Shown here piece by piece: positions 1-64,000 of a stretch of 64,000 nt of DNA. The stretch comes from a virus (lineage: Duplodnaviria > Caudoviricetes). Numbering within the stretch: the stretch's first letter is position 1; every line of letters begins with the position of its first letter. The notes under the pieces were generated by a model, which had not been told where the DNA came from, made no database searches, and saw nothing but the letters and a program-made list of their open reading frames with translations. The stretch lies in the IMG/VR virus record IMGVR_UViG_2868569063_000004, positions 32,001-96,000 of that record; one strand, given 5' to 3'. Both the position numbers and the translations under genes were made by a program.

Positions 1-3000
1 AGCGTGTACTTCTACATTTGCTCCTTTAGAATTTGCTGTACTTTGAGCTTGCATAAGCTCATCAAATTCTTCTTTATTGTTTACTTCGCAATCAACAACT
101 AATTTAGCTCCATTGGTAGGGGCAGATTCAATTAATTCGGTGGCCTTCTCAACATCCTCTTCACCATTAACTTCCATATCAATAGTAGCTGTAGTATCAG
201 ATGGCATAGATTCAATTGTAGATTTTGCTTGTTCAAAACTACCTTCATTAGAAACATCACAGTTTAAAGTTACAGTGGATCCAGAAACGTTTTGTAAGTT
301 TTCAATATCTGATTCTGCTTCACTGGTATCTGCTTCAACATCAACTTTTGCCGTTATGTCGTCATTTGACATTTTAAGCAATTGGTCTTCTGCAGTTTGT
401 ATATTATCAGTATCTACTAATTTAACTTTAGAATCAGTCTGAGCTTGCTGTAAAGTTTCAAAAGCTGCATTAGCATCTTGAGTAGCTTGATCCAGAGTGT
501 TATCCATGCCTTTTTGGTATAATTGGGTCTGGACATCCATTTCATTCTTAGCTTGCATAAAGTCTTGAGCAGCTTTTACAATACTAGAACTAGAATCGGC
601 TTGAGATATATCAGAGGAGTTATATTCTACGTCTTGCTCATGCGAAATAGCTCCTGTATACACAGTCTGGAGTTCTTCGCCACCAGTAATCTCTGGATGG
701 TATTTACCATCCCGATCTCTATACTTATCTACTTCTGTTCCTAAATCAGTTACTTGCTGATGAATAGAATCTAAATCAGTTGAATCAAAATCAAATTTAT
801 AAGTTTTTCCTGTGAGATCAGTTAATTCATTTTGAGCTTCTTTCGCTTCGGTAACTACAGAATCCAGATTTTTTGTTGCATCAGTAGTATCCGTATTAAC
901 CTTTAAAATACCTAAACCTTCAAGAGCAGTAAGAATCTGGTCTTTAGACAACTGAGTCTTATCTGCTAACTGTTGTATGGCATCTTCAGCCTGTTCCATA
1001 CCCTCAACATTATAAGCACCATCATTTAATTTGATGCCATCTAATTGTGTACGGTTATATTTAGAAAGGGTTTCAAATGACTTTTCAGTAGCGGCATCAT
1101 TTTCCTTATGTGCAGCAGTAAGAGCTTCTAATGAGTGTGTGTATTCAGCAACTCTGTCAGGATCATCACCTAATCCCATCTGTTCAGCAGTCTGTGGTTT
1201 CTCCCAAGACCCCTTAGTAGTTTCTTTAGAGGAATTACTACTTTTCTCAGAATCTTTTAATTTACCAGCTTCTTTTAAAGCCTCAATAACAGAACGAGCT
1301 TGGTCTTTAGTTAAACCGAGTTTTTCACATAAAGATTCAACAGCTTTTTCTGCATCACCTAATTCAGTGTCCCATTTACCATCATTGAAATCTATACCTT
1401 CTAACTGTTCAGAAGTATATTTTCCAAGAGTGTCTACTAAAGAAGTAACATCTGTGTTCTGTTCTTCATATGCTTTATTGATACCATCAAGAGCTGTAGT
1501 AACAGAAGCAGAATCTGTTATGATGCCATCCATTAATGAAGATACATCTGTTCCTAAAAGAGCTTCAACAGTTGTACCGGCAGAAGCAGCTAGCTCTTCT
1601 TGTTTAGCTTTTAATTGATTAATAGCTGCATTTCGCTGATCATTTGTCAATTGATCATTTTTTTGAACTCTTTTTATCTCTTCTTCGTAGGCTTGCGCTC
1701 CCATGGCAGATGAATTGAAATTATCAATAGCATTTTGAGCAGCATCTTCTGAATAAGACTCCATGTTATCATAGGTTTCTTTTAAATCCTGTTTATATTT
1801 ATTAACTTTATCCTCAGAAGCAGAAATAGCAGTAGTGTTAGTACTATCTGTATTTTTCAGTTCTTCGAGTCGTTTCTGTTCATCTGAAAGGGCAGAAGTA
1901 AGTTCTTGAGTTCTGTCTATACCTTCCTCTATAGATGATATAAAGTTATTATCAATACCATAATCACGAAGACGACCGAAGTTAGCACTCATGAATTCTT
2001 TGCTGATTCCCATTGATCGAGCGGCTTTACTCATATCATCTATGTCAAATGACCATCTTTTACTTGCATCATCATAAGATGCCATACCCTTAGATTTAAG
2101 ATCAGCTAAGAAATTATTAACACCTGTCTTATCTTCTGTGAGATATCTTACAGCTTTACCATAGTTCTCTGCAAAGTTTGCTCTATCATCTGAACCTGTA
2201 GGAGAAATAAGAGCGGCAAATGATTTAAAATCATCTGTACCTACAAGACCTTTATCATATGCATCTTTAGCATTCTTTAGTCCGGCGACAATGTTATTAT
2301 ATTTATCTCCGGCATTCTCCGTACTCTGGGCACGTTGCCACTGAGAATAATAGGAAAGAAGTTCCTGTTGCTGTTTCTTAGTTGCTTGCCATTCAGACTG
2401 AGATTGCATATAAGATAAATATTCGTTTCTAGCATCTTTTAATTTATCTTTTTCAGAATCATAGGCAGCTTTTTTATCATCTTCGTCTTCAGTTCCTTTA
2501 GCTTCTTTCCATGCTTTTTTTGCTTTATTTGTTACATCTGTTTGATCCTTAATAGCTTTGGTCTGTAACTTAATACCCTTTTCGAAATCTCCATCAGTGG
2601 CTTCAGCCTGATATTCCGTAAAGGTTTTCAAAGCATCTATGTTTAGTTTGATACCATCAGAAGTAGTGGTGAATAAATCATTAACATTTTGCTCAATGCC
2701 ACGAGGATCTTTCACATCTTTGAAAGCAGTAGAAAGGATCTTAACATTGTCTTTAGAAATTCCACCTGCAGAAGTAGTCTCTGTAAGAATAGTTCCCATA
2801 GAAGAAAGAGTAGACTTAGCAGTTGATACTTTCGTTTCCATTGAATCTAAAGAAACGGCTGCTTGATCACTCATATTTTTAGCTGCTTGTTTAGCCTTTT
2901 CGAATGCCGTATAAAATTCATCAATTGAACTTAAATCTTTATTATCAGTGATAACCTGTACAGCTATTTCAAGTTCATCTTGTGTAGCATTTTTTAGATC

Positions 3001-4740
3001 TTCTCTTACTTTTTCGGCATCGCCTTTAGTTTTGCTAGCCTTTGCTCCTTTCAGAGCATCTCTAACCCTATTAAGACTATCTTGATTCTCCCAAACAGTA
3101 TAAGCCTTATCATTGTCATCGTATTCAGTATGAGCAAAACCAAAAGCTTCGGCTAAAGTACCTTTAGTCCAGAAGTCGCTTTGAGAAATATCTGCTATAG
3201 ACTCAAGGACATCATCTCTTCTTGCAGCAAATTCTCTTACAGTTTCCTGGTCTTTAGGTTCCATTTCAAACAGTTGAGACCAAAGCTTTTGTTGATCTGG
3301 AGTAGCAGTAGCCATAGGGTTGACTACATTGTTACGGAGCCATGTGTCCATGTCTTTGCCGGATTCTTTAAAATTATTAAGCAATCTGGCATTGTCCGTA
3401 GAATTAAGCATATTATTCAACTGTGATTGAAATTCTGATGCTTTATCTTGATCGTCCCAGCTATCAAAAGAATCAATAGTACTTGCCATTGATTTGATAG
3501 AAGAAACCATTTCTCTTTTAGAGGCATCTATAGATTCTTGAGTATTAACTAAATTAGTATGAGCTTCTTGAAGTTCGCTATTATCTGAGTTTAAAACACT
3601 GGCAGCTTCACTATTAAGAAAATCTAACTGTTTACCATCAAATTCAAGAGTTATCTTTTGACCATCCGCAGATTGCTTATAACCTTTTATTGCTTTTCCA
3701 AATGTATTACCAAGTGCATCATATGCAGTTTGATCCAGTGTATAGGTGATGGTATCTTCTCCTTTTGTATGCTTTTTAAGCATGTCGGAAAATTTTTGTA
3801 CAGAATCAACTTTATATTTAGCTGCATCATATGCATTTTTGTATTCGTCTTGTTTGCCCTTATTCTCTCCTAAAGCAGTCTCATACCCTTTATACTGATC
3901 GCTAATATTTTTCTTTGTATCATAATAAGTAAGATTCCTCTGTAGCTTTAGATAATCATTGACCTGAGTGTTTAAATCCTCAGCATTAGTTCCTGCATTA
4001 AGAATAGCATTACCCTGAGAATCCCATGAACGTGTGAGACTAGGAGCAGCGGCAGCAATCTGATTACTCGTATCTAAGAAATCCTTATATTCATCATCTG
4101 TAAGACTAATATTTTTAATAGAATTACCGGATATTTTTACACCTTTGGACAATTCTGTGTATTTGGAAGTAAGTTCTCCAAGAGAAGCTTTCTGATCCTC
4201 ATAGGCTTTAGTTTGGGATTGAATGGATTCTTTTGCTTCTTGGCCTTTAGCAATTAAGTTCTCATTTTTATGAACGAAAGCGTCAATGCCTTTACCAAGC
4301 AATGAGAAAGCTCCTTGTACAAGCATTCCAACACCAGCAGAAATAAAAGCATTGCCAATCATTGAGAGACCAGCAGATGCCATACTTTTTAGACCATCGG
4401 ACCATTTGCCTTGTTTCTGTTGATCAGGTTTCTCCACCTCATTCTCTCTTTTAAAATCAGTGAGAGTCTTAGCATTAGTAGCTATTTGCTTGCCATAATC
4501 TTTGGCTCTTTGACTAGCATTCTTCGTTACTTCATTCGCTTTAGCCATACGTTGCTCGTTGTCTGTAATGGCCTGACCATTGTTATCAAGTTGCTTGTTA
4601 AGGTCTTTAAGAACTTCTAAATCATCTGAATATGCTTGATAATTTTTATTGGCTTCTGCATAGCCTTTTGCTATAGCAGCATTACGTTGAACTCTTCGTG
4701 ATTGTGGTAAAATTCCTCCATCTTCATTCTTGGCGAAAAC
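1..4740 (-). CDS. Tape measure protein, exon 2 (runs off window; absent from ORF track)
   Basis: Frame starts VFAKNEDGGILPQ at 4740; spot checks at 4380 (ASAGLSMIGNAFISAGVGML) and at 60-1 (ELMQAQSTANSKG) are open in the same frame. Ala/Ser/Lys-rich helical composition; no Shine-Dalgarno upstream; joins exon 1 in frame after splicing. Confidence 0.85.
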
Positions 4741-4758
4741 CAAACTGTGTGATATAAT
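4730..4758 (+). promoter_or_regulatory. Sigma-A-type promoter for intron cargo, straddling the 3' splice site
   Basis: TTGGCG-17 nt-TATAAT with extended -10 TG; upstream of SD AAGGA and ATG at 4803. Confidence 0.6.
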
Positions 4759-4802
4759 ATAGCAAATCTTAATTACTATATATAATAAAAAGAAGGAACA
4801 AT

Positions 4803-5309
4803 ATGGAAGAATTATTATTTTGCAATAAATGTGGAAAGACCAGTACATCTTCTTCTTATAAAATAGGGGATAGATGTTATACCTGTGAAATTGGAACCTA
4901 TATAGGCACTGGTATTGATTGGTCTACAGCATATATGGAGTTATCAAAAGAATATGAGAAAACTCATGACGGTCATTGTCCCAGTCATTTGGAATCATCT
5001 GAGATATTTAGGCAAAAATATTTTTATGGAAAGTTAGACAATGAAGTAGATTACTCTGCCGTTAAAAAAAGAAAATATAGTGAATCTCCTGAAGGAATAG
5101 AAGAGCAAAACAGGATAACAGATAGATGGTATGCCAAACAGAATGCTCAGAAATTCTCTACTGGGCCTAAGTGTCCAATCTGCGGCAGTACAAACCTTAA
5201 GAAAATCACTGGAACAAGAAAAGCAATGAAGATAGGTCTGTTTGGTCTTTTTGGAGCTGGTGACCTTGGTAAGACTTATCAGTGCTGTAAGTGTGGAGCT
5301 AGATTTTAA
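4803..5309 (+). CDS. Zinc-ribbon protein (intron cargo)
   Basis: 168 aa; CxxC pairs at the N-terminus and in the C-terminal PKCPICGS...YQCCKCG; SD present. Confidence 0.8.
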   Translation: MEELLFCNKCGKTSTSSSYKIGDRCYTCEIGTYIGTGIDWSTAYMELSKEYEKTHDGHCPSHLESSEIFRQKYFYGKLDNEVDYSAVKKRKYSESPEGIEEQNRITDRWYAKQNAQKFSTGPKCPICGSTNLKKITGTRKAMKIGLFGLFGAGDLGKTYQCCKCGARF

Positions 5310-6226
5310 TGAACATACCTGTAAATGCTAAAAGACAATTAGATAAAAGAGATATATATTGTATCTACCGGAGACCCAAAAAAGATAAAGATATATGCAC
5401 TTTACCTGATAGGCATTATTGTCAAATGTGTACGGCTAGACCACAGACAACATGTCGCTTAAAGGTTTCTCAGTATCGAAATGAACTAAATGCTCGCAAT
5501 AACAAAAAAGAATATCTTTTTGGTGTAGAAGTAGAACATGTTAGTAAAATTGATAAGAAGCTGAAACCAGCACAACATTCATTAAGCTCATTTACGGAAA
5601 GTTCTTCAAAAAATGCCAGTACAAGAACGTACAACTTGAATCATAATACTGTAGGCTCATATATTGATTATGGACCCAAATGGGATATTAAAAATTGGGC
5701 TGATTTTAAATATAAAGAAACCGTATATGTATTTAAGGGATTTTTGTATTGTGCAAAACATCATTCTGATTCATTGAGTCATGGACAAGTTATTATAAGA
5801 AATTTAAAAGGTACTAAAGAAAAGCATAGAGTAAATTTAATTTATTGTGCTAAGTGTAAAAAGTATTATATTGATGAAAGCCATTATAAAGATTTTATAA
5901 GACAGAAAGTATTGCTTGATTTTAGGATTAGGGCAAGCCATTCTCGTGGATATGGCTTTGGCGGATTCAAATCTGAATCTGAGTTACATCTTTATGGATA
6001 TAATGCACAAAGCTCTACACCTAAGTCGGTACGACAACAAGTTTTGTATGATGTTGTTTCCAATAGGTTAATGCGTGTAGAGGTTGTTATTTCACACTTA
6101 CAAGGACTCATTTCAATAAATGAATCAAGAAATGATAGAGCTACTGTTATCAAGCGCTACCGAGAAGATATGGATTTTTTATATGAGAAATTTCCAGGAG
6201 TAAGTATGGAATATAGAACCTTATAA
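5309..6226 (+). CDS. Hypothetical protein with Cys/His clusters (intron cargo)
   Basis: 305 aa; TAATG overlap with upstream gene; CQMC, CAKH and CAKC motifs. Confidence 0.75.
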   Translation: MNIPVNAKRQLDKRDIYCIYRRPKKDKDICTLPDRHYCQMCTARPQTTCRLKVSQYRNELNARNNKKEYLFGVEVEHVSKIDKKLKPAQHSLSSFTESSSKNASTRTYNLNHNTVGSYIDYGPKWDIKNWADFKYKETVYVFKGFLYCAKHHSDSLSHGQVIIRNLKGTKEKHRVNLIYCAKCKKYYIDESHYKDFIRQKVLLDFRIRASHSRGYGFGGFKSESELHLYGYNAQSSTPKSVRQQVLYDVVSNRLMRVEVVISHLQGLISINESRNDRATVIKRYREDMDFLYEKFPGVSMEYRTL

Positions 6227-6227
6227 C

Positions 6228-6332
6228 AAGAGCTTTAAATGTAATACGTGCGGATATACATAATGATAGTTTATGAGCAATTTAATCATAATCTGCCGGA
6301 AGTGCGGTTACACATGGTGGCTAAGAAGATAA
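6228..6332 (+). pseudogene. Two remnant C-termini of zinc-ribbon genes
   Basis: KSFKCNTCGYT* (6228-6263) and IICRKCGYTWWLRR* (to 6332) resemble the C-terminus of 4803-5309. Confidence 0.55.
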
Positions 6333-6863
6333 TTATGACAAATAAAATACTCTATCATCAATAATATCACATAATTTTTGTGTTTCAATTTCATTTTTTA
6401 ATAGGAAACATTTTCTTTTATCAAATATAAAGTAAAAGATTGTTTTAACATACAAGACAAAATATTTAAATTTTCTTGTAATAAATCTTTTATTCATATA
6501 AAGAGATGTTTTTATGAAACGAATTTTGCATTTGGAGGAAATATTTTTCATGGATGAATTCTTTCGTAAAATATTAAATGATTTTGTAGATGAGTATAAT
6601 CAACAGAATATATAAAATTTAATGAACTCACGTTCTGGATATACAAAGTTGTCGAATATTGTTATTATACTACTAGGTATATTATGGTTATAGGTGCTGC
6701 ATTATAACTCGCTGCACGATAATATACTTGATCATTTCTTTTGATCATGCAGAAGTGTTGGCATACATTCTGTATTGTTGATGCGGACGAAGAATCTGCC
6801 CGTTCTGGGCAATACACTTCCCCAATAAAGAAATTTATAAGGGAAGGGGGTGAAAAGAAGAAT

Positions 6864-7049
6864 ATGAATACTGGAATAATAATATCTCTTGGTAGTCTTT
6901 TACTTGTTGTAATATTAGCTGGTCTATATTATAACTCGAAAAATCATACCGTTGATCAAATTTGCAACCATCCAGAATTATCTGATGAGAAAGTCAAATT
7001 TATCACCGGAATGATGAAAAGACAATACAAGAATAAAAAAGTTGACTAA
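6864..7049 (+). CDS. Small single-TM membrane protein (intron cargo)
   Basis: 61 aa from MNTGIIISLGSLLLVVILAGLYY; G-rich SD; followed by hairpin at 7121. Confidence 0.65.
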   Translation: MNTGIIISLGSLLLVVILAGLYYNSKNHTVDQICNHPELSDEKVKFITGMMKRQYKNKKVD

Positions 7050-7120
7050 TCGCTAATAATGTTCTACTTTATCATTTAATTACTTCGTCATATGTATTTC
7101 TCTTTTTAAAATTTTTAATA

Positions 7121-7152
7121 GAAGGAGAACTGTCACAGCAGTTCTCCTTTCT
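7121..7152. terminator. Hairpin terminator between convergent cargo genes
   Basis: AAGGAGAACTG-tcacag-CAGTTCTCCTT. Confidence 0.65.
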
Positions 7153-7224
7153 GTGCACCAACACTTTGCATAATACTATAGGAAAGTTAACAATCTCGAC
7201 TGCATTGAATACAACCGAAAAAGA

Positions 7225-7395
7225 TTATTCGTATAAGTCATATCCTGGGAGTTGATTAGCAATTTCTTTTGGGTAATTACTGATAAATTTTGTTCTGCCA
7301 ATATCACTGATTTCTATAAGTAAATCTGTAATTTCGTTTGAGCTTAGATTTTGAATATATTCAGGAACTAATCTATCAAAAATGTTTTTATCCAT
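7225..7395 (-). CDS. Small hypothetical protein, 56 aa (intron cargo; not in ORF track)
   Basis: MDKNIFDRLVPEYIQ...GYDLYE*; SD AGGTG. Confidence 0.55.
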   Translation of the reverse strand: MDKNIFDRLVPEYIQNLSSNEITDLLIEISDIGRTKFISNYPKEIANQLPGYDLYE

Positions 7396-7440
7396 TAAAT
7401 ACACCTACTTTCAAAACTATATTATGGAGGTTTAAAGATT

Positions 7441-7551
7441 ATGGAAATATTAGAATGTCCTCTTTACAAAGAGTGTAAAGAAGAGGAATGTCCGTACTTT
7501 GAAAATGAAGATTGTACGTATTATACTAAGAAAGAGCAGGAGACTGAATAG
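7441..7551 (+). CDS. 36-aa Cys-rich peptide (intron cargo)
   Basis: MEILECPLYKECKEEECPYFENEDCTYYTKKEQETE*; SD GGAGG at 7426. Confidence 0.55.
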   Translation: MEILECPLYKECKEEECPYFENEDCTYYTKKEQETE

Positions 7552-7564
7552 TCTTTTGCTCTTT
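7531..7564. terminator. Possibly bidirectional terminator inside the intron cargo
   Basis: AAAGAGCAGGAGAC-tgaata-GTCTTTTGCTCTTT. Confidence 0.6.
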
Positions 7565-7659
7565 TGATGAATTTTGTAAGTATGTTTTATAAGTATCACA
7601 AGTAATACCTCTTATAACAGGAGAATCAATTATCTGACTTTTCTCTTTGCTAATAAACA

Positions 7660-8124
7660 TTAGCTCCAATTTACTCCCCATGATGTTACCTCCTCGAAAG
7701 TTATTTCTGGGAATATTTTCTGAACAACAGAAAAAGTAGTTAGTTTGACTTTTGTTTCATTTGTTTCTTGAAAATAGTAATGCACTAATTCTTCAATAAA
7801 TGCGAATAGTTGCATGTGTTGATTGTTAGATGTAATTATCCGTTCCATGGAGTATACTAAAAAAGACATACATCTTCCATAAGTGGTTGCTTCATTTTCG
7901 GTGACAGAAAAACTGCCATCTTTTGTAAATATTAGACTTACAGGAAATAATTTAGTAGGATCAATATTTTTTTCATATAAATGTTTGCTTAAGGATTCTA
8001 ATCCTTTAGTAAACAAATTGGCCAGTTCCTTTGACATTTCATAAGTTGCATTCATAAATAAGCATCCGTCAAAATATGGCGGAGCAATTGGTGCATAAGT
8101 TCTGATAGAATTATTTATTATCAT
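7660..8124 (-). CDS. Hypothetical protein, possible metallopeptidase-like fold (intron cargo)
   Basis: 154 aa; SD AGGAGG; EELVH resembles a degenerate HExxH motif. Confidence 0.7.
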   Translation of the reverse strand: MIINNSIRTYAPIAPPYFDGCLFMNATYEMSKELANLFTKGLESLSKHLYEKNIDPTKLFPVSLIFTKDGSFSVTENEATTYGRCMSFLVYSMERIITSNNQHMQLFAFIEELVHYYFQETNETKVKLTTFSVVQKIFPEITFEEVTSWGVNWS

Positions 8125-8586
8125 AGTTTTACCCTCCTATGTGAAATATAGCATAGAAGAATAATAAAGTAAAGATTTGTGCTTACATCACCTTTGCACA
8201 TAAGGTAAGATTGCTCACAAGAATAAGATGTATTTACCCTTTAATTTATTCGGCGTAAGCTGCCTAACAGTCCTGACTATTCCTTCTTGATCCGGAGACC
8301 AAGTTCCCATTATAGTCGATGAACGTTCTTCTCTATAAAATAAAGAAGCTTCGCTGCAGACCACCCATATATATACATTGTTACTATATCTATTACATTA
8401 CTGTAGTAGGGGAGTAGTATATACTTCGGTTCACCCTGAATGCCAAATTAAAAGCATTTCTCTATTCCTTCGAATAAAGACAGTTTCGGTTGTTTGCTTA
8501 GTAACCCCTTTCTCATATGAGATCGTTCCGTGTCACCACCAGGTTACATGGGGCGTTTTCTAAAGGACCAACTGATAATTTGTCCC

Positions 8587-11118
8587 ACCCCAGTTCATAG
8601 CATGGCTAACAAGCATACCGCCGACTCCGGCTAAGGATTTATTAAGTCCCAAACCATTTAAGAGCCCTACAGCGCCGTTGCCAACATCAAGCAATCCTTT
8701 AAAAGTATTAGTACTACCTTCTGATTGCCATAACTGTGACCAAGATTCTTTAATTTTAGTTGTTTTTGCTTCGATAGAATCAAGGTATGTATTAAGCTCG
8801 TTCTGAGCTGAATTTTGATAATTATTTGCGGAATCATTATAAACATCTGTAAGCAATTCAGGATGCTGCAATATGGATGCAAGAATATTACTTCTATTTT
8901 TTCCTGCCATCATTTCAAGCAGAGCAGCCTGTCTATTCTGACCATCTGCCAAATCTTGCTTACCAATATCATCCCAAACCTGAGAGATATCTTTTAAAAT
9001 ATCATAAGTATCTCTATAGTTTCCATTCATATCAAGAATAGAAACTCCAGCCTTACCGTTAACGGCAGTAAGAGATTTAATATTTGAATTAAGTTTAGAA
9101 GTGGTCTCTACAAGACCTTCTGTATCTTCACCCATAGAAGATAATTCTTCAGCAGAAGTGCCTCTAAGTCGTAATGCAATTGTTCTAAGACCAGCACCTA
9201 CCTTCGATGGATCCTGCACTACACTATTTGCTGCCGTAACAAGAGCAACTGACTTGTCAAAGTCGTTCCCCGCTGCTACCAATGCTGAACCTGAATCCTG
9301 TAAAGCAGTGGCAATTCCGTCTGTAGAAATTGCATAGTTGTTACCAACAAGATTCATTTTATCAACGAGATCCATAGAATCATCAACTTTTACGTCGTAT
9401 GCTTTCATCATGGAAATCATAGCGGTTGTTGCATCATCTATAGATCCGAATTCTGATACATTTTTTAAAATACCTGTATTTTTAGCTAAAGTCTGAGATT
9501 CATTTAAGCTATATCCAAGACGAGAAAAATCAGCAGCACTACTAGTAATCTGAGTGGTTGTACTACCAATGTCTTTGGCATCAGTTCTAGCCTGAGTAGT
9601 AAAGTCTCTATATTCTTGTTTTGTACCATCTGATGTTTTCTTAAGTTCAGTCATCGCTGAATCTAATTCTTTTATTGATTCGACACCGGATCTGACACCT
9701 GTTGTTAATGCTTGGAATCCAAAATTACTTACAAGATACTGGCTAAGACTACGGAACTTTTGTCCCATTTCAGAAATATAACTAGATAAAGGTTTTACAC
9801 TTTGAGTAACTTTAGTAAGAGATTGGTCAATATTACCTGGACCATTTTTATATGCTAATTGATATTTTTCAAATACACCAGACCCTCTATCAATAGTAGC
9901 ATACATTTTACCTTGTGCTGCATTAAACTCTGTTGTGTATTTGCTTCCTTTTGCCAGATCTGCTGACATTTGTTCCATCTTAAGACGGACCTTATCAGAT
10001 GCTGGATCTAAATCTGTACCAATATATTCTGAACGGCTATATTTATTTGGAATACGTGAGAAAAACTGATTAGTATTACCGAGATACCTAGCTTGACGAT
10101 TGGCTTCAGAGCGAAGAGCAGCAAAACGTACTTGCTCAGTGTCTCTTTCGTCTCCAGTAAGAGTCGCAAGACTATCACGAGATTTTTTTAATTGCTCATA
10201 TGTATCATTGAAAGATTTTAATCTTTCATCATAACCTTGTCCTAGAGTTTTATCTAATGGTTTACCATTGTTAGGATTATATACTTGAGCCATTTTATTG
10301 AATGTCTTCTGTTTCTCACCCAAATTAGTGATAACTTTGTCGTATTCTGAAGCACTCTGAGTCATTGCTTTGTATGCTTCTTGATTCTTAGCCTGTGCTC
10401 CTCGAATGTCAGATGCAGAAGTAACCCAATCAGAAGCAGTACCTTGATTTTGTATCTGTCTAGCCAGCTGAGAATTTCTATGTCCTATAGTTCTCTTTGA
10501 CTGTTTATAAGTACTTTCATCAATAATCCCACTTACATACTGTTCCTGTAGGGTTCCTATTGTCTTCATATTTCTCTTAATTTCAGCTTGAGCTTGTCTA
10601 AGAGTAATGCCTGTAGATCTTGCAGTATTAGAAGAACTAGTGGTTTCTCCAACAACTATTTTACCGTCTTTAGTTTTTATATTGTCTCCAACAGTAAGCT
10701 TAATAGAGCCCATGTTTTTAGCTGTAGATTTTATTTCATTAAGTTTGGCTAAAAGTCCATCAAGCTCCCCCATAATACCTTGATTTACGGAAAGTTTTAC
10801 TTCTCCTAGATCAAGCTTGTCCTGGTACCTTGACAGCTTACTGACTGTATTAGCCATAGATTTTAAAGCTTCTTCAGGATTTACCATCTGTTCTACAAGA
10901 TTAGATCCTTTAATAACAGGAGTATTTTTAGCGGCTTTGGCAGTTGCTTTACTTATTGTTTTTACCGCTGTCTGTGCATTTTTAGTTAACTGTTTAGTAT
11001 TACCTAATTCCACACCTAGTTTAATGTGCTTCTCTTTTAAAGAATTAATTCGTGTTTCTAATGCATTTAGCGCACTGTCTTCAACTTCTACACCAACGTT
11101 TATTATATAATCAGCCAT
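8587..11118 (-). CDS. Tape measure protein, exon 1 (844 codons; TP901-type core)
   Basis: ELDSAMTELKK...DFSRLGYSL...KVGAGLRTIALRLRG core; follows the tail genes. Unspliced ORF runs 8 codons into the intron. Confidence 0.92.
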
Positions 11119-11132
11119 TTTCTCACCTCACT

Positions 11133-11588
11133 TTATAAACCAACAGAATGTAATCCGCTGATAACAAATTTTGTTGCTTGCCCTTTGGCATGCATTTTTC
11201 TAGCACGAAAATATTGTTCCCAATAATTTCTGATAGGAGTTATTTTTTTACGAAATCCATGATTACCTGTTTCAAATCCCCAAGAAAAAACTATTTCTGG
11301 ATCACCTTCCAATGGTTCCCATATGCCATGTCCTCCAGACATATGGCTTGAATCAAATCGTGCTCTAAGCTCTGCACTTCGACTATAAGCAAAGCCTGTA
11401 ATTGTATGAATATTTTTTAAATCATAAAGTCTATAACCATCCGCCCAAGAGGAATAGTCATTATAATATTTTTCTTCTGACTGTTGTGCATCTTTTTCCA
11501 TCTTAGGCTTGTAGTCATTAACAAACTGCTGTAAACCAATAGTTATTCCCTGGTCAATCAGCTTTCTTAACTGTGGAATTGTCCCCAT
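11133..11588 (-). CDS. Hypothetical tail-region protein
   Basis: 151 aa, coupled within the structural operon. Confidence 0.7.
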   Translation of the reverse strand: MGTIPQLRKLIDQGITIGLQQFVNDYKPKMEKDAQQSEEKYYNDYSSWADGYRLYDLKNIHTITGFAYSRSAELRARFDSSHMSGGHGIWEPLEGDPEIVFSWGFETGNHGFRKKITPIRNYWEQYFRARKMHAKGQATKFVISGLHSVGL

Positions 11589-12069
11589 CTTTTACATCAG
11601 CCAACTTTCGTAAATAATCTAACTGTTCCGGAGTAGCTTCTTTAAAAACATTTTCTAATATTCCAAATAATGCACTTAATCTATTAGACATAGAGTTAGT
11701 AAATGAAATACGAGCGGAAAGTGTTTCTTCAAACATAGCAACCATATCTCCATAATCAACACCAATCATTTCAATAATTTTATCTAAAAGACCAGAAGAT
11801 ACTAAGGCATCATAAGCATCAAGACCTTCTTCGTCTTCGTAGGTGAGATTAGTATAGATAACCACACATGTCAGAGAAAAGTTTAAATGCTTATTCATTG
11901 GCTCATATGTAAGAAGAGAAGTATCATATTCAATAATACTTTCAATAACTGTATCTATAAGTGCTCGTTTAGTAGCAAACGGCACATAATTTTCAACTTC
12001 AAGTTTTTCTAAAGCCCCTACTGGGTTCTCTTTATATTCTTTTACAAATTCTAAAATATTAATTTCCAT
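11554..12069 (-). CDS. Hypothetical protein, possible tail assembly chaperone
   Basis: 171 aa, acidic; located upstream of the TMP. Confidence 0.6.
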   Translation of the reverse strand: MEINILEFVKEYKENPVGALEKLEVENYVPFATKRALIDTVIESIIEYDTSLLTYEPMNKHLNFSLTCVVIYTNLTYEDEEGLDAYDALVSSGLLDKIIEMIGVDYGDMVAMFEETLSARISFTNSMSNRLSALFGILENVFKEATPEQLDYLRKLADVKDGDNSTVKKAD

Positions 12070-12541
12070 CCTTTTTTCCCTCTTTCTTCCTTGCTCTTTT
12101 TAAAGCTTCATTTTCATCCCAATCGATCCAACCAGTAGACTTAGTATGAGTGATCCATACATAATCCAAATCAGGATAGATATAATACATCAGTTTTCGT
12201 TTAATCTTGGCAGAAGGATCAACCATTCCACCTTTAGTGTCGTAGACACGTTCACTTCCATCTGAGTATTTAACCCAAAAGTCAGCAACATAATCTATTG
12301 CACGTATAGTCTTTCCATTATGCTTGAAAGACGGTTGTAATTTATATTTTTTTTGTAGTTCATAGTCTATAATTTCGCCAGAGTCCAATCCAGTGCATAC
12401 GATGTCTTCATAAAATCTTTTCTCTAATAGAGAATCGAAACATACTTCTTTTTCTGTTTTCCTATCTATAACAGTACGATTCTGTTTACCTTTAGTAGTT
12501 TGATCGACACCATATTTAGATCTTTTTTTATAGTTCCTCAC
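12059..12541 (-). CDS. DUF1064-family PD-(D/E)xK nuclease-like protein
   Basis: FDSLLE...YKLQP...IDYVADF...YDTKG; likely GTG start at 12541 with SD GGAG. Confidence 0.8.
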   Translation of the reverse strand: MRNYKKRSKYGVDQTTKGKQNRTVIDRKTEKEVCFDSLLEKRFYEDIVCTGLDSGEIIDYELQKKYKLQPSFKHNGKTIRAIDYVADFWVKYSDGSERVYDTKGGMVDPSAKIKRKLMYYIYPDLDYVWITHTKSTGWIDWDENEALKRARKKEGKKDGN

Positions 12542-12545
12542 GTTA

Positions 12546-12755
12546 TCACTCCAAAGTATAATTTTGATATTCTTTGTAATACGGATAACTTTCTTTTTTA
12601 TCAAACAACATTACAATCACATCTGGACTATAATAAACATCTAAAGGTTTTAATCCATGTTTGAGGTAGAGTTTCTGTTGATTTGGATCAATAATTTTTA
12701 CTGCTTGAACAGGATCATAAGGAACTCCTTTTAAGTTAGGTATTACAATCTCCAT
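12546..12755 (-). CDS. Small hypothetical protein
   Basis: 69 aa; SD GGAGG. Confidence 0.7.
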   Translation of the reverse strand: MEIVIPNLKGVPYDPVQAVKIIDPNQQKLYLKHGLKPLDVYYSPDVIVMLFDKKESYPYYKEYQNYTLE

Positions 12756-12822
12756 TTAATTCCTCCGAAAAAAAATAAGGGGAAACTGCAAAAATAGTGC
12801 GGCTTTCCCCTCAATAAAATAT

Positions 12823-13128
12823 TTAATTTTCCGTCACTATTTTTTTAGTTTTTGCTTTAGGCTGTTCTTCTTTCATAATTTCATTTACTTTATCCTGAAT
12901 AGGTTTAGTAAATTTTGTTTTATGAGTAACAGCATCAGCCAATTCTTTTTTTGCATCCTCTTTGGTCACATCACCAGTATTGTATTTAGCAATAATGTTA
13001 TATACTTTTCTACATTCTTCTGTATGAAAAGCTACCATCCAAACAGGTTTATCTGCATCTTTAGTGCACTTAGGACAATACTCATAAGTAGTGCCACAAG
13101 TTACACAAATTCTTGGTTTTGATTTCAT
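12823..13128 (-). CDS. Zn-finger-like hypothetical protein
   Basis: CVTCG...YCPKC...HTEEC. Confidence 0.75.
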   Translation of the reverse strand: MKSKPRICVTCGTTYEYCPKCTKDADKPVWMVAFHTEECRKVYNIIAKYNTGDVTKEDAKKELADAVTHKTKFTKPIQDKVNEIMKEEQPKAKTKKIVTEN

Positions 13129-13157
13129 TGAGTATTCCTCCTTTTTCTCATTAGAAA

Positions 13158-13178
13158 TACCCCGGATGAACCGGGGTA
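13158..13178 (-). terminator. Terminator after major tail gene
   Basis: TACCCCGG-atgaa-CCGGGGTA. Confidence 0.6.
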
Positions 13179-13192
13179 TAACAACTTAAGGA

Positions 13193-13993
13193 TTACTCCT
13201 CTACGTCGTCCTCTGTCATTACAATGTAATACAGCGGAGAACCTGTCTGACAATAATCTCTCTGAGCTACACCAGAGAATGTAATTGTGCTATCTGTTTC
13301 AAGTGTCAGATCGCAATCTGGTGCTACCTGGAAACTTGGGAATACGATATAAGCTGCACGAACTACATCTACAGAACATGTGTCTGCAACAAGAACTTTC
13401 ATTGTAATAGAAGAAGTAGTCGGGAACTTATCAGACTCATTAGTAACCTTAACACCACTTTCTGTCTCATATTCATATTTAGCAATAAGAGTACCTGTTA
13501 CTCCAGTAGGAAGAGTAATTTTTCCGCTATCTTCAGTGTATACAAAAGTATCAGCAGTAGGAGCAGCAGTAGTAGAAGCAGTATAAGCTTTTCCTAATGT
13601 GCCGTTTGCTTCCAGAGCATAAAGCTTTGTAAGTGGAGCTTTCGGTTTCAGCTTTTCAGGAATTGTATATTCCTTAATGCCAGTTGTATCAATATGTAAG
13701 ATTTTTGGTGCAAGAATCTTAGATTCTTTTGAAGCAATAATCTTATCTGTGCCAAATGTCTGAGACAGCATAGAGAATGAAAGTAAGTTACAATCAGCAG
13801 ATACTTCTACAGATTTGGATGTATAGAATCTCTTAATCAGTACACCAAGAGCATCTGTTTTATCTTTACTTTCAGAAGTTGTATTAATAGAAACATTAGA
13901 TAAATTGTTTAACAGATAGAGTAAATCTCCATCGCTATTTTCACCAACAATTTCTAAGACTCTATCAATAACCAGAGAATCAAAATTTGCCAT
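13193..13993 (-). CDS. Major tail (tube) protein
   Basis: 266 aa, Thr/Ser-rich; strong SD; followed by terminator; operon position. Confidence 0.7.
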   Translation of the reverse strand: MANFDSLVIDRVLEIVGENSDGDLLYLLNNLSNVSINTTSESKDKTDALGVLIKRFYTSKSVEVSADCNLLSFSMLSQTFGTDKIIASKESKILAPKILHIDTTGIKEYTIPEKLKPKAPLTKLYALEANGTLGKAYTASTTAAPTADTFVYTEDSGKITLPTGVTGTLIAKYEYETESGVKVTNESDKFPTTSSITMKVLVADTCSVDVVRAAYIVFPSFQVAPDCDLTLETDSTITFSGVAQRDYCQTGSPLYYIVMTEDDVEE

Positions 13994-14014
13994 AATATTT
14001 TCCTCCTTGATTTA

Positions 14015-14815
14015 TTATTCGGTTTTAGTGACTCGTACATTGCTCGAAGAGGAGTACTCATTAGATAAGTCACGCAACCAATTTAATTGTTTAAGTAGAT
14101 TTGGATTCTTAGACATATCAACCATTCCGCTGTACATTCCTGCAGAGATGGAGGCAGCAGTATTAATGGCCTGAATCCTTTGAACAGAATCTAAAAATGC
14201 ATAGATTCCAAGACTTTTAAGACTGTTAATGTCATATTTAAAACCAGGACTATTTACCATAGATGAAATTAAAGGCAATAAAAAAGAACCCGGAGAGGGT
14301 TCTTGAGAAGCTTCTTTTACTCTTTGAATTTTTTTTCTTCTATCTTCATCTACTAATAGCTGTAAGGTTTCTTTGTTTGCAGCTCGTTCACGCTTAGGAT
14401 GAATATTGTGCATCTCACGAATGAAAGATATCATTTCTATGTATATATCACGAGTAATTATTAATTCAGTATTTTCATCATAAAGCATTATATTATGAGT
14501 TTCCGGATCGACTAAAGGTGCCATATCTTTCAATGAAATAGTATCACCTAAAAGAAGACAGGTATCTTCAACACCTATATCACGAGTAAGAAGTATGAAT
14601 AAATCAAAATCATCCAACTTACTATAGTTATAACCAAGATCCCACAATTCAGACTTATAATCAGAAGGTATAGAACATATTTTATAAACTACATTAAAAT
14701 AATGATTTTCTCCATATTTAGCTATATCAAGAATAGAAGGTTGATAAATAGTAATCTGATCATTAATTTTAAGGTTCTCACCTAAATAAATGAGAAGTTT
14801 ATCCATAATAATCAC
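14015..14815 (-). CDS. Hypothetical tail-module protein
   Basis: 266 aa in the structural operon. Confidence 0.7.
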   Translation of the reverse strand: MIIMDKLLIYLGENLKINDQITIYQPSILDIAKYGENHYFNVVYKICSIPSDYKSELWDLGYNYSKLDDFDLFILLTRDIGVEDTCLLLGDTISLKDMAPLVDPETHNIMLYDENTELIITRDIYIEMISFIREMHNIHPKRERAANKETLQLLVDEDRRKKIQRVKEASQEPSPGSFLLPLISSMVNSPGFKYDINSLKSLGIYAFLDSVQRIQAINTAASISAGMYSGMVDMSKNPNLLKQLNWLRDLSNEYSSSSNVRVTKTE

Positions 14816-15365
14816 GACCTAACTTATCTAAGCGATTACTCTTAAGCCTATTTTGAATATCATTCGGAGCAGTCTGTTCAAAATACATATTCCTATAGTA
14901 ATAACCATTTTCAGCCACTTTGCCAGAATCATATGTTTTTATTAACTGCGTACCTAATATGTTTGACCATTGAAATCTTTCTTTAACTAAAGCTGCTAGT
15001 AAATCCTGTCGATCAATACCCCAAATAGTACTGACATCATCCTGGTGAGCTATAGTTCTAAAAATAATTTGTTTAGAAACCATAATATTATTTGAGTATA
15101 CAATTTCAGTGTCATTTACTTCAAAACAAATAAAGTTTTTGACTTTACTTTGTGCATCTGGAATCTTTAAAAAAGAATAAATATTTACATTATAATAATC
15201 TTCCGGACACGCATTAACTGCTTGAAGTTCTTTATTATTTAAGATTTCAATAATATCTGAATCTTTGTATAAATCCTCTAAGATTTTTCTCTTATCATAA
15301 GAAATACTGTCAAATCCCTGTTCATTTCTACAAGAAAATAATCTATCAATACGCTCTTGATTCAT
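14799..15365 (-). CDS. Putative tail terminator/completion protein
   Basis: 188 aa; operon position. Confidence 0.55.
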   Translation of the reverse strand: MNQERIDRLFSCRNEQGFDSISYDKRKILEDLYKDSDIIEILNNKELQAVNACPEDYYNVNIYSFLKIPDAQSKVKNFICFEVNDTEIVYSNNIMVSKQIIFRTIAHQDDVSTIWGIDRQDLLAALVKERFQWSNILGTQLIKTYDSGKVAENGYYYRNMYFEQTAPNDIQNRLKSNRLDKLGRDYYG

Positions 15366-16429
15366 CGCATCACCTCCAATTCAATAGAAGATGGTTGCTT
15401 ATTTGGAAGAGTAGCAATAATCTTTATTACTTTTCCTAAATTATTATAATTTAACAAAGCTTTGATACTTAACGTATTCTTACCTTCAGAGATTTCAAAG
15501 TCATTAGATAATTCTTCTACAGATAATTTGTTTCCATTGAACTCATAAGACCAAATGACAGATTTATCTTTAATATCACTCGCAACTGAAATAGTTCTTT
15601 TAGAGCCTCCAACACGTAAAGCTCTATTAGTACCTGAACATGATAAAACAATGTCCTCTATTTCTGGCTCTTGAGGAATAACCGGAGAGTCATAATAGTC
15701 ACATATTTTTAATTCAACATTATCTGTAACTTTATTAAAATGATCCTGTTTAAGCGTTACTTTAGTTACTCCGCATGGGAACGTATCTTCTAGTTTTGAC
15801 ACTTCAAAAACTAAAGGTCTAATCATAGAATCACTCAACATGAAACGATCATTATAATCAATTGTTTGCGTAGTTGGAGTAGTAGGGACAATAAACTGTG
15901 ACTGATTATCTACTGATGTAAAGAAACCATCGCTCCATACGCCACTGTTGTAGTTGTTGCGGTTTCTTAATACACCAAAACAACTATAAATTTGTTTATT
16001 CTTTATCCATTTAAACATCCAATTACATTTAAGAATGTTATATCTTATGAAAGAGTTTTTATCATTCTTCCCTAAAATAAGCCATAGCTCATGAACACCT
16101 GTGTTCTTATCCGGTATTTCAAGATAAAAACCAAAACGTTCAATACTATCTTGGTCCATATATTTCTTTTCAGGGAAATAGCCAGGTCTGAATTGAGCCA
16201 GATACTCAACCTGGTCCTTATTGATTGTATAGGTTTGAGAATACTGATATTTGATTTCAACATCTTCTAAGTATTCCATAGTCCTAGAATATAGCTTACA
16301 TTGTCTGTAACCTAAGTCATTGGTGAAAGTTTTCTGCATGATTTCGTCTGACTGAGTACGAATACTGTCTGATACAGTATTACCGCATAAAGCCATTCTT
16401 TTTTTGAAAATATCACTCATGGTTATCAC
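15362..16429 (-). CDS. Putative head-closure/neck protein
   Basis: 355 aa; position after the adaptor. Confidence 0.55.
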   Translation of the reverse strand: MITMSDIFKKRMALCGNTVSDSIRTQSDEIMQKTFTNDLGYRQCKLYSRTMEYLEDVEIKYQYSQTYTINKDQVEYLAQFRPGYFPEKKYMDQDSIERFGFYLEIPDKNTGVHELWLILGKNDKNSFIRYNILKCNWMFKWIKNKQIYSCFGVLRNRNNYNSGVWSDGFFTSVDNQSQFIVPTTPTTQTIDYNDRFMLSDSMIRPLVFEVSKLEDTFPCGVTKVTLKQDHFNKVTDNVELKICDYYDSPVIPQEPEIEDIVLSCSGTNRALRVGGSKRTISVASDIKDKSVIWSYEFNGNKLSVEELSNDFEISEGKNTLSIKALLNYNNLGKVIKIIATLPNKQPSSIELEVMR

Positions 16430-16727
16430 CTATTTTATCTATGATAGAATGAGCATCAAAAATTATTTTTCTATATTTTTGATGGTTGAAATTAGGATTA
16501 TTAAATTCAAGTTTGGCGCATTCTATTGTATTAGCCAAATCAATTATATAAGGTGATGGGATTAATTCAGCTAATGCTGCAATATATAATTGCAAGTTAT
16601 TAAAATAATTGTTAAGTTTTGGATAAGAGTTTTCTTGATAGATTAAAAGCCAATGAATTTTATTATGTAGTAATTCTATATAATCAGAGAACTGATTGTC
16701 ATTAAAAGTTCCATATTTATACTTCAT
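16413..16727 (-). CDS. Hypothetical neck-region protein
   Basis: Starts MKYKYG; overlaps neighbouring genes. Confidence 0.65.
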   Translation of the reverse strand: MKYKYGTFNDNQFSDYIELLHNKIHWLLIYQENSYPKLNNYFNNLQLYIAALAELIPSPYIIDLANTIECAKLEFNNPNFNHQKYRKIIFDAHSIIDKIGDNHE

Positions 16728-17166
16728 TCTGATCACCATCCAGATAAGAATTACTTCTGGAAGAGTGATTCCTAAAATATTTTCTGGCTTCCTTTTTATA
16801 TTTCTTTTGAATACTCATAATATAATTGGCATGTTCTTTTTGGCTGGTCCATTTTTCATCTTTCGAACCATAAAACATATTAGTATGCTCTAAAGAATTC
16901 AAACGAATATCATACCAAGCAACGACCATATATAAAGCAACGACTTCTATTTCACCATTAGTAAGGGTGTCCTCGAATTCGAACAGAACATCATTTTTTT
17001 TCGTTAAATCATGTTCTATTTTTAACTGGTCTAATTCAATCATTGCAATAGCACTATTTAGCCATTCTAAGCACAATTCAGTCCAGTCATCAGACGCTAA
17101 TTTTAATACTTTTATATCTTCAACTTTATTTTCAAATCGTTTAAATACTGTTTCATAAGAGGTCAT
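16717..17166 (-). CDS. Putative head-tail adaptor
   Basis: 149 aa helical protein (MTSYETVFKRF...LTNGEIEVVA); position. Confidence 0.6.
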   Translation of the reverse strand: MTSYETVFKRFENKVEDIKVLKLASDDWTELCLEWLNSAIAMIELDQLKIEHDLTKKNDVLFEFEDTLTNGEIEVVALYMVVAWYDIRLNSLEHTNMFYGSKDEKWTSQKEHANYIMSIQKKYKKEARKYFRNHSSRSNSYLDGDQNEV

Positions 17167-17176
17167 AGAACACCTC

Positions 17177-17713
17177 CTAAATCATTTTTTCTAACTCTGT
17201 ACCACAAATTTCATCTACAGCACGTACTTTCTGAATAGAATCAAATGTACCATTATCCAGTCTAGTTGCTACCTCAATTTTAATTGCTGTTTTAAGCCCC
17301 TTAGGAACTTCAGCAAGTGCTTTCTTAAACTGAGCTGGTGAGAGAGCAAGAAACTGATTAATATCAGAAGCATCATAAAGATTATCATAAAGATCTTTTA
17401 CATCTTTCCATCTAGGATCCTCTAATAATTCATCATTCTCAATCTGGAAACATGGATCATAAATATATGGGGATCGGCTAGATTTAAGAGAGTACAAATC
17501 TCTATATTCTACTTCACGAATATCTCCATATCCATCCCAACGGTATAGAATATCACTTTGTTTACCAGGCATAAATAATGTTCCCTGCACTAAAGAACGA
17601 CATTCAATAAGTTCGTTCTGTTCAAACTTTTTAGTAGTTTTAACAGGAGCTGTTTCCTTTGTAGTATTTTCAGTAGTAGCAACAGTTTTTGTTGCAGCTC
17701 TTCTTGTTGCCAT
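17177..17713 (-). CDS. Hypothetical head-region protein
   Basis: 178 aa directly after the capsid gene. Confidence 0.7.
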   Translation of the reverse strand: MATRRAATKTVATTENTTKETAPVKTTKKFEQNELIECRSLVQGTLFMPGKQSDILYRWDGYGDIREVEYRDLYSLKSSRSPYIYDPCFQIENDELLEDPRWKDVKDLYDNLYDASDINQFLALSPAQFKKALAEVPKGLKTAIKIEVATRLDNGTFDSIQKVRAVDEICGTELEKMI

Positions 17714-17737
17714 GTTATTACTCCTTTTTAATCAGTT

Positions 17738-17762
17738 AAAGAGGTGGTAATTCCACCTCTTT
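17738..17762 (-). terminator. Terminator after capsid gene
   Basis: AAAGAGGTGG-taatt-CCACCTCTTT. Confidence 0.65.
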
Positions 17763-17772
17763 AAATAGTTTT

Positions 17773-18852
17773 TTATTTAAGTGTCCAAACTCCGAAACGC
17801 TTTCCAATAATTGTGGCCACACCCATTTTAATCTGATATTCATACTCAATAGTTTTATCCATATTTGTATTTCCATCAGATACTTCTTTAATCTGAGCGT
17901 CGCCTTCATTGTAGATCTTGATAAATTTGTTATCAGCTACTGGCATAATCAGAAGTTTAGTATTATCTACTAACTTTTTACTTGTGTCATTGTTAGCAAA
18001 TCTCTGTGGAATTTCAACAAGACGAATACCTTCAAACATACCTAAACGGCCTGTAGTGTGTCTTTCATCTTTCATTGCATTAGATACCCAAGTAATATCT
18101 TCCATAGCAGAAAGTTTTGCAAGAGCAGATTTGGTACCCATAACAACTACTTCATCACCTGTAGCCATCTGTACATCTTCAATCAGAGTCATAAACTCAT
18201 CTTTTGTAGCTGCTGCAAGTGTACCTGTCTTATTAAACTGTGTAGACGGGAGAACCTTCTCACCTGCTGCCATTACAGCCGCATATACCATATCGTTAAT
18301 TTTCTTGTCAAAAGCTTCATAGATTTTCTGTACGAATCCAGCCCAGTCAATACGACCTGCCATAAACAGCTCATATTCTGCGTAAATTTTAATTCCATAC
18401 CATGAGGTTCTAACAGAGAATGTCTGTCCTTCTGCCAGACGCTGTCTAATAATATCATGGTGATTACCGGAAAGCTCAGACACTGTCAGAATAACTTCAT
18501 CTGGTACATAAAATTCATTAGTATCACCGTCAGCCATAGATTTGATTTCTACAAATTCATTGAAGAATGGGTTTTCTCCCCAACCAGAAACAAGCAGATT
18601 CTCTACTGTCTCTTCGATAATTTCAAATACATCAATTTTATGTCTACGAATAGCTTTTCTAAGTTCTTTTCTTGAGCAGTTTTCATCTACTCCAAGTACA
18701 GAGAACATAATCTCTCTGATTTTATTATTAGCATCTTTTGTAGATACTTTTTCTTCTCCCTTAGCTGTGTCAAACATAAGCTGGGAGTACTCTGCATAAT
18801 CATTTTCAGCAAAAATATTTCTTACTTCATTACTTGAAAAATTAAGTTTCAT
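17773..18852 (-). CDS. Major capsid protein
   Basis: 359 aa; follows scaffold and decoration genes; terminator downstream. Confidence 0.8.
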   Translation of the reverse strand: MKLNFSSNEVRNIFAENDYAEYSQLMFDTAKGEEKVSTKDANNKIREIMFSVLGVDENCSRKELRKAIRRHKIDVFEIIEETVENLLVSGWGENPFFNEFVEIKSMADGDTNEFYVPDEVILTVSELSGNHHDIIRQRLAEGQTFSVRTSWYGIKIYAEYELFMAGRIDWAGFVQKIYEAFDKKINDMVYAAVMAAGEKVLPSTQFNKTGTLAAATKDEFMTLIEDVQMATGDEVVVMGTKSALAKLSAMEDITWVSNAMKDERHTTGRLGMFEGIRLVEIPQRFANNDTSKKLVDNTKLLIMPVADNKFIKIYNEGDAQIKEVSDGNTNMDKTIEYEYQIKMGVATIIGKRFGVWTLK

Positions 18853-18870
18853 TATGTATTCCTCCTTTCA

Positions 18871-19344
18871 TTAACCAATTGTCAGCTTTTTGTCTGCTAC
18901 AGTTACAGTTGCACCTTTAGTAGGAGTACCACTAAATCCTTCAGATGATACTTCAAACACATCACCTACATAAAGCTCATATGCTCGAACGATGTCACCA
19001 TTTGCGTTATAGAAATTACTTTCATGTTTAAGAGCGGTAGTATATTCTTCGTATAACATTGGTACCTGGAGCAGTAACAGAGCATCTCCTGGTGTTTTAA
19101 CTTCTACATACCAATTTCCGTTAGCTGCTTTATCCAGTACTACACCAGCAAAACCAGTAGATTCTTTAGCTTTATAAGTCTCCGGTTTGATATAATCGCC
19201 TTTTGCAACAATTGATCCGTTGTCCAGATCTTCTTCAATCTGAATGTTATAAATATGACCTGCAATAGTAGCTTTCAGCTTAGAGCTACCAGCAACAGCG
19301 TGTTTTTCAGCAGTGGCCATAAATTTCTGAAAATTAGATGCCAT
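18871..19344 (-). CDS. Putative capsid decoration protein
   Basis: 157 aa, beta-rich; between scaffold and capsid. Confidence 0.6.
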   Translation of the reverse strand: MASNFQKFMATAEKHAVAGSSKLKATIAGHIYNIQIEEDLDNGSIVAKGDYIKPETYKAKESTGFAGVVLDKAANGNWYVEVKTPGDALLLLQVPMLYEEYTTALKHESNFYNANGDIVRAYELYVGDVFEVSSEGFSGTPTKGATVTVADKKLTIG

Positions 19345-19398
19345 TTTTATTTCCTCCTTTAAATATTTTTAGGCAATAAAAAAGAGCTATTTGATAGC

Positions 19399-20991
19399 TC
19401 AATCCTTAAATAAACTTCCATATGGTTTCTTAGCTTTCTTAGGTTCAGTAAAACCAATAGCACTAGGTTTCTGCTGATAGTTGAAAGTGCCTTTTTCTTT
19501 AACATATTTACCTAAAATAGCATCGGCTCTTGTCTGTACTTCTTCTACACTGTAGATAGCCTGATTTTTGATCAGTTCTTTAAAATCTTCTCTATTTTTC
19601 AGTTCAGTGTAAATTTCAGCACCAAGAACAGCTTCTTTATCTTTTGATTCGTACTCATTAATTCTATTCTGAAGAGCAGCATAGTTACTTCTGAGTTCTT
19701 CTAATTCACTTTTTTCTGAAAGTGTAAGATACTCTTTAAATAATTCTGTTCTTTCATCTGAGAGAGATACTGCATCGCCATCTTTTGTATAGCCCTGACG
19801 GAAAATTTTACTTTCATCCCAGTTGCTATATACAAAATGGTCATCATATGTAGCATTAATAAAATACCATTCATTATCATTTTCTTCCCAAGTAGACAGA
19901 AGAGTATATAATGCACCTCTTACATCTTCATGACTAATTTCAAAAGTAACTTCAGTATTACCATTTTCTTTTTTTGTATATCTTTTTTTATTGCTAAACT
20001 CTGAATTGTCATTTGATTCTGGATCAGCTTCCGGATCAGCAACTGGTTCTTTTACCGGTTCGTCTGGATCTTCTGTACCTTCGAATAATTCAGCAAACTT
20101 AGCCTCTAACTCTTCATCGGACATAGACTCATAATCAAAGTCAAGGTCTTCAACAGTTTTAGAGTATTTCTCTAATAATTCATTGAGTTTCAACGTTTGG
20201 TTTCCTCCTTTCGTTGGTTCTTCAATTTCAAACTTAGCAAGAGTCTCCTGCAAAGACTGAATAACCTTTAGTAATTTTTCTTCTGTATTAGTAAAAAGAC
20301 TATTATTCTCTTCACTGAAATCAGCAATATCTAATCTGGCACCCTCCATACCTTCTTCAACGGGTTTCTCGGTGATAGGATCAGTGCCTAAACAAGTTAC
20401 ACCATTATATCTGAATTTATCTAAGTGAAGCACTTTGTCCTTAGTGTCAAAAGAGAGTTCTGAGATACTTAATTCACAACTTACTTTACTTCCTTGTTTA
20501 CGCTGAATAATTTCACATGCTGGAGCACAATAATCGTTATAAATTACCGCATCGGCAATAACATATGTTTTATCATGTTCTTTATCATACTCAAGATGAT
20601 ATCCTTCAGGATTGACAAAAACACCAATAGGTTGCTCAATGTATGTAATGTTTCCTTCATCATCAAATTCCATAGCATGAGAAGTAAAATCAGTAGTTCC
20701 ATCAGATAAAGTGGTAATAGCGGCCAGAACTGGTCTATAGTGTAAAGACGGTAAAGCTTCTAACTGAGCTTCTTCAGATATATAAGATTTATTTCTATTT
20801 TCATATAAATGATTTACTTTGAATTTAGTTCGTAAAAAACCATCATCTTCATCAGAATCTTCTAATTCAAATTTTGCCGGAACCTGAACTGCAATATTAT
20901 ATCCAGACTCTTTGGCACTGAATACAGTTGTCTGATTCCTCTGTTCAAAAAAAGAATAGAGATCATCTAATGTAAGTACTTTTTTCTTCAT
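19399..20991 (-). CDS. Prohead protease/scaffold protein
   Basis: N-terminal protease-like region (VSCELSI...GVTCLG) plus acidic coiled-coil C-terminus; likely start MKKKVL. Confidence 0.7.
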   Translation of the reverse strand: MKKKVLTLDDLYSFFEQRNQTTVFSAKESGYNIAVQVPAKFELEDSDEDDGFLRTKFKVNHLYENRNKSYISEEAQLEALPSLHYRPVLAAITTLSDGTTDFTSHAMEFDDEGNITYIEQPIGVFVNPEGYHLEYDKEHDKTYVIADAVIYNDYCAPACEIIQRKQGSKVSCELSISELSFDTKDKVLHLDKFRYNGVTCLGTDPITEKPVEEGMEGARLDIADFSEENNSLFTNTEEKLLKVIQSLQETLAKFEIEEPTKGGNQTLKLNELLEKYSKTVEDLDFDYESMSDEELEAKFAELFEGTEDPDEPVKEPVADPEADPESNDNSEFSNKKRYTKKENGNTEVTFEISHEDVRGALYTLLSTWEENDNEWYFINATYDDHFVYSNWDESKIFRQGYTKDGDAVSLSDERTELFKEYLTLSEKSELEELRSNYAALQNRINEYESKDKEAVLGAEIYTELKNREDFKELIKNQAIYSVEEVQTRADAILGKYVKEKGTFNYQQKPSAIGFTEPKKAKKPYGSLFKD

Positions 20992-21039
20992 GTTAGCCTC
21001 CTTTCTATTGTGTATTTTTATCCTCATAGAAGAGGAGTA

Positions 21040-21225
21040 CTAACTTGCACAATAAATATCGGTATAAGTTAGCTTGTTTATATCTATATTTACATTTGCA
21101 AAAGAAAGAGATGAACAATTTGCAAATGTATAGATACCTTTAGTATAGCCGACCTGAGGAAAGCCAATAGATTTTAAAATATTTGCTGTTTCCTGGTCAG
21201 CAGTTCGGATAAAATGTTTGTTCAT
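21040..21225 (-). CDS. Small hypothetical protein
   Basis: 61 aa with SD in the portal 3' end. Confidence 0.6.
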   Translation of the reverse strand: MNKHFIRTADQETANILKSIGFPQVGYTKGIYTFANCSSLSFANVNIDINKLTYTDIYCAS

Positions 21226-21228
21226 CTA

Positions 21229-22773
21229 TTATCCCTCCTGTTCACTGGACTTTTCTGATTCTCTACTTTTTTCACCTTCATCTGTAAGGTTGTCGGATTG
21301 AGGTCTTCCACCTTTTGTATCATCTGTTTTACCATCAATAACTTGCTGTGAGGCAGATCCACTCAATGTGAAAGAAGTACTAAAAGGAATCCATGTTTCG
21401 TGAAGTTTTAGAACAGTATTTTCAAGATAATCCATAGATAAAGCTTCAAGAGGTGAGATACCATCAAGAGCAGCAACGGCTAGCTTTACTGGCACACCTC
21501 GTTCTCCAGATTTCATAAGTTCTTCTTTTTTAGAAGCTTTTGTATAAGGAGATACCTCAAAATATTTTACTCTAGCATGATCATCACCAATAGCAAAAGT
21601 AAGATATCTATTAACTCGTTCTTCTATCTGTGGAAGGACAGTTTTAATAGCCATCATTGTGTCACAAAGAATAGCAGCAGTAAAAGCTGTCGTACCTGAG
21701 ACTTTGTTATTATCAAGAATCTGTGCACCACCAGAATTTTTAAATAAATTCGAAGTAGCAGTAGCAATTCTATTAACATCTTGAGTCTGGTCACCTTGAA
21801 ACTCTATAGGTTCAATTTTAAGAGGGGAGATAGCTGCAGATACACAATCTGGAAGAGATTCAACTAGTCTATTATAATATTCAATGGCTGTATCAATATC
21901 TACTGAGAAATCATCTGGTTCGTCAGAGTTAGTAAGTGTTTCTAATCTTGCAACCAGAAGTTTATAGATTGATAAGTCATCTTTTACCGACTGAATACTT
22001 TGGAGATCAATAAGATCAATAAGTGGTTCGAACAAACCAGAAAGAGGTGGCATGTTAAGTGTTGGATCATCAATGTTAACTTTAATTACAAAAGTTCTTT
22101 CTGGATCCAACTCTTGCCAACGAAGAGTATTGTCACTTTGAAAGGAATTGTATTTAGAATTAAATTCAGAATCCCAGTATTCTAAGTCGGCAGTATGACT
22201 TCTGAAATAACTGAAATCAAAGGCACAATTAAGAGTGCCATCATAATTGACAGAAGATACTTTACAATAATCTCCATCAAGAGGGTAAATGAAGAATCCA
22301 GAATCATCTTCATATGTATAACCATAAAATGTATCTTCACGCCATGCAATCAATAGGCATTTTAAAATCTCTGACTGCATATTCATCTTATCAAGTTGTA
22401 CTAAAGTATTAAAATAACTAGTCTTTATTTTTTCATCGTCATGCGCATCCTCAGTAAAATCTATCTGAGGTATAACATTAAGAGCTGTTAAATCTACCAT
22501 TTCTGCCTGATAGGAGATAAGTCTTCTGTAATTATGAGAAACTCTATATAAGAATCTGCTCAAATTACGAAGGTTAGATTCATTGGTTTTAGGGTTTTGC
22601 ATATATTGACGTAATTTATCTTTACTAAATACAGTAAATGTTCTTGTTTCTGTTTTAGTTAAATCAATAAGCTGTACAGCTTGCTTTACTTGAGCGAATT
22701 TTTCTTGTAATGCCTGTTGTTTAAGAGCATAATTTTTTATCTCTTGAGTTGTTTTTTCCTCTTTAATAGCCAA
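21229..22773 (-). CDS. Portal protein
   Basis: 514 aa after terminase; C-terminal KGGRP motif. Confidence 0.8.
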   Translation of the reverse strand: MAIKEEKTTQEIKNYALKQQALQEKFAQVKQAVQLIDLTKTETRTFTVFSKDKLRQYMQNPKTNESNLRNLSRFLYRVSHNYRRLISYQAEMVDLTALNVIPQIDFTEDAHDDEKIKTSYFNTLVQLDKMNMQSEILKCLLIAWREDTFYGYTYEDDSGFFIYPLDGDYCKVSSVNYDGTLNCAFDFSYFRSHTADLEYWDSEFNSKYNSFQSDNTLRWQELDPERTFVIKVNIDDPTLNMPPLSGLFEPLIDLIDLQSIQSVKDDLSIYKLLVARLETLTNSDEPDDFSVDIDTAIEYYNRLVESLPDCVSAAISPLKIEPIEFQGDQTQDVNRIATATSNLFKNSGGAQILDNNKVSGTTAFTAAILCDTMMAIKTVLPQIEERVNRYLTFAIGDDHARVKYFEVSPYTKASKKEELMKSGERGVPVKLAVAALDGISPLEALSMDYLENTVLKLHETWIPFSTSFTLSGSASQQVIDGKTDDTKGGRPQSDNLTDEGEKSRESEKSSEQEG

Positions 22774-22784
22774 TGTCTCACCTC

Positions 22785-24791
22785 CTAACTAAACATTTTT
22801 CTTACTACACCTTTACGAATAGGCATAGCAGCAGCTATATTTTCTTTTTTGGGACGTTTCTTATTTTTAATATGTTCTCTACGAAGTTCTGAGAGTCCAT
22901 AACAGAGCATTGAGAAACAATACGAACGATCATCATGCAATTTGTTTTGCTTCTCTGTAGACAGTTCAAAACCATCTTTACCAGATTCTCGTTTCTTTCG
23001 TACCATATTAACCATTTCCTCCTTTAGCGAGTCGATCTGTACTAGACCAAGTTCCTCATCAGGAGATAGTTTATAAATTTTAGTTGAGGCCAAATTTCTT
23101 TCTTGAAGTTCTTCTTCAACTAAACGATCTAATTCACTTTTAGACATAGATTTATCTTTATACTTAGCAATTAAATCTTTTTTTGCTTTTGCCATTTCTT
23201 TTTCGTCTATATCTAGCATTGTTAAATATCCTTTATTATCATACTCAGCAGTGAAATCTATGAGATCAAGTCTCATCATTTCAATAGCAGCTTCATAGAT
23301 AATAGATTTATACATAGTAGGCGGTAATAATTTAATTTTATCTACAGCATTAGGAAATTTTTTGACATAATCAGACGACTGTTCTTTATCTATAAGACCT
23401 CTATGTAAATATTTCTGTTCACCTTCATGTCCTTCTTCATACCAATCTTCCATAAGATAATCTGCAATATTAACACCGGCACCACCAGAACCAGCATCTA
23501 TAAAGATATTACTTATGTTTGTATAGTCATCGACTCCATCACCGTTATAGTCAAGGATCAGTTGTTTCAGTTTCTTGACCTGTTCAGGCGTACGCATAGG
23601 AGTTTTATTCTTTTTACTAAGATCCATAAAATTAATACCATTAGCAATACGCATTCTCCAATTGTCTGAAGAATCTTTATAATATTCTCCAACAAGGACA
23701 AAAGAGTTATCCATAGATCTAGCTGGATCATATGCTAAGGCAAAAAGTCTGTCTTTTGTATCATTAAACATAATTGGGGGACGGATAGTAGAATTTTTTA
23801 CTATCATAGAACGTTTGAAGATGGCATCTGCACCGCCATCAGAAGTGAATATATTGTAATACTCACGAAGAGCTTTTTCTTTATTTTCACGCATTGCATT
23901 GTCAACCTTTTCTTTGGTTAACAGAGATGCTGGATAAATCTTACCTCTATATGTAGCATTAAACATAATCTCACAGTTGATGTCTGCTACAAAATGGTCT
24001 TTGGAACCCCAGATCATAGCTTTACTGTATTCTTTATACTTTTTATAAAAGTAAGAATCAGTAGTGCTGGCGCTTGAAGTGTAGAGTAATTGGTTAGGCA
24101 ATTCTTTAGGAAGAGTAGTTACATTTACACTTCCACCCATTTTAAAGTTCTTATCCTGAGCTGTATATGGTTCAATAACCTGAAATACTTCTTCGTCCAG
24201 GAAACCAGATTCATCAAAACAAACTGCTTCCGCACGTTTTCCTCTTTTCGCGTTGACGTTACTGTTAAGTGTTTTAACGAAGCTACCATTATACAATCTA
24301 TAAGTAAAACCTGCAGGATTTCTTATAAAACCATCATTATTGGTCATATTAATGACAACTTCATTCCTAAATACATCAGTTAATCCAGTAAATGACTCAA
24401 TTTCATTTTTAGCGATAGATACAATCTTTTCAAAAGTTTCTATGGACTGGTCACTGGTGCCAGCGCATATATAACATCTACAATTATTAAGAAGCATACC
24501 TCTTGTCATGTAATATAATGCAAGCAATGTCGATTTTCCATAATTTCTGGTACATAACCATAGAGCATACATCTTATCCCAAGAATTCATAAATGTATAG
24601 GTCTGCACATCAAGAAGGTCAACGCCTATGAATCTTTCCATAAATTTGGTTGGATTTCTTAATCCCCATTGTTTAATTTCAGAAAGTTTCTGCATTCCTT
24701 CCATTTTTCGTTGAGAAATGATTTCTTCTGTAGGCTTAACAAAAATAGTAGGTGTATCTGGAACCCATATACCAGAATCAGTCTGTTTCAT
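22785..24791 (-). CDS. Terminase large subunit
   Basis: RNYGKST Walker A, CFDESG Walker B, YDPA nuclease acid, HDDR. Confidence 0.92.
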   Translation of the reverse strand: MKQTDSGIWVPDTPTIFVKPTEEIISQRKMEGMQKLSEIKQWGLRNPTKFMERFIGVDLLDVQTYTFMNSWDKMYALWLCTRNYGKSTLLALYYMTRGMLLNNCRCYICAGTSDQSIETFEKIVSIAKNEIESFTGLTDVFRNEVVINMTNNDGFIRNPAGFTYRLYNGSFVKTLNSNVNAKRGKRAEAVCFDESGFLDEEVFQVIEPYTAQDKNFKMGGSVNVTTLPKELPNQLLYTSSASTTDSYFYKKYKEYSKAMIWGSKDHFVADINCEIMFNATYRGKIYPASLLTKEKVDNAMRENKEKALREYYNIFTSDGGADAIFKRSMIVKNSTIRPPIMFNDTKDRLFALAYDPARSMDNSFVLVGEYYKDSSDNWRMRIANGINFMDLSKKNKTPMRTPEQVKKLKQLILDYNGDGVDDYTNISNIFIDAGSGGAGVNIADYLMEDWYEEGHEGEQKYLHRGLIDKEQSSDYVKKFPNAVDKIKLLPPTMYKSIIYEAAIEMMRLDLIDFTAEYDNKGYLTMLDIDEKEMAKAKKDLIAKYKDKSMSKSELDRLVEEELQERNLASTKIYKLSPDEELGLVQIDSLKEEMVNMVRKKRESGKDGFELSTEKQNKLHDDRSYCFSMLCYGLSELRREHIKNKKRPKKENIAAAMPIRKGVVRKMFS

Positions 24792-25990
24792 TCCACAATC
24801 ACCTCATCATTTTCATCAATCAATTTCTTATCTCTGAGGAAATTTTTTAGATCATCGTTCTCTCTACGAAGAATACGTGCTTCTTCAACCGCAGCATCAC
24901 ATTTATTTTCTAATTCCAACACCTTCTGACGTTGGGTAGATATCATTTCAGTATAGTCATTTTCATCTAAAGCCAACTGTTTCATGATTGCAGCAGTACT
25001 GGCTTCCGCAACCTGAAGCATACCTTGAGAAGTTCCTATATCAAAAGCATTTACTTCCTGTTCACGAAGCTTCATTTCCTTAAGCTCTTTTACTTTCCCG
25101 GTCCAGGTATTAGCACCTTTAGTATTATGATTGCTATGCTTAATACTAATTCCATTATCACGAGCCAAATCAAGAGTAGTTTTCATAATGTCTTTTTTAG
25201 TGGCTTCGAGAGCTTTGATAGTAGCAGAATTTTTTATAATAGATTCTGGAGTTTTCTGCAGAGCATTAATTACAGTATTGATTTTTTCAGATTGGTTAAG
25301 ACTATGTACAATCTCTACACAGGCACCTAACTTCAATTCATCGTCTTGCGTACTTTCATCGAGGAAACCTACTAATTTTCCATACATTAATGGTTTATCT
25401 GCATCAGCAGCAGATTCGAATGGATCATAACCAAGAGCTGAAATAACAGTTCTTTTATTGGTTTTATACATTTTTTTTACTTCATCAGAGTTATCTACAG
25501 ACCCAATAGACGGTAGAAGAGTAGAACTATTGCCACAATCACCATCTTTCCAAGTTAATGTATTATATTGTGGCATAGATATATTTTTTATATAACTAGT
25601 CCAGGTATTATTTTTGGGCCGACCAGACATAGTGTTAGCAGCTTCAAGAATAGATTCATCATAAAGCTTTTGAAAGAAAGGTTTGTCTAAATATCTGAGC
25701 GCTAACTGGACACTCTGCTCATCTGGGGCTTTCTTATTGCCTTTTAAATCTTCAGAATATGCCAACTTTGCTGCACACATTTTACATATTCTTGTCACAC
25801 CAGTAGTACATAGAGGATCTGTACTTTTATAAAAGTCGGAAGCATCTTTCAGCTTTCCACACATATTACATGTAAATTTAGTACGCCCTACTTCATAGAG
25901 AGCTTCATCAATAGCACGATCAATAACTTTTTGAGCAGGTGCTTTAGGTTTTGCTCTTGGTACAGGCTTTTTTTCAACTTCTTGTGCCAC
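24788..25990 (-). CDS. Zn-binding protein, possible terminase small subunit
   Basis: 400 aa, CNMCG...CKMC; ATGA-coupled to the terminase. Confidence 0.6.
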   Translation of the reverse strand: MAQEVEKKPVPRAKPKAPAQKVIDRAIDEALYEVGRTKFTCNMCGKLKDASDFYKSTDPLCTTGVTRICKMCAAKLAYSEDLKGNKKAPDEQSVQLALRYLDKPFFQKLYDESILEAANTMSGRPKNNTWTSYIKNISMPQYNTLTWKDGDCGNSSTLLPSIGSVDNSDEVKKMYKTNKRTVISALGYDPFESAADADKPLMYGKLVGFLDESTQDDELKLGACVEIVHSLNQSEKINTVINALQKTPESIIKNSATIKALEATKKDIMKTTLDLARDNGISIKHSNHNTKGANTWTGKVKELKEMKLREQEVNAFDIGTSQGMLQVAEASTAAIMKQLALDENDYTEMISTQRQKVLELENKCDAAVEEARILRRENDDLKNFLRDKKLIDENDEVIVE

Positions 25991-26043
25991 TAGAGCACCT
26001 CCTTTTTATCCAATTAAAAAAAGATACCGAAGTATCTTAGTAA

Positions 26044-26116
26044 TAGCAGGTATGGGAGTTGAACCCATCTACAAGCCCTATGAAAGCTCCGAGGAACCGA
26101 TCCTACGTAACCTGCG
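26044..26116 (-). tRNA. tRNA with CAT anticodon (atypical Met/Ile2)
   Basis: T-arm ATGGG-TTCAACT-CCCAT; loop TT-CAT-AG; C1:U72 mismatch; weak D and anticodon stems. Confidence 0.65.
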
Positions 26117-26257
26117 GTATTTGTAGACTCAAAAGGCTCATTATCTGTTGCAATCAGAGACAAAACCTTCTAATAAACCTAATCCATGCGTATACACATC
26201 TCATAGTAAAACTTATCTACTTGTTTTATGGAATTTTGATTTAATTTGTCAACCTCA

Positions 26258-26339
26258 TGGGAGAAGAGTGATTCGAACACTCAAAGCAATTGCAACGGTT
26301 TTACAGACCGCCGTAGATCTCCATCTCTACCGTTCTCCC
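26258..26339 (-). tRNA. tRNA-Tyr(GTA)
   Basis: Cloverleaf with CT-GTA-AA loop, long variable arm, TTCGAAT. Confidence 0.85.
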
Positions 26340-26342
26340 GGA

Positions 26343-26426
26343 CGTTGCGTTAGGGATTCGAACCCCAGAGGCTTTTACACCCAGACAGTTTTCAGGACTG
26401 CACCCTCGACCTACCGGACACGCAAC
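26343..26426 (-). tRNA. tRNA-Ser(TGA)
   Basis: Cloverleaf with CC-TGA-AA loop, long variable arm, G73. Confidence 0.85.
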
Positions 26427-26637
26427 ATTAATCTGTCTTTCCAGATTGTCAGGCCGCCCCGCAGCCATTTCCTAATTATAAGTAAAAGGCAGGAGAGTAA
26501 TCCTGCCTTTCAACCGGAATCAATCCGGTTATCTTTATATTCATGATATGCTACAATCACATAACCAAGAGTTACATGGTAGGATTTTCACCTACGAATT
26601 CCCACAGGAGGTGGGCTGTAATCTACATATCTTGTAA

Positions 26638-26720
26638 CGCAAAGCAGAGTAATCGAAACTCAATCCTGTCGGATCACACGACTTAGCAGGTCGGTTCCAC
26701 ACCTTGTGAATTTACTTTGC
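26638..26720 (-). tRNA. tRNA-Ser(GCT)
   Basis: Cloverleaf with CT-GCT-AA loop, long variable arm, G73. Confidence 0.8.
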
Positions 26721-26811
26721 AGAATAGGAGGGGGGAGTTCCAGTTCTCCCCAAAGAAACAACTATACGGAAACTGACATTTGAGATTACCCACAACTCTC
26801 AAATATACAAA

Positions 26812-26883
26812 CATCCGGTACGGGAATTGAACCCATGTTACTGCATTGAAAGCGCAGTGTCTTAACCGCTAGACTAACCGGAC
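26812..26883 (-). tRNA. tRNA-Glu(TTC)
   Basis: Cloverleaf with CT-TTC-AA loop and GGTTCAATTCC. Confidence 0.88.
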
Positions 26884-26924
26884 AAATCGCCAACCTGGAA
26901 TTCACCAGGTCAGCAATTTAATAT

Positions 26925-27197
26925 TTATTTCACTGCATCTTTTAATGCTTTTCCAGCTTTGAATTTCGGTGCAAGATGAGCTTCTGTCATCATAGTTTCT
27001 CCCGTCTGCGGATTACGACACTCTCTAGCAGCTCTTTCAACAACTGAGAAAGAACCGAATCCTGTGAATGCTACTTTTCCTCCGCTTGCCAGTTCATTAG
27101 TGATAACCTGAAGAAATGCGTCAACCATTGCTCCAGTATCTTTCTTTGTGATTCCTGTTGTTTCTGCTACTTTTGTAATAACTTCTGCTTTTGTCAT
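26925..27197 (-). CDS. hup: HU family DNA-binding protein
   Basis: MTKAEVI...GFGSF...RNPQTGE...PKFKAGKALK. Confidence 0.95.
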   Translation of the reverse strand: MTKAEVITKVAETTGITKKDTGAMVDAFLQVITNELASGGKVAFTGFGSFSVVERAARECRNPQTGETMMTEAHLAPKFKAGKALKDAVK

Positions 27198-27214
27198 AAT
27201 AATTATTTCTCCTT

Positions 27215-27988
27215 TTATTCTTTATTATTTACTACGGCATATCTAAATTTATAGCCGTGAGTTTGTTTTAGTTTTCCTTTACACACCTTGCTTATAGAAG
27301 ATGGATCTAAATTTAATTCTTTAGCTGCTTGACTAATACTTTCATAATTATTGATAATTTCTCCAGAAGAGGAGATTCGATCTATAGATTTTAGGGTAGA
27401 ATCTTTATAATTCTTTCTTTGATGTAATCTATAAGAAATAATTTCATCAGTGGTCATATCCTTAATGTCATTGAAATACATAAAAATATATCCATGACAT
27501 GTATTGTTTTTCCCTGATGCCGTTTTAGAAATGTTTGTGGAAGCTATGCCATTAGCTCTGGCACAGTCTTGAACACTTACATAATACTCCAACACTTCAT
27601 AGTCAGTATCTAACTTTATAATGGGCACAGTTTCATCTATATTGTTAGAAAGCATTCCAAAATTTTTAGGAATACAATTTCTATTATAAGCTTTGTAACC
27701 TGCCAAGCCTGATCCACCAAGAGTCATATTATACCCATAATTATATGTATCTAATGTAGCTATCCAATAAATTTCTTTAATATCTAACTCGTCAGGTTGG
27801 CATTCTTCAAGTATATAAAAATCAAAGTTCTCAACACCGTATTTATCCATTGCTCTATAAAGAAATGTATCTCTTACTAAAGAACTTGTATGTCTATGCT
27901 GAGTCCATCGTGATTTAATATCAATAGATTGACCAACATACTTTTTGTGATTTATTTTATTCTCAATGCAATATATACCACAGGACAC
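27215..27988 (-). CDS. Free-standing GIY-YIG homing endonuclease with NUMOD1-like repeats
   Basis: GIYCI...KKYVGQS...GYNMTLGG; two C-terminal YxSxxxAA...G(Y)xF repeats. Confidence 0.9.
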   Translation of the reverse strand: MSCGIYCIENKINHKKYVGQSIDIKSRWTQHRHTSSLVRDTFLYRAMDKYGVENFDFYILEECQPDELDIKEIYWIATLDTYNYGYNMTLGGSGLAGYKAYNRNCIPKNFGMLSNNIDETVPIIKLDTDYEVLEYYVSVQDCARANGIASTNISKTASGKNNTCHGYIFMYFNDIKDMTTDEIISYRLHQRKNYKDSTLKSIDRISSSGEIINNYESISQAAKELNLDPSSISKVCKGKLKQTHGYKFRYAVVNNKE

Positions 27989-27994
27989 TCAACA

Positions 27995-28186
27995 TCAGTC
28001 CTCTACAGGGACCTCTGTTTTTTCTGTGACAGCTAAATCAAAAATACAGCCTTCAAATGTATTCTTCAGTGCATTGATAAGATCAACTACCTCGCCATCT
28101 ACGTAAATAGATCCCTGTTCATCAATTGTAGCCTTCTTGATTTTCATCTGGGTAGTAGTTGTTGTTTTAATTTCTACTCCATTCAT
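27995..28186 (-). CDS. YonK-like small protein
   Basis: 63 aa; size, composition and position resemble SPbeta yonK. Confidence 0.5.
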   Translation of the reverse strand: MNGVEIKTTTTTQMKIKKATIDEQGSIYVDGEVVDLINALKNTFEGCIFDLAVTEKTEVPVED

Positions 28187-28527
28187 CCTTTTCTTCCTTT
28201 CACTCTTTCCCACAATTTTAAAGCTTCTCTGTACTCTTTAATATTATCTTTCCTCCAACGAGCACTGTAACGTGCAGAGAATTTTAAAGTAGGTTCTATT
28301 GTTTTAATTTCTCCGTCAGGCATCTTTTTCTCATGACTTGGTACTAATTTACTAAACATACCAAATCCTGTGAACAGTCGAATTTCTACATCCTTATGTT
28401 CATTTGCTGACAGGAGTAAATCATACACAGTTTCTTCTAAAGCTTCATATATTTCAGCTATATTTTCTTCTTGATAGCCTGTTTTTTCTGAAACCTTAGC
28501 AATCAATTCTTTTTTGGAATATTTCAT
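28183..28527 (-). CDS. Divergent HU/IHF-like protein
   Basis: KKELIAKVSEKTG...LFTGFGMF. Confidence 0.75.
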   Translation of the reverse strand: MKYSKKELIAKVSEKTGYQEENIAEIYEALEETVYDLLLSANEHKDVEIRLFTGFGMFSKLVPSHEKKMPDGEIKTIEPTLKFSARYSARWRKDNIKEYREALKLWERVKGRKG

Positions 28528-29141
28528 AATATTTCATCAATAGGGCAGTCAACGCCAACAATAGTATCAACAATTCCCAATTCTTTAGCTTCTTCTGGGA
28601 ACATATAATATTCTCGATCAGCAATACCGTCTAAAAAATCTTTGGTAATAGAAGTATTGGCATATACAAGTTCGGCTAATCTTTCATCACATTTATTATA
28701 AAAATTCATGATGTCATTTGCTTTTCTGGAAGTCTGCATAATACCGGTTTGTCCGTCATGAATACAAATTGTACTATTAGGAAAGATATATGATTTATCA
28801 CAGACCATTGGAATATAACTTGCCATACTTGCAGCCATTCCAATTATTAAGCAATAAACAGGTGTGATACTATGTTTAATACAATCAATGAGTCCCATTC
28901 CGAAGTTTACGACTCCACCTACTGAATTTAAAATAATCCAAATAGGCTTTCTTTTATCTTCAGGAACATCTTTATCTTCCTGATTATATTTCAAAATATA
29001 TAAACAGATGGACTCTAATAGATTGTTATTGATTTCATCGTTAATGATTAATCTACGATTGTCATAGTTGCTTTTGATGATATCAGCAACTAATTCATCT
29101 ACTCCACTTTTCATAATTGGAAAATCAAATAATTCTTCCAT
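28524..29141 (-). CDS. ClpP-family protease
   Basis: LNSVGG, AASMAS (catalytic Ser), IHDG (His), EEAKELGIVD. Confidence 0.88.
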   Translation of the reverse strand: MEELFDFPIMKSGVDELVADIIKSNYDNRRLIINDEINNNLLESICLYILKYNQEDKDVPEDKRKPIWIILNSVGGVVNFGMGLIDCIKHSITPVYCLIIGMAASMASYIPMVCDKSYIFPNSTICIHDGQTGIMQTSRKANDIMNFYNKCDERLAELVYANTSITKDFLDGIADREYYMFPEEAKELGIVDTIVGVDCPIDEIL

Positions 29142-29168
29142 ATGTTTCTCCTTGTAATCCTTATATTT

Positions 29169-30380
29169 TTAGAAGTGATCCTTTTCGAAAAGATCAGCGA
29201 AGAGCTTACTGGTTTCTGATCGCACATCTTCTCCAAGATAGATACATCCAAATTTTTCATTTCCTTTAAACTCATTACACATTTTAATGAGAGGATTATT
29301 AATCGTTTTACTTAACAGGGATTGTTTATAATCACCTGCAAGATAAATTTTACTGTTCTCTCCAAGTCGTGTACCAATAAGTTTAATTTGACTTTCTGAT
29401 AAATCTTCTGCTTCATCACAGAGAATAACAGTGTCATTATAAGTAGTACCTTTCATAAAGAACGGTACATTAGTATCTAACACACCAGATACTTTCAAAC
29501 TCTGTAATTCGAACTCTCCGCCATTAAGAGACTGAGAGAGTGGTTCAAAGAATCTCCCAACTTTATCTTCCATGTCGCCTGGAAGGAATCCGATCTCTTT
29601 ACCTTCACCAGAAACTTCTCGTACACCTAAGATTTTACTATTTCTGCCTTTCTCCTTTACATTGTATAGTGCCATTTGCATAGAAAGGTAAGTTTTTCCG
29701 CTGCCGTAACCACCGAGAATAGCCGCAATAGTGATATCTGGGTTATTCAAAATATCTAATGCACAACGTTGTAAGGAGTTTTTTGCCTTAATAAATTTGG
29801 AAGATGGCAGTTTTAGTGCCACAAACCCCTGACCATCATAGCGCATTTCTTTAGTAGTGCCATCGTCAGTATTTTCAATAATGAGATACTCATTGGTGTA
29901 CCAAGTTGAATAATCTAGTTCAGCCATAGCCTGATTGATAGCATTAGTATCACCTTTAATTACTTTATATCCTTTATATATCTCGTTAGTAGGCTCTACG
30001 ATTCCGTACACTGGCAGGTTAAAGACTTTCCTTGCAATATTTTTGCAGCACAAATCATCTGAAATGAATTCAATATCCTGAACTTTAGATAGAGTATAAG
30101 CACTAAAAACAATCCTGTTGTCTGGTCTAACTGGATCCAATTCAAAATTTAACAGTTGTTTTTCCATTTCAAAATTATAATTTATTACGGAATACTGATC
30201 ATGATTCTGATCTAAAAGACGAGCTATATGTCTAGCTTTGTATTTGATATCCTCATCTTTTCGAGAGGATGTTTTGATATTTTCGATTTCTCTAAGAGTT
30301 TCATCAGAGATGAAGAATCTTTCTTTGAATGCTGCCTCCTGGAGATTCAGGAGAGCATTGGTATCATAAAATTTAGTAAT
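29169..30380 (-). CDS. PIN-PhoH protein; N-terminus extended to a probable ATT start
   Basis: In-frame FYDTNALL PIN motif upstream of the annotated Met; GGYGSGKT and CDEAED PhoH motifs. Confidence 0.85.
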   Translation of the reverse strand: MTKFYDTNALLNLQEAAFKERFFISDETLREIENIKTSSRKDEDIKYKARHIARLLDQNHDQYSVINYNFEMEKQLLNFELDPVRPDNRIVFSAYTLSKVQDIEFISDDLCCKNIARKVFNLPVYGIVEPTNEIYKGYKVIKGDTNAINQAMAELDYSTWYTNEYLIIENTDDGTTKEMRYDGQGFVALKLPSSKFIKAKNSLQRCALDILNNPDITIAAILGGYGSGKTYLSMQMALYNVKEKGRNSKILGVREVSGEGKEIGFLPGDMEDKVGRFFEPLSQSLNGGEFELQSLKVSGVLDTNVPFFMKGTTYNDTVILCDEAEDLSESQIKLIGTRLGENSKIYLAGDYKQSLLSKTINNPLIKMCNEFKGNEKFGCIYLGEDVRSETSKLFADLFEKDHF

Positions 30381-30587
30381 AGTTAGGCACTCCTTTACAG
30401 TGATTTTGCTTTATCAGCATAGTAGTCCTCAATATATCTGTTGTTGCCTGAGGTCTTGTAATATCCTACATGATATCCTTTTTTGTTAATGTAACCTTTG
30501 TGCGTGTTTCTAATGATACCTTTGTCCATTAGTTTTTCAATTTCTTTCTTAGAAATCGGTTTAATAATAATCAACTCTTTCTATAAT

Positions 30588-30818
30588 TTATTTTTTATTA
30601 AATAGATGTTCGTAGATTTCCATACCCCTGTCATTCAGCATCCTGTAGTAAGGTTCCTGAGAAGACTCCCCATTTCTTCTCACAGTCACACCGGAACAGG
30701 CTGCGTTGTCACAGCGGAGGATATTTACTCCATCTACTTTTTTCAATGTTTTCCCACAGACAGGACATTTTCCTAAAAATTTCTGTCTGGCAAAATAAAG
30801 TCTATTATTGTTTTTCAT
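30588..30818 (-). CDS. Small zinc-ribbon protein
   Basis: CPVCG...CDNAAC. Confidence 0.7.
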   Translation of the reverse strand: MKNNNRLYFARQKFLGKCPVCGKTLKKVDGVNILRCDNAACSGVTVRRNGESSQEPYYRMLNDRGMEIYEHLFNKK

Positions 30819-30914
30819 CTCTATATCTCCCTTTCATAATATGCAGAATTTAAAGAATCTCGCAAACGCGCCTGTAGAGCGCATTTGCGGAAACTGAGGT
30901 CTATTTTGATAGCG

Positions 30915-31793
30915 TTACATATGCCTTTTTTCTCTATGTTTAGCGACTCTTTGACGAGTTTTTTCTAAATCAATAATATTTTGGCATTCAGAACAAAGCG
31001 TAGAACGATTATTCTTGGACATTGTAAAAAATTCTTTGCCACAACAATCACACGTAATAAGTTTTGTTTCATCTTTAGCATTTTTACTCTGGCAGTCGGT
31101 ACAATAAGGATTCCTTGCTTTGGAACTTTTCACCTTGTACGGCTTCCCGCAGCGTTTACACAGCTTTATCTTAGACTTCGGACCCAAGTTCTGATATTGA
31201 TAGCCCAATTCACGCATATCTGTAATTTTAAGTACCGGATCAGACTCATTATCAACAAATGTGATTCTTATATTGAAGCGAGTTATCTTCTTGCTCACTT
31301 CAACCAAACCAACTTCTTTTAAGTCGTAGATCATATGTGGACGATCATCCACTTTACAGGCAACTCTGGCGAGCTTAAACCACATTTCCATAGGATAGTT
31401 GATCCAATTATTGTTAGTTTCAGATTTCAAATTATTGAACTTTGCAATGACCAAGAGTGTGAACACAAGTCTTTCCCTGGCGGGGTTTTTGATTTCCTTG
31501 ATAGTATCTAACTCTTTCTGCGTAATAGGTATATAGTCAATGTTCAACAGGTCTCTTTTTTTGGCTTTACTGATACATTTATCTATAAATGAATACCAAG
31601 CATTAATATCAAATTCTGGTACGACTTTTGATACAAATTCTTCTATATTATTATATATTTCTTTCTGTGTATACTTTTCCTGATACATATATCTTGTTAG
31701 AAGCGCTATGACTGAACCTAAGTCTTTAGGATTAAATTCACCTAGCTCTAACATCCTTTCAACATATTCTTTCTCATTGAGTATTAAATCCAT
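30915..31793 (-). CDS. Hypothetical protein with C-terminal Zn fingers, coupled to RNAP
   Basis: Start MDLILNE; four CxxC pairs. Confidence 0.75.
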   Translation of the reverse strand: MDLILNEKEYVERMLELGEFNPKDLGSVIALLTRYMYQEKYTQKEIYNNIEEFVSKVVPEFDINAWYSFIDKCISKAKKRDLLNIDYIPITQKELDTIKEIKNPARERLVFTLLVIAKFNNLKSETNNNWINYPMEMWFKLARVACKVDDRPHMIYDLKEVGLVEVSKKITRFNIRITFVDNESDPVLKITDMRELGYQYQNLGPKSKIKLCKRCGKPYKVKSSKARNPYCTDCQSKNAKDETKLITCDCCGKEFFTMSKNNRSTLCSECQNIIDLEKTRQRVAKHREKRHM

Positions 31794-32866
31794 TCTCTTT
31801 CTCCTTCCATGTAAACTTTTTTCATAGTAAAATGTTCTCCGCAATATTCTATATCCCCAGATGGATCCTTTACTGGTATTTGAGCATATCCTTCAGTACG
31901 TGAGAGAAGATTTTTGATAATAGTATCTCCTGACATTTCCCAGATAAAAGATTTTCCTTTTTTAGAACTGTATCCTAAATCAACAAGGATATTGCAGAGT
32001 TTCTCTGGATCAGATACATATTCAGCGCATTCAATTTTAAATGCTTTATTATATGAAGCAGAAAAAGCATCTGTTTTTGTGGTACAGGATCTGTTCATTT
32101 GTTTATTGAATTTATCATATATGCGTTCTATAAGTACTTTATCCTTATTTGTGTAGGTGGCATCTGACTTCAGAATAGAACTGTCAAACGGTACCTTACT
32201 TTCTTTTACATCAGCCAGTGTTTTCTCAATTTCCCAACAGAGTTCATTGACTACACAGGTTTCTGCATTGACTGGATAGAATTCTTTATAGAATTTGAGA
32301 AACTCTGCCTGTTCTTCAGTCAACTCTTGTGATGACAGCAGCTCTTCCAGTGGGATGTTAAACCTGGACCTGCTCACGGCGTCTGATGTTTTGATGTAGT
32401 CTTTGTATTCCTTCATGAGAGTAGGGTAGTTGTAGATGAAGAAATATGGCTTCTTATCTGCACAAATTCTCTGATTGAATTCCTTCTTAGTTATTTCTTC
32501 TGGTGTATCTGTTTCTTCTATACGGTTGTAGCTATTGTCATACCAATGTTTTGGCATAGGTTTAGCGATGATTCCTTTAGCTTTATCAATAGAGTTCTGT
32601 TGGAACAGCTGCCCACACAATATCCTGTAGTCTAAGACTTTATATTCCTCACTGTCTTTCGGGAACCTTGCCTGTAAGCATATCTGTGAAGTGATAACAT
32701 TAGTAATAGGACCAATCGCATCACCGAAAGAACCTTTATTAGCTTGTATCATATCTGTTTCAGTCGGAACTACCTTGTTTCCTTTACGTTGGATGCAATA
32801 GATTGGCGGTAGGTTTTCTGTATGTTTTAATAAGATAGTATTGTTAGTAGTAAACATTAAGTCTCC
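31784..32866 (-). CDS. YonO-like RNA polymerase, exon 2
   Basis: Begins GGA GAC (GD) after omega-G, completing NGADCD-GD; QNSIDKAKG motif. Confidence 0.88.
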   Translation of the reverse strand, partial: GDLMFTTNNTILLKHTENLPPIYCIQRKGNKVVPTETDMIQANKGSFGDAIGPITNVITSQICLQARFPKDSEEYKVLDYRILCGQLFQQNSIDKAKGIIAKPMPKHWYDNSYNRIEETDTPEEITKKEFNQRICADKKPYFFIYNYPTLMKEYKDYIKTSDAVSRSRFNIPLEELLSSQELTEEQAEFLKFYKEFYPVNAETCVVNELCWEIEKTLADVKESKVPFDSSILKSDATYTNKDKVLIERIYDKFNKQMNRSCTTKTDAFSASYNKAFKIECAEYVSDPEKLCNILVDLGYSSKKGKSFIWEMSGDTIIKNLLSRTEGYAQIPVKDPSGDIEYCGEHFTMKKVYMEGEREWI

Positions 32867-33859
32867 CGACTTAACACCTTATGTTTCCATAAGGACTAGA
32901 CTATATCTTCATCTGTAGCTCTATCACCAAGATACAGATGCTCGGCACTTCCCCTGCGAGGATTCCACTCACAAGGTACTCTACTTGCTTCTTTACTTAA
33001 GTATTTCTCTTAAGCTATGCTTTCGATAGTCGTTAAACTTTTCTCATTATTGAGACTTAGCACAGTATTGTCTTTGGAAAAATAGTATGTGTGTTTATAT
33101 ATGTTACCTGTTTCTATATAATATGGGATTCTTCCTGCTAGACCTGCCGGAGATGAAGAAGAGTGCAGTTGTTTCAACACATATTCTGCGCATAACTGCA
33201 TGTATGGAAAAGTTGCTATTACATTTTTGTCTTTATCTAACAAACATACTGGAATAGCTCTTCCATTCTGTCCTCCGGGACGAGATTGTTTTTCTTTTGA
33301 ATATGCAGGATCAGCTTTGTACTTCTGACTGAGTGTGGTGTTTCCGTAGTTGGGATTTTTCTTGCCACTATAATCTAACGTCTGCGAAGCATGTCTGCCA
33401 GCAGCGAGAGTATAGTCAATATTTTCTTTATGTGAACACCATTCTAAGTTATCTACACTGTTGTTTGTGCGATTGTAATCTTTATGATTTACTTCCGGTA
33501 AATTTAAAGGATTAGGGATAAATGCTTTTGCTACTAATCTATGAACACTGGCAACTGTTCTGTTTCCTGTTTTACCGACAGTAATACACATGTACCCATC
33601 TGAATTCATACGTTGTTTTATTTCCTGATGATATTTCGCTCTACCACGATTATGAGTACTAAATATTTTTCCATCTTCACGAACTATGTAATCAATACCT
33701 TTTACATTTAAAATTCTTTCTTCTATTGTTCTCACCTTCTTTTTTATAATCTATTTTTCCAATAAGAGTTCCACTGTTAGCCCGGTACTTCCGGACACCT
33801 TACATTTGTAAGTTCACCGAGTTTTACATATACATCGCTGTATAAGGTGACAGAGTTTT
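32867..33859 (-). ncRNA. Group I intron (993 nt) in the RNA polymerase gene
   Basis: P1 GUGAU/GUCAC with U-G; P7 strands at 33031-33026 and 32904-32899 (AAGAUAUAGUCU); P9 CCUUAUG-GAAA-CAUAAGG; terminal G. Confidence 0.92.
33010..33735 (-). CDS. Intron-encoded HNH homing endonuclease
   Basis: VHRLVAKAFIPNP...VNHKD...NNSVDNLEW; 3' end overlaps the intron core. Confidence 0.92.
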   Translation of the reverse strand: MRTIEERILNVKGIDYIVREDGKIFSTHNRGRAKYHQEIKQRMNSDGYMCITVGKTGNRTVASVHRLVAKAFIPNPLNLPEVNHKDYNRTNNSVDNLEWCSHKENIDYTLAAGRHASQTLDYSGKKNPNYGNTTLSQKYKADPAYSKEKQSRPGGQNGRAIPVCLLDKDKNVIATFPYMQLCAEYVLKQLHSSSSPAGLAGRIPYYIETGNIYKHTYYFSKDNTVLSLNNEKSLTTIESIA

Positions 33860-35506
33860 ATCACAATCAGCTCCATTAAGAGCTTCTTTAGTACTATCCC
33901 ATGAGTTTAACAACATACATGTGTTTATATATCTATACCAATAAGTCATATCAGGAGTCCCTACTATCTTAAGCTTACGCACATTGTATTTGCTTGTCAT
34001 AGGTGCTCTGAAGCAGCAGACCTCGCTGACTCCTCGATCAAGCCAATGTTTATGCCAGCATTCCCCAGCGTGGAGTAATCCTGTGACCGGTAAACCAAAG
34101 ATACTCTGCATCAAGCTATACGGATCCCCTCCAATGATGGCAAAGTTACCCCTCACTTTGAGTACACCAATCTTGGCCTGTCTGATTTTTTTCTTTATCA
34201 TATTGTAGATTCTGTCTCTGATGTAAGGATCATGAATCATCTGTGGCTCAATCATGAGAGCATTGATATACGGTTCTTCATCAATATAGGAATCTTCTGT
34301 AAGATTTGTTCCTCTCAGAAATAGGAGTGACTTCCTGTAATCTAATCCAAGGATTTCTTGAATTTCTTCTACTGTAGGACGGACCAATTCAGTTACTTCT
34401 TCCGGTGTAAGGTGGTAATTCTGCAGGAACTGGTAATTTGTGCTTCTGTACTCATCAAGTCTTGCAGGAGCAGTCTTGGCTATAGATATTTGATAATGAT
34501 ATTTTTCTATATTGGACCAGTAATCTTCGAAAGAAGAGTAGGAATCCCATAATTTAAGCATAGAAGTAGTAATAATCAGTTCAGACTCTCTGATATCTCT
34601 CATATCTCCCCAGGCATCTTTTATATAGAAGTTTTTCGCTATAGATTCCCCAAAAGCTAAGTAATCCATTGTGAAAACCATGCCCTTTGTCCATGGAAGT
34701 CCTCTGAGATTACAGCCAGATAAAAAATCTTCTTCTTCGTCAAGCTCTCTTGCCCAACGGTAAGAGAGTGATGGAAGCATGATTCCGTAACCGTCTGATT
34801 CCATAAGCTCTATTTCTTGATCCTTGAGGAACTCTACTATTGGTTCATCAGACTGAGAGTCATCTACACGAATAATGTCTTCTGTGAAATGAGTAATGCA
34901 GTCAGGAACGACTATGATCCCTTTTGGCATACTTACTGGAATACTACCGGAACAGATCAGTGCCTGGTACGCTTCAAGTTTAGCTGGCACAAATTTTTGT
35001 TCTAGGTTCCTACCGCAACAGAGACGCTCATAGAGCTGGGGATATAGCCTTTCAGAGACATAAACAATAGTAGAATTCTTTATGCCCCCGTTGGTGCCTA
35101 GGAGTCTGTGATATTTTATTCCATTGATAGAAAAGCCTTTATTGGCTCTGTTATAATCAGACATTTTATCAATGATCAGACACATGTAATCTGGAACAAA
35201 TTGAAGATTATAGAATCTTTTATAGAGATTTGCTATGAGAGTATCTTTCTTAGAAGAATCAGATTTTTTGAGACGCTTGATTTCTTTCTTTATATAAGAA
35301 GCTTCTTCTTCTCTGGCTTCACTGGTGTCTCCGTTGAGTTCATCAATGAATCTGAGAATCTGGCTATCAGACAGAGAAATAATGTCTTCTGTGTTTAGAG
35401 CTTCCTCTAATGGATATTCTAGCTTCCAGCGTGATCTGCGAAGACGTTCACTGTGGAGCTTGAATAAGTATCTTTTACATTTTTTCTGCTTTGCTATTGT
35501 AATCAT
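33860..35506 (-). CDS. YonO-like (cellular RdRP-fold) single-subunit RNA polymerase, exon 1
   Basis: SDGYG, FRAP and LNGADCD motifs; spliced product about 909 aa. Confidence 0.88.
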
Positions 35507-35794
35507 TCCTTTCTTTGGTAGCGAGCTATGAGGGTCTTACTTTCTTTCTCTCACTCGCTTCGCTCATTCGTTCAATCAGTTCGAGTTGGATTTATTACAC
35601 CTGTAAAAAACAACAATTATTATTTATATAAAAAATAATTACTATATTTTTTTGGTGTAATAAAAAACAATCAACGTCTGAACGCAAAATTTTTTCAGAA
35701 GCAGCTGCTTTAGGCGAGGCGCTTAACCGCCGAGTGTAGAAAGTAGCGCTGAAAAAACTTTCATGTGTTCAGACCTCAGGCTTCGCCTTTCGCT

Positions 35795-36661
35795 CTATTG
35801 CAACCTGACAGCGGTGTCAATTATTGAATTCATTTTCTTATTATTCAGTGCATCACATTTGGAACTTGCATCTTTCAACTTTTGTATTATTAAATTGTTT
35901 AGAGTATGAGGATCTGATAATGGAAGAGTATTAAACTGCTTAATCTCAGTAAATACGTAACATTTTGTATATCTTTTTACTCCTAGCGGCTCCAATTTTT
36001 TAAGAATAAAATCAGTATATTCTTTTGCTTTGGAACTATGTAAGATAGACCATTCATCTTTATATGAAGTTTGTGCCAAAGCTTGAGCTTTTACATCTTC
36101 CATGTAGTCTATTGGAATGTCTACTGGTTTGTGTCCTTCTTTGAATGTATAGGCATAGTCCATATGATATGAAATACAACCTTTCTCTTCAAATTTCCTC
36201 AAATTTATATATAATATTTGTGCAATGATACAATTTATTTTTTTATGAAAATATCTATAAGAAGAAAGAGAGAGTTCTGTTGCATTCACACAATCTAAAA
36301 AATATTTTGGTCTCGTGAATCTGTCACTCGTAAACCCTAAGAGTTCATAAAGGTCTGTTACGGAATATTTCTTATTGAGTTCCAGATGCTGTAAGTTTGC
36401 ATAGATTGCTGAGTTATATTTTCCATGTGGACAATACTCTTTTTGTTTACGTTTAGGTTTAGTCTTAGGTTCTTTATATATTTCGTCAATGATCAATTTG
36501 TGGGTACCTGTAATTTTTTTCCATGAGAAATATAATTTGAATTTTTCCTGCTGTAGAACATAGCCTTTTCCGGCAGGCATCTTCTGACCAGTAAGAGCTA
36601 CTGACAGTTCCTGCATGTTCTTAAATTCCTGACCGGGTAAAATTTTTGTGGTGTCGATCAA
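35795..36661 (-). CDS. Hypothetical basic protein, possibly DNA-binding
   Basis: 288 aa; TTG start with SD AGGAGG. Confidence 0.7.
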   Translation of the reverse strand: MIDTTKILPGQEFKNMQELSVALTGQKMPAGKGYVLQQEKFKLYFSWKKITGTHKLIIDEIYKEPKTKPKRKQKEYCPHGKYNSAIYANLQHLELNKKYSVTDLYELLGFTSDRFTRPKYFLDCVNATELSLSSYRYFHKKINCIIAQILYINLRKFEEKGCISYHMDYAYTFKEGHKPVDIPIDYMEDVKAQALAQTSYKDEWSILHSSKAKEYTDFILKKLEPLGVKRYTKCYVFTEIKQFNTLPLSDPHTLNNLIIQKLKDASSKCDALNNKKMNSIIDTAVRLQ

Positions 36662-36765
36662 GTTTCTTACCTCCTAAATAATGGGTTTATTTGAGTATAT
36701 GGATCAAATTTCTTTTGTAAGAGGCTCACTGTAAAGTTGTAAGCCTCTCACTGTAAAATCAAAAT

Positions 36766-37872
36766 TTACTTACAGATTTCATAATACTGAGCAGACAGTT
36801 TCTCAATGTCTGGACCGAAGATTACACATGCTATTTCAGCTAGATCATTGAACATACCAATGTGCTCTATGTAATCTAAACGGTTCTGTAGCTTAGGCTT
36901 ATGTGTCTCATTGTAATGTTCAAGCTGTACTTTAGTATTCATATGAAACTTATTGTCGAACTCTCTGTAGAGGAATGGCCAACGTGTATGAGGACTTCCT
37001 CCGAAGCGTACAATTCTATTGAGGATCTGACGTTTATCTGCTAATGGAATGTCTGATGTAAGATTACGAATGATGTCTTCCTGATGTGAAATAGTGTGAT
37101 TCTGCTGCTGAATTGTATTGTTCTGTTGCTGGATAGTATCAAGAGTAGTTTTAAAAAGAAGTCGAGTGTTCTGATCCGCAAATGGGAGATAGGTGTTTAG
37201 GAAAAGGTCGGACTGTGATGGGTTAACGTAGCCCCCTGTCTTACGAATGGAGGGAAGTACTTCTGAAGTAACCCAATGCTTGAACTCTTTTGCTGATGGA
37301 AGCTTACTGCTGAGAATAAGGGAGTAGAGACCGGATTCGTTGATCCAAACGGGATGTTGAGTTCTTCCAAAACTGTCTATAATAGATGGGGCGTCTCCGG
37401 GACGGGTCATCTTATCTTCATCAGAAATATTCTTTCTAATAGCTTGTGTGGTATCTGAATATCCCAATGCTACAGCTACATCCTTACCTACGAACCATGG
37501 TTCCCCTGAGATTTCAACAGTTCTCAGCTCACCAAATTCTGGATGATTGAACACTGTTGGGGCTTCTGTTGGCGTAGACGCTTCTGAAAGATGATTTATA
37601 AACCAGTTTAGATGTTCTTCGGTAGGATCTATTTCTTTGAAACCTGCATAGTTAATGATGATAAGTTTACGGGAATTAAAAATAGTATGATCGGTATTTT
37701 CAGGTGAAACATGGTATTTTATAGCTCGCCAGGTGTCTTTGTAACCACAGATAGCTGCAACATCTTTACCGATGAACCATGTGGTGCCTTCAATGATAGA
37801 GTATCTGAGAGGGATTGAAATTGAATCATTAGTGTGGTATAGTAATGTGTGGGTATTAGTAAAAGTCTTCAT
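36766..37872 (-). CDS. BRO-N family antirepressor (tandem BRO-N)
   Basis: WFIGKDVA and WFVGKDVA...INESGLYSLILSSKLPSAKEFKHWVTSEVLPSIRKTG. Confidence 0.9.
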   Translation of the reverse strand: MKTFTNTHTLLYHTNDSISIPLRYSIIEGTTWFIGKDVAAICGYKDTWRAIKYHVSPENTDHTIFNSRKLIIINYAGFKEIDPTEEHLNWFINHLSEASTPTEAPTVFNHPEFGELRTVEISGEPWFVGKDVAVALGYSDTTQAIRKNISDEDKMTRPGDAPSIIDSFGRTQHPVWINESGLYSLILSSKLPSAKEFKHWVTSEVLPSIRKTGGYVNPSQSDLFLNTYLPFADQNTRLLFKTTLDTIQQQNNTIQQQNHTISHQEDIIRNLTSDIPLADKRQILNRIVRFGGSPHTRWPFLYREFDNKFHMNTKVQLEHYNETHKPKLQNRLDYIEHIGMFNDLAEIACVIFGPDIEKLSAQYYEICK

Positions 37873-37884
37873 ATAAAATACTCC

Positions 37885-38154
37885 TTATGATTTATAAACT
37901 TGTTTACGGGTTAAAGCTTCAAGCTCATCATAGTCATACTCAGTTAAGTGGGAATCTGTAGTATTGATCAGGAACTCGTTGGGTTCGAAAGATGAGAGAA
38001 GTGAGTCTAAGAGTAGAAGAGTGTTTTGTACACCTAGATTGTAGCCTTTTACTGCATCTGGAGGTGCAGTAGATAGAATGGCTGACTTGTGAGAATCAAG
38101 TTGTTTCTGGAGTTCTTGAGTAAGATTGACTCCAATAAAAGTAATGTCGTTCAT
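37885..38154 (-). CDS. Hypothetical protein
   Basis: 89 aa; SD AGGAGG; downstream of a consensus promoter. Confidence 0.75.
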   Translation of the reverse strand: MNDITFIGVNLTQELQKQLDSHKSAILSTAPPDAVKGYNLGVQNTLLLLDSLLSSFEPNEFLINTTDSHLTEYDYDELEALTRKQVYKS

Positions 38155-38194
38155 ATGTGCCTCCTGTGATTTCTATCCCTTTCGGGATAAGTGT

Positions 38195-38223
38195 ATTATA
38201 GCACTGGCTACGAAAAATGTCAA
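38195..38223 (-). promoter_or_regulatory. Consensus sigma-A promoter, leftward
   Basis: TTGACA-17-TATAAT with extended TG. Confidence 0.85.
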
Positions 38224-38661
38224 CAGAATTTTACAAACTTGTTTAGAAAAATAAAAACAGGTGAATCAGGAAAACATATATAATAAGGAAGAAACTCTGA
38301 TCTGGAAATCGAGTGAGAGAGATGTGATGATCGGAGAATCTGGGAACATGGATCCGAAATCTGAACTTGGTGTCAAAAAAGCTCTGCATCCCCCGGAAAC
38401 ACTGCATTTTTAAGGAAAATTTGGCATAAGTACCCTCGGTCTAAAACGTGCGAAAATGCTTATTTTCAAACCTTTAGTGGGCAAATGTGAACAGTTTGGA
38501 CTGATTTTGATTGTTTCTGACTGAAATGGTAGGAATGCTAGGATTTATGCAACGGTAAGATGTATCGTTTTATAAATGCCCCGTTTTTAAGGCTTTAAAG
38601 TGATAAAGTGGATAGCCCTAGTATACTTTAATAAATCAGTGTTATACATCCGTACCGTAGC

Positions 38662-38731
38662 GAAATTTTACAGTATTGAAATTTTACAATTGGAAAATTT
38701 TGCAGTGATAATACTACAGAATTTTACAGTA
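38662..38731 (+). repeat. Four direct repeats AATTTT(A/G)CA(G/A)T
   Basis: gaaattttacagt / gaaattttacaat / aaattttgcagt / gaattttacagt. Confidence 0.65.
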
Positions 38732-38966
38732 CTAAAGTAATCAGAATATTCAGTCAATATAACGAATTGTATTGAATTGTGTCTGATTTCTCAGCTCAGA
38801 CCCACAGGAAAATCAAATTGTTATTATAATTGTACATTGAAGAATAATGTTTCTGGCAAATAATTATATTTGTACTGAATTGTCTGACAATTGACTTCTG
38901 GTAAAAACAGCTCAGGTAAATTGTATATACAATTAAACAAATTGAATAGAAAAGAGGCGTATATTT

Positions 38967-39143
38967 ATGTCAAATTATGAATATAACAAGAAATATGCAG
39001 AAGAATGGAATAAAAACAATACAAAAAACATAACTATCAGATTATCAAACTCACAATATGAAAAATTGCAAAACTATTGTGATTCTAACAAAATTGCACG
39101 CGCAACTTTTATTAAATCACGAATAGCAGACATAATTGATTAA
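38967..39143 (+). CDS. Ribbon-helix-helix-like protein, 58 aa (not in ORF track)
   Basis: KNITIRLSNSQYEKLQNYC...RATFIK; resembles 44106-44291. Confidence 0.6.
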   Translation: MSNYEYNKKYAEEWNKNNTKNITIRLSNSQYEKLQNYCDSNKIARATFIKSRIADIID

Positions 39144-39400
39144 ACTTTACTAATTAACACTCTATTCTAAATATTTAATCTATTCTAAATATTCATATGT
39201 ATTACACTGTGCATATAAGTACATACAGTAATACGTATTACGCTCTGTATGCAGACTGTCTGATCCTGTCAACCTTTATTTTTCGCTTTAATAGGAAATA
39301 ATTTTTCACGAAAAAACTTTTTTTCATGCCAAAAAGCCTGTATTTATGCGGGTTTGCGGGCTTTTGTAAACGTGTAAATAAAAATATTTTCAAAAAAGTG

Positions 39401-39429
39401 TTGACATTCTATGTAATCCGTAGTAGTAT
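39401..39429 (+). promoter_or_regulatory. Strong early promoter 1
   Basis: TTGACA-17-TAGTAT with upstream A/T tracts. Confidence 0.75.
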
Positions 39430-39574
39430 AAACGTGTCGACAGGGAAGAGCAACAATCCCTAGTCGGTGGGAAGATGCTTCTTAAGAAGTGGGAATCCCT
39501 AGTGTAAGAGATGAAACATCAAGTAACTTGTAAACTAGCAAATAAAACTTTTTCAAAAAAGTTTTAAAAAGTAC

Positions 39575-39603
39575 TTGACACAACCAAACAGTTGTGGTAA
39601 AGT
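39575..39603 (+). promoter_or_regulatory. Strong early promoter 2
   Basis: TTGACA-17-TAAAGT, extended TG, UP-like tracts. Confidence 0.75.
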
Positions 39604-39691
39604 ACAATCATCAACAAGAGCACAACTTGTTGAGTAACAAAAAAGCCCTTGCGCTAACAAGGGCAGAGATAACTGAATAGGAGGTGATTAC

Positions 39692-39805
39692 ATGAACCTT
39701 AAAGGTTTTGACGTTCCAGATGGGTTCATGGGATGGGTGGACTCTATCCAGCGGTATATGCTTTTTGCTTCATACCGTGACTATAGAGAATACCTTGAGC
39801 CATAG
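39692..39805 (+). CDS. 37-aa small protein (not in ORF track)
   Basis: MNLKGFDVPDGFMGWVDSIQRYMLFASYRDYREYLEP*; SD AGGAGGT; GC hairpin follows. Confidence 0.7.
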   Translation: MNLKGFDVPDGFMGWVDSIQRYMLFASYRDYREYLEP

Positions 39806-40088
39806 GGGGCTTTTGCCCCCTAAACCCTAAACAGTTATTGTAACTATTATACCATATTGCCTTGCATGATGCAAGAGTACGTTCCTTGAAATCATATATA
39901 GTTAGTGCGTCTACACCTTGATGGGTAGCTTGCCACGTCCAAACTTTCACCTTGATGGGATTGTCTGGAATCTCTAGTAATAGAGCGCAAGAGTGCTGTC
40001 TATATTACATATGCTTATTAACAGTCTACGGACTAACTATATATTTTAAGTGATAAACAATAAAATAAATCCACAGGAGGAAATTATT

Positions 40089-40868
40089 ATGTCAAACAAA
40101 ACTTTTAAAATTACAATCACAGGAAAGAATGAGAAAGAGTTATTTGCACCAAAACAGGTTGTCAATGTACAGCGGTTTGGTGAAGATGTACAGTTAGAAT
40201 ACGACAGACAGCACTATTTACAGTTGTCTGATAAATATTCTAAAGCTGTTGCATCAAGAACAAAAGCCCTTGAAAAGGGTGAAGTATCTAAGGCTAAAAA
40301 AGCTGACCTTGACGCTAAAGTTGAGTCTGCTAAAGAAGCACTTGACACTTTCAAATCAGAGCTTGTTGAAAGATATTCAGAGGACAGTTTCTGCCCTAAG
40401 CCTACTAGCAATCGCATTGCTTCCGTCTATGTATGGGCTTACTTCCAGACAGGCGGTACATTCACACTGACAGGCTTTCATTCACTCTATGTCAATGCTA
40501 AAGACTATCAGGCTACTTACAATGACGTTGAGTCATTCGACGCTGATAGACAGCGTGATTTCAAATATGTGAAAGAACTCTGTAAAGACATCATGTCACC
40601 AGTATTCAATACTGCCAATGACGGTACAGATGATTCCATGTATAAAAACTTCACATTAGGTGCTACACCAGCATGGGTTGCTAACAACTTGTGTGCATTC
40701 ATCTGGGGTAAATTACAGGCAGACTCTAAGGGCTTAAAGCGTAACTATGGTAAAGAAGTCGAAGCATCCAGACAGCTGATTCTGTCTTATCTTGAATACT
40801 TAGGTATTCCAGTAGATGACGCTATCAAAGTATCAGCAGAGGAATCTATGGAGACTCGTATGGCTTAA
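40089..40868 (+). CDS. Hypothetical early protein
   Basis: SD AGGAGG; start MSNKTF. Confidence 0.8.
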   Translation: MSNKTFKITITGKNEKELFAPKQVVNVQRFGEDVQLEYDRQHYLQLSDKYSKAVASRTKALEKGEVSKAKKADLDAKVESAKEALDTFKSELVERYSEDSFCPKPTSNRIASVYVWAYFQTGGTFTLTGFHSLYVNAKDYQATYNDVESFDADRQRDFKYVKELCKDIMSPVFNTANDGTDDSMYKNFTLGATPAWVANNLCAFIWGKLQADSKGLKRNYGKEVEASRQLILSYLEYLGIPVDDAIKVSAEESMETRMA

Positions 40869-40938
40869 TCGTACTGATATGCTCTGCCTATGACTTCGGT
40901 CGTAGGTAGTCATATCAATATGATAGGAGGAATTAACT

Positions 40939-41523
40939 ATGAAACCATGTTCACAGGTCAGAGGTTTTGGCACTAACTTTCACAACTATGTGTTACCTCT
41001 TTACAGCCTTTTTGGTAATGTCAATGGCACACTTTACGTGTGTATTAGACCACATTACAGAGTGTCACGGCTCAAAGTCTGGAATGGCTACAGATGGGTA
41101 GACACCACTACTAAAGACCATCCAGATATTAGACATTTCATTATAGCTTTCATGAACTCTGCTGATTTTATCAGTGAAGAACCTGTAAAATGTCGTAGAG
41201 ATACTAGAGCTATAGCTTCCATGCTTCCACGTGAGAAGAAGCATCCACAACCTATGTATGGCTCAAAAAGCGGCTGTTACTCACAGGCACGAGTTGACGG
41301 TCAGGGCTATAACATCTCATGGGAAGAAGATTCCAAACCTGTATTCGGTCATGGTTTACCTGTCAAGTATTCCGAAGGTCACAGATTACCGCCGGTGGGC
41401 TTTAATAGCTTCGAAGGTTACACCGACACGCCAGAAGCACGTCGTAGAGATGGCATGAAGATTAAACAGATTAAGTGCAGACCGGGCAAGGTCTATGTTG
41501 TTGAAACACAAGCAAAAAAATAA
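40939..41523 (+). CDS. Hypothetical protein
   Basis: 194 aa; SD AGGAGG. Confidence 0.7.
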   Translation: MKPCSQVRGFGTNFHNYVLPLYSLFGNVNGTLYVCIRPHYRVSRLKVWNGYRWVDTTTKDHPDIRHFIIAFMNSADFISEEPVKCRRDTRAIASMLPREKKHPQPMYGSKSGCYSQARVDGQGYNISWEEDSKPVFGHGLPVKYSEGHRLPPVGFNSFEGYTDTPEARRRDGMKIKQIKCRPGKVYVVETQAKK

Positions 41524-41561
41524 TATGAGTTATGCCACTCTAAAAGGCAGGAGGAAAAATT

Positions 41562-42137
41562 ATGACAAAGACTATCTACACAAGAATCATCAACAAGAAA
41601 ACCACATCTGTAGAGCTGAAATCTGTTTTAGGCAGAGAACTCTACATCTGTAACAATGGAAACTGGACAGATGTTCTCAACGAATTTTCTTTCAGCTACA
41701 CACCAGAACAGTTCTGCCAGTATATTGCCAACTATGAAGCATGGGCGGAACTCAACAATGTCTATGTAGAAATTACAGAAGGCAAGGCAGAATTTAGGCA
41801 ATCAATTAATGAAGCCAAAGACCTTCTGAAAGACTGGCTTGAGAATAATGAGCTTGATGATTTTAAATCATTGTATTCTGGTCTTTCAGCAAGGCAGAAG
41901 GAAGCTGTCGTTCTTGTTCTTAGGTACAGTGAAATCTTTGAGTACGCATATGCGAACTTAATGTGTCCATCAACAAGCGAACTCTCTCTTCTCTGGAAAG
42001 CTTCTGTAAAGAAACAGAAGCACAAAGCAAATCTGCTGATCACAGTGATAGGAGATAACTACGAGTATACTATCAACCTGTTCACAGGCGAAGTAGTAGA
42101 TTATGTGGACATGGACATCATAGAAGGAAATTTTTAG
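41562..42137 (+). CDS. Hypothetical protein
   Basis: 191 aa; SD AGGAGG. Confidence 0.75.
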   Translation: MTKTIYTRIINKKTTSVELKSVLGRELYICNNGNWTDVLNEFSFSYTPEQFCQYIANYEAWAELNNVYVEITEGKAEFRQSINEAKDLLKDWLENNELDDFKSLYSGLSARQKEAVVLVLRYSEIFEYAYANLMCPSTSELSLLWKASVKKQKHKANLLITVIGDNYEYTINLFTGEVVDYVDMDIIEGNF

Positions 42138-42149
42138 GAGGAAAATATC

Positions 42150-42569
42150 ATGATTAACTTAAAGAAAACAACAAAGGAACTGGAAGGAATCAACTTCGTA
42201 GCATTCAGCAACAACGTAGTAGTAGTGAACACAACTCCGCATCCTGTCACCATGCAGGATATGGACGGCACACTAATCACCGTGCCTACTTCTGTGCTGA
42301 TCAATGCCAAGGCAGAAGAGCGGAAAGTCTCTGATCTGTTTGTCCGGACAGAGTTCGTAGGAACAGAAGAAGGTAAAGAAACAATAGAGAGAATCAAGTC
42401 TGTTTATAACAGACAGTTCTCCAATGGAACCCTTGTGATTGTCGGTAGTATTATAGCTGCACAGGCATACCCTGGAGAAGTAGCAGCTATGACACCTGTA
42501 GAAGGATTTGAGCGTGTAGCACCAGACCAGAAGAGAATGCGTTGTGACAAGTTCACAACTTTCGCATAA
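42150..42569 (+). CDS. Hypothetical protein
   Basis: 139 aa; VNTTPHP motif; SD. Confidence 0.75.
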   Translation: MINLKKTTKELEGINFVAFSNNVVVVNTTPHPVTMQDMDGTLITVPTSVLINAKAEERKVSDLFVRTEFVGTEEGKETIERIKSVYNRQFSNGTLVIVGSIIAAQAYPGEVAAMTPVEGFERVAPDQKRMRCDKFTTFA

Positions 42570-42738
42570 GGAGGGAAATCATGCAGAATTATAAAACCAG
42601 AATCGCACAAGCAAAATCAAGTTTCGAACTTTCCTGTATCTGGGAAGAAGTTCGCAACGCATACTGGACTAAAAAGACAATCAGCAAGGAAATGTATGAG
42701 AAACGTTCTGCTGAAATTGCAGCTAGGAGGAAATCATT

Positions 42739-43143
42739 ATGAACAAAACAGATAAAATCAAACGGAAACTCATAAGGGAAGTAGTAATCCCTTCATTGAT
42801 AGGAGTGTTAATAGCACTCCTTTTTTTATTAGCTGTAGTAAAGCCTACAGGAGCTACAGAAGACAGTACCCGTCCAATGATAGGCACTGTATATTTTGTT
42901 TCAGGGAGAAGTATCTCAATAGTTTCTCCTGATAAGCGCACTTGGAGTTACAAAGGAAAAGGCTTCACAGTAGGTGACACAGTATCTTGTGTTGTGTCTA
43001 ATAATGGCACATCCAAAACAGTAGATGATTATATCAAATCGGCTGTTGTGAGCGAAGGACAACCAATAGAAATAGAAGCAGCTGAAGAAGGGGCTTTAGC
43101 CCACTTCGCAAGCGAAACATGGTATTTAGAAAGAAGGTATTAA
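42739..43143 (+). CDS. Membrane-anchored hypothetical protein
   Basis: N-terminal TM; GDTVSC..NNGT..VDD shared with 44754. Confidence 0.75.
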   Translation: MNKTDKIKRKLIREVVIPSLIGVLIALLFLLAVVKPTGATEDSTRPMIGTVYFVSGRSISIVSPDKRTWSYKGKGFTVGDTVSCVVSNNGTSKTVDDYIKSAVVSEGQPIEIEAAEEGALAHFASETWYLERRY

Positions 43144-43144
43144 T

Positions 43145-43609
43145 ATGAACTTAGAAGTATTATATAAACAGTTCTCTGGCAATGATTCATTCAAAACACC
43201 AGAGGACAGAAAGTCAGTGTATCTTGAGTCATTAGAGAAAATGTATCCAGGAATTCTTTGTTCCATTGGTCAGTGTATGGAAGTGAAATTAACAGGTGAA
43301 CCTTATGAAGATGAAGGATTCTACACAACAGAAATGAGAAAATCAGATTATCCATGGTGGATAGTGACTACTTCTGTCGGAGACGAAGGAGCAATAACTT
43401 TATTCTATCCAGGAGCAATGGAACGCTTGGCAATGGTACTAGGCGAAAGTTACTATGTAGGATGTGCTGGAGATGATCGAGCAATATTAATCGGTGAAAG
43501 TTTTATGTCTTTGGAAAGATTCCAAAATCTCTGTCAGAGAAAATATCAAGGCAAAGGATATTTTTACAATGCTGAAACAGGAATCTTTTCACTTGCACAA
43601 GGGAACTAG
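43145..43609 (+). CDS. Hypothetical protein
   Basis: 154 aa. Confidence 0.7.
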   Translation: MNLEVLYKQFSGNDSFKTPEDRKSVYLESLEKMYPGILCSIGQCMEVKLTGEPYEDEGFYTTEMRKSDYPWWIVTTSVGDEGAITLFYPGAMERLAMVLGESYYVGCAGDDRAILIGESFMSLERFQNLCQRKYQGKGYFYNAETGIFSLAQGN

Positions 43610-43642
43610 ATAATTTATAATCTCTGTAGGAGGTATAAACCT

Positions 43643-43861
43643 ATGCAGAGAATTATTAATCCAGCCTTAGCCAAGGCAAACATGAGCAAAACGGAACTTG
43701 GTGCTCGTTTGGGAGTAACTCAACAGAATATATCTAAAAGAATCCAGAGAGGCAAATTCACTCTTGATGAACTTCAAGAAATAGCTCGTTGTATGGGAGC
43801 AGAATTTAACTGTTCCTTTGATTTCCCAGATGGAACTAAAATAGGGACAAAAGGAGAGTGA
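43643..43861 (+). CDS. XRE-family HTH regulator
   Basis: MSKTELGARLGVTQQNISKR...FTLDELQEIA; has its own promoter. Confidence 0.85.
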   Translation: MQRIINPALAKANMSKTELGARLGVTQQNISKRIQRGKFTLDELQEIARCMGAEFNCSFDFPDGTKIGTKGE

Positions 43862-43864
43862 TAT

Positions 43865-44065
43865 ATGTATTACGTTAGTATATTACATAGAGTACCGTAT
43901 ACTACTGTAGAATACACAACGGAAACTTACTTTATAGATGAAGTAGCAGCGGACAATTGGATTGATAAAATTTTTATGCCGCATGAATTTCATCCAGACT
44001 TGTGTACTATAGTAGACAGAGGACCAGCCTCATGGTCTAAAATAGGAGTGCTTTGCGCAGACTAA
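43865..44065 (+). CDS. Hypothetical protein
   Basis: 66 aa followed by terminator. Confidence 0.65.
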   Translation: MYYVSILHRVPYTTVEYTTETYFIDEVAADNWIDKIFMPHEFHPDLCTIVDRGPASWSKIGVLCAD

Positions 44066-44091
44066 GACATCTCGAAAGAGGTGTCTTTTTT
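44065..44091 (+). terminator. Intrinsic terminator
   Basis: AAGACATCTC-gaaa-GAGGTGTCTT plus T-run. Confidence 0.8.
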
Positions 44092-44105
44092 ATTGGAGAA
44101 AAGAA

Positions 44106-44291
44106 ATGGCAGTATCAGAAGCTCAGAAGAGAGCAAGTAAAAAATATTTCGATAATAACTACAGACAAGTGAAACTGTCAATGCCTATTAAGGAAGCAGA
44201 AGCGCTTGAAGCATATTGCGAAGAACATGGATATTCCAAAGCAGGACTCATCCGGGCATTGATTAAAGAAAAATTGGAGGAATCACAATGA
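44106..44291 (+). CDS. Ribbon-helix-helix DNA-binding protein
   Basis: SEAQKRASKKY...VKLSMP...SKAGLIRALI. Confidence 0.75.
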   Translation: MAVSEAQKRASKKYFDNNYRQVKLSMPIKEAEALEAYCEEHGYSKAGLIRALIKEKLEESQ

Positions 44292-44521
44292 CATACAAAT
44301 ATACAACTGTCAGAATACAACGGAAAGAGGCTCTTTTGGGTTACACAGTACCTAAAGGAGCCTTATTTATTAGAGGCAATGGACTTCAGTTCATATGTAT
44401 TGAACGTCCAAAGGATCCTATGAATATTCCTGTGTTAATGTTTCAGAATGGAAACTGGCACAGAATTTCAGTGTCTGTTATGTATAGCTATCTTGCAAGA
44501 GAGATAGTGAATTTTATCTAA
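44288..44521 (+). CDS. Hypothetical protein
   Basis: ATGA-coupled, 77 aa. Confidence 0.65.
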   Translation: MTYKYTTVRIQRKEALLGYTVPKGALFIRGNGLQFICIERPKDPMNIPVLMFQNGNWHRISVSVMYSYLAREIVNFI

Positions 44522-44536
44522 AGGAGGAGTTCTGTT

Positions 44537-44737
44537 ATGAATAACGTATACACAATACAAGAGATTATGACTTTGAAATTCTGTGAGTTGTCCAATGTAG
44601 TGTATGAAGCTATTCTGGCAGAACTCACAAGGCAATACAAAGATATGATTGATAGACTGTTGCCTATCTTTGACAAGGCACCTGTATATCAGTTAGATCA
44701 ATATGTAGATATCTATAAATATATCGTAGTTATATAG
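44537..44737 (+). CDS. Hypothetical protein
   Basis: SD AAGGAGG, 66 aa. Confidence 0.65.
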   Translation: MNNVYTIQEIMTLKFCELSNVVYEAILAELTRQYKDMIDRLLPIFDKAPVYQLDQYVDIYKYIVVI

Positions 44738-44753
44738 AAAGGAAATAAAAATC

Positions 44754-45089
44754 ATGAAGAAATTATTAGTTTTAGCATTAGCAACTATGATGGTTTCAAC
44801 CCCAGTATCAGCGGCTCCAACAACAGATGGAGAATGCAAAGACCTGTACCCTCTAACAGGTATAGTAACTGAAGTCCAGGAAGTAGATAAAGACACGGAC
44901 CTCGTAACTATGACATGTGCCAATGGAAATCAGTTCTCTTGGTATGTAGACAGCACAGATGATTGGTGTATCAATGACCTTGCATCTTGCATCATGAACT
45001 CCAACGGAACTGATGAAGTCTATGACGATGAAATTGTAGACGCTCACTATGTTGGCACATTAGACCAGTTATCACAATATACTGCATAA
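44754..45089 (+). CDS. Secreted hypothetical protein
   Basis: Signal peptide MKKLLVLALATMMVSTPVSA; paralog of 42739. Confidence 0.75.
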   Translation: MKKLLVLALATMMVSTPVSAAPTTDGECKDLYPLTGIVTEVQEVDKDTDLVTMTCANGNQFSWYVDSTDDWCINDLASCIMNSNGTDEVYDDEIVDAHYVGTLDQLSQYTA

Positions 45090-45195
45090 GCAGTATATTT
45101 AAGCATCTTGAATTACTCAAAAAGGGTAGCATGAAATCTAGGGTTACCCGTTTTCCTCCAAGATGTTTAACTATGCTGCTTAGAAAGGAAACAAT

Positions 45196-45420
45196 ATGTT
45201 AAAGAAAGTAACCAGAAGAGAAGCACAAAAAGCACTTGTTGCAGGAAATCCTGTATATTTGCTTCCGAATAGAATGCAAGTGAATTCACCTTGGGCGCAT
45301 CCATTCAAAGTGAAGACCCCTATGTCAGAAGAGAAATTTAATCGTCTGATAATGAAATATGAACATGCTTGTTGCACTGTAGATACAGGAACCGGAAGTT
45401 TCTGTTATATAGATGCTTGA
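45196..45420 (+). CDS. Hypothetical protein
   Basis: 74 aa with SD. Confidence 0.65.
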   Translation: MLKKVTRREAQKALVAGNPVYLLPNRMQVNSPWAHPFKVKTPMSEEKFNRLIMKYEHACCTVDTGTGSFCYIDA

Positions 45421-45445
45421 CAAGGGAACAGATGTTTGCTATGAT
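45417..45445 (+). promoter_or_regulatory. Sigma-A promoter heading the first tagged-gene array
   Basis: TTGACA-17-TATGAT. Confidence 0.7.
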
Positions 45446-45462
45446 TCGATTAGGAGGTAAAC

Positions 45463-46117
45463 ATGAAAATAATTTATACAACATTAATAGGACTGGGCTA
45501 TGTGTCCAAAGAGTCAAATAATAAATATACTGTAGAATTTCTACATGGAAATTATATTTTTGACTTTCCTAAAAAAATAGTAGAACCATTATTGGTTCAT
45601 AATACTCTTTATGAAGCGATTTTGCACAGGAAAGGAGAATGGAAATGAGACATATTTATGTGAAAACACCAGATGGTTTAGGTAAATTAAATTTTTATGA
45701 TGGATCATTATGGCATTCTCACTACATAGTAGACCATTATAAACATGATTCAAAGTTTTACTCTGGATACTATGAAGGAAGATATATAACTAACGCATCC
45801 TGCTATGGCAAAGAACATATCAAGTTTCTCAGGAAGAGACCGCTGATTGATCTGATCACCAAGAGAAAGGAATGACTATGCAGAACATATATGTATATAA
45901 TCGTAAAGATAAAATAGGAAAGCTGATATGGTATAGGGGTATAGTCCCTTACCCTTATGTAGTCACTTATAGTCATTCCTACAATAGAATATTTTTATAT
46001 AGTGGCTCAGTTGATGGTAGAGCTGTTATAAACTGTATGGTTTATAGTAAAGATGAAATCAAGCTCTTACATAAGAAACCGTTGAGACATTTTATAGAAA
46101 AGAGGCAAGGCAAATGA
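45463..46117 (+). CDS. Three coupled small proteins (45463-45648, 45639-45875, 45872-46117) with the C-terminal tag
   Basis: Ends TLYEAILHRK, PLIDLITKRK, PLRHFIEKRQ. Confidence 0.7.
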
Positions 46118-46320
46118 TAGTATACAAAATAAATGTCCTGCAAGAGTTGAAGCACAAAGGATATTCAACTTATGTCTTGCGGAGAGATAGAATCATGGGA
46201 GAAGCTCAGATACAAAAGATTCGGCAGGGTGAACTTGCTAGTAAAGAAACTCTCAATACAATCTGTCGATTATTGCAGATACAGCCCGGAGACTTGCTTG
46301 AATATGTGGAGGAGATATAG
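46114..46320 (+). CDS. Cro/C1-type HTH protein
   Basis: TLNTICRLLQIQPGDLLEY. Confidence 0.85.
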   Translation: MIVYKINVLQELKHKGYSTYVLRRDRIMGEAQIQKIRQGELASKETLNTICRLLQIQPGDLLEYVEEI

Positions 46321-46787
46321 ATGTTAGGAGAATACATTAAAGACCCATTTTATGGGTTAGGCAAAGTTATAAAATTCAGACCTGGCAGTAGTGAACTTGT
46401 GTACTTTTTCAAAGCAAATGATAACCTACATGATGGTGCAATAGAGCCAGGTTCCTGTCCAGACAACCATGGTTGGTGGTTTGGTTCTGACGACATTAAA
46501 AGAATGAAGTACCTTCCTCCGCTAGCATCATTAATAGAGAGGAGGCAACAATGAAAATAGGTGATATAGTATGGCGAAGCAATTCTGGTATGGGAAGAAT
46601 AATAGATATTAGATCTTCCTCAGCGCCATATCTAGTTTATTTTTATAAAGAAAATAACCGTTTGTATAATGGCAACGATAGAGGCCCAGATTGTCGCTAT
46701 TGGTGGTGCTTCAGAAGTTCACTTACTCTTGTCCGTTCTCTGTCTTTGTGCAAGCTAATAGAAAGGAGAAGAAATGCAACATCCTAA
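46321..46787 (+). CDS. Two paralogous small beta-barrel-like proteins (46321-46554, 46551-46787)
   Basis: GxGxI..LVYF.K.N..L..G...WW; tags PLASLIERR and SLCKLIERR. Confidence 0.75.
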
Positions 46788-47022
46788 AGAATTAAATATA
46801 GGTGACATAGTTTATCATAAATATTACGGTATAGGACAGATAGAAGATATTGACAAAGATCTTGGAGAACCATTCCAATATTTAGTCTATTACTATAAAG
46901 AAAACATTTCATTACACAATGGAAATGGTGGCTCAGATTACCACTATTAGTGGAGCTATGCTGAAGACCTGAAACTTATTTCCTCTGTCCGTACATTAAT
47001 AGAAAGGAGGCAACATGGTTGA
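46774..47022 (+). pseudogene. Third paralog with an in-frame amber codon
   Basis: TAG at 46948-46950 where paralogs have Trp; frame continues to VRTLIERRQHG*. Confidence 0.75.
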
Positions 47023-47335
47023 TTTAAGGAAGAAGCTCCGGTCTGGAATGATAGCTGTCACACCAGCAGGAAGCTATCTTGTTCTTACCGATTGCGAGAC
47101 GGCGAATTATGGCAGTCAAGATTTTTGTATTATTGGACCTGATGGTTTTATGATAGGCAGTAATTACGATGAAAATTTGAGCACTATTCGTGGCATTTGC
47201 TCTATAAAAGCTCTATATAAGTCAACTGTAAATGGACTTACTTATGAAATGAAATACAAAGATAAAGATTTAATTTGGACAAAGGATCCAAAAAATCTTA
47301 AAGAATTAATCATATCAAGGAGGTTTTCAAAATGA
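47015..47335 (+). CDS. Hypothetical protein with C-terminal tag
   Basis: Ends NLKELIISRRFSK. Confidence 0.75.
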   Translation: MVDLRKKLRSGMIAVTPAGSYLVLTDCETANYGSQDFCIIGPDGFMIGSNYDENLSTIRGICSIKALYKSTVNGLTYEMKYKDKDLIWTKDPKNLKELIISRRFSK

Positions 47336-47565
47336 AGACAGCAAAGGAAAGACTCTACAGAGTTGATTATGCCGAGGAAAAACTCGGTGACACAGTAACT
47401 AAGGAGATGATGAATACCAGTGAGTATGAAAAAGGCTACGGAATCATTCAAGCCCTTGAATCATGCGAAACAGACGGAGAACTTGACATATTAGATGAAG
47501 TTCTGACTGCTTTATGTGGTCATGGTATTGAGTATCTCACCAACTTAGTAGAATGTGACTGCTAA
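47332..47565 (+). CDS. Hypothetical protein
   Basis: 77 aa, ATGA-coupled; terminator at 47582-47606. Confidence 0.7.
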   Translation: MKTAKERLYRVDYAEEKLGDTVTKEMMNTSEYEKGYGIIQALESCETDGELDILDEVLTALCGHGIEYLTNLVECDC

Positions 47566-47636
47566 ACTATGAAATAAAATTAGAGCTGTGAAAACAGCTC
47601 TTTTTTATTATATAAAAAAGAAAAGAGGAAAACAAA

Positions 47637-48479
47637 ATGGAAAACATCGTTTACAACACAGTTATGAGCAACTTATTAATCTCTGGTACAAAGGCATGTG
47701 CAGTAATTCCAAGGGAATTGATGTCTGTCGATCCAGCTTACCAGCGGCTGGAAACACGAAATCATAGAAAAATTAAAGCAATGCATGACAATTTTGATCA
47801 TATGATTATGGATGCATTATTAGTGGTGCCACATCCAGAAGAGTGCACTTTTTCTATTGTAGACGGTTATGGTCGTTTTATTGCATCAGAAGGTATTTTA
47901 GATAAACTCGAATGTGTTGTTATTACTTCAGCCCCATCTGATCCAGATGAGAGAAGACATTTCGAAGCAAGTATCTTTACAAGACAGAGCTTGTATACTG
48001 AAAAAGTTACTCCGCTGCAGATGCATAAGGCAAATCTTATCTTAGGTGAACCGAATGCTGTAGCGTTGCAGGAAGTGGTTGATGAATATAATTTAAGCAT
48101 TGCAGAAGACAAAGGGGTAAGAAAACCAGGAACTATTGGTAGTTACACATCCGCTTACAGGATAATTAAAGCAAAAGGTAAGATAGCTTATGAAAGTATT
48201 ATATCTACTTGTTGTAAAGCTGGTTATAACTTATCAGGAGATGGATTATGTGACAAGATAATTAGGAACTTATATAAAATTTATTGCTTCTACGGAGATA
48301 TTGGATTAGTAAAAGTATTGCCTATTATGAGAGGAACTGAGCCAAGTACACTTAAAGCAAAAGGAATAGCTGCTTATCCAGAAAGAGTTGAATTAAGTCT
48401 TGCTCTCTACCTGCAGGACTATCTTGTATCTCTTGGTGAACCAAAACAGTTTAACGAGAAAGGAAAGAAAATTTCTTAA
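47637..48479 (+). CDS. ParB/Srx-like N-terminal domain protein
   Basis: VDPAYQR...IVDGYGR motifs. Confidence 0.7.
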   Translation: MENIVYNTVMSNLLISGTKACAVIPRELMSVDPAYQRLETRNHRKIKAMHDNFDHMIMDALLVVPHPEECTFSIVDGYGRFIASEGILDKLECVVITSAPSDPDERRHFEASIFTRQSLYTEKVTPLQMHKANLILGEPNAVALQEVVDEYNLSIAEDKGVRKPGTIGSYTSAYRIIKAKGKIAYESIISTCCKAGYNLSGDGLCDKIIRNLYKIYCFYGDIGLVKVLPIMRGTEPSTLKAKGIAAYPERVELSLALYLQDYLVSLGEPKQFNEKGKKIS

Positions 48480-48497
48480 ACAAGTTTGTAAAAAGTA

Positions 48498-48526
48498 TTG
48501 ACAAGTTTTACAAACTGGTTTATAAT
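48498..48526 (+). promoter_or_regulatory. Consensus promoter with overlapping inverted repeat
   Basis: TTGACA-17-TATAAT; AGTTTGTAAAA and TTTTACAAACT flank the -35. Confidence 0.85.
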
Positions 48527-48555
48527 GCAGTTACAGTTAAGAAAGGAGAAAACAA

Positions 48556-49215
48556 ATGGCAACACTTATTAGTTTATATAAAGATAACAGAATCACTTCA
48601 TCAGAGGTAGAATCTAAGGACATTGATATTGTCCTTGGATTCCTCTTCAAAAACTATGTCTTAGGAGAAGACATCACAGAGAACTTTGACTCAAAGTTTC
48701 TCTACATTGAGGACAGCAAGTTTAAAATGAAACCTCTAAACAAGAAAATAAAAACATTTTCGCAAGAAAAAGAGGATTCTGTAGAGGTTCTGATTCAGTT
48801 TGAGGAGCTCGCTAAGAGCTACGAAGCAGCTTATATCTTTGACCAGTATGAGGTATTCAAGTTTGAAAACGGTGACTATAAAGATCTGGATGAGAGAGAT
48901 TATAAACTCTCCATTTGTAAGCACTGCGGAAAGATTATTTCCGGATCTTTAGTCAATGATTATTGTCCAGAATGCTTCGTAACCTATGGAGTACAGGAAG
49001 TGTTTGAACAGATCCAGTCAGACGACAAAGAGCTGTATACAGAGTACGAGACAGTATCAAAAGTAATGAATACTGTTGAAGCATTCTACGAAAAAATCAA
49101 AGACAAGGGAACTTTAGCTGTACAGAGAGCAAGAGAAATCTCTGAACAGTACTTAGGAAAAGAGCAGATTCCTGAGGATCTCTATGAAACAATTTTAGGA
49201 GGATTTGTAGCATGA
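48556..49215 (+). CDS. Hypothetical protein with zinc ribbon
   Basis: CKHCG...YCPEC. Confidence 0.75.
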   Translation: MATLISLYKDNRITSSEVESKDIDIVLGFLFKNYVLGEDITENFDSKFLYIEDSKFKMKPLNKKIKTFSQEKEDSVEVLIQFEELAKSYEAAYIFDQYEVFKFENGDYKDLDERDYKLSICKHCGKIISGSLVNDYCPECFVTYGVQEVFEQIQSDDKELYTEYETVSKVMNTVEAFYEKIKDKGTLAVQRAREISEQYLGKEQIPEDLYETILGGFVA

Positions 49216-50741
49216 ATAAAGAAACAATGAAACAGGGTATGATTAAGGTTCTTAATATGTATGATATCCCTTGGGGTAATTCAGCCATTGACAAAATTAT
49301 CAACACATGGGCAGACAACAAAACCCCTTTGATTGAGTTATTAAGACATCATCCTAACTGGAATGATGAAAAATGCTATGTAGCATTTGATCAGAATATC
49401 AAGGGACAGCCAGACGAGGAGAAAATTTATAATTTCATTAATTGGATGATTATCAAGGGAAGACGCACAGATGCTTTGTTTGCACTGAGAGATTACAGAG
49501 AACAGCTTTTGGACGAACGAACAGCTTCTTTAATTAAAGAATGCTATCCTGATATTAAAGGTATTTCAGCAGGTCAGAAAACCTCAAGAGCAGTGAAGAA
49601 AATCTGTACACTTATAGGTATTACTTCTAATACCTATTCAGATTTTGAAAAGAGGTATGCCAAATATTCAGATGCAATCAATCCTCTTGACGTTGTTCGG
49701 CACACTATCCTGTCAGTTAATCCAGTTGATTATCTATTGTCCTCCAATGGAAACAGCTGGTCTTCTTGCCACACACTTGATAAAAACAATCCTAATGGGT
49801 TCTCAGGTTGTCACTGTTCCGGAACTATGAGTTATCTCCTTGATGGAACTACAATGGTTTACTATCAGGTAGATAAAGAGTACGACGGAAATGACTTAGA
49901 GTTCGAGCCGAAAATCATCCGTCAGTTATTCCATTATAAAGATGGAATCCTTGTACAGGGAAGACTCTACCCTCAATGTAACGATGGCAAAAACTCACTG
50001 TATACTCCAATTAGAGCACAGCTTCAGAAAATCATCGCTGATTGTTTGGTGGCTCCTAACCTTTGGAGAAAGAAAGGCGGCACCTCTGCTTGTTGCTCAG
50101 TTATTAATTCTGAAGGTACCCACTACAGAGATTATGAGTGCCAGAGTGAGTGCTCAGTAAGTAAGATTGTCAAAATGATTCCCAAGGGAAGAGTAGATAA
50201 TAGGCATATGACAGTTGGACATGATATCTACTGTGTAAAATGTGGGGATTGGCATGATATGGAAAGCACTCTTCTTTGTGAGGATTGTCATGATAACTAT
50301 GGTGACAGTGGATCTCATAGATGTTGTGATTGCGGTGATCGTTATGACGAAGATGAGATGTATCGTATCAACGGAGAATGGTATTGTAGTGGTTGTTCCA
50401 CTTATTGTGATCACTGCGGTAAAAGAGTACCCAATTCGAGTATTCATTATTACGGGGAGTTAGATGAGGACATCTGTGATGAATGTATCTCTGAAGATTT
50501 TTCCACTTGTGACTGTTGTGGAAAGTTAACTAACAATGATGATTTGACTTATATTGAATCTACAGATGAAAATGTTTGTGGCAGATGCTTAGAGAACAAA
50601 TATGCATATGTAGATACTGAAGATGAGTATTATCCCATTGAAAAAGTAAATACTTGCGTATGTGGACAAACTTACTTAATTGAAGAAGGTGACAAAGGAC
50701 TTTGTCCAGATTGTGTAGAAAAGGAGACCGGAGATGAGTAA
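49212..50741 (+). CDS. Hypothetical protein with tandem C-terminal CxxC repeats
   Basis: 509 aa; WSSCH and GRLYP motifs; about 10 CxxC-type units. Confidence 0.8.
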   Translation: MNKETMKQGMIKVLNMYDIPWGNSAIDKIINTWADNKTPLIELLRHHPNWNDEKCYVAFDQNIKGQPDEEKIYNFINWMIIKGRRTDALFALRDYREQLLDERTASLIKECYPDIKGISAGQKTSRAVKKICTLIGITSNTYSDFEKRYAKYSDAINPLDVVRHTILSVNPVDYLLSSNGNSWSSCHTLDKNNPNGFSGCHCSGTMSYLLDGTTMVYYQVDKEYDGNDLEFEPKIIRQLFHYKDGILVQGRLYPQCNDGKNSLYTPIRAQLQKIIADCLVAPNLWRKKGGTSACCSVINSEGTHYRDYECQSECSVSKIVKMIPKGRVDNRHMTVGHDIYCVKCGDWHDMESTLLCEDCHDNYGDSGSHRCCDCGDRYDEDEMYRINGEWYCSGCSTYCDHCGKRVPNSSIHYYGELDEDICDECISEDFSTCDCCGKLTNNDDLTYIESTDENVCGRCLENKYAYVDTEDEYYPIEKVNTCVCGQTYLIEEGDKGLCPDCVEKETGDE

Positions 50742-51705
50742 AAATAAATATAAAATTACAGAATTAGAAGAGATTTTGAGAATGAAACAAATGACTTTAA
50801 AGAGTCACCTGGAAGCCAAGTTGGAAGCAGCAGGTTATGAGCCTAAATCAGAAGATGGATTCCTCTATGCTAAGGGAACTTTCCCAGTACTCTTAGTTGC
50901 TCATATGGATACAGTACATGAAGAATGTGTCCAGAAAATCAAATACACTGGAGCAATCATGTCTTCTCCTCAAGGGATTGGGGGAGATGACCGGTGTGGC
51001 ATCTACGCTATTCTGCAAATTATTAAAGAGTATCATTGTTCTGTATTGTTTACAGAGGATGAAGAGAAAGGGTGCGTAGGAGCTGAGAAGTTTGCTGTAA
51101 GTGACTATATAGTAAACAATGATATAAATTATATCATTGAAATTGATAGAAGAGGGACCAATGACTGTGTATTCTACTCTTGTGACAATCCAGATTTTGA
51201 AGAGTTCATAGAGTCTACTGGATATTTCAAAACAGCATGGGGTTCTGTGAGTGATATATCAACAATTGCTCCGGCACTCGGTGTAGCAGCAGTCAATTTA
51301 TCTTCTGGTTATTTCGACGAACACACTACAAGAGAAACAATCAATGTAGAGGCATTACTTTCTACAATTGAAGAAGCGAAAAAGATTCTTGCTTTACCAT
51401 GCGAGGAACCATTTGAGTACATTGAAGCTGCCTATGGTGGTTATGGAAACTGGTGGAGAGATTATGATGAAGAAGCATCACCTATTAGCACTGATTACAC
51501 AACAGCTTATACAGATGATTGTACTTATATATTCTCGAAAGAGGAGAAGGCAAAGAAATTCTTCCATATTTATCTTCAGACTTACAGCGGAAATGAAATC
51601 TGTTGTGAAATCCTCGCAATAAATGAAATGGAAGCAATTGGTATGGCTTTAAGTCATTATCAGTATTATTCTGCTTGTGACATTATTGATATAAAATCAC
51701 AGTAA
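50734..51705 (+). CDS. M28-like zinc peptidase
   Basis: AHMDTV, GGDDRCG, FTEDEE, EIDR, EHT metal ligands. Confidence 0.8.
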   Translation: MSKNKYKITELEEILRMKQMTLKSHLEAKLEAAGYEPKSEDGFLYAKGTFPVLLVAHMDTVHEECVQKIKYTGAIMSSPQGIGGDDRCGIYAILQIIKEYHCSVLFTEDEEKGCVGAEKFAVSDYIVNNDINYIIEIDRRGTNDCVFYSCDNPDFEEFIESTGYFKTAWGSVSDISTIAPALGVAAVNLSSGYFDEHTTRETINVEALLSTIEEAKKILALPCEEPFEYIEAAYGGYGNWWRDYDEEASPISTDYTTAYTDDCTYIFSKEEKAKKFFHIYLQTYSGNEICCEILAINEMEAIGMALSHYQYYSACDIIDIKSQ

Positions 51706-51766
51706 AGGAGGAATGTTTATGCCAAAGTATATGATTGACCTCTAGCCCACTAAGAGGTTTTCATAT

Positions 51767-51804
51767 AAATTACAACTGAATATAGAAAAATTACAACTGA
51801 ATAT
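51767..51804 (+). repeat. Tandem 17-bp direct repeat
   Basis: AAATTACAACTGAATAT twice, about 21 bp apart. Confidence 0.7.
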
Positions 51805-51859
51805 GGGTAAAGATTAAAACAAACAACAAAAAACAAATTTCAAACAAGAATAGGAGATT

Positions 51860-52384
51860 ATGATTATGATGAACACAACTATTATTACAAAAATTATGGC
51901 AGCACTTGGACAGGACGAGCTTAAAGAACTCATCGGAGCACTTCAGGGAATGGTTGATGCACCAGAGACAGTACAGAAACATTGGGAGCCAACAGAAGGT
52001 GAGCAGTACTTCTATCTGTGGGGTACAGGAAAGAAAGACGGTGGAGTATTCACAGCAGAGAACCAGAAAGATGTGATGCGTTTAGCAGTAGGCAACTGCT
52101 TCAAGACTGAGGAAGAGAGAGATGCAGCCGCTGAGTATCTGATGATTGTAGCAGAGCTGAAACGCTTCGCCATTGATCACAACGATGAGATTGACTGGGA
52201 CGATCACTCTCAGAGAAAATACAAACTCTGCTGGAACAGAGAGACAGAGAAAGTTGATTCCACATGGAGCAGAAGGAAAATCACAGATGGTATTTACTTC
52301 AGCTCTCATGAGGTAGCAATGGCTGCTGTCGAAGCTGTAGGAGAGGATAGAATCAAAAAGTTCTATCTGCCAGATGCTGAGTAA
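51860..52384 (+). CDS. Hypothetical phage protein
   Basis: 174 aa; WEP..GE.Y and GNCFKTEEE motifs. Confidence 0.75.
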   Translation: MIMMNTTIITKIMAALGQDELKELIGALQGMVDAPETVQKHWEPTEGEQYFYLWGTGKKDGGVFTAENQKDVMRLAVGNCFKTEEERDAAAEYLMIVAELKRFAIDHNDEIDWDDHSQRKYKLCWNRETEKVDSTWSRRKITDGIYFSSHEVAMAAVEAVGEDRIKKFYLPDAE

Positions 52385-52602
52385 ACAGTAAAATAAACAG
52401 TTCTCTTGGGGTTCGACTCCCCAAGAGAATTATCAAGGAGCTATTATGGAATTGGATAAGTTATTAAAAAAGAGAAGTATAATAAGCTGCACAATCAAGG
52501 ACGGGATTTGTATTGTACAGTATGCTTCAAAGGAAATGAAACTATTAGACATATCAGGTATGAGCATTGCAGAAGTACTTGATTTTATATTGGAGGAATA
52601 AC

Positions 52603-54106
52603 ATGAAAGTTGGAGATAAAGTAATCGTTAATCCTAGACTGCCTAAATTGTGTGAAGCCATATGGGGGATCTCCCTGGAGTTAGTTAAAGATAGAATTAT
52701 GACTATAAAGAGTATAGGTAATGATGATGGCACATCTTATTGCTATGTAGAGGAAGAAACATATATATTTCCTTGTAGTATATTTATTCCTGTGGAAGAT
52801 ACTCTATTCTTAGCAATTCGCAAAAGGAGACAGTATGGGAAAAGGAGATAAAGTAATTTTTAGATCTAATACTCCTCGTATTCTATGGGGCGTAGATATA
52901 AATTATTTATTAGGAAATATATGTACCATAAAATCAATTATAGAACTAACTTCTAAAACTTTTGAAAGAAAAGCTTATGAGTTAGAAGAAGCTAGTAATT
53001 ATTGGTTTCCAGTAGAGGAATTCATTCCTTACAAAGGACTAATTGCACTAATTGATAAGAGGAGGAAACATGAAATATAAAGTTGGGGATAGAGTTATAG
53101 TTCGGAAAGATTTAGTTGGCGGATTGGAATATCCTTATTCGAATCCGTTATGCGGAAAGTTATATTTTGCTTCAGCAATGGAAAAATTTCGTGGGGAAAT
53201 GTATGAAGTAATAACAGTTTCAGGTGAGTATGATTATGGTTGTGAAACTTATGAATTATCTCTGGGAGAAGAGGCATTCAGATGGCTGTTCAACGACGCA
53301 ATGTTGATGTCTGCTAGTGGGTTAAGGAGCTTGATATGCAAGAGAAATATAAAATAGGAGACATAGTAAGAGTTAGAAGTAATTTGAAAGGTAATACAAG
53401 ATATTATTATGATGGTAGTGATAATGAATATTTGTTTTTTAACATTGCCATGCAAAAATTCTGTGGCCATGCATATAAAATCATAGATAAAGTTTCATCA
53501 TTTTATCCTGGCTATGTTAACTATAGACTAGCACTAGGAGATGAAACATGCGAGTGGGTTTTCAGTGACATAATGTTAGAACCTGTTCAGTGTTTAGGGG
53601 GACTTATATGCAAGAGAAAAAAGAATTAAAAGTTGGAGATTGGGTTCGTGTAAAACGTAACCTAGCAGTTCATGAGATAGGGGTGAAGTATCTCGGAAAA
53701 GTTTATAGAATCAATAGAATAAGTTATACAGGTTACTATCTATCTGGTACTCCAGAAGGATACTGGTACAGATCATCACTTATTCCAGTAGGAAATTTAA
53801 GTAGACTTGTAGAAATTAGAAAGGAAAATCATGAGATATAAAGTCGGAGACAGAGTAGTGATTAGAAAAAATTTAGTTAGCGGGTGGTATTACCATTATG
53901 AAAATTCAATGGGAAGATTATTTTTTAACAGCCACATGTCTAAGCTTTGTGGGAAAGTTTGTGTAATAACTAAAATTACAGATCCTGAATTGGATGAATA
54001 TTTTTTGTTAATAGGTAATGAAGAAGTAGAGTGGTATTTTAACAACGCAATGTTAATGCCAATAAAAGGTTTAAAACGTTTGATATTGTTAAGGGAGGTG
54101 ATTTGA
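52603..54106 (+). CDS. Array of six KOW/SH3-like small paralogs (starts 52603, 52835, 53070, 53336, 53608, 53831)
   Basis: N-terminal (Y)K(V/I)GDxV; overlapping stop/start codons; all carry the C-terminal tag. Confidence 0.8.
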
Positions 54107-54242
54107 TGAAGATATTTACTCTTCAACAAGATATTCATGGGAGATGGTTCGGCTACTGTAAGGAGACAAAAGAATATACACCAAGCTTCATCAAATGCAA
54201 GAACTTGAAGAAAATGCTTATCTGGAAAGGTTGGGGGTGGAA

Positions 54243-55056
54243 ATGATTGAACTTAGAGACTGTATTGTGGGAGTTAAAGATGAAAAAGAATATGAAAAAG
54301 TAATTCAGATTGCGAAAGAACAAGGATGTGAGTGGAATTCTGGAGACTCTTTAGATTATATCTACTGTACATTTCCAACAAGATTGTTTTTTGATAAAAG
54401 AGGAAGGGTCACATTTGGGGGATATCATGAAAAATATTGTGACTATCATTGTAAAAATTTGATGAGTAGATTACAAGAATTGATAATTATAAGACAGAAG
54501 GGAAAGTTATGGTTGATCTGAGAGATAGTACAGTATTGGTTAACAATGTAGAAGAATATATAGCTGTGGCTAAAATTGCTAAGAAACAAGGCTTTAGATG
54601 GGTGAGTGGGGCCCCCCTTTAAATAGAGTCCTTTGTGAGTTTCCAACGAGATTAGAATTTAGTAGGAGATATGAAACATATTGGGGTTCTAGCCGTGGCA
54701 GATGTGCACGAGATTATCCTAAATGCATGGCTCTAGTTGGAGGATTGCGGAGACTCATAATGGTCAGAAAGGAAACGTAAATGATAGATTTGGAATGTTG
54801 TACTGTTTTGGTGAATAATAAAGCAGAATATATAGCGTTAATCAAAGAAGCTCAAAAGCAAGGTTTCACATGGGCATCTGGGTATGATTTAACTAATATA
54901 TTTTGTGATTTCCCAACAAGATTACGCTTTAATGGAGAGTGTAAAGTATATTATAATTCTTCCGCCTATTATTATAATCGTGATTACAAGTGCAAGGAAA
55001 TAGTTGGTGCATTAAGAAATATGATATTGAAAAGAAAAGAGGGACAACTATGTTAA
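54243..55056 (+). CDS. Three paralogs (54243-54521; 54509-54780 frameshifted; 54781-55056)
   Basis: M(I/V)xL...EY....A.KQG..W.SG..L....C.FPTRL.F shared; C-terminal tag. Confidence 0.75.
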
Positions 55057-55463
55057 AAGAAAAATTATCTATTGAGCGGAAAAAGGCTGTAATGATTACA
55101 GCCGATTTTACAGCACCTACAACAGAAAGCTATGCAATGGCATGGCTAAAACTGTGCAACAACGCAAGAGAGTACAAAGACGTTATCTGGAGAGTAGAGA
55201 ATGATTCAGGAAATAGGGTATATGTCTGGTGCAATCCAAAGTATAAAGAAACAGTAATAGAATTCCTCACAGGAATAGTTTACTATCATCAGGAAGATAA
55301 AGGGCCTACATCAGTAGGAAAAGTTATTGAGGCAGAAGATGTTACAGTTGGTTTCCCGGTGTATGAGTATGAGAGTACATGTTCTTCACATGAGGAGCAA
55401 TGGGGCATAGATATTGATAATTCAATTATGTTTTGGGGAGCAGTAAAAGAAATTTTTTATTGA
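55050..55463 (+). CDS. Hypothetical protein
   Basis: Start MLKEKL. Confidence 0.7.
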   Translation: MLKEKLSIERKKAVMITADFTAPTTESYAMAWLKLCNNAREYKDVIWRVENDSGNRVYVWCNPKYKETVIEFLTGIVYYHQEDKGPTSVGKVIEAEDVTVGFPVYEYESTCSSHEEQWGIDIDNSIMFWGAVKEIFY

Positions 55464-55464
55464 G

Positions 55465-55935
55465 GTGATTTTTATGAAAAATAAGGAAAATTTTGCAAAA
55501 GAAATTTTAGATATTGCTTGCAAAGGGTATCCATTTTCAGTTACAAAGTCAGGTGAAATTACTTTTTGTGATTGTTTTAAATGTGATATGTGCAAATTTT
55601 ATGTTCCTGCTGATTATAAAAGTTGCAGAATTAGGCGATATGAATGGTCAGAATTAGAATATGTAGAGAAACATACAATTACATCAAAAGAAAAGAAATT
55701 TCTTGATCTACTTTTGCCTAATTATAAATATATTGCAAGAGAGAAAAATGGTTTCTTATTAGTCTATACAGAAAAGCCAATTAAAATATTAGAAACTTGG
55801 GGATTAGCAAACTGTGCATTAATGAATATGTTTGATATTAAATTTGATTTTATCAAATGGGAAGATGAAGAACCCTGGAGTATTGAAGATTTAAAGAATC
55901 TGGAAGTAAGAGATGATGGAAAATCTAACGGCTAA
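55465..55935 (+). CDS. Hypothetical phage protein
   Basis: YKYIARE...FDFIKWEDEEPWSIEDL. Confidence 0.75.
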   Translation: MIFMKNKENFAKEILDIACKGYPFSVTKSGEITFCDCFKCDMCKFYVPADYKSCRIRRYEWSELEYVEKHTITSKEKKFLDLLLPNYKYIAREKNGFLLVYTEKPIKILETWGLANCALMNMFDIKFDFIKWEDEEPWSIEDLKNLEVRDDGKSNG

Positions 55936-56003
55936 AATAAGAAAATCAATAGTTGTACAGAATGGACCACTAACAAATTTATATTAATGGAGAAGAAATC
56001 ATT

Positions 56004-57080
56004 ATGGATAAATTAATAGCAAAAGAAGTAGAATTTAACGGAGATATTATTAAAGCAGCACAGGATCCTGATGGAAATATTTGGGTTGGTGCTCGCTGGG
56101 TATGTGAAGCTATCGGTTTAGATGATAACCGGATCAAATATGAAAGAAGAAAAATGCAAACGGATTCAGTAATTTCAAAGGGGGTACAAAATTTTACCCT
56201 CCTTACCAATGGCGGGAATCAGAATGTTATGTGCTTACAATTAGATTATTTACCATTATGGTTGGCTAAAATCTCAATTACTCCAACTATGAAAAAGGAA
56301 ATGCCGGGAATAGCAGAAAAACTTGTAGCATATCAGCTCAAAGCAAAAGATGTACTGGCAGCAGCTTTCCTTGAGAAAAAAGTTAATAATCCAAACGTTA
56401 TTCAGTTACAGCTGCCAGATTTCAATAACAAAATTGAAGTATTAGAAAGAAAAGTAGATAAAATCTTTGAAGATATGGGGCGTTTAGCTTCTATGATGGT
56501 TCAGGAGAAAATTGTTACGACACCTATCCCAGTGAAGAAAGTAGAGAATCCTGGTAAAAAATGGAAAAATGATATGTACCAGATGATTGATGCTCTTACC
56601 ACTTGTGACAAGTTCTCTGATCGTGGCTCTGTAATGAAAACTGTATATAAGTATATGAATAAAAATTATGGTGTCTGTTGGGATCAGGAAGTGAAAGATT
56701 ACAAAGAAAAATATAATCCAGTAAGTAAATTTAGTACTTATGATGTTGTCTATGCCAATGATACTTTAAGATCTATCTTCAGTGCTGCGTTAGGAGATCT
56801 GTATGAAAAATATAAATCAATCTGTAATCAGGATGCAACAGATTCTATTATTGCTCCTCTCGTAGAAAAATATGGAGATAAGAGCAACGGAGGAATGGTT
56901 ACATATAGAAAAGTATACAAAAAGATGGGAGAAATGAGTCCGATCAATTGGCATAATTTAGAAGTTCGTTATATTAACAAACATGGCAAAGCAGGAGCAA
57001 GAAGAAAGAAAATCATTTCTTCTAATCCGGAAATGCTGAGAAAATTTAAGAATGCAGTTGATGTCATGATGGTTGGGTAG
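56004..57080 (+). CDS. Phage antirepressor (P22 Ant N-terminal-like domain)
   Basis: VEFNGD...WVCEAIGL...LPLWLAKI...LVAYQLKAKDVLAAAF. Confidence 0.8.
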   Translation: MDKLIAKEVEFNGDIIKAAQDPDGNIWVGARWVCEAIGLDDNRIKYERRKMQTDSVISKGVQNFTLLTNGGNQNVMCLQLDYLPLWLAKISITPTMKKEMPGIAEKLVAYQLKAKDVLAAAFLEKKVNNPNVIQLQLPDFNNKIEVLERKVDKIFEDMGRLASMMVQEKIVTTPIPVKKVENPGKKWKNDMYQMIDALTTCDKFSDRGSVMKTVYKYMNKNYGVCWDQEVKDYKEKYNPVSKFSTYDVVYANDTLRSIFSAALGDLYEKYKSICNQDATDSIIAPLVEKYGDKSNGGMVTYRKVYKKMGEMSPINWHNLEVRYINKHGKAGARRKKIISSNPEMLRKFKNAVDVMMVG

Positions 57081-57083
57081 ATT

Positions 57084-57908
57084 ATGGTAAAGATAGGAAA
57101 GAAATATAAAGTTCGTTCTTGGGATGATATGGAAAGAGAGTTCGGAACCGCTCAAACTGGGGATGAAACATATATACCATGTTTGGCATTTTTTGTTAAA
57201 GACATGTGTAGATTTTGTGGAACTACTATAACTGTTTCATATTTTATATACAACAATGTTTTTAGAATCGAAGAAGATAACGGTAGATATATGTGGTCTA
57301 CAGACATGATCACACCATTAGGAGATTTATATGAAGCGATACAAAGTAGGAGACATAGTTCAGATTCGTCAATGGGATGATATGGTTAAAGAATTTGGTG
57401 TTAATTATTATGGTGTTATTCGATGTAACAATTGCGGTTTTGTAAGAGAAATGAAAAAATATTGTGGCCAAAAGTTGCGGATACGTGCTATACAGAAATT
57501 TGATGATATCTATTATTATTTGAATACTGCAGATACATGGACTTTTACAAGTGAGATGTTTGAAAAAGGAGACTTATCAATGTTAATCACAAGGAGACAG
57601 GAATGTATAAAGTAGGACAGAAAGTAAGAGTTAAATCTTGGGGGCAGATGGCACAGGAGTACGGAGTTACAGATGGAACTATAAACACGCCATCAAGTTT
57701 TGTCCCAGATATGCGATGCTTTTGTGGGAAAGAGTACAGAATTAAAGCAATATATGATCCCGTTAATAACATATATGATTTAAAAACTATTACGGGAGAC
57801 GAAGATGAAAATAGAGAACTGCTTTATTTCTGTTGGGATGAAGTGATGCTTATTCCAATCGCTGGGAAACTAGAAACTATGATTAAGGAGAGAAGAAAAA
57901 ATGTATAA
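57084..57908 (+). CDS. Three KOW-like paralogs (57084-57380, 57331-57615, 57603-57908)
   Basis: K(I/V)G....(R/K).W..M..E(F/Y)G...F...M...CG...W...M; C-terminal tag. Confidence 0.8.
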
Positions 57909-58965
57909 ATACTATGATAAGAAAAACAACTTTGTAGAAACATTTAATCCGGAGACAGGATTCTATATCCGGTCCGATGATCTTACAACAGGAAAAGAAC
58001 CATTTATGAGAAATTTTCCTGCTTTGTTAGATATTGGTGTTATGGGACATTGCGTCCATGGGGCATCTGGTTTGTGTATTCAGTCAGGGGTTCAGTGTTA
58101 TCAGAATGGATTACACACACAGGAGCCTAATATGTCCCTTGAGAATTTCAAGAGAATAGTAGATGAATGTAAAGGAAAAACATTTCAGTTTGCTCTTGGC
58201 GGCAGAGGAGATGTAGACCAGCATGAAAATTTTGAAGAAATCCTTAAGTATTGTTGTTCACAAGGGATTGTGCCAAACTTTACAAGTTCCGGTTTAGGAT
58301 TCAATGAAAAAATTGTTTCCTTATGTAAAGAATATTGCGGAGCCGTAGCTATTTCTTGGTATAGAAGTGAATATACACAGAAAGCGATTGATATGTTAGT
58401 ATCTGCAGGAGTTACTACCAATATTCATTATGTCCTTGGACGGAATTCTATTGATGAAGCTATTGAACATTTGCAGCAGGAAGATTTTCCTGATGGTATC
58501 AATGCAGTAATTTTCTTGTTGCATAAGCCAGTAGGTTTAGGAACTCAGGCAAATGTATTGTCTCCTGATGATGAAAGAGTCAAAGAATTTTTCTCTTTGA
58601 TTGATAAACATGATTATAAATTTCAGATTGGATTTGATTCATGTTCTGTGCCTGGACTGTTGAATTTTACAGAAGAGATTTTAAATTCTACTCTGGAACC
58701 GTGTGAAGGAGCAAGATTTTCTGGGTATATTACCTCTGATATGAAGATGCTGCCATGCAGCTTTGACAATCAGGAACTTAAGTGGGCAGTTGATCTTAAT
58801 GAACACACTATTCAGGAAGCATGGGATTCAGATGTGTTCGATGATTTCAGAAGCCATTTCAGGAATTCTTGTAGAGGTTGTAGTCGTCAGTGTGATTGCT
58901 TAGGTGGATGCCCGATCAGAAGAGAAATTGTCTTGTGCACAAAAGAGGAGAAAGATTTATGCTAA
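57901..58965 (+). CDS. Radical SAM protein with SPASM domain
   Basis: Expanded Cys motif GHCVHGASGLCIQSGVQCYQ; ALGGRGD; PCEGA...LPCSF...CRGC...CLGGC. Confidence 0.85.
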   Translation: MYKYYDKKNNFVETFNPETGFYIRSDDLTTGKEPFMRNFPALLDIGVMGHCVHGASGLCIQSGVQCYQNGLHTQEPNMSLENFKRIVDECKGKTFQFALGGRGDVDQHENFEEILKYCCSQGIVPNFTSSGLGFNEKIVSLCKEYCGAVAISWYRSEYTQKAIDMLVSAGVTTNIHYVLGRNSIDEAIEHLQQEDFPDGINAVIFLLHKPVGLGTQANVLSPDDERVKEFFSLIDKHDYKFQIGFDSCSVPGLLNFTEEILNSTLEPCEGARFSGYITSDMKMLPCSFDNQELKWAVDLNEHTIQEAWDSDVFDDFRSHFRNSCRGCSRQCDCLGGCPIRREIVLCTKEEKDLC

Positions 58966-59279
58966 CAATTGGGCTAAGTGCTGTATTAATAGTGACATTG
59001 ATAATTTTATTCGCTTGCATAAGCAAAAATATAAATTTGAAAATGGAAGTAGAAGAACTAAAAATAAAGAACGAGACCCAACGCTTGAGTTATTCTAGCG
59101 TATACCGAGATTATGTAAAGTTACTAATGAAACCTGATGCATTAAAGCCTACTACATCAGACATAAAAGAAGCTGTTCACTATGCAATGATTAAAGCTCA
59201 TCCTGACAATGGAGGTAAACAAGAAGATTTTGTAAAGTTTAGAAAGCTATATGAGAGGATGAATAATGAATACAGATAA
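58959..59279 (+). CDS. Membrane-anchored protein with C-terminal J-like domain
   Basis: N-terminal TM; IKEAVHYAMIKAHPDNGG. Confidence 0.75.
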   Translation: MLTIGLSAVLIVTLIILFACISKNINLKMEVEELKIKNETQRLSYSSVYRDYVKLLMKPDALKPTTSDIKEAVHYAMIKAHPDNGGKQEDFVKFRKLYERMNNEYR

Positions 59280-59794
59280 ACTTAAATTTCTTAAACTTGG
59301 CGGGCAATATAAAGTAAAATCATTTGCTCGTTTAATGGAAGAATATGGTTCTGATAACTCTAGTGGAATGCCGAATGTCATCTGCGGTTTTAATAAGCAA
59401 ATGAAAAAATTGTGTGATCAAAAAATTACGATACAAGATACATTCTATAAGCATGAAGATAAGTTTTATCAAATAAAAGAAGCAAGATATTGTTGGAATA
59501 GTCAGATGTTAGAACTTCCTTTAAGTACATTGATCTATAGGAGGAAACATGGATAGAAATGAAATATATTTCAAGTTAAGTGGATTTTGCTCCGATCATT
59601 TTTGCTTTAATTGTCCAATATTTTTCATAAATCCCAAGTATAAATGTGGTAATGGTTGTGGATACAGTTTATGTGGAAATCCGGTGCCGCTATCAGAAGC
59701 ATTGAAGTATTATTCTATCATATTTGAAAAACAGAATCTGAGAGCACTTATAGTAAGAAGAAGGGGGTATTATAAATATGAAAGAAGGATATAA
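59266..59794 (+). CDS. Two small tagged proteins (59266-59556, 59549-59794)
   Basis: Ends PLSTLIYRRK and NLRALIVRRR. Confidence 0.7.
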
Positions 59795-60224
59795 ATTAGA
59801 AGACACTATTATCCTCAATGGAAAAGTAGGGTGGGTAAACACAGGAGATGATGCTGATAGCATTATTAGAATACAAAATATTCAGAAAGTAAAAAGATTT
59901 TCTGGTGAAGAAATTATTGTATCTAATAATGGATTTGCTTTTTCAAAAGAAATGGAAAGTCGATGCGGGTGGCTTGACAGATATGCAAGTATTCAAATGC
60001 TTACAGGAGATACACCTATTGATATGGATCACATTGATGAGACAAAGATTGTATCAATGGAAGGAATCACTGAGTCTGAATATTATCATCGGTATAGTGA
60101 TTATACTGGATATCTTTGGACTGAAGAAGAATTCAAATGTGGCGGTCATGATCTGTTAAAAATCTTAGAAGGGAACATGGGAAAATATATTCATATGGAA
60201 ATTGAATTATATTCGAGGTGTTGA
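59778..60224 (+). CDS. Hypothetical protein
   Basis: 148 aa; GGHDLL motif. Confidence 0.7.
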   Translation: MKEGYKLEDTIILNGKVGWVNTGDDADSIIRIQNIQKVKRFSGEEIIVSNNGFAFSKEMESRCGWLDRYASIQMLTGDTPIDMDHIDETKIVSMEGITESEYYHRYSDYTGYLWTEEEFKCGGHDLLKILEGNMGKYIHMEIELYSRC

Positions 60225-60225
60225 T

Positions 60226-60621
60226 ATGACATTTGAAGAAGCTAAACAGCGTTCGGATTACTGTTTTAGACTCAACGGAATCCAACTTCTAATAAGGAAT
60301 ATAAGAGAAGAGCATTTAGAAATTGATCTCGATAATGGTCCTCTTATAGGTAAAGCTGTATTGGAAATAGGTTATGTTGATATTGAAGTAAATATTTCTG
60401 TTCTCGGAATGTTTAACGAAATACCAACATATAAACCGACTATTGAATATTTTACTTGTTTAAAAACGGAGAATGATTGGGAGCCTATTGAATATATTGG
60501 GACTGGAGCAGATGTGGATTGGTGGAGTAACAGATGGAAAGAAGAGTTGGAAGAAGATATGTTTTTAGCATTAAATGAATATGTGGAAAGTGCAGGACTC
60601 AGCTATGATGAACCAAATTGA
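60226..60621 (+). CDS. Hypothetical protein
   Basis: Start MTFEEA with SD GAGGTG. Confidence 0.7.
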   Translation: MTFEEAKQRSDYCFRLNGIQLLIRNIREEHLEIDLDNGPLIGKAVLEIGYVDIEVNISVLGMFNEIPTYKPTIEYFTCLKTENDWEPIEYIGTGADVDWWSNRWKEELEEDMFLALNEYVESAGLSYDEPN

Positions 60622-60635
60622 AGGAGGAAAGAAGA

Positions 60636-61427
60636 ATGGATAAAGCTTGGTTAGAACAGAAAATAAAAGAATGTGAAAGTGCCCGGCCTGAGATTGAAAA
60701 AATACTTAGGAACAAGCTGCATTTGGATGATAAGGAATTTGAGAAAATCATGGATTGTCTCGAATCTCCTTGTTATACTACTGCAATACAAGAATTAAAC
60801 ATGGTACTTATTATGAAATATGTGGATGATTCTACAAAAACTTATGAAGAATATAAAGAATTATCAGAACTTACAGGAATTGAAGAGCTGTTTTATAAAT
60901 ACACCAAGAAAAATTGGATTGATGCATATTTAGATGGAGAGCCAATGGAATTTGATGGAGATATTATTATCACAGATCCTTGTTATATCATGAAAGAAGA
61001 TGATGATTGGGCAACATGTGCCTACGGAGAGGATATGGAAGCACTTGGAATAACTCACTATATGACAAGAGATACTCTCTATGGAGATTGGAGTTGTACT
61101 ACTTTTGATACTGATACAAAAGAAGCTATTGGTGAGTTTTGTGCAGATGCTGGTTTAGTGTCAGTATTTTTATTAGATGAAGTCCTGAAATATAATCCAT
61201 ATTATAAAGATCATTTAAAAAATAAATGGACGGTTACTTGGATTAAAGATTTCAAAGGAACTGTAGAATTTGTCGTTAAGCACATTGAGGGCTACTATGA
61301 AGAAGATACCGACTACTGGAAAAAAGGTGACTACTGGGAAGATTATGTTTTAGAAGTAGTAGGACATGGCATTAACAAAGTTACTGGTAAACCAATTAAC
61401 TTTGTTGGAAAGCAAACAGGTTTATAA
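60636..61427 (+). CDS. Hypothetical phage protein
   Basis: ITDPCY...TLYGDW...FCADAGLV motifs. Confidence 0.75.
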   Translation: MDKAWLEQKIKECESARPEIEKILRNKLHLDDKEFEKIMDCLESPCYTTAIQELNMVLIMKYVDDSTKTYEEYKELSELTGIEELFYKYTKKNWIDAYLDGEPMEFDGDIIITDPCYIMKEDDDWATCAYGEDMEALGITHYMTRDTLYGDWSCTTFDTDTKEAIGEFCADAGLVSVFLLDEVLKYNPYYKDHLKNKWTVTWIKDFKGTVEFVVKHIEGYYEEDTDYWKKGDYWEDYVLEVVGHGINKVTGKPINFVGKQTGL

Positions 61428-61428
61428 T

Positions 61429-61650
61429 ATGATTCCGAACAAAAAAGGATTACAAGTTATTATGAAAGGCACTTTTACTCCAGGATGGGAAAATAGAATT
61501 TTTACATTAACTGGAGAAAAACAAATAAATGATTGGGTAAATGTCTACTATCCAGTAATGGAGAATGTTAATCCTGTCAATAGATGTTTTATGGTGCCGC
61601 TAAATTCGTTAAAATTATTAATTTTAAATAAACAAGAAAAGGAGAACTAA
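61429..61650 (+). CDS. Small hypothetical protein
   Basis: Start MIPNKKG; ends SLKLLILNK. Confidence 0.55.
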   Translation: MIPNKKGLQVIMKGTFTPGWENRIFTLTGEKQINDWVNVYYPVMENVNPVNRCFMVPLNSLKLLILNKQEKEN

Positions 61651-61654
61651 AATT

Positions 61655-61921
61655 ATGAAAATGAGCTATGATGTACAGGTTGAGGAGTTAGGAGCAAACA
61701 GAAGAGGTCTTGTTACTTCAGAAGAGGGAAGAGCTATTGTTGAGTTTATGAAAACAAGTAGAGCCAACATGTGCTTTGAGTACGATGATGAGGCTGAAGC
61801 TAAAAGAAGAGCTTCTGCAGTAATGAATTGTTGCAAGAGACTCAATGAAGAAGGCGAAAAAGAAGTTATTAAATACGCTAAACGTGGAAATAAAATCTAC
61901 GTCATTAAAGTGACGGAATAA
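61655..61921 (+). CDS. Hypothetical protein
   Basis: 88 aa with SD. Confidence 0.7.
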   Translation: MKMSYDVQVEELGANRRGLVTSEEGRAIVEFMKTSRANMCFEYDDEAEAKRRASAVMNCCKRLNEEGEKEVIKYAKRGNKIYVIKVTE

Positions 61922-61932
61922 GGAGGAGTCTT

Positions 61933-62352
61933 ATGTTAGACATTAACAAGAGAGTGAGGTGTGAGGGAACAACTGTTGCAGAGATGATTGAAGCTCTGCA
62001 GCGGTTGCCTCAGGATGGTGTTGTCCATTTCACAGGGAAAAAGAAAGGTTATATCCACTGTGATCCAGAGAGTAAAACAATAGATTTTGATACTGATGAA
62101 CTTAGTGCCATGTATGAAGAAGTTTCAGAAGAACCTAAGGAATACTATCTAGTGTATATAGATACTTATTTCAAAGAATATGTAGCCGTAAAAGCACAGA
62201 ATCATTTCGAAGCCGAAGCAAAAGCACGAGATTTAAGCCAGATAAACTTTAATGGAATGAATAAAGAAGTCTATGTTTGTGCTACATGTAATGCTCATAC
62301 AAAAACTTATGCACAAGAACGTAATTACAGAATTATAGAGGAGGACGTATGA
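61933..62352 (+). CDS. Hypothetical protein
   Basis: 139 aa; TVAEMIEALQRLP. Confidence 0.7.
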   Translation: MLDINKRVRCEGTTVAEMIEALQRLPQDGVVHFTGKKKGYIHCDPESKTIDFDTDELSAMYEEVSEEPKEYYLVYIDTYFKEYVAVKAQNHFEAEAKARDLSQINFNGMNKEVYVCATCNAHTKTYAQERNYRIIEEDV

Positions 62353-62621
62353 AATTAAGAATAGGCTTTGTAACTAATAGTTCCTCATCCAGTTTTACTA
62401 TTGCTAAAAGTGATTTAACAGATGAACAGATTGAGAAGATTAAAAATTACTTTGAAGTTGCAAAAGAAGTTGGAATGAATGATTTCGATGATTTGTGGGA
62501 TATTGATGAAACAAATTTTGGAATTAGAGGCTTTACATGTATGGACAATGGAGATATGAACAAGTTTCTAAGGCTAATTGGTATTAACAGAGATATTGTT
62601 GAATGGGAGGATTGGTCATGA
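62349..62621 (+). CDS. FVTNSSSSSF-motif protein 1
   Basis: MKLRIGFVTNSSSSSF. Confidence 0.8.
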   Translation: MKLRIGFVTNSSSSSFTIAKSDLTDEQIEKIKNYFEVAKEVGMNDFDDLWDIDETNFGIRGFTCMDNGDMNKFLRLIGINRDIVEWEDWS

Positions 62622-63076
62622 AAATTAGAAAAGGATTCGTAACTAATAGCAGCAGCAGTAGTTTCATTCTTGGTTTTACAAGTGAAGAAAATATCAAAAA
62701 AGAATTGGAAGCAGAGGATCTCAAAGAATATTTTGATGAGGTCCTGGAAGATGTAATGAGAGCTACAAAATTGACTAAAGATGAAGCTTTGGAAGGGTAT
62801 TCAAAAGAAATTTATTATGATACTCTCTGGGATTTAGAGTATAGACTTGATGTACCTTATGATAAGAAGTTCGAAATACGAGAAACGAAAGAGTTTCAGA
62901 ATAAGCTCAATAAAGCAATAACAGATAGGGTGTCTGAGTTAGAGGAAGATATGCAAGGGTACTCTGTATTTGTAGAGATTAATTATTCAGACGAGGATGG
63001 TCTTAGGTATTCAACCCTTGAACATCACATTGCACTGAATATGAATTGTTGTCTTGCTGTTATTAGTCATCATTAA
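62618..63076 (+). CDS. FVTNSSSSSF-motif protein 2
   Basis: MKIRKGFVTNSSSSSF; ATGA-coupled. Confidence 0.8.
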   Translation: MKIRKGFVTNSSSSSFILGFTSEENIKKELEAEDLKEYFDEVLEDVMRATKLTKDEALEGYSKEIYYDTLWDLEYRLDVPYDKKFEIRETKEFQNKLNKAITDRVSELEEDMQGYSVFVEINYSDEDGLRYSTLEHHIALNMNCCLAVISHH

Positions 63077-63107
63077 AAATGTAGGTATTAGAAAGGGTGT
63101 GGAGAAA

Positions 63108-63650
63108 ATGGGAAATTACTATGAAGGAAAATTAATTTTTGGATTGAAAAGAAATCTTCCAGATGAACTGTTACATGATTTATCAGTGCTTGCAAGCGAG
63201 CGGAGCTGTGATAGAGATATAAAACCACTGTTACAGCATAGAGAATTAAAAGAGTCTAAATGGATGAATCATTATAGAGCTTTATATCCGACTTACACAT
63301 TAGAATTTTCAGAAGGAGTGTGGTTCTTGACTGCCAGCTTCTGTATGAAAGGATACATGTACCTAGGTGATGACTTAGGGCAAGATATTTATGACTTTCT
63401 GTATCCATATTTTAATTCAGACATTCTTGATGAAGCAGATGGTGGCTATATAGGCACTATTGAAGATGAAGATGGAACCTACCGGAAAGAATTCTATGCA
63501 AACTATGAGCGATTCAATAAAATCATAGAAAATAGAGAATACTTGTGTAAAGGTTGCTATAAGAAAATGGATGGATCGTTGTGTAATGATTGGAAGTATT
63601 GTAAAAGAGCATATGATATAGGAAGGGGTGATACCATTGAAGATTCGTAA
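63108..63650 (+). CDS. Hypothetical protein
   Basis: Start MGNYYEG with SD GGAG. Confidence 0.7.
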   Translation: MGNYYEGKLIFGLKRNLPDELLHDLSVLASERSCDRDIKPLLQHRELKESKWMNHYRALYPTYTLEFSEGVWFLTASFCMKGYMYLGDDLGQDIYDFLYPYFNSDILDEADGGYIGTIEDEDGTYRKEFYANYERFNKIIENREYLCKGCYKKMDGSLCNDWKYCKRAYDIGRGDTIEDS

Positions 63651-64000
63651 CGGATTTGTAACTAATAGTAGTTCTTCAAGTTTTATTATTGGCAAAGCAA
63701 ACGACAACACAGTAACTATTGATTCGGTATATCAAGAAATAAAAGAACTTTATAAACAATATTATAAATCTTGTTCTGAAATGTATAGCTATGTAGAAGA
63801 GTATTATCCTGATGTATTTGAAGTTGTCACTGAAAAAAGAGGTAAATATTTACACTCAAAGAAATCATGGGATTGTACAAAAATTGCTGACACTCAGTTA
63901 AGATTGATGTTTGGTCTTGATCATTATGAAGAATTACCGGAAATAATTGATTGGATCGGCTGTGAGACATACAAAGATTATGTTAATTTTTGGACTCCTA
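63637..64000 (+). CDS. FVTNSSSSSF-motif protein 3 (partial)
   Basis: TTG start, MKIRNGFVTNSSSSSF; open to the window end. Confidence 0.75.
   Translation, partial: MKIRNGFVTNSSSSSFIIGKANDNTVTIDSVYQEIKELYKQYYKSCSEMYSYVEEYYPDVFEVVTEKRGKYLHSKKSWDCTKIADTQLRLMFGLDHYEELPEIIDWIGCETYKDYVNFWTP

Follow-up and report, generated by a model that had tools for sequence, protein, structure and literature searches.

A predicted group I intron carrying modular accessory genes in the tape measure gene of an SPbeta-like gut prophage

In an SPbeta-like gut prophage, the tape measure gene is split by 3.85 kb of DNA (positions 8586–4741, minus strand) that, judged from its sequence, probably constitutes one group I intron. 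Positions refer to the window, the whole 64,000-nucleotide stretch of DNA analyzed here; the parent record is classed as a provirus with an estimated completeness of 76%. The element joins a constant 5′ ribozyme block and a conserved 3′ end around a variable set of unrelated genes encoded on both strands.

Two halves of one tape measure gene

Exon 1 occupies positions 8587–11118 on the minus strand (844 codons). Its uninterrupted open reading frame (11118–8560) reads ...AMNWG up to the last exon base, U8587, and meets a stop nine codons further, at 8560; it matches the PhageMin_Tail domain PF10145 (1.4e-18) and phrog_4211 (1.5e-64). Exon 2 (4740–1, minus strand) runs 3,969 nt past the window start and, with its full length taken from L123, comprises 2,903 codons, a correction of the “at least 1580” in the initial annotation. 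Gene callers annotate this C part of the tape measure as a separate gene.

Exon 1 residues 445–838 align with residues 326–686 of SPbeta YomI, and exon 2 residues 111–309 with YomI 708–903. Both halves are collinear, in order, with single-ORF tape measure proteins, namely YomI and uninterrupted homologues of ~4,000 aa, and BLAST alignments of the uninterrupted proteins P0015, P0010 and P0077 cross the virtual junction. The PhageMin_Tail domain and the collinearity of both halves identify a tape measure protein of the TP901/SPbeta YomI type. Reading of the sequence confirmed the proposed split at 8587/4740 with the in-frame join NWG|VFAK. The predicted ligated RNA junction is ...AACUGGGGU-GUUUUCGCC..., and the spliced product would span 3,747 aa.

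A different reading of this arrangement is that the ribozyme has decayed and the gene is split in earnest; the halves would be made separately, exon 2 from an unrecognized start, or functional tails would not form, and the gap would be an intergenic island that collects accessory genes. The window variant possesses an in-frame TTG that abuts the junction, as well as an ATG 36 codons upstream, and the separate gene call points the same way. However, other variants have CUG, ACG or UCG in place of the TTG, and in four classes of variants (represented by L017, L019, L114 and L117) exon 2 lacks any in-frame start codon. As the initial annotation had stated, exon 2 has no Shine-Dalgarno sequence of its own; none was detected within 120 nt upstream in any variant. 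Protein-level conservation begins at exon 2 codon 1, with a dN/dS of ~0.5, which argues for coding constraint from that codon onward. The frame, open for 2,903 codons here and for at least 1,800–2,760 codons in relatives, is kept by more than 20 diverged relatives; interrupting stop codons, earlier named as a sign that would speak against splicing, are thus absent from 4740–1.

Putative splice-site signals at both exon ends

The exon strand of P1 is UGGGGU (8592–8587, minus strand), invariant in 19 relatives, with the predicted 5′ splice site after U8587. The internal guide, GAAAACGCCCCA (8560–8549, minus strand), likewise invariant in relatives, consists of the P10 strand GAAAAC (8560–8555) followed by the P1 strand GCCCCA (8554–8549). 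All six positions of UGGGGU pair with GCCCCA, placing the U8587·G8554 wobble at the splice site as in a group I P1, and all six positions of GUUUUC (4740–4735) at the start of exon 2 pair with GAAAAC, forming a P10 preceded by the terminal G4741. The 12-of-12 guide complementarity and the G before the 3′ junction reported initially are hence both borne out. The heptamer GGUUUUY occurs a single time on the minus strand of 8586–3000 (5.6 kb), at 4741, which is the predicted 3′ splice site.

The intron ends in a conserved 3′ terminal element (4741–4790, minus strand), a hairpin bearing UUAAGAU in its loop and followed by the terminal G4741. The stem is compensated in L017 (AAAUG/CAUUU versus AUAUAG/CUAUAU), and the same terminal G closes all four divergent 3′ ends while the bases before it vary (UUUG, UCUG, AACG and UUCG). 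The P9.0 pairing proposed between 8273–8267 and 4748–4742 does exist as a helix, but ~10% of random intron 16-mers reach that length; the core-to-tail duplex energy is no better than that of 85% of cargo windows, so that long-range pairing does not rise above chance. Because the guide and the exon ends are invariant, guide/exon covariation is not scoreable within this intron family. The sole instance is seen in introns of another lineage, located at a similar site: in L124 and L125, the tape measure homologues ‘end’ near the junction and are followed by a gene-free gap of 1.1–1.2 kb, in which lie a separate group I-like core and a guide that matches the exon ends there.

A group I core with a degenerate 5′ side

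The ribozyme block (411 nt, 8176–8586, minus strand) is contiguous with exon 1 and is 96–100% identical in every relative, even where the relatives’ exons are only 67–91% identical; phages that share only 67–70% identity in the flanking exons have introns that are 97% identical. Such strong conservation could come from recent spread rather than from selection on catalysis. The block progresses from P1 and P2 through two hairpins, a degenerate P3/P4/P5, Q, P6, R/P7, P3′, P8, J8/7 and S/P7′ to two post-P7 hairpins.

R1, a covariance model derived from five unrelated compact introns that do not include the window sequence, matched the catalytic core (8272–8392, minus strand) at 40.2 bits (E 1.7e-6 over the window) and scored 37–44 bits in relatives. 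The elements Q (UCUGCAGCGAA), P6 (8348–8328), R (GUUCAUCGACUAU), P7 (GACUAU, 8317–8312, with AUAGUC, 8280–8275, as initially annotated), P3′ (8308–8304), P8 (8303–8297/8292–8286) and J8/7 (8285–8281) could all be placed, and the R1 match thereby recovers the group I hallmark of Q, R and S with P6, P7 and P8. The Rfam model RF00028 matched 8253–8432 (minus strand) at 17.1 bits, with E values of 0.055 (local search) and 0.003 (whole 123-kb genome), short of its gathering score of 50 bits; on the whole genome the tape measure site ranks second, and the alignment puts R and S at the same positions as R1. The covariance-model check that the initial annotation had called for was, in this way, positive with R1 and below threshold with RF00028. 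For calibration, two of the three SPbeta introns also score below 50 bits with RF00028 (41.8 and 36.9 bits), and the second tape measure intron of L018 is missed altogether. By sequence criteria, the group I identity of the core is beyond chance.

The 5′ side of the core is degenerate: in the homology-based alignment, P3 has only four pairs, P4 contains two non-canonical pairs (strand UUACAG here versus UUGCAG in relatives of the class), and a stable P5 was not found. An alternative fold of P3/P4/P5 is thermodynamically better but is broken in most relatives. This supposedly essential region also gathers most of the relatives’ sequence variation, which, with the low Rfam score, is what a decayed ribozyme would look like. 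Set against decay, Q, P6, R, P7, P8, S, P1 and the guide are invariant in relatives, and the P6 stem is preserved through a compensated variant. Taken with the exon 2 evidence, we regard a dead intron in a split gene as unlikely, though the strongest of the rival readings.

Variable cargo between constant ends

Cargo sequence starts behind the post-P7 hairpins, at 8175, and the predicted 3′ splice site lies 3.4 kb past the core. Module B (8175–7544), present or absent depending on the relative, contains ORF154 (7660–8124, minus strand, sense), which has a strong Shine-Dalgarno sequence and matches phrog_33355 (2.6e-8), a family of unknown function. ORF59 (7225–7404, minus strand, sense), evident from the ORF list and the sequence, belongs to a family found in seven elements; it is followed by a hairpin (7149–7122) where sense and antisense genes converge. 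The antisense strand encodes a 61-aa single-pass membrane protein (6864–7049, plus strand; family F07, in five elements) with a strong Shine-Dalgarno sequence before an internal ATG. Module D (5311–6619) is an insertion of ~1.31 kb flanked by the window’s only two copies of the 10-bp direct repeat TTTAATGAAC; it is a precise indel, missing from all IMG/VR relatives and present in run X1 and L117–L119. Within it lies ORF305 (5309–6226, plus strand), whose C-terminal domain recurs in 704 representatives, in some of which it is fused to dsrm, RNase III-like or Macro domains, and whose predicted model gave no fold match.

ORF168 (4803–5309, plus strand, antisense), with two zinc ribbons, is the sole cargo gene found in every variant (48–93% aa identity). 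Its family comprises 117 homologous clusters and, in tape measure contexts, always adjoins the 3′ splice site; an AF2 model (pLDDT 84) had no fold match in the PDB. Its partner is ORF305 in the window and a HEPN pEK499_p136 protein in relatives. A predicted sigma-A type promoter (TTGGCG-17-TATAAT with a TG extension; 4730–4758, plus strand), the best of the region with 10 of 12 matches, would drive ORF168. It straddles the 3′ splice site, its −35 box lying inside exon 2, and all four 3′-end variants retain its −10 box and TRTG motif. The cargo promoters and terminators announced initially are, in number, equal to the shuffled expectation; only this promoter and two hairpins (7565–7530 and 7149–7122) stand out.

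Searches of the cargo ORFs against Pfam, PHROG and NCBIfam returned no family match to LAGLIDADG, GIY-YIG, HNH, PD-(D/E)xK or EDxHD homing endonucleases and none to IS200/IS605 or IS607 transposases or TnpB, and the ORF168 and ORF305 models matched no nuclease fold; an unrecognized nuclease may be among the cargo genes. The ORF list and these family searches thus agree with the earlier description of the cargo: six or more ORFs, distributed over both strands, and no match to HNH, GIY-YIG or LAGLIDADG.

The weak P4–P6 domain raises the question of whether the intron might be helped, either by a protein (a cargo product or a host chaperone) that props up the domain, or by separate transcription of the core and the 3′ terminal element followed by splicing in trans. 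The internal hairpins could end transcripts, the conserved 3′ terminal hairpin has its compensated stem, and ORF168 is the one cargo gene always retained. Yet no sense-strand promoter stands out before exon 2, core-to-tail complementarity is at background level, and ORF168 bears no resemblance to known maturases; its family also resides outside introns, in an integrase/resolvase island. Assisted or two-piece splicing therefore appears improbable to us, somewhat more so than decay.

Across ~25 related contigs, the ribozyme block and the antisense zinc-ribbon gene next to the 3′ splice site are kept, and everything between them varies (1.7–3.85 kb). This comparison supports a cargo that is modular and exchangeable beside a constant ribozyme block, and it fits the earlier idea of a landing pad for morons. 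Of the earlier interpretation as a whole, the junction position, the cargo devoid of a recognizable endonuclease and the modularity are supported, whereas P9.0 stays at chance level and P3/P4/P5 are degenerate. The same phage group carries further group I introns, in a YonO-type polymerase gene (41.8 bits) and as a second tape measure intron in L018–L020 and L117.

SPbeta-like elements are known as gene-splitting DNA elements, SPbeta itself for spsM, and the 3.85-kb block could analogously be cut from the prophage upon induction to restore the gene. Beyond this habit, the direct repeats flanking module D inside the block would suit such a scheme. On the other hand, neither a recombinase nor a transposase was found among the cargo, repeats are missing at the outer boundaries of the block, and an empty site with directly joined exons occurs in none of the ~25 close relatives nor in run X1; what sits there instead is a group I core with a junction-matched guide. 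We hold excision at the DNA level to be very improbable.

Relation to known introns

The initial annotation’s baseline, by which phage group I introns carry at most one endonuclease ORF and mostly reside in DNA-metabolism or late genes, was too narrow. Tape measure introns are known from Bacillus cereus-group prophages (TMP-IVS1/2/3; Tourasse & Kolsto 2008, PMC2504315) and from Vibrio phage ICP1, where a spliced intron bears a homing endonuclease gene (PMC10448857), and IStrons (CdISt1, BcISt1 and relatives; PMC4227781, PMC3984707) combine a group I core at the 5′ end with several ORFs inserted after P9, amounting to as much as ~2.6 kb (PMC4227781). With tape measure introns (2008, 2023) and IStrons (2014) already in print, the window element is a variation on a type already described.

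The window intron resembles TMP-IVS1/2/3 and the ICP1 intron in its host gene, the tape measure gene of tailed phages or prophages, and in its site-matched P1/P10 guide; some copies of those introns lack a complete homing endonuclease and are spread passively with phages. Those introns, of type IA1/IA2, are normal in length and encode a single endonuclease or what is left of one (one ICP1 isolate has two endonuclease genes), whereas the window intron has no P7.1/P7.2 hairpins and carries, over 3.4 kb after the core, at least six unrelated genes on both strands, a load that differs between phages. With IStrons, whose splicing has been demonstrated in vivo, it shares the 5′ position of the core, a cargo of several ORFs placed after P9 and a predicted 3′ splice site kilobases away. 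IStrons, however, have IA2 cores (P7.1/P7.2) and are moved by their IS200/IS605 or IS607 transposon cargo. In the window, the cargo is unrelated to IS elements, is partly antisense with its own promoter, and occupies a fixed insertion site. We rejected assignment to the IStrons, as only 31 nt (P3′ and one P8 hairpin) separate the P7 strands, leaving no IA2 P7.1/P7.2, and as IS200/IS605/IS607 genes, including transposase and TnpB, are absent.

The core is closest in layout to compact introns of ~200 nt in IMG/VR phage contigs (L096, L101, L103, L104 and L108), with the same order and spacing and a shared Q (UCUGCAGCGAA), R (GUUCAnnGACUAUAAU), short P3′, single P8 hairpin, J8/7 AAGGA and S AUAGUC. 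RF00028 scores 62–82 bits for L096, L103 and L104. The compact introns have canonical P3, P4 (UUGCAG) and P5; the window core differs by a mismatched P4, an AU-rich 36-nt stretch replacing P5, additional hairpins on the 5′ side (~170 nt) and its tail of 3.4 kb. The SPbeta bnrdE/bnrdF introns are likewise group I introns of an SPbeta-type phage, two of three below the Rfam gathering threshold, but lie in DNA-metabolism genes and hold at most one endonuclease ORF each.

Model and implications

In the intron model, the 5′ 411 nt would fold as the ribozyme, its guide pairing through P1 (with the U·G wobble) with the end of exon 1 and through P10 with the start of exon 2; the 3′ splice site would follow G4741. 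During lytic growth, the late operon would be transcribed through the whole element, probably by the phage’s own YonO-type RNA polymerase, and splicing would unite the 844 and 2,903 codons into one tape measure protein. The stretch bounded by the post-P7 hairpins and the 3′ terminal element would serve as a tolerated storage bay for sense-strand genes and for an antisense operon of ORF168 and its swappable partner, which, having its own sigma-A promoter, could be expressed in the prophage while late genes are silent and might benefit its carrier; cargo modules would be swapped via recombination. We count as support that the SPbeta late genes form a single operon transcribed by YonO, a highly processive polymerase (PMC5467207), and that IStrons demonstrate splicing by group I cores that have kilobases of cargo beyond P9 (PMC4227781). 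We count against the model the degenerate 5′ side of the core, the sub-threshold Rfam score, the chance-level long-range pairing, the two hairpins and the strong antisense promoter between the core and the 3′ splice site, and the status of the record as an incomplete provirus.

More tentatively, a self-splicing intron in an essential late virion gene may, in this SPbeta-like gut phage lineage, have become a heritable and exchangeable cargo bay. Its unchanging ribozyme block and 3′ end would render inserts silent for tail assembly, and antisense accessory or defense-like operons, expressed in lysogeny from their own promoter across the 3′ splice site, would sit in the silent late operon and be swapped by recombination in place of a homing endonuclease or transposase.

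If the splicing is true, a group I intron of a bacterial virus can carry kilobases of unrelated, independently transcribed genes and act as a neutral docking site in an essential gene, a role for which IS elements (IStrons) and endonuclease genes are the only cargo documented so far. Annotations of a ‘split’ tape measure gene whose second half begins at a TTG or ATG would then be artefacts, and tail length would have to be predicted from a protein of ~3,750 aa. The element would also provide a test case for how a ribozyme with a degenerate P4–P6 domain reaches a 3′ splice site at a distance of 3.4 kb, and a natural design for hiding cargo inside essential genes.

The tape measure gene is continued beyond the insert

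The window covers bases 32001–96000 of an IMG/VR record, 122.9 kb in length, which is classed as a provirus with a completeness estimate of 76%. Its tape measure protein (TMP) gene is represented on the minus strand by an 852-residue ORF (11118..8560), which matches PhageMin_Tail (PF10145, 1.4e-18) and, over profile positions 172–922 of 2625, the tape measure family phrog_4211; ORF reading places a second very long frame from 4848 past the window start. The SPbeta TMP, YomI, is a protein of 2,285 residues. Residues 326–686 of YomI match residues 445–838 of the first ORF, and YomI residues 708–903 are matched by residues 111–309 of the second frame. The halves thus map to successive YomI segments, so that both frames are consecutive parts of a gene that is single in SPbeta. 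When longer TMP homologues were sought, many uninterrupted proteins (2,400–4,250 residues) came up. Both halves align in order in 32 of them, and in P0015, P0010, and P0077 the virtual junction is crossed by one continuous BLAST alignment, with NWG|VF opposite GSGFF or GGIF. Exon 2 totals 2,903 codons, extending past the window, and the spliced protein would therefore comprise 3,747 amino acids.

We queried whether exon 2 carries a start of its own. The intron 3′ ends are of four kinds (...UUUG|, ...UCUG|, ...AACG|, and ...UUCG|), in which the terminal G is constant and the two preceding bases vary; hence, the in-frame TTG used by gene callers in some variants is not a conserved start. In the variants of L017, L019, L114, and L117 (contigs of relatives), the stretch from the upstream stop to the junction contains no in-frame ATG, GTG, or TTG, and no Shine-Dalgarno-like motif was found within 120 nt upstream of exon 2 in any variant. 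Amino acid conservation (VF.KN..GG[IV]LP..R) sets in with the first codon past the junction, with synonymous differences and a dN/dS of ~0.5. Checked for stops, the frame assigned to exon 2 in the initial annotation is open over thousands of codons in all relatives.

A guide sequence pairs with both exon ends

Direct reading of the window bore out the junction sequence proposed in the initial annotation, together with its in-frame NWG|VFAK join. Exon 1 ends in ...AAC UGG GGU, the last base being U8587; the insert begins with GGGAC..., followed by a small hairpin and then by GAAAAC-GCCCCA at 8560–8549. The exon 1 end UGGGGU pairs with GCCCCA in a helix that ends in a U·G pair, and GUUUUC (4740–4735), directly preceded by G4741, pairs with GAAAAC. 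The predicted ligated sequence across 8587/4740 is ...AACUGGGGU joined to GUUUUCGCC... The motif GGUUUUY occurs once on the minus strand within 8586–3000, at 4741, against a background of 0.11 per kb in the window. Relatives share the guide and both exon ends unchanged except for a C-to-U substitution at the sixth base of exon 2, where a G·U pair is retained; due to this invariance, no covariation can be scored inside the intron family. An intein, a group II intron, and recombinase-mediated excision were each considered as explanations for the interrupted gene and rejected, as the insert has in-frame stops, encodes neither a reverse transcriptase nor a recombinase, and is not bordered by repeats.

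The 3′ half of the core is homologous to group I introns

An Rfam search of the 5.5 kb at 4000–9500 returned no match at E ≤ 1. In a narrow search, the Rfam group I intron model RF00028 aligned to 8253–8432 at 17.1 bits (gathering score, 50), which is the second-best RF00028 site in the whole 123-kb genome (E 0.003); for calibration, the three SPbeta RF00028 matches score 92, 41.8, and 36.9 bits. A degenerate pattern across the R and S elements retrieved compact phage introns of the same organization, three of which score 62–82 bits with RF00028. From five of these compact introns, and with no sequence from the window’s intron family, we built the covariance model R1. Run on the 64-kb window, R1 detected 8272–8392 at 40.2 bits (E 1.7e-6) and only one other match, at the 32877–33107 core described below; scores in relatives were 37–44 bits. 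The elements Q (UCUGCAGCGAA), P6 (8348–8328), R (GUUCAUCGACUAU), P7 (8317–8312/8280–8275), P3′ (GGGAA), P8 (8303–8297/8292–8286), J8/7 (AAGGA), and S, all on the minus strand, are by this match homologous to those of bona fide group I introns. P6 is maintained by compensation, reading CUUCUUUAU/AUAGAGAAG in the window and CUUCUC/GAGAAG in relatives.

Toward its 5′ end, the core departs from the canonical form. The P element assigned by homology reads CUACAG in the window, AAUUACAG in most relatives, and AAAUUGCAG in the intron class; with this non-class P element, P4 is left with two non-canonical pairs. P3 comprises four pairs, and the 36 nt at the P5 position yielded no stable helix. An alternative fold, GCAAACAACC/GGGUGGUCUGC, is thermodynamically better, but is broken by a G-to-A change in most relatives; none of three alternative P3–P5 pairings was well supported by energy and variation. 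Sequence variation of the ribozyme block among relatives lies mostly within 8444–8360. Catalytic competence is the main doubt because the P3–P5 region is degenerate.

The long-range P9.0 helix of the initial annotation is present but proved ordinary when compared with random intron windows. So did a 9-bp match between GUGAUGUAA (8191–8183) and UUAUAUCAC (4758–4750), the 3′ strand of which is the complement of the −10 region of the promoter predicted for the antisense cargo gene ORF168.

The insert is modular and its cargo varies among relatives

Relatives comprised ~20 contigs with the TMP gene in IMG/VR and more from ENA and Logan assemblies; blastn against INPHARED phages gave zero matches, and a scan of GTDB genomes with TMP peptide patterns found no relatives. 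The insert, 1.7–3.85 kb in length, resides at the same place in every relative, with no uninterrupted copies. Run X1 (contigs, kind unstated) furnished a relative at the DNA level whose cargo modules differ, and no exon–exon joint was seen in it. An exact 22-mer of the R element was found in IMG/VR at the same TMP locus only, so that no copy is known at another insertion site.

The ribozyme block (8586–8176, minus strand) is present and nearly invariant in all relatives. Module B, encoding ORF154, varies in presence, and module C is variable. Module D (5311–6619; ORF305 and a 72-residue ORF) is missing in all IMG/VR relatives and was found in L117–L119 and in run X1. On either side of module D stands a copy of TTTAATGAAC, at 5305–5314 and 6618–6627 (plus strand), and the window contains no others; as this repeat contains the ORF168 stop and an ATG, insertion of module D keeps translational coupling. 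The 3′ module with antisense ORF168 is present in all relatives, in versions down to 48% amino acid identity. Relative to the window, the L117 intron is 97% identical and the flanking exon sequence 67–70%; this contrast in sequence identity indicates that the element spread horizontally along with a short exon tract.

No homing endonuclease family matched any cargo ORF of the window, in agreement with the initial annotation. Searches of the cargo ORFs against Pfam, PHROGs, NCBIfam, and PADLOC returned phrog_33355 only, with no transposase, recombinase, or defence families. The ORF168 structure model (pLDDT 84) predicts a helical bundle flanked by two zinc ribbons. Foldseek matched neither ORF168 nor ORF305 to any PDB entry; for the latter, VIA-align returned helical matches of a generic kind only. 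The ORF305 C-terminal domain, modeled as well folded, has 704 representatives, some fused to dsRNA-binding, RNase III-like, or Macro domains. Several relatives encode a HEPN pEK499_p136 protein (PF18736; L016:12689–13285, minus strand; L114:6565–7062, plus strand) immediately behind their ORF168 homologue, at the position taken by ORF305 in the window; this arrangement suggests that ORF168 and the next slot constitute a two-gene unit whose effector can be exchanged. Outside any TMP gene, L120:4903–7959 (also L121 and L122) carries three tandem ORF168-family paralogues and a 399-residue ORF, in an island that also holds an integrase, a resolvase, and a SprT-like gene.

Among promoter-like sites in the region, TTGGCG-17-TATAAT with a TG (4730–4758, plus strand) ranks best; it is predicted to serve ORF168 and spans the 3′ splice site. 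A hairpin lies where sense and antisense genes converge (7149–7122), and a 16-bp hairpin lies at 7530–7565. The broader claim of cargo promoters and terminators was not upheld, as their overall counts equal the shuffled expectation.

Further group I-like inserts in this phage group

Two homologues that seem to end near the junction, P0002 and P0009, are each followed by a gene-free gap of 1.1–1.2 kb and then by a large ORF called from TTG. These gaps, in more distant TMP genes, contain ORF-less group I-like introns of 1.15–1.25 kb (L124:17455–18600; L125:~17802–19044) with a different core: a long A-rich stretch separates P1/P2 from the core, Q is AAUCCGCAAG, P7 is GAACAU/AUGUUC, and P1 is a 7-bp helix, CGGUGGU/GCCACCG, with U·G at its end; a comparison of the two contigs shows covariation in a P1-extension hairpin. 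At the 3′ end, UGUUUG|AUA, the bases that follow pair with the guide, and the TTG from which the large ORF is called consists of the final three intron bases. In this lineage, the guide fits exon ends different from those of the window’s intron. The P0002 and P0009 loci are additional cases of an interrupted gene rather than of two genes naturally side by side.

A second group I intron of ~1.8 kb (L018:11001–12772) lies in exon 1 of the TMP gene in L018–L020 and L117–L118, 318 nt upstream of the first insert, and is absent from the window. It follows ...GCAGGU, equivalent to window 8905/8904, with clear Q UUUGCAGCGAAG, R GUUCAACGACUAGA, and S AACAUAGUC, and encodes one small ORF and a 377-residue protein with HTH_7/HTH_40/Myb-like (helix-turn-helix) domains; RF00028 did not detect it. 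The window and L117 become highly identical from ~50 nt downstream of this site, a transition that could mark a co-conversion boundary.

Another group I core resides at 32877–33107 (minus strand); RF00028 scores 41.8 bits at 32877–33036, the best site of the genome, and R1 20.8 bits. In relatives, R1 matches of 24–29 bits lie 8.5–10 kb upstream of the TMP gene (L004:1295–1445 and 40–139; L017:463–613; L016:438–590) and are possible introns of other virion genes; at E ≤ 1, the window showed no counterpart. A further R1 match, of 21.5 bits, is at L125:1963–2077 among the virion genes of a distant relative, just upstream of a 334-residue ORF with a faint LAGLIDADG_3 match.

A model for the interrupted tape measure gene

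The SPbeta late genes form one operon transcribed by YonO, a highly processive polymerase without the flap domain used by multisubunit polymerases for hairpin-dependent pausing and termination (PMC5467207); a YonO-type enzyme could, by inference, read through the cargo hairpins. IStrons demonstrate in vivo splicing by group I cores in which P9 is followed by as much as ~2.6 kb of cargo (PMC4227781). Group I introns occur at three sites in prophage TMP genes of the Bacillus cereus group (PMC2504315), and RNA data demonstrated splicing for the interrupted TMP gene of phage ICP1 (PMC10448857). Relative to these known TMP introns and IStrons, the insert described here differs in its size, in lacking both an endonuclease and a transposase, and in its multi-gene cargo, carried on both strands with its own promoter and exchanged among phages. 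Taken together, the element is real, and it is most likely a group I intron that is removed by splicing and that resembles IStrons in layout, with cargo that can be exchanged.

Follow-up and report, generated by a model that had tools for sequence, protein, structure and literature searches.

In the sunY intron of phage T4, the core is reported (1992) to be activated by long-range pairing to nucleotides that precede the remote 3′ junction. Closing stems are also found at ORF-bearing loops of other group I introns, such as the P6a loop of T4 td and the SPbeta/Bacillus nrdE and nrdF introns. Context for these introns is provided in PMC2988022 and PMC2504315. P9.0 of the phage T4 nrdD (sunY) intron is attributed to Michel et al. 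1990 (Genes Dev 4:777) in a passage of PMC10020454. In engineered cis-splicing circular-RNA precursors, homology arms placed by P9.0 and omega-G improve both yield and accuracy in the second splicing step over a long insert, largely independently of their sequence (PMC11417360). Here, we analyze an intron for which a preliminary description had proposed a long-range RNA clamp around 3.4 kb of cargo. Positions are those of the window, the whole 64-kb stretch of viral DNA that was analyzed.

A group I intron splits a tape-measure gene

In an SPbeta-like gut prophage, a group I intron of 3846 nt interrupts the tape-measure gene, running from position 8586 to 4741 on the minus strand. Its exons and ribozyme elements are located as follows:

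8587 to 11118, minus strand: exon 1, tail tape-measure gene (PF10145; phrog_4211 positions 172-922)
1 to 4740, minus strand: exon 2, tape-measure gene (phrog_4211 positions 990-1514), continuing past the window edge
8550 to 8591, minus strand: P1 hairpin, exon GGGGU (8591-8587) with internal guide GCCCC (8554-8550)
8501 to 8547, minus strand: P2, GUAACC (8547-8542) with GGUUAC (8506-8501), as predicted from sequence
8275 to 8413, minus strand: catalytic core by sequence reading, with P3, P4/P6, P7, P8 and R/S-like elements
8201 to 8274, minus strand: P9 and P9.1 region, with an inner hairpin CUUAU-UCUU-GUGAG at 8227-8214
4741, minus strand: omega-G (G4741), the terminal intron base; exon 2 begins with G4740 (GUU UUC ..)

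The two exons match phrog_4211 in two halves (172-922 and 990-1514), and exon 2 resembles SPbeta yomI. The annotated exon 1 ORF continues for 8 codons inside the intron to a stop at 8562-8560, and GGU is the final codon of the exon itself (..N-W-G). The exon junction is in frame, with phase 0 on both sides (..NWG joined to VFAKNEDGG..), and ligation is predicted to restore one continuous host frame. Amino-acid conservation begins exactly at V-F in every tail type, the 6-7 bases preceding GG being variable. No conserved start codon for exon 2 was found among the relatives, and L015 and L019 have no in-frame start upstream.

P1 consists of four G-C pairs and a U.G pair (U8587.G8554), with the 5′ splice site after U8587; its counterparts are GGGU/GCCC in the homologs L045 and L047 and GGGU/GCUC in L046. 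P10 is formed by six of six Watson-Crick pairs between the guide GAAAAC (8560-8555), which abuts the internal guide, and GUUUUC (4740-4735), and it is still wobble-paired in L002-type relatives carrying C4735U. In the core, P3 pairs UCCC (8413-8410) with GGGA (8308-8305), P4/P6 lie around UCUGCAGCG (8360-8352) with a weak P4, P7 is GACUA/UAGUC and P8 is CUUGGUC/GAUCAAG. The R-like and S-like elements are GUUCAUCGACUAUAAUGGG and AAGGAAUAGUC, respectively. P6 and P8 covary with homologs L041-L047, and P2 differs compensatorily as well, with CAGUCC/GGGACUG in L045 and CAGUCC/GGGGCUG in L047. The inner hairpin of the P9 and P9.1 region occurs in relatives as CUUAC/GUAAG, CUUAC/GUGAG and CUUAU/GUGAG, all of which pair (U.G to C-G, U.G to U-A). 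The Rfam model Intron_gpI (RF00028) gave no match at its gathering score, nor in a 4.7-kb scan; in a 411-nt scan it aligned P6-P9 at a sub-threshold 17.1 bits (E 0.048; gathering threshold 50). RF00028 misses many phage introns. The ribozyme, from P1 to P9.1, would make up the first ~410 nt of the intron, and the remainder would be exchangeable cargo placed a few nucleotides before the 3′ end.

The cargo is mosaic

The cargo contains the following features:

4782 to 8176, no strand assigned: mosaic cargo, as seen from block presence or absence among relatives
7660 to 8124, minus (sense) strand: 154-aa ORF
4803 to 5309, plus (antisense) strand: Zn-ribbon ORF
5309 to 6226, plus (antisense) strand: 305-aa ORF
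6741 to 7049, plus (antisense) strand: 102-aa membrane ORF
7530 to 7565, plus strand: terminator-like hairpin

In relatives, intron lengths range over 1687-3822 nt when counted from the 5′ boundary used first, to which 24 nt are added for the corrected boundary. Blocks 8175-7544 and 6619-5311 are wholly present or wholly missing across these relatives, and an additional module break lies at 8171 (run X13). Among more distant homologs from Lachnospiraceae, the L046 intron (Lientehia hominis) has 444 nt and no cargo, and the L045 and L047 introns (1380 and 1329 nt) carry the antisense Zn-ribbon gene only. No recognisable homing endonuclease was found in the cargo. The conserved Zn-ribbon gene occupies the place where a homing endonuclease normally sits.

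A tail hairpin and a predicted antisense promoter lie near the 3′ splice site

Two features were identified at the 3′ end of the intron:

4757 to 4781, minus strand: tail hairpin AUAUAGUAA / UUGCUAUAU with a conserved UUAAGAU loop, overlapping the AGUA and AAGAUUUGC segments of the proposed clamp
4730 to 4758, plus strand: predicted antisense promoter TTGGCG-17-TGaTATAAT, crossing the 3′ splice site and overlapping the outer 3′ arm of the clamp

The tail hairpin is found in 13 of 13 distinct tail variants with compensatory changes, and in L015 its stem is entirely replaced (UAAAUG/CAUUUA). All of its wobble pairs (6/6) are G.U on the minus strand. In L069 the hairpin is lengthened to 12 bp, sequestering most of the 3′ arm. 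The predicted promoter scores higher than any other site in the region (10/12 plus TG), and by its position it must be expected to drive the Zn-ribbon ORF. The same arrangement is present in L069 and in the distant L047 (TTGACA-17-TATACT).

The outer arms may close the cargo loop

The clamp as first proposed pairs, on the minus strand, GUGAUGUAA-GCAC-AAAUCUU-UACU (8191-8168) with AGUA-auu-AAGAUUUGC-uaua-UUAUAUCAC (4777-4749). Its strands comprise the following segments in addition to those in the tail hairpin:

8183 to 8191, minus strand: outer 5′ arm GUGAUGUAA, the sole 5′ part of the clamp inside the conserved ribozyme block (block end at 8177/8176)
8168 to 8177, minus strand: inner 5′ segments AAAUCUU-UACU, within module A of the cargo, upstream of the 154-aa ORF
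4749 to 4757, minus strand: outer 3′ arm UUAUAUCAC, complementary to 8191-8183

We found the letters and coordinates of this proposal to be correct, as is its remark that one pair is G-U on the minus strand (G8186.U4754) and C.A on the plus strand. The setting is also as described, namely a group I intron with its 3′ splice site 3.4 kb from the core and inverted repeats at both cargo ends. The 3′ arm had been placed next to omega-G, which roughly holds, as it ends at 4749 with 7 variable nucleotides between it and G4741. The statement that the stem brackets all the cargo is right by position, but the inner 5′ segments (8177-8168) belong to an exchangeable module and the inner 3′ ones (4777-4762) to a local hairpin. 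Comparison of ~30 relatives leaves the outer 8-9 bp standing, but not the three-segment clamp as drawn, which does not pass the check named in the proposal itself, conservation or covariation of the arms among homologs.

The outer helix (8191-8183 with 4757-4749) comprises 9 bp including one G.U; one strand follows the final peripheral hairpin of the core, and the other ends 7 nt from omega-G. Of 30 relatives, 28 can form this helix, and L015/L048 have one mismatch in it. The 5′ arm is invariant apart from A8183G, and the 3′ arm reads UUAUAUCAC in 27 of the 30, UUAUAUCAU in L069 (G.U) and UUAUACUAC in L015/L048 (one mismatch). A8183G and C4749U each retain a wobble pair (A-U to G.U, G-C to G.U), and no compensatory double change was seen in the outer helix within the close family. 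L015/L048 (two samples) form the sole lineage with two changes in the 3′ arm, which leave an uncompensated A x C mismatch and an intact -10 hexamer. L069 keeps the outer pairing although protein identity is only 29-33% for its Zn-ribbon gene and exon 2. The block around the 5′ arm is 95-99% identical everywhere, and the invariance of this arm thus says little. The 3′ arm in turn coincides with the TGnTATAAT kept across the family, so that the promoter alone predicts its conservation; because this strand is a promoter box on the other strand, its conservation is not creditable to the helix.

We compared the duplex with chance pairing. The whole duplex reaches -20.1 kcal/mol (51-nt windows around both arms), against means of -10.9 to -11.6 kcal/mol in dinucleotide shuffles (p = 0.003-0.0075). 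Of natural cargo windows, 2% pair equally well with the 5′ arm (overall p about 0.003-0.02), and this arm is the best partner of the 3′ tail across the whole intron. The outer 9 bp alone yield -10.0 kcal/mol, with p = 0.11-0.19 by shuffling, p = 0.086 relative to every 19-nt window of the 64-kb stretch and p = 0.035 relative to the AT-rich ones. The conserved portion of the clamp is by itself not significant and lies within chance (p 0.09-0.19). In the global minimum-energy folds of three relatives, the arms are unpaired.

The cargo-less L046 intron stops 10 nt after P9.1 (P9.1, then UAUGUGUUAG, then exon 2), and relative to it the window arms lie just inside both ends of the additional block. 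Three independent cargo modules start directly after GCACAA(A) (8177/8176), and the 5′ arm consequently always remains with the ribozyme. L045 and L047 contain an inverted repeat, (GUAC)AUUUGUGG after P9.1 and CCACAAA(GUAU) in the tail, which occupies the same two places as the window arms, although its positions cannot be aligned with them. Its sequence differs from that of the window repeat, and the tail-hairpin loop, at 16-20 nt from omega-G, constitutes its 3′ copy. In L045 the repeat is the top-ranked partner (p = 0.02), and the equivalent helix in L047 is not significant (p 0.16). The L046 geometry together with this different repeat at the same place favors a closing function, as do the shared start point of the cargo modules, the persistence of the outer pairing among relatives, the rank of the 5′ arm as partner of the tail and the precedent of the engineered homology arms (PMC11417360).

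Our best explanation, to which we give an even chance, is a group I intron with mosaic cargo in which the outer 8-9 bp are the only credible closing element of the clamp. We infer that base pairing between the outer arms occurs in the RNA and aids use of the 3′ splice site. The arms GUGAUGUAA (8191-8183) and UUAUAUCAC (4757-4749) would close the 3.4-kb cargo loop, and the resulting helix would stack on the conserved tail hairpin (4781-4757). This would leave G4741 7 nt away, near the geometry of the cargo-less relative, where omega-G follows P9.1 by 10 nt. P10 (GUUUUC/GAAAAC) would then position exon 2 for ligation. An outer stem of 8-9 bp is a plausible candidate for closing the cargo loop, and such a device would be of known kind.

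Alternative explanations

The strongest competing account, possible in our judgment but on the doubtful side, is that no functional clamp exists and that the 9-bp match arose by chance in AT-rich sequence. The 3′ arm would then be kept because the Zn-ribbon promoter has its extended -10 box and start region there, the 5′ arm as part of the last peripheral element of the ribozyme, and the 3′ splice site would be located via P10, P9.0, the tail hairpin or a protein. The p values of the outer helix (0.09-0.19), the unpaired arms in minimum-energy folds and the quality of the promoter with its retention in L069 and L047 all agree with this account. L015/L048 retain TATAAT yet break the helix, conservation goes past the helix into ..AUA on the promoter side, and the perfect 6-bp P10 could suffice alone. 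However, a splice site 3.4 kb away needs some device that returns it to the core, and the two ends of the block inserted relative to L046 are exactly where the arms lie. An inverted repeat of its own is found at this place in the second lineage, with the 3′ copy in the promoter spacer and thus unconstrained by the promoter. Also in the window family, the base between TG and TATAAT, which the promoter does not need, remains complementary to A8188 in all relatives except L015/L048.

That the full clamp of three segments (about 20-22 bp) works in this phage, as a lineage-specific reinforcement where module A meets a window-type tail, appears improbable. Its energy of -20.1 kcal/mol (p 0.003-0.0075) ranks first among all intron windows, and its AAAUCUU would pair with the tail-hairpin loop much as UUUGUGG would with the loop CCACAAA in L045/L047. 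The three segments are however kept together in only 4 of 30 relatives, and 5′ and 3′ variants are freely recombined without compensation. The inner pairs AAAUCUU:AAGAUUU(GC) and UACU:AGUA are missing from all relatives with a 5′ cargo module of type B (AAAAGCAAGAG..) or type C (L052), as both lack the inner 5′ segments. The inner 3′ side varies (UUUGC, UAUGC, UUAGC, UGAAC, UAAGC, UACAU), again uncompensated. These segments compete with the tail hairpin: UACU:AGUA and part of the middle segment demand melting of a stem that covaries in every variant. On our reading neither inner segment belongs to a selected clamp: one side of the pairing falls in a cargo module that is optional, and the tail hairpin uses the other.

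We consider it very improbable that the arms are a DNA-level feature, i.e. terminal inverted repeats or recombination sites of a cargo element with RNA pairing as a by-product. The repeats do lie on either side of the block that L046 lacks, the cargo is swapped in modules, and the Zn-ribbon protein gives weak, below-cut-off matches to PF12760 (E 1.8e-4), a family of transposase zinc ribbons. But the cargo contains no transposase or recombinase, and the module breakpoints (8176/8177, 8171, 5284, 6620) fall within the span of the arms rather than at them. Outside the intron family, the 16-nt 5′ arm motif has isolated matches only, none reaching 24 nt. Finally, the Rfam score below threshold could suggest that no intron is spliced and that two separate proteins on either side of an inserted island supply the tape-measure function. 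We find this notion barely credible, and against it stand P1 with its U.G pair, the adjacent perfect P10, omega-G, the in-frame junction, an exon 2 without a conserved start codon (and with none whatever in L015 and L019) and the same architecture in distant homologs.

Discussion

If the outer helix is real, it would explain how the ribozyme tolerates 1.3-3.4 kb of freely swapped, mostly antisense genes before its 3′ splice site, and it would set the rule that cargo is swapped between 8176 and the tail hairpin. This may be of use in annotating split tape-measure genes in gut prophages and in designing group I vectors for long inserts. A more elaborate scenario, which we regard as unlikely, is that the last ~45 nt are dual-coded. 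As plus-strand DNA they would be promoter, start region and 5′ leader of the conserved antisense Zn-ribbon gene; as minus-strand RNA they would both fold into the covarying tail hairpin and contribute the 3′ strand of the helix that closes the cargo. The long-range helix and the hairpin, which in L069 reaches over the arm, would be alternative folds, and splicing of the tape-measure transcript, hence tail assembly, might be gated by cargo state, antisense transcription or the Zn-ribbon protein binding to the UUAAGAU loop.

We compared the window intron to related and better described systems. The L045-L047 introns share its P1/P10 logic, its insertion motif (AAY NNG GGU before and RUU UU after the junction), P2, P6, P7 and P8, and the two of these Lachnospiraceae homologs that carry cargo (L045 and L047) also have the antisense Zn-ribbon gene, whose promoter lies at the intron 3′ end. 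The three homologs differ in being GC-richer and inserted near the 5′ end of the host gene. The arms of the engineered circular-RNA precursors (PMC11417360) bring omega-G beside the core across a long insert, as the outer arms here would; these constructs are artificial, use Tetrahymena or other ribozymes, and have longer, GC-richer arms that directly abut omega-G. In the stems of the td, nrdE and nrdF type, a base helix loops the insertion out of the ribozyme fold and makes it tolerable, as the outer helix would here, but that helix is a recognised Pn extension covarying across many introns, whereas here we find ~9 AU-rich pairs and no compensatory change. The sunY intron is also a phage group I intron with its core at the 5′ end, coding cargo between core and remote 3′ splice site, and a peripheral element that follows P9 and is proposed to pair with bases a short way upstream of omega-G. 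The sunY cargo is about 1 kb, in contrast to 3.4 kb here that are multi-gene, mosaic, mostly antisense and without a recognisable homing endonuclease, and the 3′ strand of our candidate pairing doubles as a promoter box. The clamp is an expected device and no new principle; what sets this intron apart is the antisense promoter over its splice site, together with the Zn-ribbon gene.

A tape-measure gene interrupted by a group I intron

The window belongs to an IMG/VR record of a provirus and carries, on its minus strand, a tail tape-measure gene in two halves that lie 3.8 kb apart:

11118-8563, minus strand, tape-measure exon 1 ORF (PF10145; phrog_4211 positions 172-922)
open from 4848 to the window start, minus strand, tape-measure exon 2 frame (phrog_4211 positions 990-1514)

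The closest named relatives of both halves are the tape-measure genes of SPbeta-like and other large Bacillota siphophages, and the insert starts with group I core motifs in the order GUUCAUCGACUAUAAUGGG, P8 hairpin and AAGGAAUAGUC. Rfam reported no intron at the gathering threshold or at E<=10 in the 4.7 kb scanned; a sub-threshold match to RF00028 (17 bits) appeared in a 411-nt scan only. GenBank phages gave no DNA match to the locus, protein alignments to known tape-measure genes end about 50 residues short of the junction, and the junction peptide found no match as a query. An intron-less allele fixing the junction independently was not found among GenBank phages, tape-measure protein matches or four DNA sequencing runs, the latter showing further cargo variants only, and no RNA run with the locus was found. 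As annotated, the exon 1 ORF extends eight codons into the intron (8560-8586, minus strand; GTNYQLVL, then a stop), and gene callers will therefore give the tape-measure fragment a wrong C-terminus. The prophage also carries a tRNA gene (26812-26883, minus strand; 63.6 bits).

We assigned the splice sites from ribozyme helices P1 and P10. P1 is formed by the exon bases GGGGU (8591-8587) and the guide GCCCC (8554-8550), with U8587.G8554 at the splice site. The six bases 5' of the guide, GAAAAC (8560-8555), are fully complementary to GUUUUC (4740-4735), which directly follows G4741, and form P10. This assignment yields an intron 8586..4741 of 3846 nt and an in-frame join, ..SHAMNWG|VFAKNEDGG... 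In tails with ~30% of their bases different, the conserved protein sequence begins precisely at V-F, the 6-7 bases preceding the GG at the intron end are variable, no in-frame start codon is present upstream of exon 2 in two relatives (L015 and L019), and the same insertion-site motif and P1/P10 logic recur in distant Lachnospiraceae homologs. Together, these sequence comparisons lend independent support to the predicted splice sites. A 5' splice site after U8563, at the stop codon (CCUU with GGGG at 8508-5), was dropped for GGGGU/GCCCC and the adjacent perfect P10, guided by the homologs; the GGGG guide of that scheme is the 3' strand of P2.

Relatives and cargo

A 95-99% identical core was found in 19 IMG/VR loci and 25 metagenome loci; a further relative, L069, has the same core together with a Zn-ribbon gene and exon 2 that are just 29-33% identical in protein. 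Four distant homologs were also compared, namely L044, L045 and L047 (1.3-1.4 kb) and the cargo-free L046 (444 nt). L046 (NZ_JAJNOR010000004.1, Lientehia hominis, oriented about 5246-5700) has a P10 of 9 bp. Its host frame meets a stop 8 codons past the predicted junction and a long ORF resumes ~150 nt on in another frame, for which gene decay, a frameshift or the presence of a second element could be responsible. The 3' terminal bases of the L045 and L047 introns (last 8 nt; AGUCCAG and CAGCCCGG, respectively) mimic the P2 5' strand and change in concert with the 3' strand of P2 (GGGACUG in L045, GGGGCUG in L047), a pattern suggesting that the intron end may pair in an alternative way; no equivalent was seen in the window.

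The cargo is a mosaic, in which blocks 8175-7544 (154-aa sense ORF) and 6619-5311 (305-aa antisense ORF) are present or absent as units, and replacement genes occur, such as that for a HEPN protein (PF18736) in L002, L008 and L014. Introns of the close family measure 1687-3822 nt by our first boundary, to which the corrected boundary adds 24 nt. An antisense double zinc-ribbon ORF (149-178 aa; 4803-5309, plus strand, in the window) is the sole gene found in every cargo-bearing family member, including L045 and L047. It always adjoins the 3' splice site, has its own predicted promoter, and its product belongs to an Atlas cluster of 1768 members, all hypothetical. No homing endonuclease was recognisable anywhere in the cargo, and PADLOC, Pfam and Atlas assigned no function to the Zn-ribbon protein or to those of 305, 154 and 102 aa. 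A second antisense slot is hypervariable, containing the HEPN gene in some relatives (E 2.6e-16; e.g. L008:9480-10028, minus strand), a 225-aa ORF in L014 and L015, and in the window the 305-aa ORF (5309-6226). The slot has the appearance of a hotspot for accessory or defence genes within the intron; PADLOC found nothing in it. A terminator-like hairpin (7530-7565, plus strand; 16 bp and a T-run) closes the antisense gene block. Transcription of the tape-measure precursor from the minus strand must read through it, and in type B relatives position 8176 is joined directly to it.

The inner clamp segments are not conserved

The preliminary description proposed that minus-strand 8191-8168 pairs with 4777-4749 as an RNA clamp around the cargo. 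The complementary arms are indeed located there, and the full three-part duplex (-20.1 kcal/mol) has p 0.003-0.0075 by shuffling and ranks first within the intron. All relatives have this stretch in common up to GCACAA(A) at 8177/8176, beyond which at least three unrelated cargo modules begin; AAAUCUU-UACU is consequently found only in module A, and sequencing run X13 breaks at 8171. The 3' partner bases of the inner segments vary as well (UUUGC, UAUGC, UUAGC, UGAAC, UAAGC, UACAU), and these variants combine freely with either 5' junction type, with compensation absent. The outer helix, GUGAUGUAA/UUAUAUCAC (8191-8183 with 4757-4749), is possible in 28/30 sequences, but the entire clamp can form in only four of the 30; as drawn it is improbable.

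The inner segments are also overlapped by a tail hairpin (4781-4757, minus strand), which forms in 13/13 distinct tails as counted by a script anchored on its invariant 7-nt loop UUAAGAU. Loop-adjacent changes are compensatory, and in L015 the stem is replaced entirely. Because the hairpin uses AGUA and UUUGC, it cannot coexist with the inner clamp segment or with some of the middle one. Its six wobble pairs are all G.U on the minus strand and favour a minus-strand RNA. Kissing of the loop with AUCUUA (8229-8224 or 8211-8206) was rejected, both sites lying within supported stems. We likewise rejected a local hairpin UGUGC/GCACA (8200-8178) as the final core element, since G8199A in L050/L060 and A8178U in L069 disrupt its outer pairs and are not compensated.

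Outer helix or promoter constraint

Two substitutions in the outer helix retain pairing through wobbles (A8183G, and C4749U in L069); in L015 and L048 one A x C mismatch stays uncompensated. The 3' strand of the helix is complementary to the TGaTATAA of TTGGCG-17-TGaTATAAT. This sequence, the best match to a promoter in the region, reads into the Zn-ribbon gene, is kept in L069 and is at the equivalent relative position in L047. Both L015 base changes spare the -10 hexamer, and thus constraint from the promoter accounts for the 3' arm no less well than base pairing. The 5' arm lies within a block nearly invariant in all relatives. The outer helix alone (-10 kcal/mol) is not significant, and its match could be due to chance, with the 3' arm kept by the promoter. 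We regard this explanation as possible but less likely than not. In favour of a closing helix, L045 and L047 have a different inverted repeat at both of these positions (p 0.02 and 0.16, modest), whose 3' copy is the conserved part of the promoter spacer, a stretch free of promoter constraint. Minor alternatives are unlikely even when taken together; terminal inverted repeats were rejected, the 16-nt arm motif occurring in ~60 other viral contigs and in none extending to 24 nt.

A possible short closing stem near the 3' splice site

The L046 intron ends UAUGUGUUAG, 10 nt past the P9.1 hairpin. In the window this UAUGUG also occurs, and downstream of it come, in order, the 5' arm, cargo, tail hairpin and 3' arm, then 7 nt and omega-G. 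Each end of the inserted block has one of the arms, and their pairing would restore roughly the ancestral distance. The case for a functional outer helix seems to us evenly poised. What is plausible is a putative closing stem of 8-9 bp, a device already well known, rather than a 24-nt clamp. The T4 sunY intron is its natural precedent, and long-range pairing in that intron was reportedly studied in 1992. P9.0 is cited in PMC10020454. In engineered ribozymes, arms placed beside omega-G improve the second step when the insert is long (PMC11417360).

What the first reader, a model, noticed from the sequence alone, without database searches (positions are those of the whole stretch)
7121..7564. 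Terminators inside the intron raise the possibility of trans-splicing or antitermination
Two strong hairpins (7121-7152, 7531-7564) sit between convergent cargo genes and could stop a minus-strand transcript before exon 2. Either the phage YonO-like polymerase reads through them, or exon 1 + core and the 37-nt intron tail + exon 2 are separate RNAs that assemble through the clamp, P9.0 and P10. The second option would be a bipartite, trans-splicing group I intron in a phage. This is a hypothesis only.
Basis: inference. Interest (0 to 1): 0.7.

Follow-up and report, generated by a model that had tools for sequence, protein, structure and literature searches.

The report
Cargo-gene terminators inside a phage intron
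The two hairpins are real, but they look like stop signals for accessory genes nested (mostly backwards) inside a giant self-splicing intron of a gut prophage's tape-measure gene, so ordinary read-through by the phage's own polymerase explains them better than a two-piece trans-splicing intron.

Summary
Both hairpins exist at the stated coordinates and are among the strongest in the window: dG -23.4 and -24.8 kcal/mol on the + strand, z -5.7 and -5.3.

They do not face the intron transcript. Hairpin 2 (7530-7565) is a canonical + strand terminator, with a 16-bp stem and a U run. On the minus strand, three G.U pairs become A.C mismatches, dG falls to -15.4, and there is no U tract. Hairpin 1 (7121-7152) is symmetric and has no U tract on either strand.

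The 3846-nt group I intron (8586..4741, minus strand) is well supported. In all 17 related viral loci the space between the ribozyme core and the 37-nt tail holds a mosaic cargo. That cargo always contains an antisense operon. Its promoter spans the 3' splice site, and a hairpin-2 ortholog ends it.

Exons are collinear in every relative. The late operon upstream holds better sense-strand terminators, such as a hairpin plus U8 at 12812-12770. The phage encodes a YonO-like polymerase.

My odds:
- Continuous transcription and cis-splicing: about 0.8.
- Trans-splicing: about 0.05. It is not excluded, because no RNA data were available.

Earlier notes from this scan on the same genome reached the same intron model.

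The parts
7121..7152 (.). Hairpin 1. A symmetric stem-loop between convergent cargo genes, with no U tract on either strand. Probably a bidirectional stop or insulator for cargo transcripts.
   Evidence: dG -23.4 (+) and -20.8 (-). Conserved in relatives that carry this module, with changes confined to the loop (L004).
7530..7565 (+). Hairpin 2. A canonical + strand intrinsic terminator with a 16-bp stem (3 G.U pairs), a GAAU loop and a U run. On the minus strand the G.U pairs become A.C mismatches.
   Evidence: An ortholog is found in 7 of the 8 relatives scanned (not called in L015) and is always stronger on the + strand. In short-cargo relatives it abuts the intron core.
4741..8586 (-). Group I intron, 3846 nt, splitting the tape-measure gene.
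   Evidence: P1 UGGGGU/GCCCCA with a U.G pair at the 5' splice site. P10 GAAAAC/GUUUUC. Terminal G at 4741. R and S elements plus P8 and P9; RF00028 17.1 bits, E 0.052, in a local search. The unconstrained fold of core plus tail recovers P1, P2, P6, P7, P8 and P9.
8176..8586 (-). Ribozyme core (P1 to P9.2), conserved at 96-99% in all relatives. Homology breaks at 8176.
8549..8560 (-). Internal guide: GAAAAC (P10 arm) followed by GCCCCA (P1 arm).
4741..4777 (-). 37-nt 3' tail of the intron, ending in the terminal G. It overlaps the -10 box of the + strand promoter.
4730..4758 (+). Sigma-70-like promoter TTGGCG-17-TGnTATAAT for the antisense cargo operon. It spans the 3' splice site.
   Evidence: It is retained in all three diverged tail/exon-2 types, including L019, which has lost the clamp pairing.
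4803..5309 (+). 168-aa double zinc-ribbon protein. This is the constant antisense cargo gene next to the 3' splice site.
   Evidence: A 149-168-aa antisense ORF at this position in every relative.
5309..6226 (+). 305-aa Cys-rich cargo protein. The module 5310-6620 is absent from every relative fetched.
6864..7049 (+). 61-aa hydrophobic cargo protein, upstream of hairpin 1.
7441..7551 (+). 36-aa Cys-rich ORF with an RBS. Its stop lies inside hairpin 2.
7225..7404 (-). Sense-strand cargo ORF: 59 aa from a GTG start (7404), 56 aa from the first ATG (7395). It converges on hairpin 1.
7526..8124 (-). Sense-strand cargo ORFs of 154 aa (phrog_33355, unknown function) and 51 aa. The module 8176-7543 is absent from about half of the relatives.
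8587..11118 (-). Tape-measure exon 1 (844 codons), ending ...HAMNWG.
1..4740 (-). Tape-measure exon 2, starting VFAKNEDGG. It runs off the window; the ORF is about 2750-2880 aa in relatives.
12770..12812 (-). Canonical sense-strand terminator (10-bp G+C-rich stem plus U8) inside the late operon, 1.7 kb upstream of the tape-measure start.
34001..35143 (-). Region homologous to SPbeta YonO (single-chain late RNA polymerase).
   Evidence: tblastn E 7e-20, 26% identity over 398 aa

Best explanation
The two hairpins are the transcription stops of accessory ('moron'-like) genes lodged in the peripheral region of a group I intron, between P9.2 and the 37-nt 3' tail.

The constant part of this cargo is an operon that runs antisense to the intron. 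It starts at a host-type promoter that straddles the 3' splice site. It ends at hairpin 2, or in the window's longer version at hairpin 1. This keeps host-polymerase transcripts from running backwards into the ribozyme core and the late genes. Hairpin 2 is built for the + strand. Hairpin 1 sits between convergent cargo genes.

During lytic growth, the late transcript is probably made by the phage's YonO-like polymerase. It runs straight through the cargo, the tail and P10 pair with the guide, and the intron splices in cis to give one tape-measure protein (...NWG|VFAKNEDGG...).

Shown here: the hairpins, their strand asymmetry, the cargo architecture in relatives, the splice-site pairings, and the presence of a YonO homolog.
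Inferred: which polymerase reads through, and that splicing happens.
For: 1. Strand asymmetry. Hairpin 2 is -24.8 kcal/mol with a U run on the + strand, against -15.4 and no U tract on the minus strand. In all six other relatives where the scan called an ortholog it is stronger on the + strand (-14.8 to -20.8, against -11.1 to -14.7).

2. Architecture in 17 relatives. The intron is 1711-3846 nt. Core, hairpin-2 ortholog, antisense zinc-ribbon gene and + promoter are constant, while the other modules come and go. In the two shortest (L012, L015) every ORF of 40 aa or more is antisense, two genes in all, and the operon is closed by hairpin 2 right next to the core.

3. In relatives the second antisense gene is a HEPN protein (PF18736, E 4e-16 and 1e-17). 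This is typical of defence or toxin cargo expressed from a prophage.

4. The + promoter is kept in all three diverged tail/exon-2 types.

5. Among the intron cargos scanned (the window and eight relatives), none has a canonical sense-strand terminator. The upstream late operon does have them: 12812-12770 plus U8, and 19400-19384 plus U6 and 26512-26483.

6. A YonO homolog is present. [quoted passage not shown] The paper's authors note that the msRNAP flap domain is needed for hairpin-dependent termination and suggest that YonO lacks most such msRNAP domains (PMC5467207). That SPbeta region holds annotated sense stem-loops and the antisense genes yomL and yonI.

7. Splicing is needed and plausible. 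P1 and P10 are intact and in frame across exon-2 variants only 67-70% identical. The junction G|VF matches a G-[VIL]-F motif in uninterrupted homologs. There is no conserved start codon or RBS for exon 2.
Against: - No RNA evidence of any kind. No RNA run holds the stretch.
- Hairpin 1 is almost as stable on the minus strand (-20.8 kcal/mol).
- In some short-cargo relatives the hairpin-2 ortholog is followed by a U-rich stretch on the sense strand too (L016, 5 U in 8). Partial sense-strand termination by a host-type polymerase is therefore possible.
- YonO's behaviour at intrinsic terminators has not been measured directly.
- Promoters of YonO-type enzymes are unknown, so an internal late promoter cannot be ruled out.
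- The intron scores below Rfam's threshold (17.1 against 50 bits).
Confidence: 0.8

Rival explanations
1. Bipartite trans-splicing. The late transcript ends in the cargo (at hairpin 2 or hairpin 1). A second RNA starts upstream of the tail. The two RNAs assemble through the clamp, P9.0 and P10.
For: - The core is complete before the cargo. Only 37 nt plus exon 2 are needed from the 3' piece.
- The tail can pair with the loop of the last core hairpin and the bases after it (-17.9 kcal/mol, z about -2.5).
- A natural trans-spliced group I intron broken between P9.1 and the 3' end exists in a mitochondrion (PMC3873408).
- In short-cargo relatives a hairpin sits directly after the core.
Against: - Exons are collinear, on the same strand and 1.7-3.8 kb apart in all 17 relatives that reach exon 2. 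Natural cases were recognised by scattered exons.
- The hairpins are weaker and lack U tracts on the sense strand.
- No conserved sigma-70-like minus promoter lies upstream of the tail. The only candidate (4889-4860, 9 of 12 matches) lies in sequence not conserved in the diverged relatives.
- The clamp is lost in L019 (-6.4 kcal/mol) and not better than shuffles in the L004 type. The + promoter alone explains the conservation of that sequence.
- A stop here would also cut off every tail gene downstream.
Confidence: 0.05
2. Attenuation. The intron is cis-spliced, but the hairpins (mainly hairpin 1) stop part of the sense transcripts. This would lower the dose of exon 2 and downstream tail genes, or shut off leaky host-polymerase transcription in lysogens.
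For: - Hairpin 1 is -20.8 kcal/mol on the minus strand.
- Sense-strand cargo ORFs with a sigma-70-like promoter at 8145-8117 would need a stop.
- T4 mobE has an internal terminator that stops about 30% of transcripts without harming the downstream gene (PMC2988022).
Against: - No U tract follows either stem on the minus strand.
- A tape-measure protein needs both exons in equal amounts.
- Relatives without hairpin 1 keep the same intron.
Confidence: 0.1
3. The intron no longer splices. The tape-measure function is supplied by two separate polypeptides, or the prophage is defective, and the hairpins are simply terminators between independent genes.
For: - Gene callers annotate the two halves as separate proteins.
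- Rfam scores the core below threshold.
- P3 and P4 as I could draw them are short or carry a mismatch. This rests on my reading of the sequence.
Against: - No conserved start codon or RBS precedes exon 2. The codon before GTT is TTG, CTG or ACG in the three types.
- P1, P10 and the terminal G are kept while neighbouring sequence diverges by 30%.
- The tail tolerates indels while the frame is exact from GTTTT onward.
- The core is 96-99% conserved.
- The lineage is abundant in metagenomes, with hundreds of contigs.
- The junction is collinear with uninterrupted homologs.
Confidence: 0.04

Closest known systems
Phage 'morons': accessory transcription units with their own promoter and terminator, inserted between late genes of temperate phages (concept from lambdoid phages; cited from my own knowledge)
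   Same: Own sigma-70-like promoter, own intrinsic terminator, presence or absence varying between close relatives, and opposite or independent orientation within a late operon.
   Different: Here the units sit inside a self-splicing intron. The promoter overlaps the 3' splice site and the first codons of exon 2.
SPbeta late operon transcribed by YonO (PMC5467207)
   Same: The genome encodes a YonO homolog and a very long tape-measure gene, as SPbeta does. The SPbeta region has sense-strand stem-loops and the antisense genes yomL and yonI, each with its own stem-loop, yet is reported as one transcript.
   Different: The SPbeta tape-measure gene yomI has no intron. YonO's response to terminators was not assayed directly. 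The homolog here is only 26% identical and is itself split by an intron.
T4 nrdD (sunY) group I intron with I-TevII (PMC2988022; the layout 'core, then ORF, then short 3' terminal segment' is from my own knowledge of Michel et al. 1992)
   Same: The coding insert lies downstream of the catalytic core. A short remote 3' segment carries the splice site. The intron holds internal promoters.
   Different: One sense-strand homing endonuclease in about 1 kb, against 2-7 ORFs (up to 3.4 kb), mostly antisense, with terminators. No homing endonuclease is recognisable here.
Trans-spliced mitochondrial group I introns, especially Prasinoderma Pr.rnl.2 (PMC3873408)
   Same: The candidate break point (between P9.x and the 3' end) coincides with the place where cis relatives carry their ORF.
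   Different: In those cases the exons are scattered or on opposite strands, and trans-splicing was shown by RT-PCR. Here the exons are collinear in every genome and no RNA data exist.
T4 mobE internal terminator (PMC2988022)
   Same: A terminator associated with a mobile element sits inside an essential transcription unit and is tolerated.
   Different: The T4 downstream gene has its own promoter. It is not an exon that must be ligated.

Membership tests
Intrinsic (Rho-independent) terminator | Stable G+C-containing stem-loop | tested here: met
   Both hairpins: z -5.3 to -5.7 on the + strand, with 0 of 200 shuffles as stable.
Intrinsic (Rho-independent) terminator | U tract directly after the stem, on the strand being terminated | tested here: not met
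   Judged for the minus (intron) strand: 4 of 8 U after hairpin 2 and 2 of 8 U after hairpin 1. On the + strand, hairpin 2 meets the feature and hairpin 1 does not.
Intrinsic (Rho-independent) terminator | Position just downstream of a gene on the same strand | tested here: met
   Hairpin 2 overlaps the stop of the + ORF 7441-7551. In L012 and L015 it closes the antisense two-gene operon. Hairpin 1 follows the + ORF 6864-7049 and the minus ORF 7404-7225.
Group I intron | P1 with a U.G pair at the 5' splice site, and a guide that also pairs with exon 2 (P10) | tested here: met
   UGGGGU|G pairs with GCCCCA. GAAAAC pairs with GUUUUC, or with GUUUUU (a wobble) in the diverged type. The splice is in frame.
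Group I intron | Conserved core (P7 from the R and S elements, P8, P6, P9) and a terminal G | tested here: met
   R-like GTTCATCGACTATAA and S-like AAGGAATAGTCAGG. The same elements occur in other phage introns (L042-L051). The MFE fold recovers the helices. A G is conserved at 4741.
Group I intron | Score at or above the curated Rfam threshold for RF00028 | tested here: not met
   17.1 bits against 50, E 0.052, and only in a 451-nt search. For comparison, the second intron of this phage scores 43.3 bits.
Group I intron | Self-splicing, or a ligated exon RNA | not testable with these tools
   No RNA run holds the stretch.
Trans-spliced (bipartite) group I intron | Exons encoded at separate loci or in separate transcription units | tested here: not met
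   Collinear, same strand, 1.7-3.8 kb apart in the window and in the 17 relatives that reach exon 2.
Trans-spliced (bipartite) group I intron | Own promoter for the 3' piece | tested here: inconclusive
   No conserved sigma-70-like minus promoter upstream of the tail. Promoters of YonO-type polymerases are unknown (PMC5467207).
Trans-spliced (bipartite) group I intron | Conserved inter-piece pairing that rebuilds the intron | tested here: inconclusive
   The clamp is -17.9 kcal/mol (z -2.5) in the window type, not better than shuffles in the L004 type, and lost in L019.
Prophage moron | Own promoter and terminator, with variable presence among close relatives | tested here: met

The most novel reading that the evidence does not exclude
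The intron works in two pieces during infection. The late transcript ends at the hairpin that follows the ribozyme core. A second transcript carries the 37-nt tail and exon 2. The two join through loop-tail pairing and P10. This would be the first natural trans-splicing group I intron outside organelles.
Probability: 0.05. Interest if true: 0.85.

Novelty: new variant of a known kind. Interest (0 to 1): 0.35.

Why it matters
Taken alone, the hairpins are ordinary terminators. The setting is unusual. Independent, mostly antisense transcription units, each with promoter and terminator, are nested inside a self-splicing intron of an essential late gene. One promoter is written across the 3' splice site.

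If read-through is confirmed, the locus would be a natural test of how a YonO-type polymerase handles intrinsic terminators. It would also test how a group I ribozyme holds its 5' exon while 1.3-3.4 kb of foreign genes are transcribed before the 3' splice site appears.

It also shows that an intron can serve as a safe landing pad for prophage accessory or defence genes, such as the HEPN proteins in relatives.

Tried and rejected
- RNA evidence: the look-up of sequencing runs listed no RNA holder. The single run listed is of unknown kind and kept as contigs, so I did not lay reads on it.
- Rfam at gathering threshold and over 4.6 kb gave no group I hit. Only a 451-nt search gave a sub-threshold hit.
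- Megablast of the region against the phage collection found no match. tblastn found only distant SPbeta-like tape-measure genes, which do not resolve the junction.
- I first considered splice sites near 8617-8624 and 4763-4776, and P3 = CCCAT/ATGGG. I rejected them because no guide pairs there. Two of the three candidate 3' sites (G4776, G4763) are not conserved in the diverged relatives, and the third, the conserved G4768, puts L019 out of frame.
- Searching for a compact, cargo-free copy of this intron with two core patterns found only the same lineage, plus unrelated introns that share R, S and P9.
- The search for uninterrupted close relatives (>90% identity) found none; the best uninterrupted homologs are about 50-57% identical.
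- An extra pairing of the tail's last bases with AACCGAAACUG in the MFE fold cannot form with the L016-type tail sequence, so I treat it as chance.
- PADLOC gave no hit for any cargo protein. Pfam, PHROGs and the Atlas gave no function for the 154-, 168- or 305-aa proteins.

Full report
**Context**

The window is bases 32001-96000 of a 122,874-base IMG/VR provirus record. On the minus strand, a tape-measure gene is split in two.
- The first ORF is 11118..8560. It matches tape-measure profiles, phrog_4211 at E 1.5e-64.
- The second ORF runs from 4848 off the window. In relatives it is about 2750-2880 aa.
- One near-identical exon-2 protein is recorded from Ruminococcus sp. AM40-10AC.

**The intron**

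The hairpin finding presupposes the intron, so I rebuilt it independently.
- On the minus strand, exon 1 ends ...AAC TGG GGT at 8587.
- The intron segment GAAAAC-GCCCCA (8560-8549) pairs its 3' half with UGGGGU. This gives the U.G pair at the 5' splice site.
- Its 5' half pairs with GUUUUC, the first six bases of exon 2 at 4740-4735.
- The base before exon 2 is G4741.
- The intron is therefore 8586..4741, or 3846 nt.

The core has R-like and S-like elements (GTTCATCGACTATAA and AAGGAATAGTCAGG), plus P8, P6 and P9. Rfam RF00028 matches only below threshold (17.1 bits, E 0.052), and only when a 451-nt stretch is searched. An unconstrained fold of core plus tail, with the cargo removed, recovers P1, P2, P6, P7, P8, P9 and P9.1. 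Other phage introns share the same R-P8-S-P9 block.

The spliced protein reads ...HAMNWG|VFAKNEDGG.... Uninterrupted homologs at 50-57% identity carry a G-[VIL]-F...D..G motif at the corresponding place.

Three diverged versions of the tail and exon-2 start, 67-70% identical, all keep the following:
- the G;
- GTTTTC, or GTTTTT (a wobble in P10);
- the reading frame from that point on.

The tail itself tolerates indels. The codon before GTT is TTG, CTG or ACG, so there is no conserved start for a separate exon-2 protein. Splicing, in cis or in trans, is therefore needed.

**The observation**

Both hairpins exist.

| | + strand | minus strand |
|---|---|---|
| Hairpin 1 (7121-7152) | -23.4 kcal/mol, z -5.7 | -20.8 kcal/mol, z -3.5 |
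| Hairpin 2 (7530-7565) | -24.8 kcal/mol, z -5.3 | -15.4 kcal/mol |

(All values.) Only about ten 50-nt segments of the + strand in the whole 64-kb window reach -21 kcal/mol, and these are two of them.

The orientation matters.
- Hairpin 2 has a 16-bp stem with three G.U pairs, followed by a U run. The scan calls it a terminator on the + strand only. On the minus strand the G.U pairs become A.C mismatches, and four U follow in eight bases.
- Hairpin 1 is nearly symmetric but has no U tract on either strand.

**Relatives**

Seventeen related viral loci were fetched. All keep the core at 96-99% identity and all keep an interruption. Intron length ranges from 1711 to 3846 nt.

The region between 8176 and the tail is a mosaic.
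- About half of the relatives lack 8176-7543, which holds the 154-aa and 51-aa sense ORFs.
- All fetched relatives lack 6620-5310, which holds the 305-aa gene.
- Some carry other genes instead.

The constant elements are as follows.
1. An antisense 149-168-aa ORF next to the 3' splice site, the counterpart of the window's zinc-ribbon gene.
2. A + strand promoter (TTGGCG or TTTTCA, 17 nt, TGnTATAAT) spanning the tail and the first codons of exon 2.
3. A hairpin-2 ortholog.

In L012 and L015, every ORF of 40 aa or more in the cargo is antisense. It is a two-gene operon that starts at that promoter and ends at the hairpin-2 ortholog, which there directly abuts the last core hairpin. In L012 and L018 the second gene of that operon is a HEPN protein (PF18736, E 4e-16 and 1e-17). 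Wherever the scan called a hairpin-2 ortholog it is stronger on the + strand (-14.8 to -20.8, against -11.1 to -14.7). No cargo that I scanned contains a canonical sense-strand terminator.

One caveat applies. In L016 the ortholog is followed by 5 U in 8 on the sense strand as well, so some bidirectional activity is possible.

**Is read-through plausible?**

The same late operon, upstream of the tape-measure gene, contains more canonical sense-strand terminators.
- A 10-bp G+C-rich stem plus U8 at 12812-12770, between two late genes.
- 19400-19384 plus U6, and 26512-26483.

Whatever polymerase reaches exon 1 has probably already passed better terminators, unless internal promoters exist.

The genome encodes a YonO homolog (tblastn E 7e-20). 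[quoted passage not shown] The authors point out that the flap domain of multi-subunit enzymes is needed for hairpin-dependent termination, and suggest that YonO lacks most such domains (PMC5467207). The SPbeta record annotates sense-strand stem-loops and the antisense genes yomL and yonI, each with its own stem-loop, within that region. Direct termination assays for YonO are not reported there, so this step is inference.

**Is trans-splicing supported?**

- All natural trans-spliced group I introns described are organellar. They were recognised by scattered exons. One is broken between P9.1 and the 3' end (PMC3873408), so the geometry proposed here has a precedent.
- Here, however, the exons are collinear in every genome.
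- No conserved sigma-70-like minus promoter precedes the tail.
- The proposed clamp is only modestly better than shuffles in the window type (-17.9 kcal/mol, z -2.5). It pairs GGUGAUGUAA, in the loop of the last core hairpin, with UUAUAUCAC in the tail, plus two short blocks.
- The clamp is not better than shuffles in the L004 type. It is lost in L019 (-6.4 kcal/mol), which keeps a perfect TTGGCG-17-TATAAT promoter on the other strand.
- The conservation of that tail sequence is thus explained by the promoter.
- No RNA run holding the stretch was listed, so neither model can be tested directly.

**Verdict**

Its reading as a barrier to the intron transcript is weak. The hairpins are best explained as terminators or insulators of moron-like cargo nested in the intron, acting mainly on antisense, host-polymerase transcripts.
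- Continuous late transcription with cis-splicing: about 0.8.
- Partial attenuation: about 0.1.
- Trans-splicing: about 0.05.
- A dead intron: about 0.04.

The nested, partly antisense transcription units, with a promoter across the splice site, are an unusual variant of known things. The trans-splicing idea remains an untested long shot.

Noticed in passing
window 32877-33292 (-), ORF 33010-33735 (-), flanking ORFs 33824-35506 and 31784-32857 (-): The YonO-like polymerase gene is itself split by a second group I intron (RF00028 43.3 bits, E 1.9e-9, just under threshold). This intron carries an HNH_3 endonuclease ORF (E 7e-8). The phage's own late polymerase therefore seems to depend on splicing.
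   Followed up: partly
L012:11944-12495 (-), L018:12710-13306 (-): In relatives, the second antisense cargo gene inside the intron is a HEPN-domain protein (PF18736, E 4e-16 and 1e-17), paired with the zinc-ribbon gene. It may be a defence or toxin cassette. There was no PADLOC hit.
   Followed up: partly
L020:10882-12843: One relative has a further insertion of about 1.9 kb in tape-measure exon 1, at window position 9040-8855. It carries a 377-aa multi-HTH protein. There was no Rfam hit, so its nature (intron, free-standing endonuclease or other) is unknown.
   Followed up: partly
proteins P0244-P0358: Many distant tape-measure ORFs stop within about 10-115 residues after the same hydrophobic segment, often after a GGR[AV]K-like motif followed by unrelated tails. 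This suggests the position is a recurrent interruption hotspot in tape-measure genes of related phages.
   Followed up: no
window 4730-4758: One 29-bp stretch serves as the + strand promoter, the intron tail and the first codons of exon 2. The -35 box lies in GCC AAG of exon 2, and the -10 box lies in the tail.
   Followed up: yes
window 26148-26546 (+) with hairpins at 26483-26530: Another + strand ORF, with hairpins on both strands, sits inside the minus-strand late region next to a tRNA gene (26812-26883). It is a second antisense island in the late operon.
   Followed up: no

Follow-up and report, generated by a model that had tools for sequence, protein, structure and literature searches.

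A shared C-terminal L-x-x-L-I-x-x-R helix on small, fast-evolving proteins of an SPbeta-like gut phage: a possible docking label

Why should small proteins with dissimilar bodies end in the same short tail? The question was raised by DNA from an uncultured SPbeta-like gut phage, the record of which is classed as a provirus. All positions refer to the window, i.e. the whole stretch of DNA analysed (64,000 nucleotides). A first-pass annotation had proposed that about 22 proteins carry the tail, that it is joined to at least five N-terminal families, and that it is a docking or targeting helix on a library of effectors.

Twenty-one plus-strand genes (45463-59794) were found to encode a C-terminal [G/P/S/T/N]-L-x-x-[L/A/M]-I-x-[R/K]-R-[R/K/Q] tag followed by 2 to 10 more residues (Table 1). 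All 21 strong examples were present where the first-pass annotation had placed them; the 22nd was not counted. Two of the 21 genes are broken, one of them by a TAG codon at a site occupied by Trp in paralogues and in an intact orthologue. The tag-bearing proteins are small (60 to 106 aa). The core of the tag is an amphipathic helix of 9 to 10 residues, capped by Gly, Pro, Ser, Thr or Asn before L1. Its four motif positions (L1, [L/A/M]4, I5 and R8) lie on the same face of the helix, the Arg one turn past the hydrophobic pair; departures at these positions are listed in Table 1. Enrichment was checked genome-wide with a loose regular expression ([LIVM]..[LAMIVF][IV]..R within the last 20 residues of an ORF), for which the background rate in random 20-mers of proteome composition was 0.56%. 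It matched 20 plus-strand ORFs in 45463-59794. Elsewhere in the whole 122,874-bp genome two plus-strand and four minus-strand ORFs were matched, all spuriously, and no true tagged gene was found by this search beyond 45463-59794. By a greedy gene call, the motif was present in 19 of the 35 plus-strand genes of the tagged stretch and in only 3 of the 165 genes called elsewhere (Fisher p = 2.7e-14). The neighbouring HTH gene, antirepressor (P22_AR_N), SPASM enzyme and M28 peptidase were all tag-free, as first described. The shared C-terminal tag of this phage was confirmed as real.

Table 1. Tagged genes and associated features, in window coordinates.
Feature	Position	Strand	Tag core	Remarks
Promoter-like site, sigma-A type	45417..45445	+		11/12 match plus extended -10 TG; directly 5' of first tagged gene; consensus match only
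Tagged gene, singleton family G	45463..45648	+	45607-45633	61 aa
Tagged gene, family A	45639..45875	+	45843-45869	78 aa
Tagged gene, family A	45872..46117	+	46082-46108	81 aa; Phe at position 4
Tagged gene, family B	46321..46554	+	46522-46548	77 aa
Tagged gene, family B	46551..46787	+	46746-46772	78 aa
Tagged gene, family B	46774..47022	+	46987-47013	Broken by in-frame TAG (46948-46950); Val at position 1
Tagged gene, singleton family H	47015..47335	+	47297-47323	106 aa
Untagged gene	47332-47565			Precedes terminator-like hairpin
Terminator-like hairpin	47582..47601	+		Closes first array, 3' of the untagged gene; pattern match only
Tagged gene, family C	52603..52851	+	52804-52830	SH3-like; Ala at position 4
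Tagged gene, family C	52835..53080	+	53039-53065	SH3-like
Tagged gene, family D	53070..53357	+	53322-53348	SH3_15-like barrel, 95 aa, modelled; next gene's ATG inside tag
Tagged gene, family D	53336..53629	+	53594-53620	Next gene's ATG inside tag
Tagged gene, short D-like form	53608..53841	+	53797-53823	Val at position 5
Tagged gene, family D	53831..54106	+	54071-54097
Tagged gene, family F	54243..54521	+	54471-54497	Alpha/beta, not SH3-like; core ends a longer C-terminal helix
Tagged gene, family F	54509..54780	+	54745-54771	Frameshifted (54509-54622 plus 54598-54780)
Tagged gene, family F	54781..55056	+	55012-55038	91 aa; low-confidence model
Tagged gene, family E	57084..57380	+	57327-57353	SH3-like; next gene's ATG just past L1
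Tagged gene, family E	57331..57615	+	57574-57600
Tagged gene, family E	57603..57908	+	57870-57896	Coupled to SPASM-type enzyme gene (57901-58965)
Tagged gene, family E	59266..59556	+	59521-59547
Tagged gene, singleton family I	59549..59794	+	59738-59764	Cys-rich, 81 aa
Borderline gene	61462..61650	+		Lys at position 8; excluded from tagged set

Two readings place the conservation in the nucleic acid. The junction (last codons, Shine-Dalgarno (SD) sequence and ATG) could have been kept mainly for translational coupling and spread by recombination, the peptide being a passenger with no specific partner; or a repeat, a protein-binding site or a structure in DNA or RNA could mimic a peptide motif. 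The Arg codons of the tag do double as the SD of the next gene in 18 of 21 cases, as first noted, and the R8 codon is always AGR (CGN in 0 of 97 unique tags, vs approximately 33% CGN genome-wide), so an RNA-level constraint contributes at position 8. Synonymous divergence is low (0.026) in the stretch 3' of R8, chimeras arise at microhomologies, and the distance from tag to next start is fixed in most cases. However, L1, L4 and I5 precede the SD, and at these positions the amino acid is fixed with normal or high synonymous change; the codons vary freely (five Leu codons at L1, three Ile codons at I5), in agreement with the first-pass annotation. Across 15 orthologue sets, synonymous divergence was the same in tag core and bodies (0.073 vs 0.074), but amino-acid differences were 2.5-fold fewer in the core (0.062 vs 0.157). 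By position, amino-acid and synonymous differences were 0.000 and 0.135 at L1, 0.026 and 0.170 at L4, and 0.035 and 0.076 at I5. Arg occupied position 8 in 103 of 114 unbiased C-terminal L..[LAM]I matches, whereas positions 7 and 9, under equal SD constraint, mix R, K and Q. Of 53 cluster representatives of family H, reaching down to 59% identity, 51 keep L1, L4, I5 and R8, whereas x3 is E or Q. Overlap with the SD was insufficient as an explanation, the tag being present in none of 31 other small coupled genes, and three genes retain the full tag despite a next start codon inside or before it. DNA was shared within tag sub-families (families D9 and D11), no single repeat covered all the tags, and no RNA structure was detected at the 21 junctions (mean z = +0.37; 0 of 21 below -2). 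Conservation of the tag is codon-phased, with wobble positions free. These data show that selection acts on the tag at the protein level; we consider the passenger improbable and the nucleic-acid element a very remote prospect. Every tagged gene precedes a coupled gene, so tag function and coupling are not fully separable.

The bodies were compared by profiles of the N-terminal domains only. Families C, D and E formed one SH3-like superfamily; A, B, F, G, H and I were separate (probabilities of at most 23%, mostly <3%). This comparison gave at least six groups unrelated by profile, and one shared fold does not explain the tag. The word "unrelated" in the first-pass annotation was nevertheless too strong, because one SH3-like superfamily takes in C, D, D' and E, which account for 10 of the 21 tagged genes. 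With about half of the tagged genes on one fold, part of the spread comes from plain paralogy. Window proteins scored 17 bits against PF18346 (SH3_15; cut-off 24), whereas three of six tandem-repeat relatives found by their profile scored above the cut-off (26 to 39). The AF2 model of the family D protein was an SH3-like beta-barrel (pLDDT 86 overall, >90 in the barrel) in which the tag helix (residues 85-92) was modelled at a pLDDT of approximately 50 to 60 and was not confidently packed on its own domain. Such a low-confidence terminal helix behind a high-confidence barrel would be expected for an appendage that folds on binding. Foldseek matched this model to Mib repeat structures (probability 0.98-0.99) and to SPbeta YorP (0.94), with E-values >0.04. 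The predicted secondary structure of family F differed, at low confidence, from that of the SH3-like bodies, and its tag was predicted to be the end of an 18-residue helix; in families A, B and D the helix covers only 9 to 10 residues after a Pro/Gly cap. The tag helix is only approximately 2.5 turns long, and its four fixed residues hold limited information.

The tag occurred in only one clade of gut phages. Each related locus contained 10 to 21 regex-matching plus-strand ORFs per 12 to 20 kb and 0 to 1 on the other strand, and loci of 20 kb had 14 to 21 matching ORFs; in a complete 162.6-kb relative, 16 matching ORFs all lay within one 14-kb stretch. The SH3_15-like domain is widespread (6142 relatives at E <= 1e-3), and the matches stop before the tag. 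Among these relatives the tag was found in only 12 short representatives, all from this clade, and was absent from four short outsiders and from a 187-aa fusion in a Lachnoclostridium MAG contig. Out-of-clade relatives of this main body family are thus tag-free. Relatives elsewhere join the same SH3-like modules covalently (2 to 8 repeats) through short, acidic linkers that contain no tag. Evolution is much faster in the tagged genes than in neighbours that have no tag: across 22 related loci the former averaged 51-91% identity, vs mostly 90-99% for untagged genes scattered among the arrays.

The reading that we prefer, at a probability of roughly 0.5, is that the tag helix is a docking motif that folds on binding and gives a diversified effector library a shared address. 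Each tagged gene would encode a small, fast-evolving "head" domain and a capped amphipathic helix. Alone, the helix would be disordered or loosely attached; it would take shape in a groove, hydrophobic and acidic at the rim, on a putative common receptor, a host or phage protein, and all 16 to 21 heads would thereby reach one location or be passed to one machine. We infer both that the helix binds a partner and that this partner is common to all. Codons 7-9, the AGR/AAR-rich 3' half of the tag, double as the SD of the next gene; a compact junction module thus unites the tag with a ribosome-binding site and a start codon, and it would be copied at each gene duplication or recombination within the plastic arrays. 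Copying of this module would explain the same tail on unrelated bodies. The protein-level tag, the fast-evolving bodies and the absence outside the clade all favour the docking or targeting helix first proposed, although its "unrelated families" were overstated. Somewhat more tentative is a clade-wide "address label" system, in which one putative receptor would read the L-x-x-L-I-x-x-R helix on 16 to 21 effector mini-proteins that evolve rapidly and have unrelated folds. Since the label and the next gene's ribosome-binding site are physically one piece, one recombination event would equip a newly captured gene with both translational coupling and address.

A special case of docking is a turnover tag, read by a protease system (host ClpXP, ClpCP, Lon or FtsH, or an adaptor, possibly with the phage ClpP), by which the early effectors of a temperate-type phage would be short-lived. 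Early regulators of lambda are protease-labile. The provirus classification is in keeping with this, and the strong sigma-A-type promoter-like site at the start of the first array fits early expression. The phage indeed encodes the ClpP invoked in the first-pass annotation: a full-length family member (97 bits) on the minus strand at window 28524-29141, its gene closely following one for a PhoH-like ATPase. A p97/NSF-like AAA ATPase is encoded as well. However, the ClpP could be no more than the protease of head maturation, and the AAA ATPase also occurs widely in phages among whose relatives the tag was not seen. No Clp-type (AAA_2) unfoldase is encoded by this phage, and none was found in five clade genomes, one of them complete. 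The ssrA tag, the MuA-type basic tail and the ClpX-binding tail of SspB are extreme-end signals with defined last residues, read by one machine. Like C-terminal degrons and adaptor tails, the tag is a short tail on unrelated proteins, and some degrons combine hydrophobic with basic residues. Unlike ssrA-type degrons, which need a defined free end, it is followed by 2 to 10 residues that vary in number and sequence, which makes it a poor fit to a carboxylate-dependent degron; no ssrA- or MuA-type end signal was found past R8. We judge a turnover tag to be unlikely. Marginally less likely still is that the tail dimerises or oligomerises the mini-proteins (perhaps mixed) or stabilises small domains, and spreads with the junction by recombination. 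The amphipathic character of the helix, the longer helix of family F and the existence of fusion variants would suit it, and the covalent joining of SH3-like modules in relatives makes assembly of separate modules conceivable. On the other side, the helices of families A, B and D are too short for a stable coiled coil, confident packing on the own domain was lacking in the AF2 model, unrelated folds share the four fixed residues, and the tandem-repeat linkers are unlike the tag.

The tag could also be a capsid-loading (virion) peptide that binds the procapsid interior or scaffold, pre-made effectors then being injected with the DNA. The architecture matches known systems, with unrelated fast-evolving bodies and a conserved terminal peptide of hydrophobics and terminal Arg/Lys (PMC3012670, PMC7925596), and the arrays are hyperplastic. 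The T4 capsid targeting sequence is N-terminal on the polymorphic internal proteins of T-even phages, directs them to the scaffolding core and is cut by the prohead protease (PMC3012670). As there, a conserved terminal peptide is the sole common element of diverse, fast-evolving small proteins from plastic loci; but the tag is C-terminal and helical, has no conserved protease site beside it, and lies in early-type plus-strand operons with a sigma-A-like promoter. Encapsulin targeting peptides are C-terminal and extended, include a Gly hinge or GSL element, and place two hydrophobic anchors and a terminal Arg/Lys against an acidic patch of one receptor, the HK97-fold shell, whose gene neighbours that of the cargo (PMC7925596). 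The tag is likewise C-terminal behind a flexible linker on unrelated bodies. Its spacing, however, is helical (i, i+3, i+4, i+7); Gly is missing from the core in the position logo, and neither a Gly hinge nor a GSL element was seen. The tagged genes are also approximately 27 kb from the head genes, which lie on the other strand and include a putative capsid gene (17773-18852, minus strand) identified from position only. None of the head protein ends compared resembled the tag, and capsid loading appears quite improbable. A role as a follower peptide, by which the radical-SAM/SPASM-type enzyme would modify the tagged proteins, is more remote again. Three tagged genes are in translational coupling with the enzyme gene, whose product weakly resembles peptide-modifying SPASM maturases, but only these 3 of the 21 adjoin it and no specific co-occurrence of maturase and tag was found: full-length homologues (28% identity) occur in RB43-like T4-type phages, in which we know of no such tagged arrays. 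Read from its sequence, the enzyme has no RRE-sized N-terminal domain. The tagged bodies have no conserved Cys/Ser/Thr-rich core, and a different family with an N-terminal Ser-rich leader lies downstream as the likelier substrate set.

The tag was also compared with the FtsZ C-terminal peptide and the MinE contact helix, which have the same hydrophobic spacing (i, i+3, i+4) and basic residues after it; the FtsZ peptide is likewise C-terminal behind a flexible linker. Lachnospiraceae was used as the likely host family, an assignment that is weak. The fixed positions did not agree: the Lachnospiraceae sequences have Leu and not Ile at position 5 and Arg at position 9 and not 8, and FtsZ has an invariant Pro. 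The resemblance is generic. In rare natural fusion variants (P0038) the tag persists as an internal linker, so a free C-terminus is not an absolute requirement, at least there.

Four plus-strand arrays were found to carry 21 small genes ending in one motif, L-x-x-[L/A/M]-I-x-[R/K]-R (the tag; the protein minus its tag is termed the body). All 21 strong examples listed in the first-pass annotation were recovered in the window; a 22nd, which it had itself marked as weak, is present but has Lys at position 8 and was left out of the count. A loose regular expression matched 20 plus-strand ORFs, all within the span of the arrays, and the remaining genome yielded a handful of spurious ORFs. By a simple gene call, the tag was matched in 19 of the 35 genes of this stretch versus 3 of 165 elsewhere (Fisher p = 2.7e-14). 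The chance rate of the expression in random 20-mers was 0.56%. A logo was drawn for 88 unique clade tags. The cap residue (-1) was Gly, Pro, Ser, Thr or Asn, position 1 Leu (94%), position 4 Leu, Ala or Met, position 5 Ile (93%) or Val, position 7 Arg or Lys (58%), position 8 Arg, and position 9 Arg, Lys or Gln, with 2-10 residues following. When position 8 was left free in the search, Arg was found in 103 of 114 cases. The fixed residues, at i, i+3, i+4 and i+7, line up along the same side of a short, Gly- or Pro-capped helix. A description of the motif was not found in full-text literature searches.

The source record (122,874 bp) is classed as a provirus by IMG/VR and is about 76% complete. 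Its portal protein is at best ~30% identical to those of cultured SPbeta-like, Sundance, 949-type and Tsamsa-type siphoviruses of Firmicutes, and the host clue is one 34%-identity match, on a contig of a Lachnoclostridium MAG. A tblastn search of 50,697 phage records with the family-E body returned zero matches. Synteny was common to 19 IMG/VR loci and 3 Logan contigs. Per syntenic locus (12-20 kb), the expression matched 10-21 times on the strand carrying the genes, compared with 0-1 times on its complement. In the complete relative G027 (162.6 kb), the tagged genes number 16 and occupy a single 14-kb stretch.

Proteins were grouped into families by BLAST and profile-profile comparison after removal of the tag. 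Families C, D and E and a short D-like form constitute one superfamily (probability 90%). Families A and B show weak links to one another (23%) and to this superfamily (11%), and F and the singletons G, H and I gave 2.5% or less to all other groups. The claim of at least five unrelated families therefore holds at the sequence-profile level, but a single fold, represented by paralogues, accounts for roughly half of the tagged genes. AF2 modelled a D member as a confident SH3-like barrel (pLDDT above 90), behind which residues 85-92 form a helix whose pLDDT is only 50-60. Foldseek matched this model, with weak E-values, to SH3-like barrels, among them Mind bomb repeats and SPbeta YorP. The family F model was poor (pLDDT 49, too low for a fold search), with an alpha/beta pattern and a long C-terminal helix. 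In Pfam, PHROGs and NCBIfam, the tagged proteins had no family apart from weak SH3-type matches and a match to phrog_7488 that leaves out the tag. Families F and H hit only unnamed viral clusters in the ESM Atlas; a RegA-like match there (0.82) was rejected as chance level. A sequence search of solved structures gave nothing useful.

Homologues elsewhere, which the first-pass annotation had proposed to check for the tag, lacked it. A C/D/E profile searched against 1.84 billion representatives returned 6142 proteins at E <= 1e-3. Most of these contain 2-8 tandem domain copies, and their matches stop short of the tag, at profile position 77-80. Within the best 150 of the 6142, 12 short proteins matched through the tag, all of them clade-like, and four short outsiders end directly after the last strand. 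On the phage-like contig binned with the Lachnoclostridium MAG, the domain is fused to another domain and is untagged. The linkers of the tandem relatives are short and acidic and do not resemble the tag, and descent of the tag from such a linker was rejected. Word-based searches with families D, F and H recovered clade members only. Of 53 family H representatives, with identities as low as 59%, 51 retained all of L1, L4, I5 and R8.

Explanations of the tag at the nucleic acid level were compared with selection on the peptide. The Arg codons had been noted to double often as the Shine-Dalgarno (SD) sequence of the next gene, which was argued not to explain the helix. The overlap is real: counted from the first base of the R8 codon, the following start codon is 7-19 nt downstream in 18 of the 21 genes, and R8 itself is encoded by AGR throughout, never by CGN. 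The second half of the argument also stood, since 31 other small coupled genes of the genome are without the tag, three tags are intact despite the next ATG lying inside or before them, and position 8 is strictly Arg, whereas positions 7 and 9, equally purine-rich, are a mix of Arg, Lys and Gln. The SD thus influences codon choice and accounts for the basic flavour of the tail, in our view, but leaves the motif itself unexplained. Codons do vary as described, with five Leu codons at L1 and three Ile codons at I5. Body and tag-core divergence was measured across related phages, with 15 sets of orthologues. In the bodies, 15.7% of amino-acid pairs differed, with 7.4% synonymous differences; in the tag core the values were 6.2% and 7.3%. 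At L1, L4 and I5, amino-acid differences were 0-3.5% and synonymous differences 7.6-17%, the signature of purifying selection acting on the tag peptide. No DNA repeat family spans the tags, shared DNA being limited to small sub-families, and RNA folding at the 21 junctions gave a mean z of +0.37, with 0/21 below -2. RNA structure and a DNA repeat were rejected as the origin of the tag on these grounds. Since the tag overlaps the ribosome-binding site of the next gene, tag, SD and start form one module, which intra-array recombination could put behind a new body. An address fused to a ribosome-binding site would be a concrete mechanism for gene recruitment into phage accessory arrays.

With its one-face helix, its unrelated, fast-evolving bodies and the low confidence of the predicted helix, the tag resembles in pattern a fold-on-binding docking motif. 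Our main reading, held at a probability of roughly one half, is that it is a docking helix for one common putative partner. The strictness of Leu1, Ile5 and Arg8 argues for a stereospecific protein groove over generic membrane binding, which would be expected to tolerate more variation. Conceptually, the tag comes closest to the T4 capsid targeting sequence, which sits on polymorphic internal proteins (PMC3012670); in architecture, it comes closest to the C-terminal targeting peptide of encapsulin cargo (PMC7925596). It is set apart from both, and from ssrA-type degrons, because it lacks defining features of each; it is a variant of the general kind of shared terminal address peptide and a member of none of the compared systems. 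A Clp degron had also been proposed. A full-length ClpP-family gene is encoded, but a Clp-type unfoldase was found in none of five clade genomes. A classic AAA ATPase, nearest to NSF and the p97/Cdc48 D2 domain, adjoins a kinase/HD (Pnkp-like) gene and has full-length homologues at 43-47% identity in phages of Enterococcus and other Firmicutes; it was ruled out as a tag-specific reader because many Firmicutes and E. coli phages carry it. No phage ParA/MinD-type ATPase is encoded that could act as receptor. Mimicry of MinE or the FtsZ tail was rejected, the Lachnospiraceae sequences being like the tag in spacing alone, as was scaffold mimicry, no head protein terminus resembling the tag. The SPASM-domain enzyme, in which a non-canonical Cys spacing replaces CxxxCxxC, is an unlikely reader, having full-length homologues (28% identity) in RB43/RB16/Miro-type T4-like phages. 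The Ser-rich leader proteins downstream may be its substrate set, and are likelier in that role than the tagged proteins. If one receptor does read the tag, a pull-down with a 12-residue peptide would reveal the hub of a library of unknown early proteins, and some twenty orphan genes would gain a testable function. The tag would also provide a handle by which foreign proteins in Firmicutes could be delivered to the same location.

Coordinates of the features described (window positions unless a record or contig is named)
Feature	Coordinates	Strand	Observation
PhoH-like ATPase gene, full-length ClpP-family protease gene directly after it	28524-30167	minus	ClpP gene ~6 kb from portal gene, outside head module; GIY-YIG homing endonuclease next
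Small gene	44754-45089		111 aa; fast-evolving; signal-peptide-like N-terminus; mean 72% identity across relatives; conserved neighbours; may be a surface or exclusion protein
Tagged arrays	45463-59794	plus	
Singleton G	45463-45648	plus	
Family-B gene	46774-47022		In-frame TAG at 46948-46950
Singleton H	47015-47335	plus	
Conserved gene	51860-52384		Second most conserved of region (99.0% mean identity); no family match
46-aa ORF and F-family gene	54106-54246; 54195-54521		Single 135-aa protein in a relative (P0073)
F-family gene	54509-54780		Frameshifted in source genome (54509/54598)
SPASM-domain enzyme	57901-58965		Coupled to array 3
Small protein	58959-59279		N-terminal transmembrane segment; by eye, J-domain-like His-Pro-Asp near C-terminus; no Pfam, NCBIfam or PHROG match
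Singleton I	59549-59794	plus	
Conserved gene	61655-61921		Highest conservation of region (99.3% mean identity)
Ser-rich leader proteins	62349-64000		Several otherwise dissimilar proteins; near-invariant N-terminal leader
AAA ATPase (366 aa)	G000:C1:107840-108940 (L043:1276-2376)		12 kb beyond window, in source record
NAD-salvage set	L024 2500-6600		Distant phage-like contig of the Lachnoclostridium MAG; nicotinamidase, Prs-like, Nampt-like, macrodomain, NadE

Mean identity across related loci was 51-91% for tagged genes versus mostly 90-99% for interleaved untagged genes. Variants with frameshifts or truncations are common, as are chimeras and fusions; one fused variant retains the tag as an internal linker, and an F-E chimera is joined at a three-residue microhomology. 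A near-consensus sigma-A-type promoter-like site precedes array 1 and a terminator-like hairpin closes it (both pattern matches only), an arrangement that would fit early transcription by the host polymerase. Two of the 21 tagged genes are broken in the source genome, the F-family gene by its frameshift and the family-B gene by its TAG, which replaces a Trp codon of the paralogues. As the orthologue in G027 is intact with Trp at this position, the stop is a nonsense mutation (TGG to TAG) or an error in sequencing, and not a case of recoding. The N-terminal part of the conserved 51860-52384 product contains an L-K-E-L-I stretch identical to the H-family tag core, with the Arg absent; this protein is a candidate tag receptor or regulator. 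In family F, many database relatives carry a frameshift at a T/A run, pointing to frequent slippage or assembly errors.
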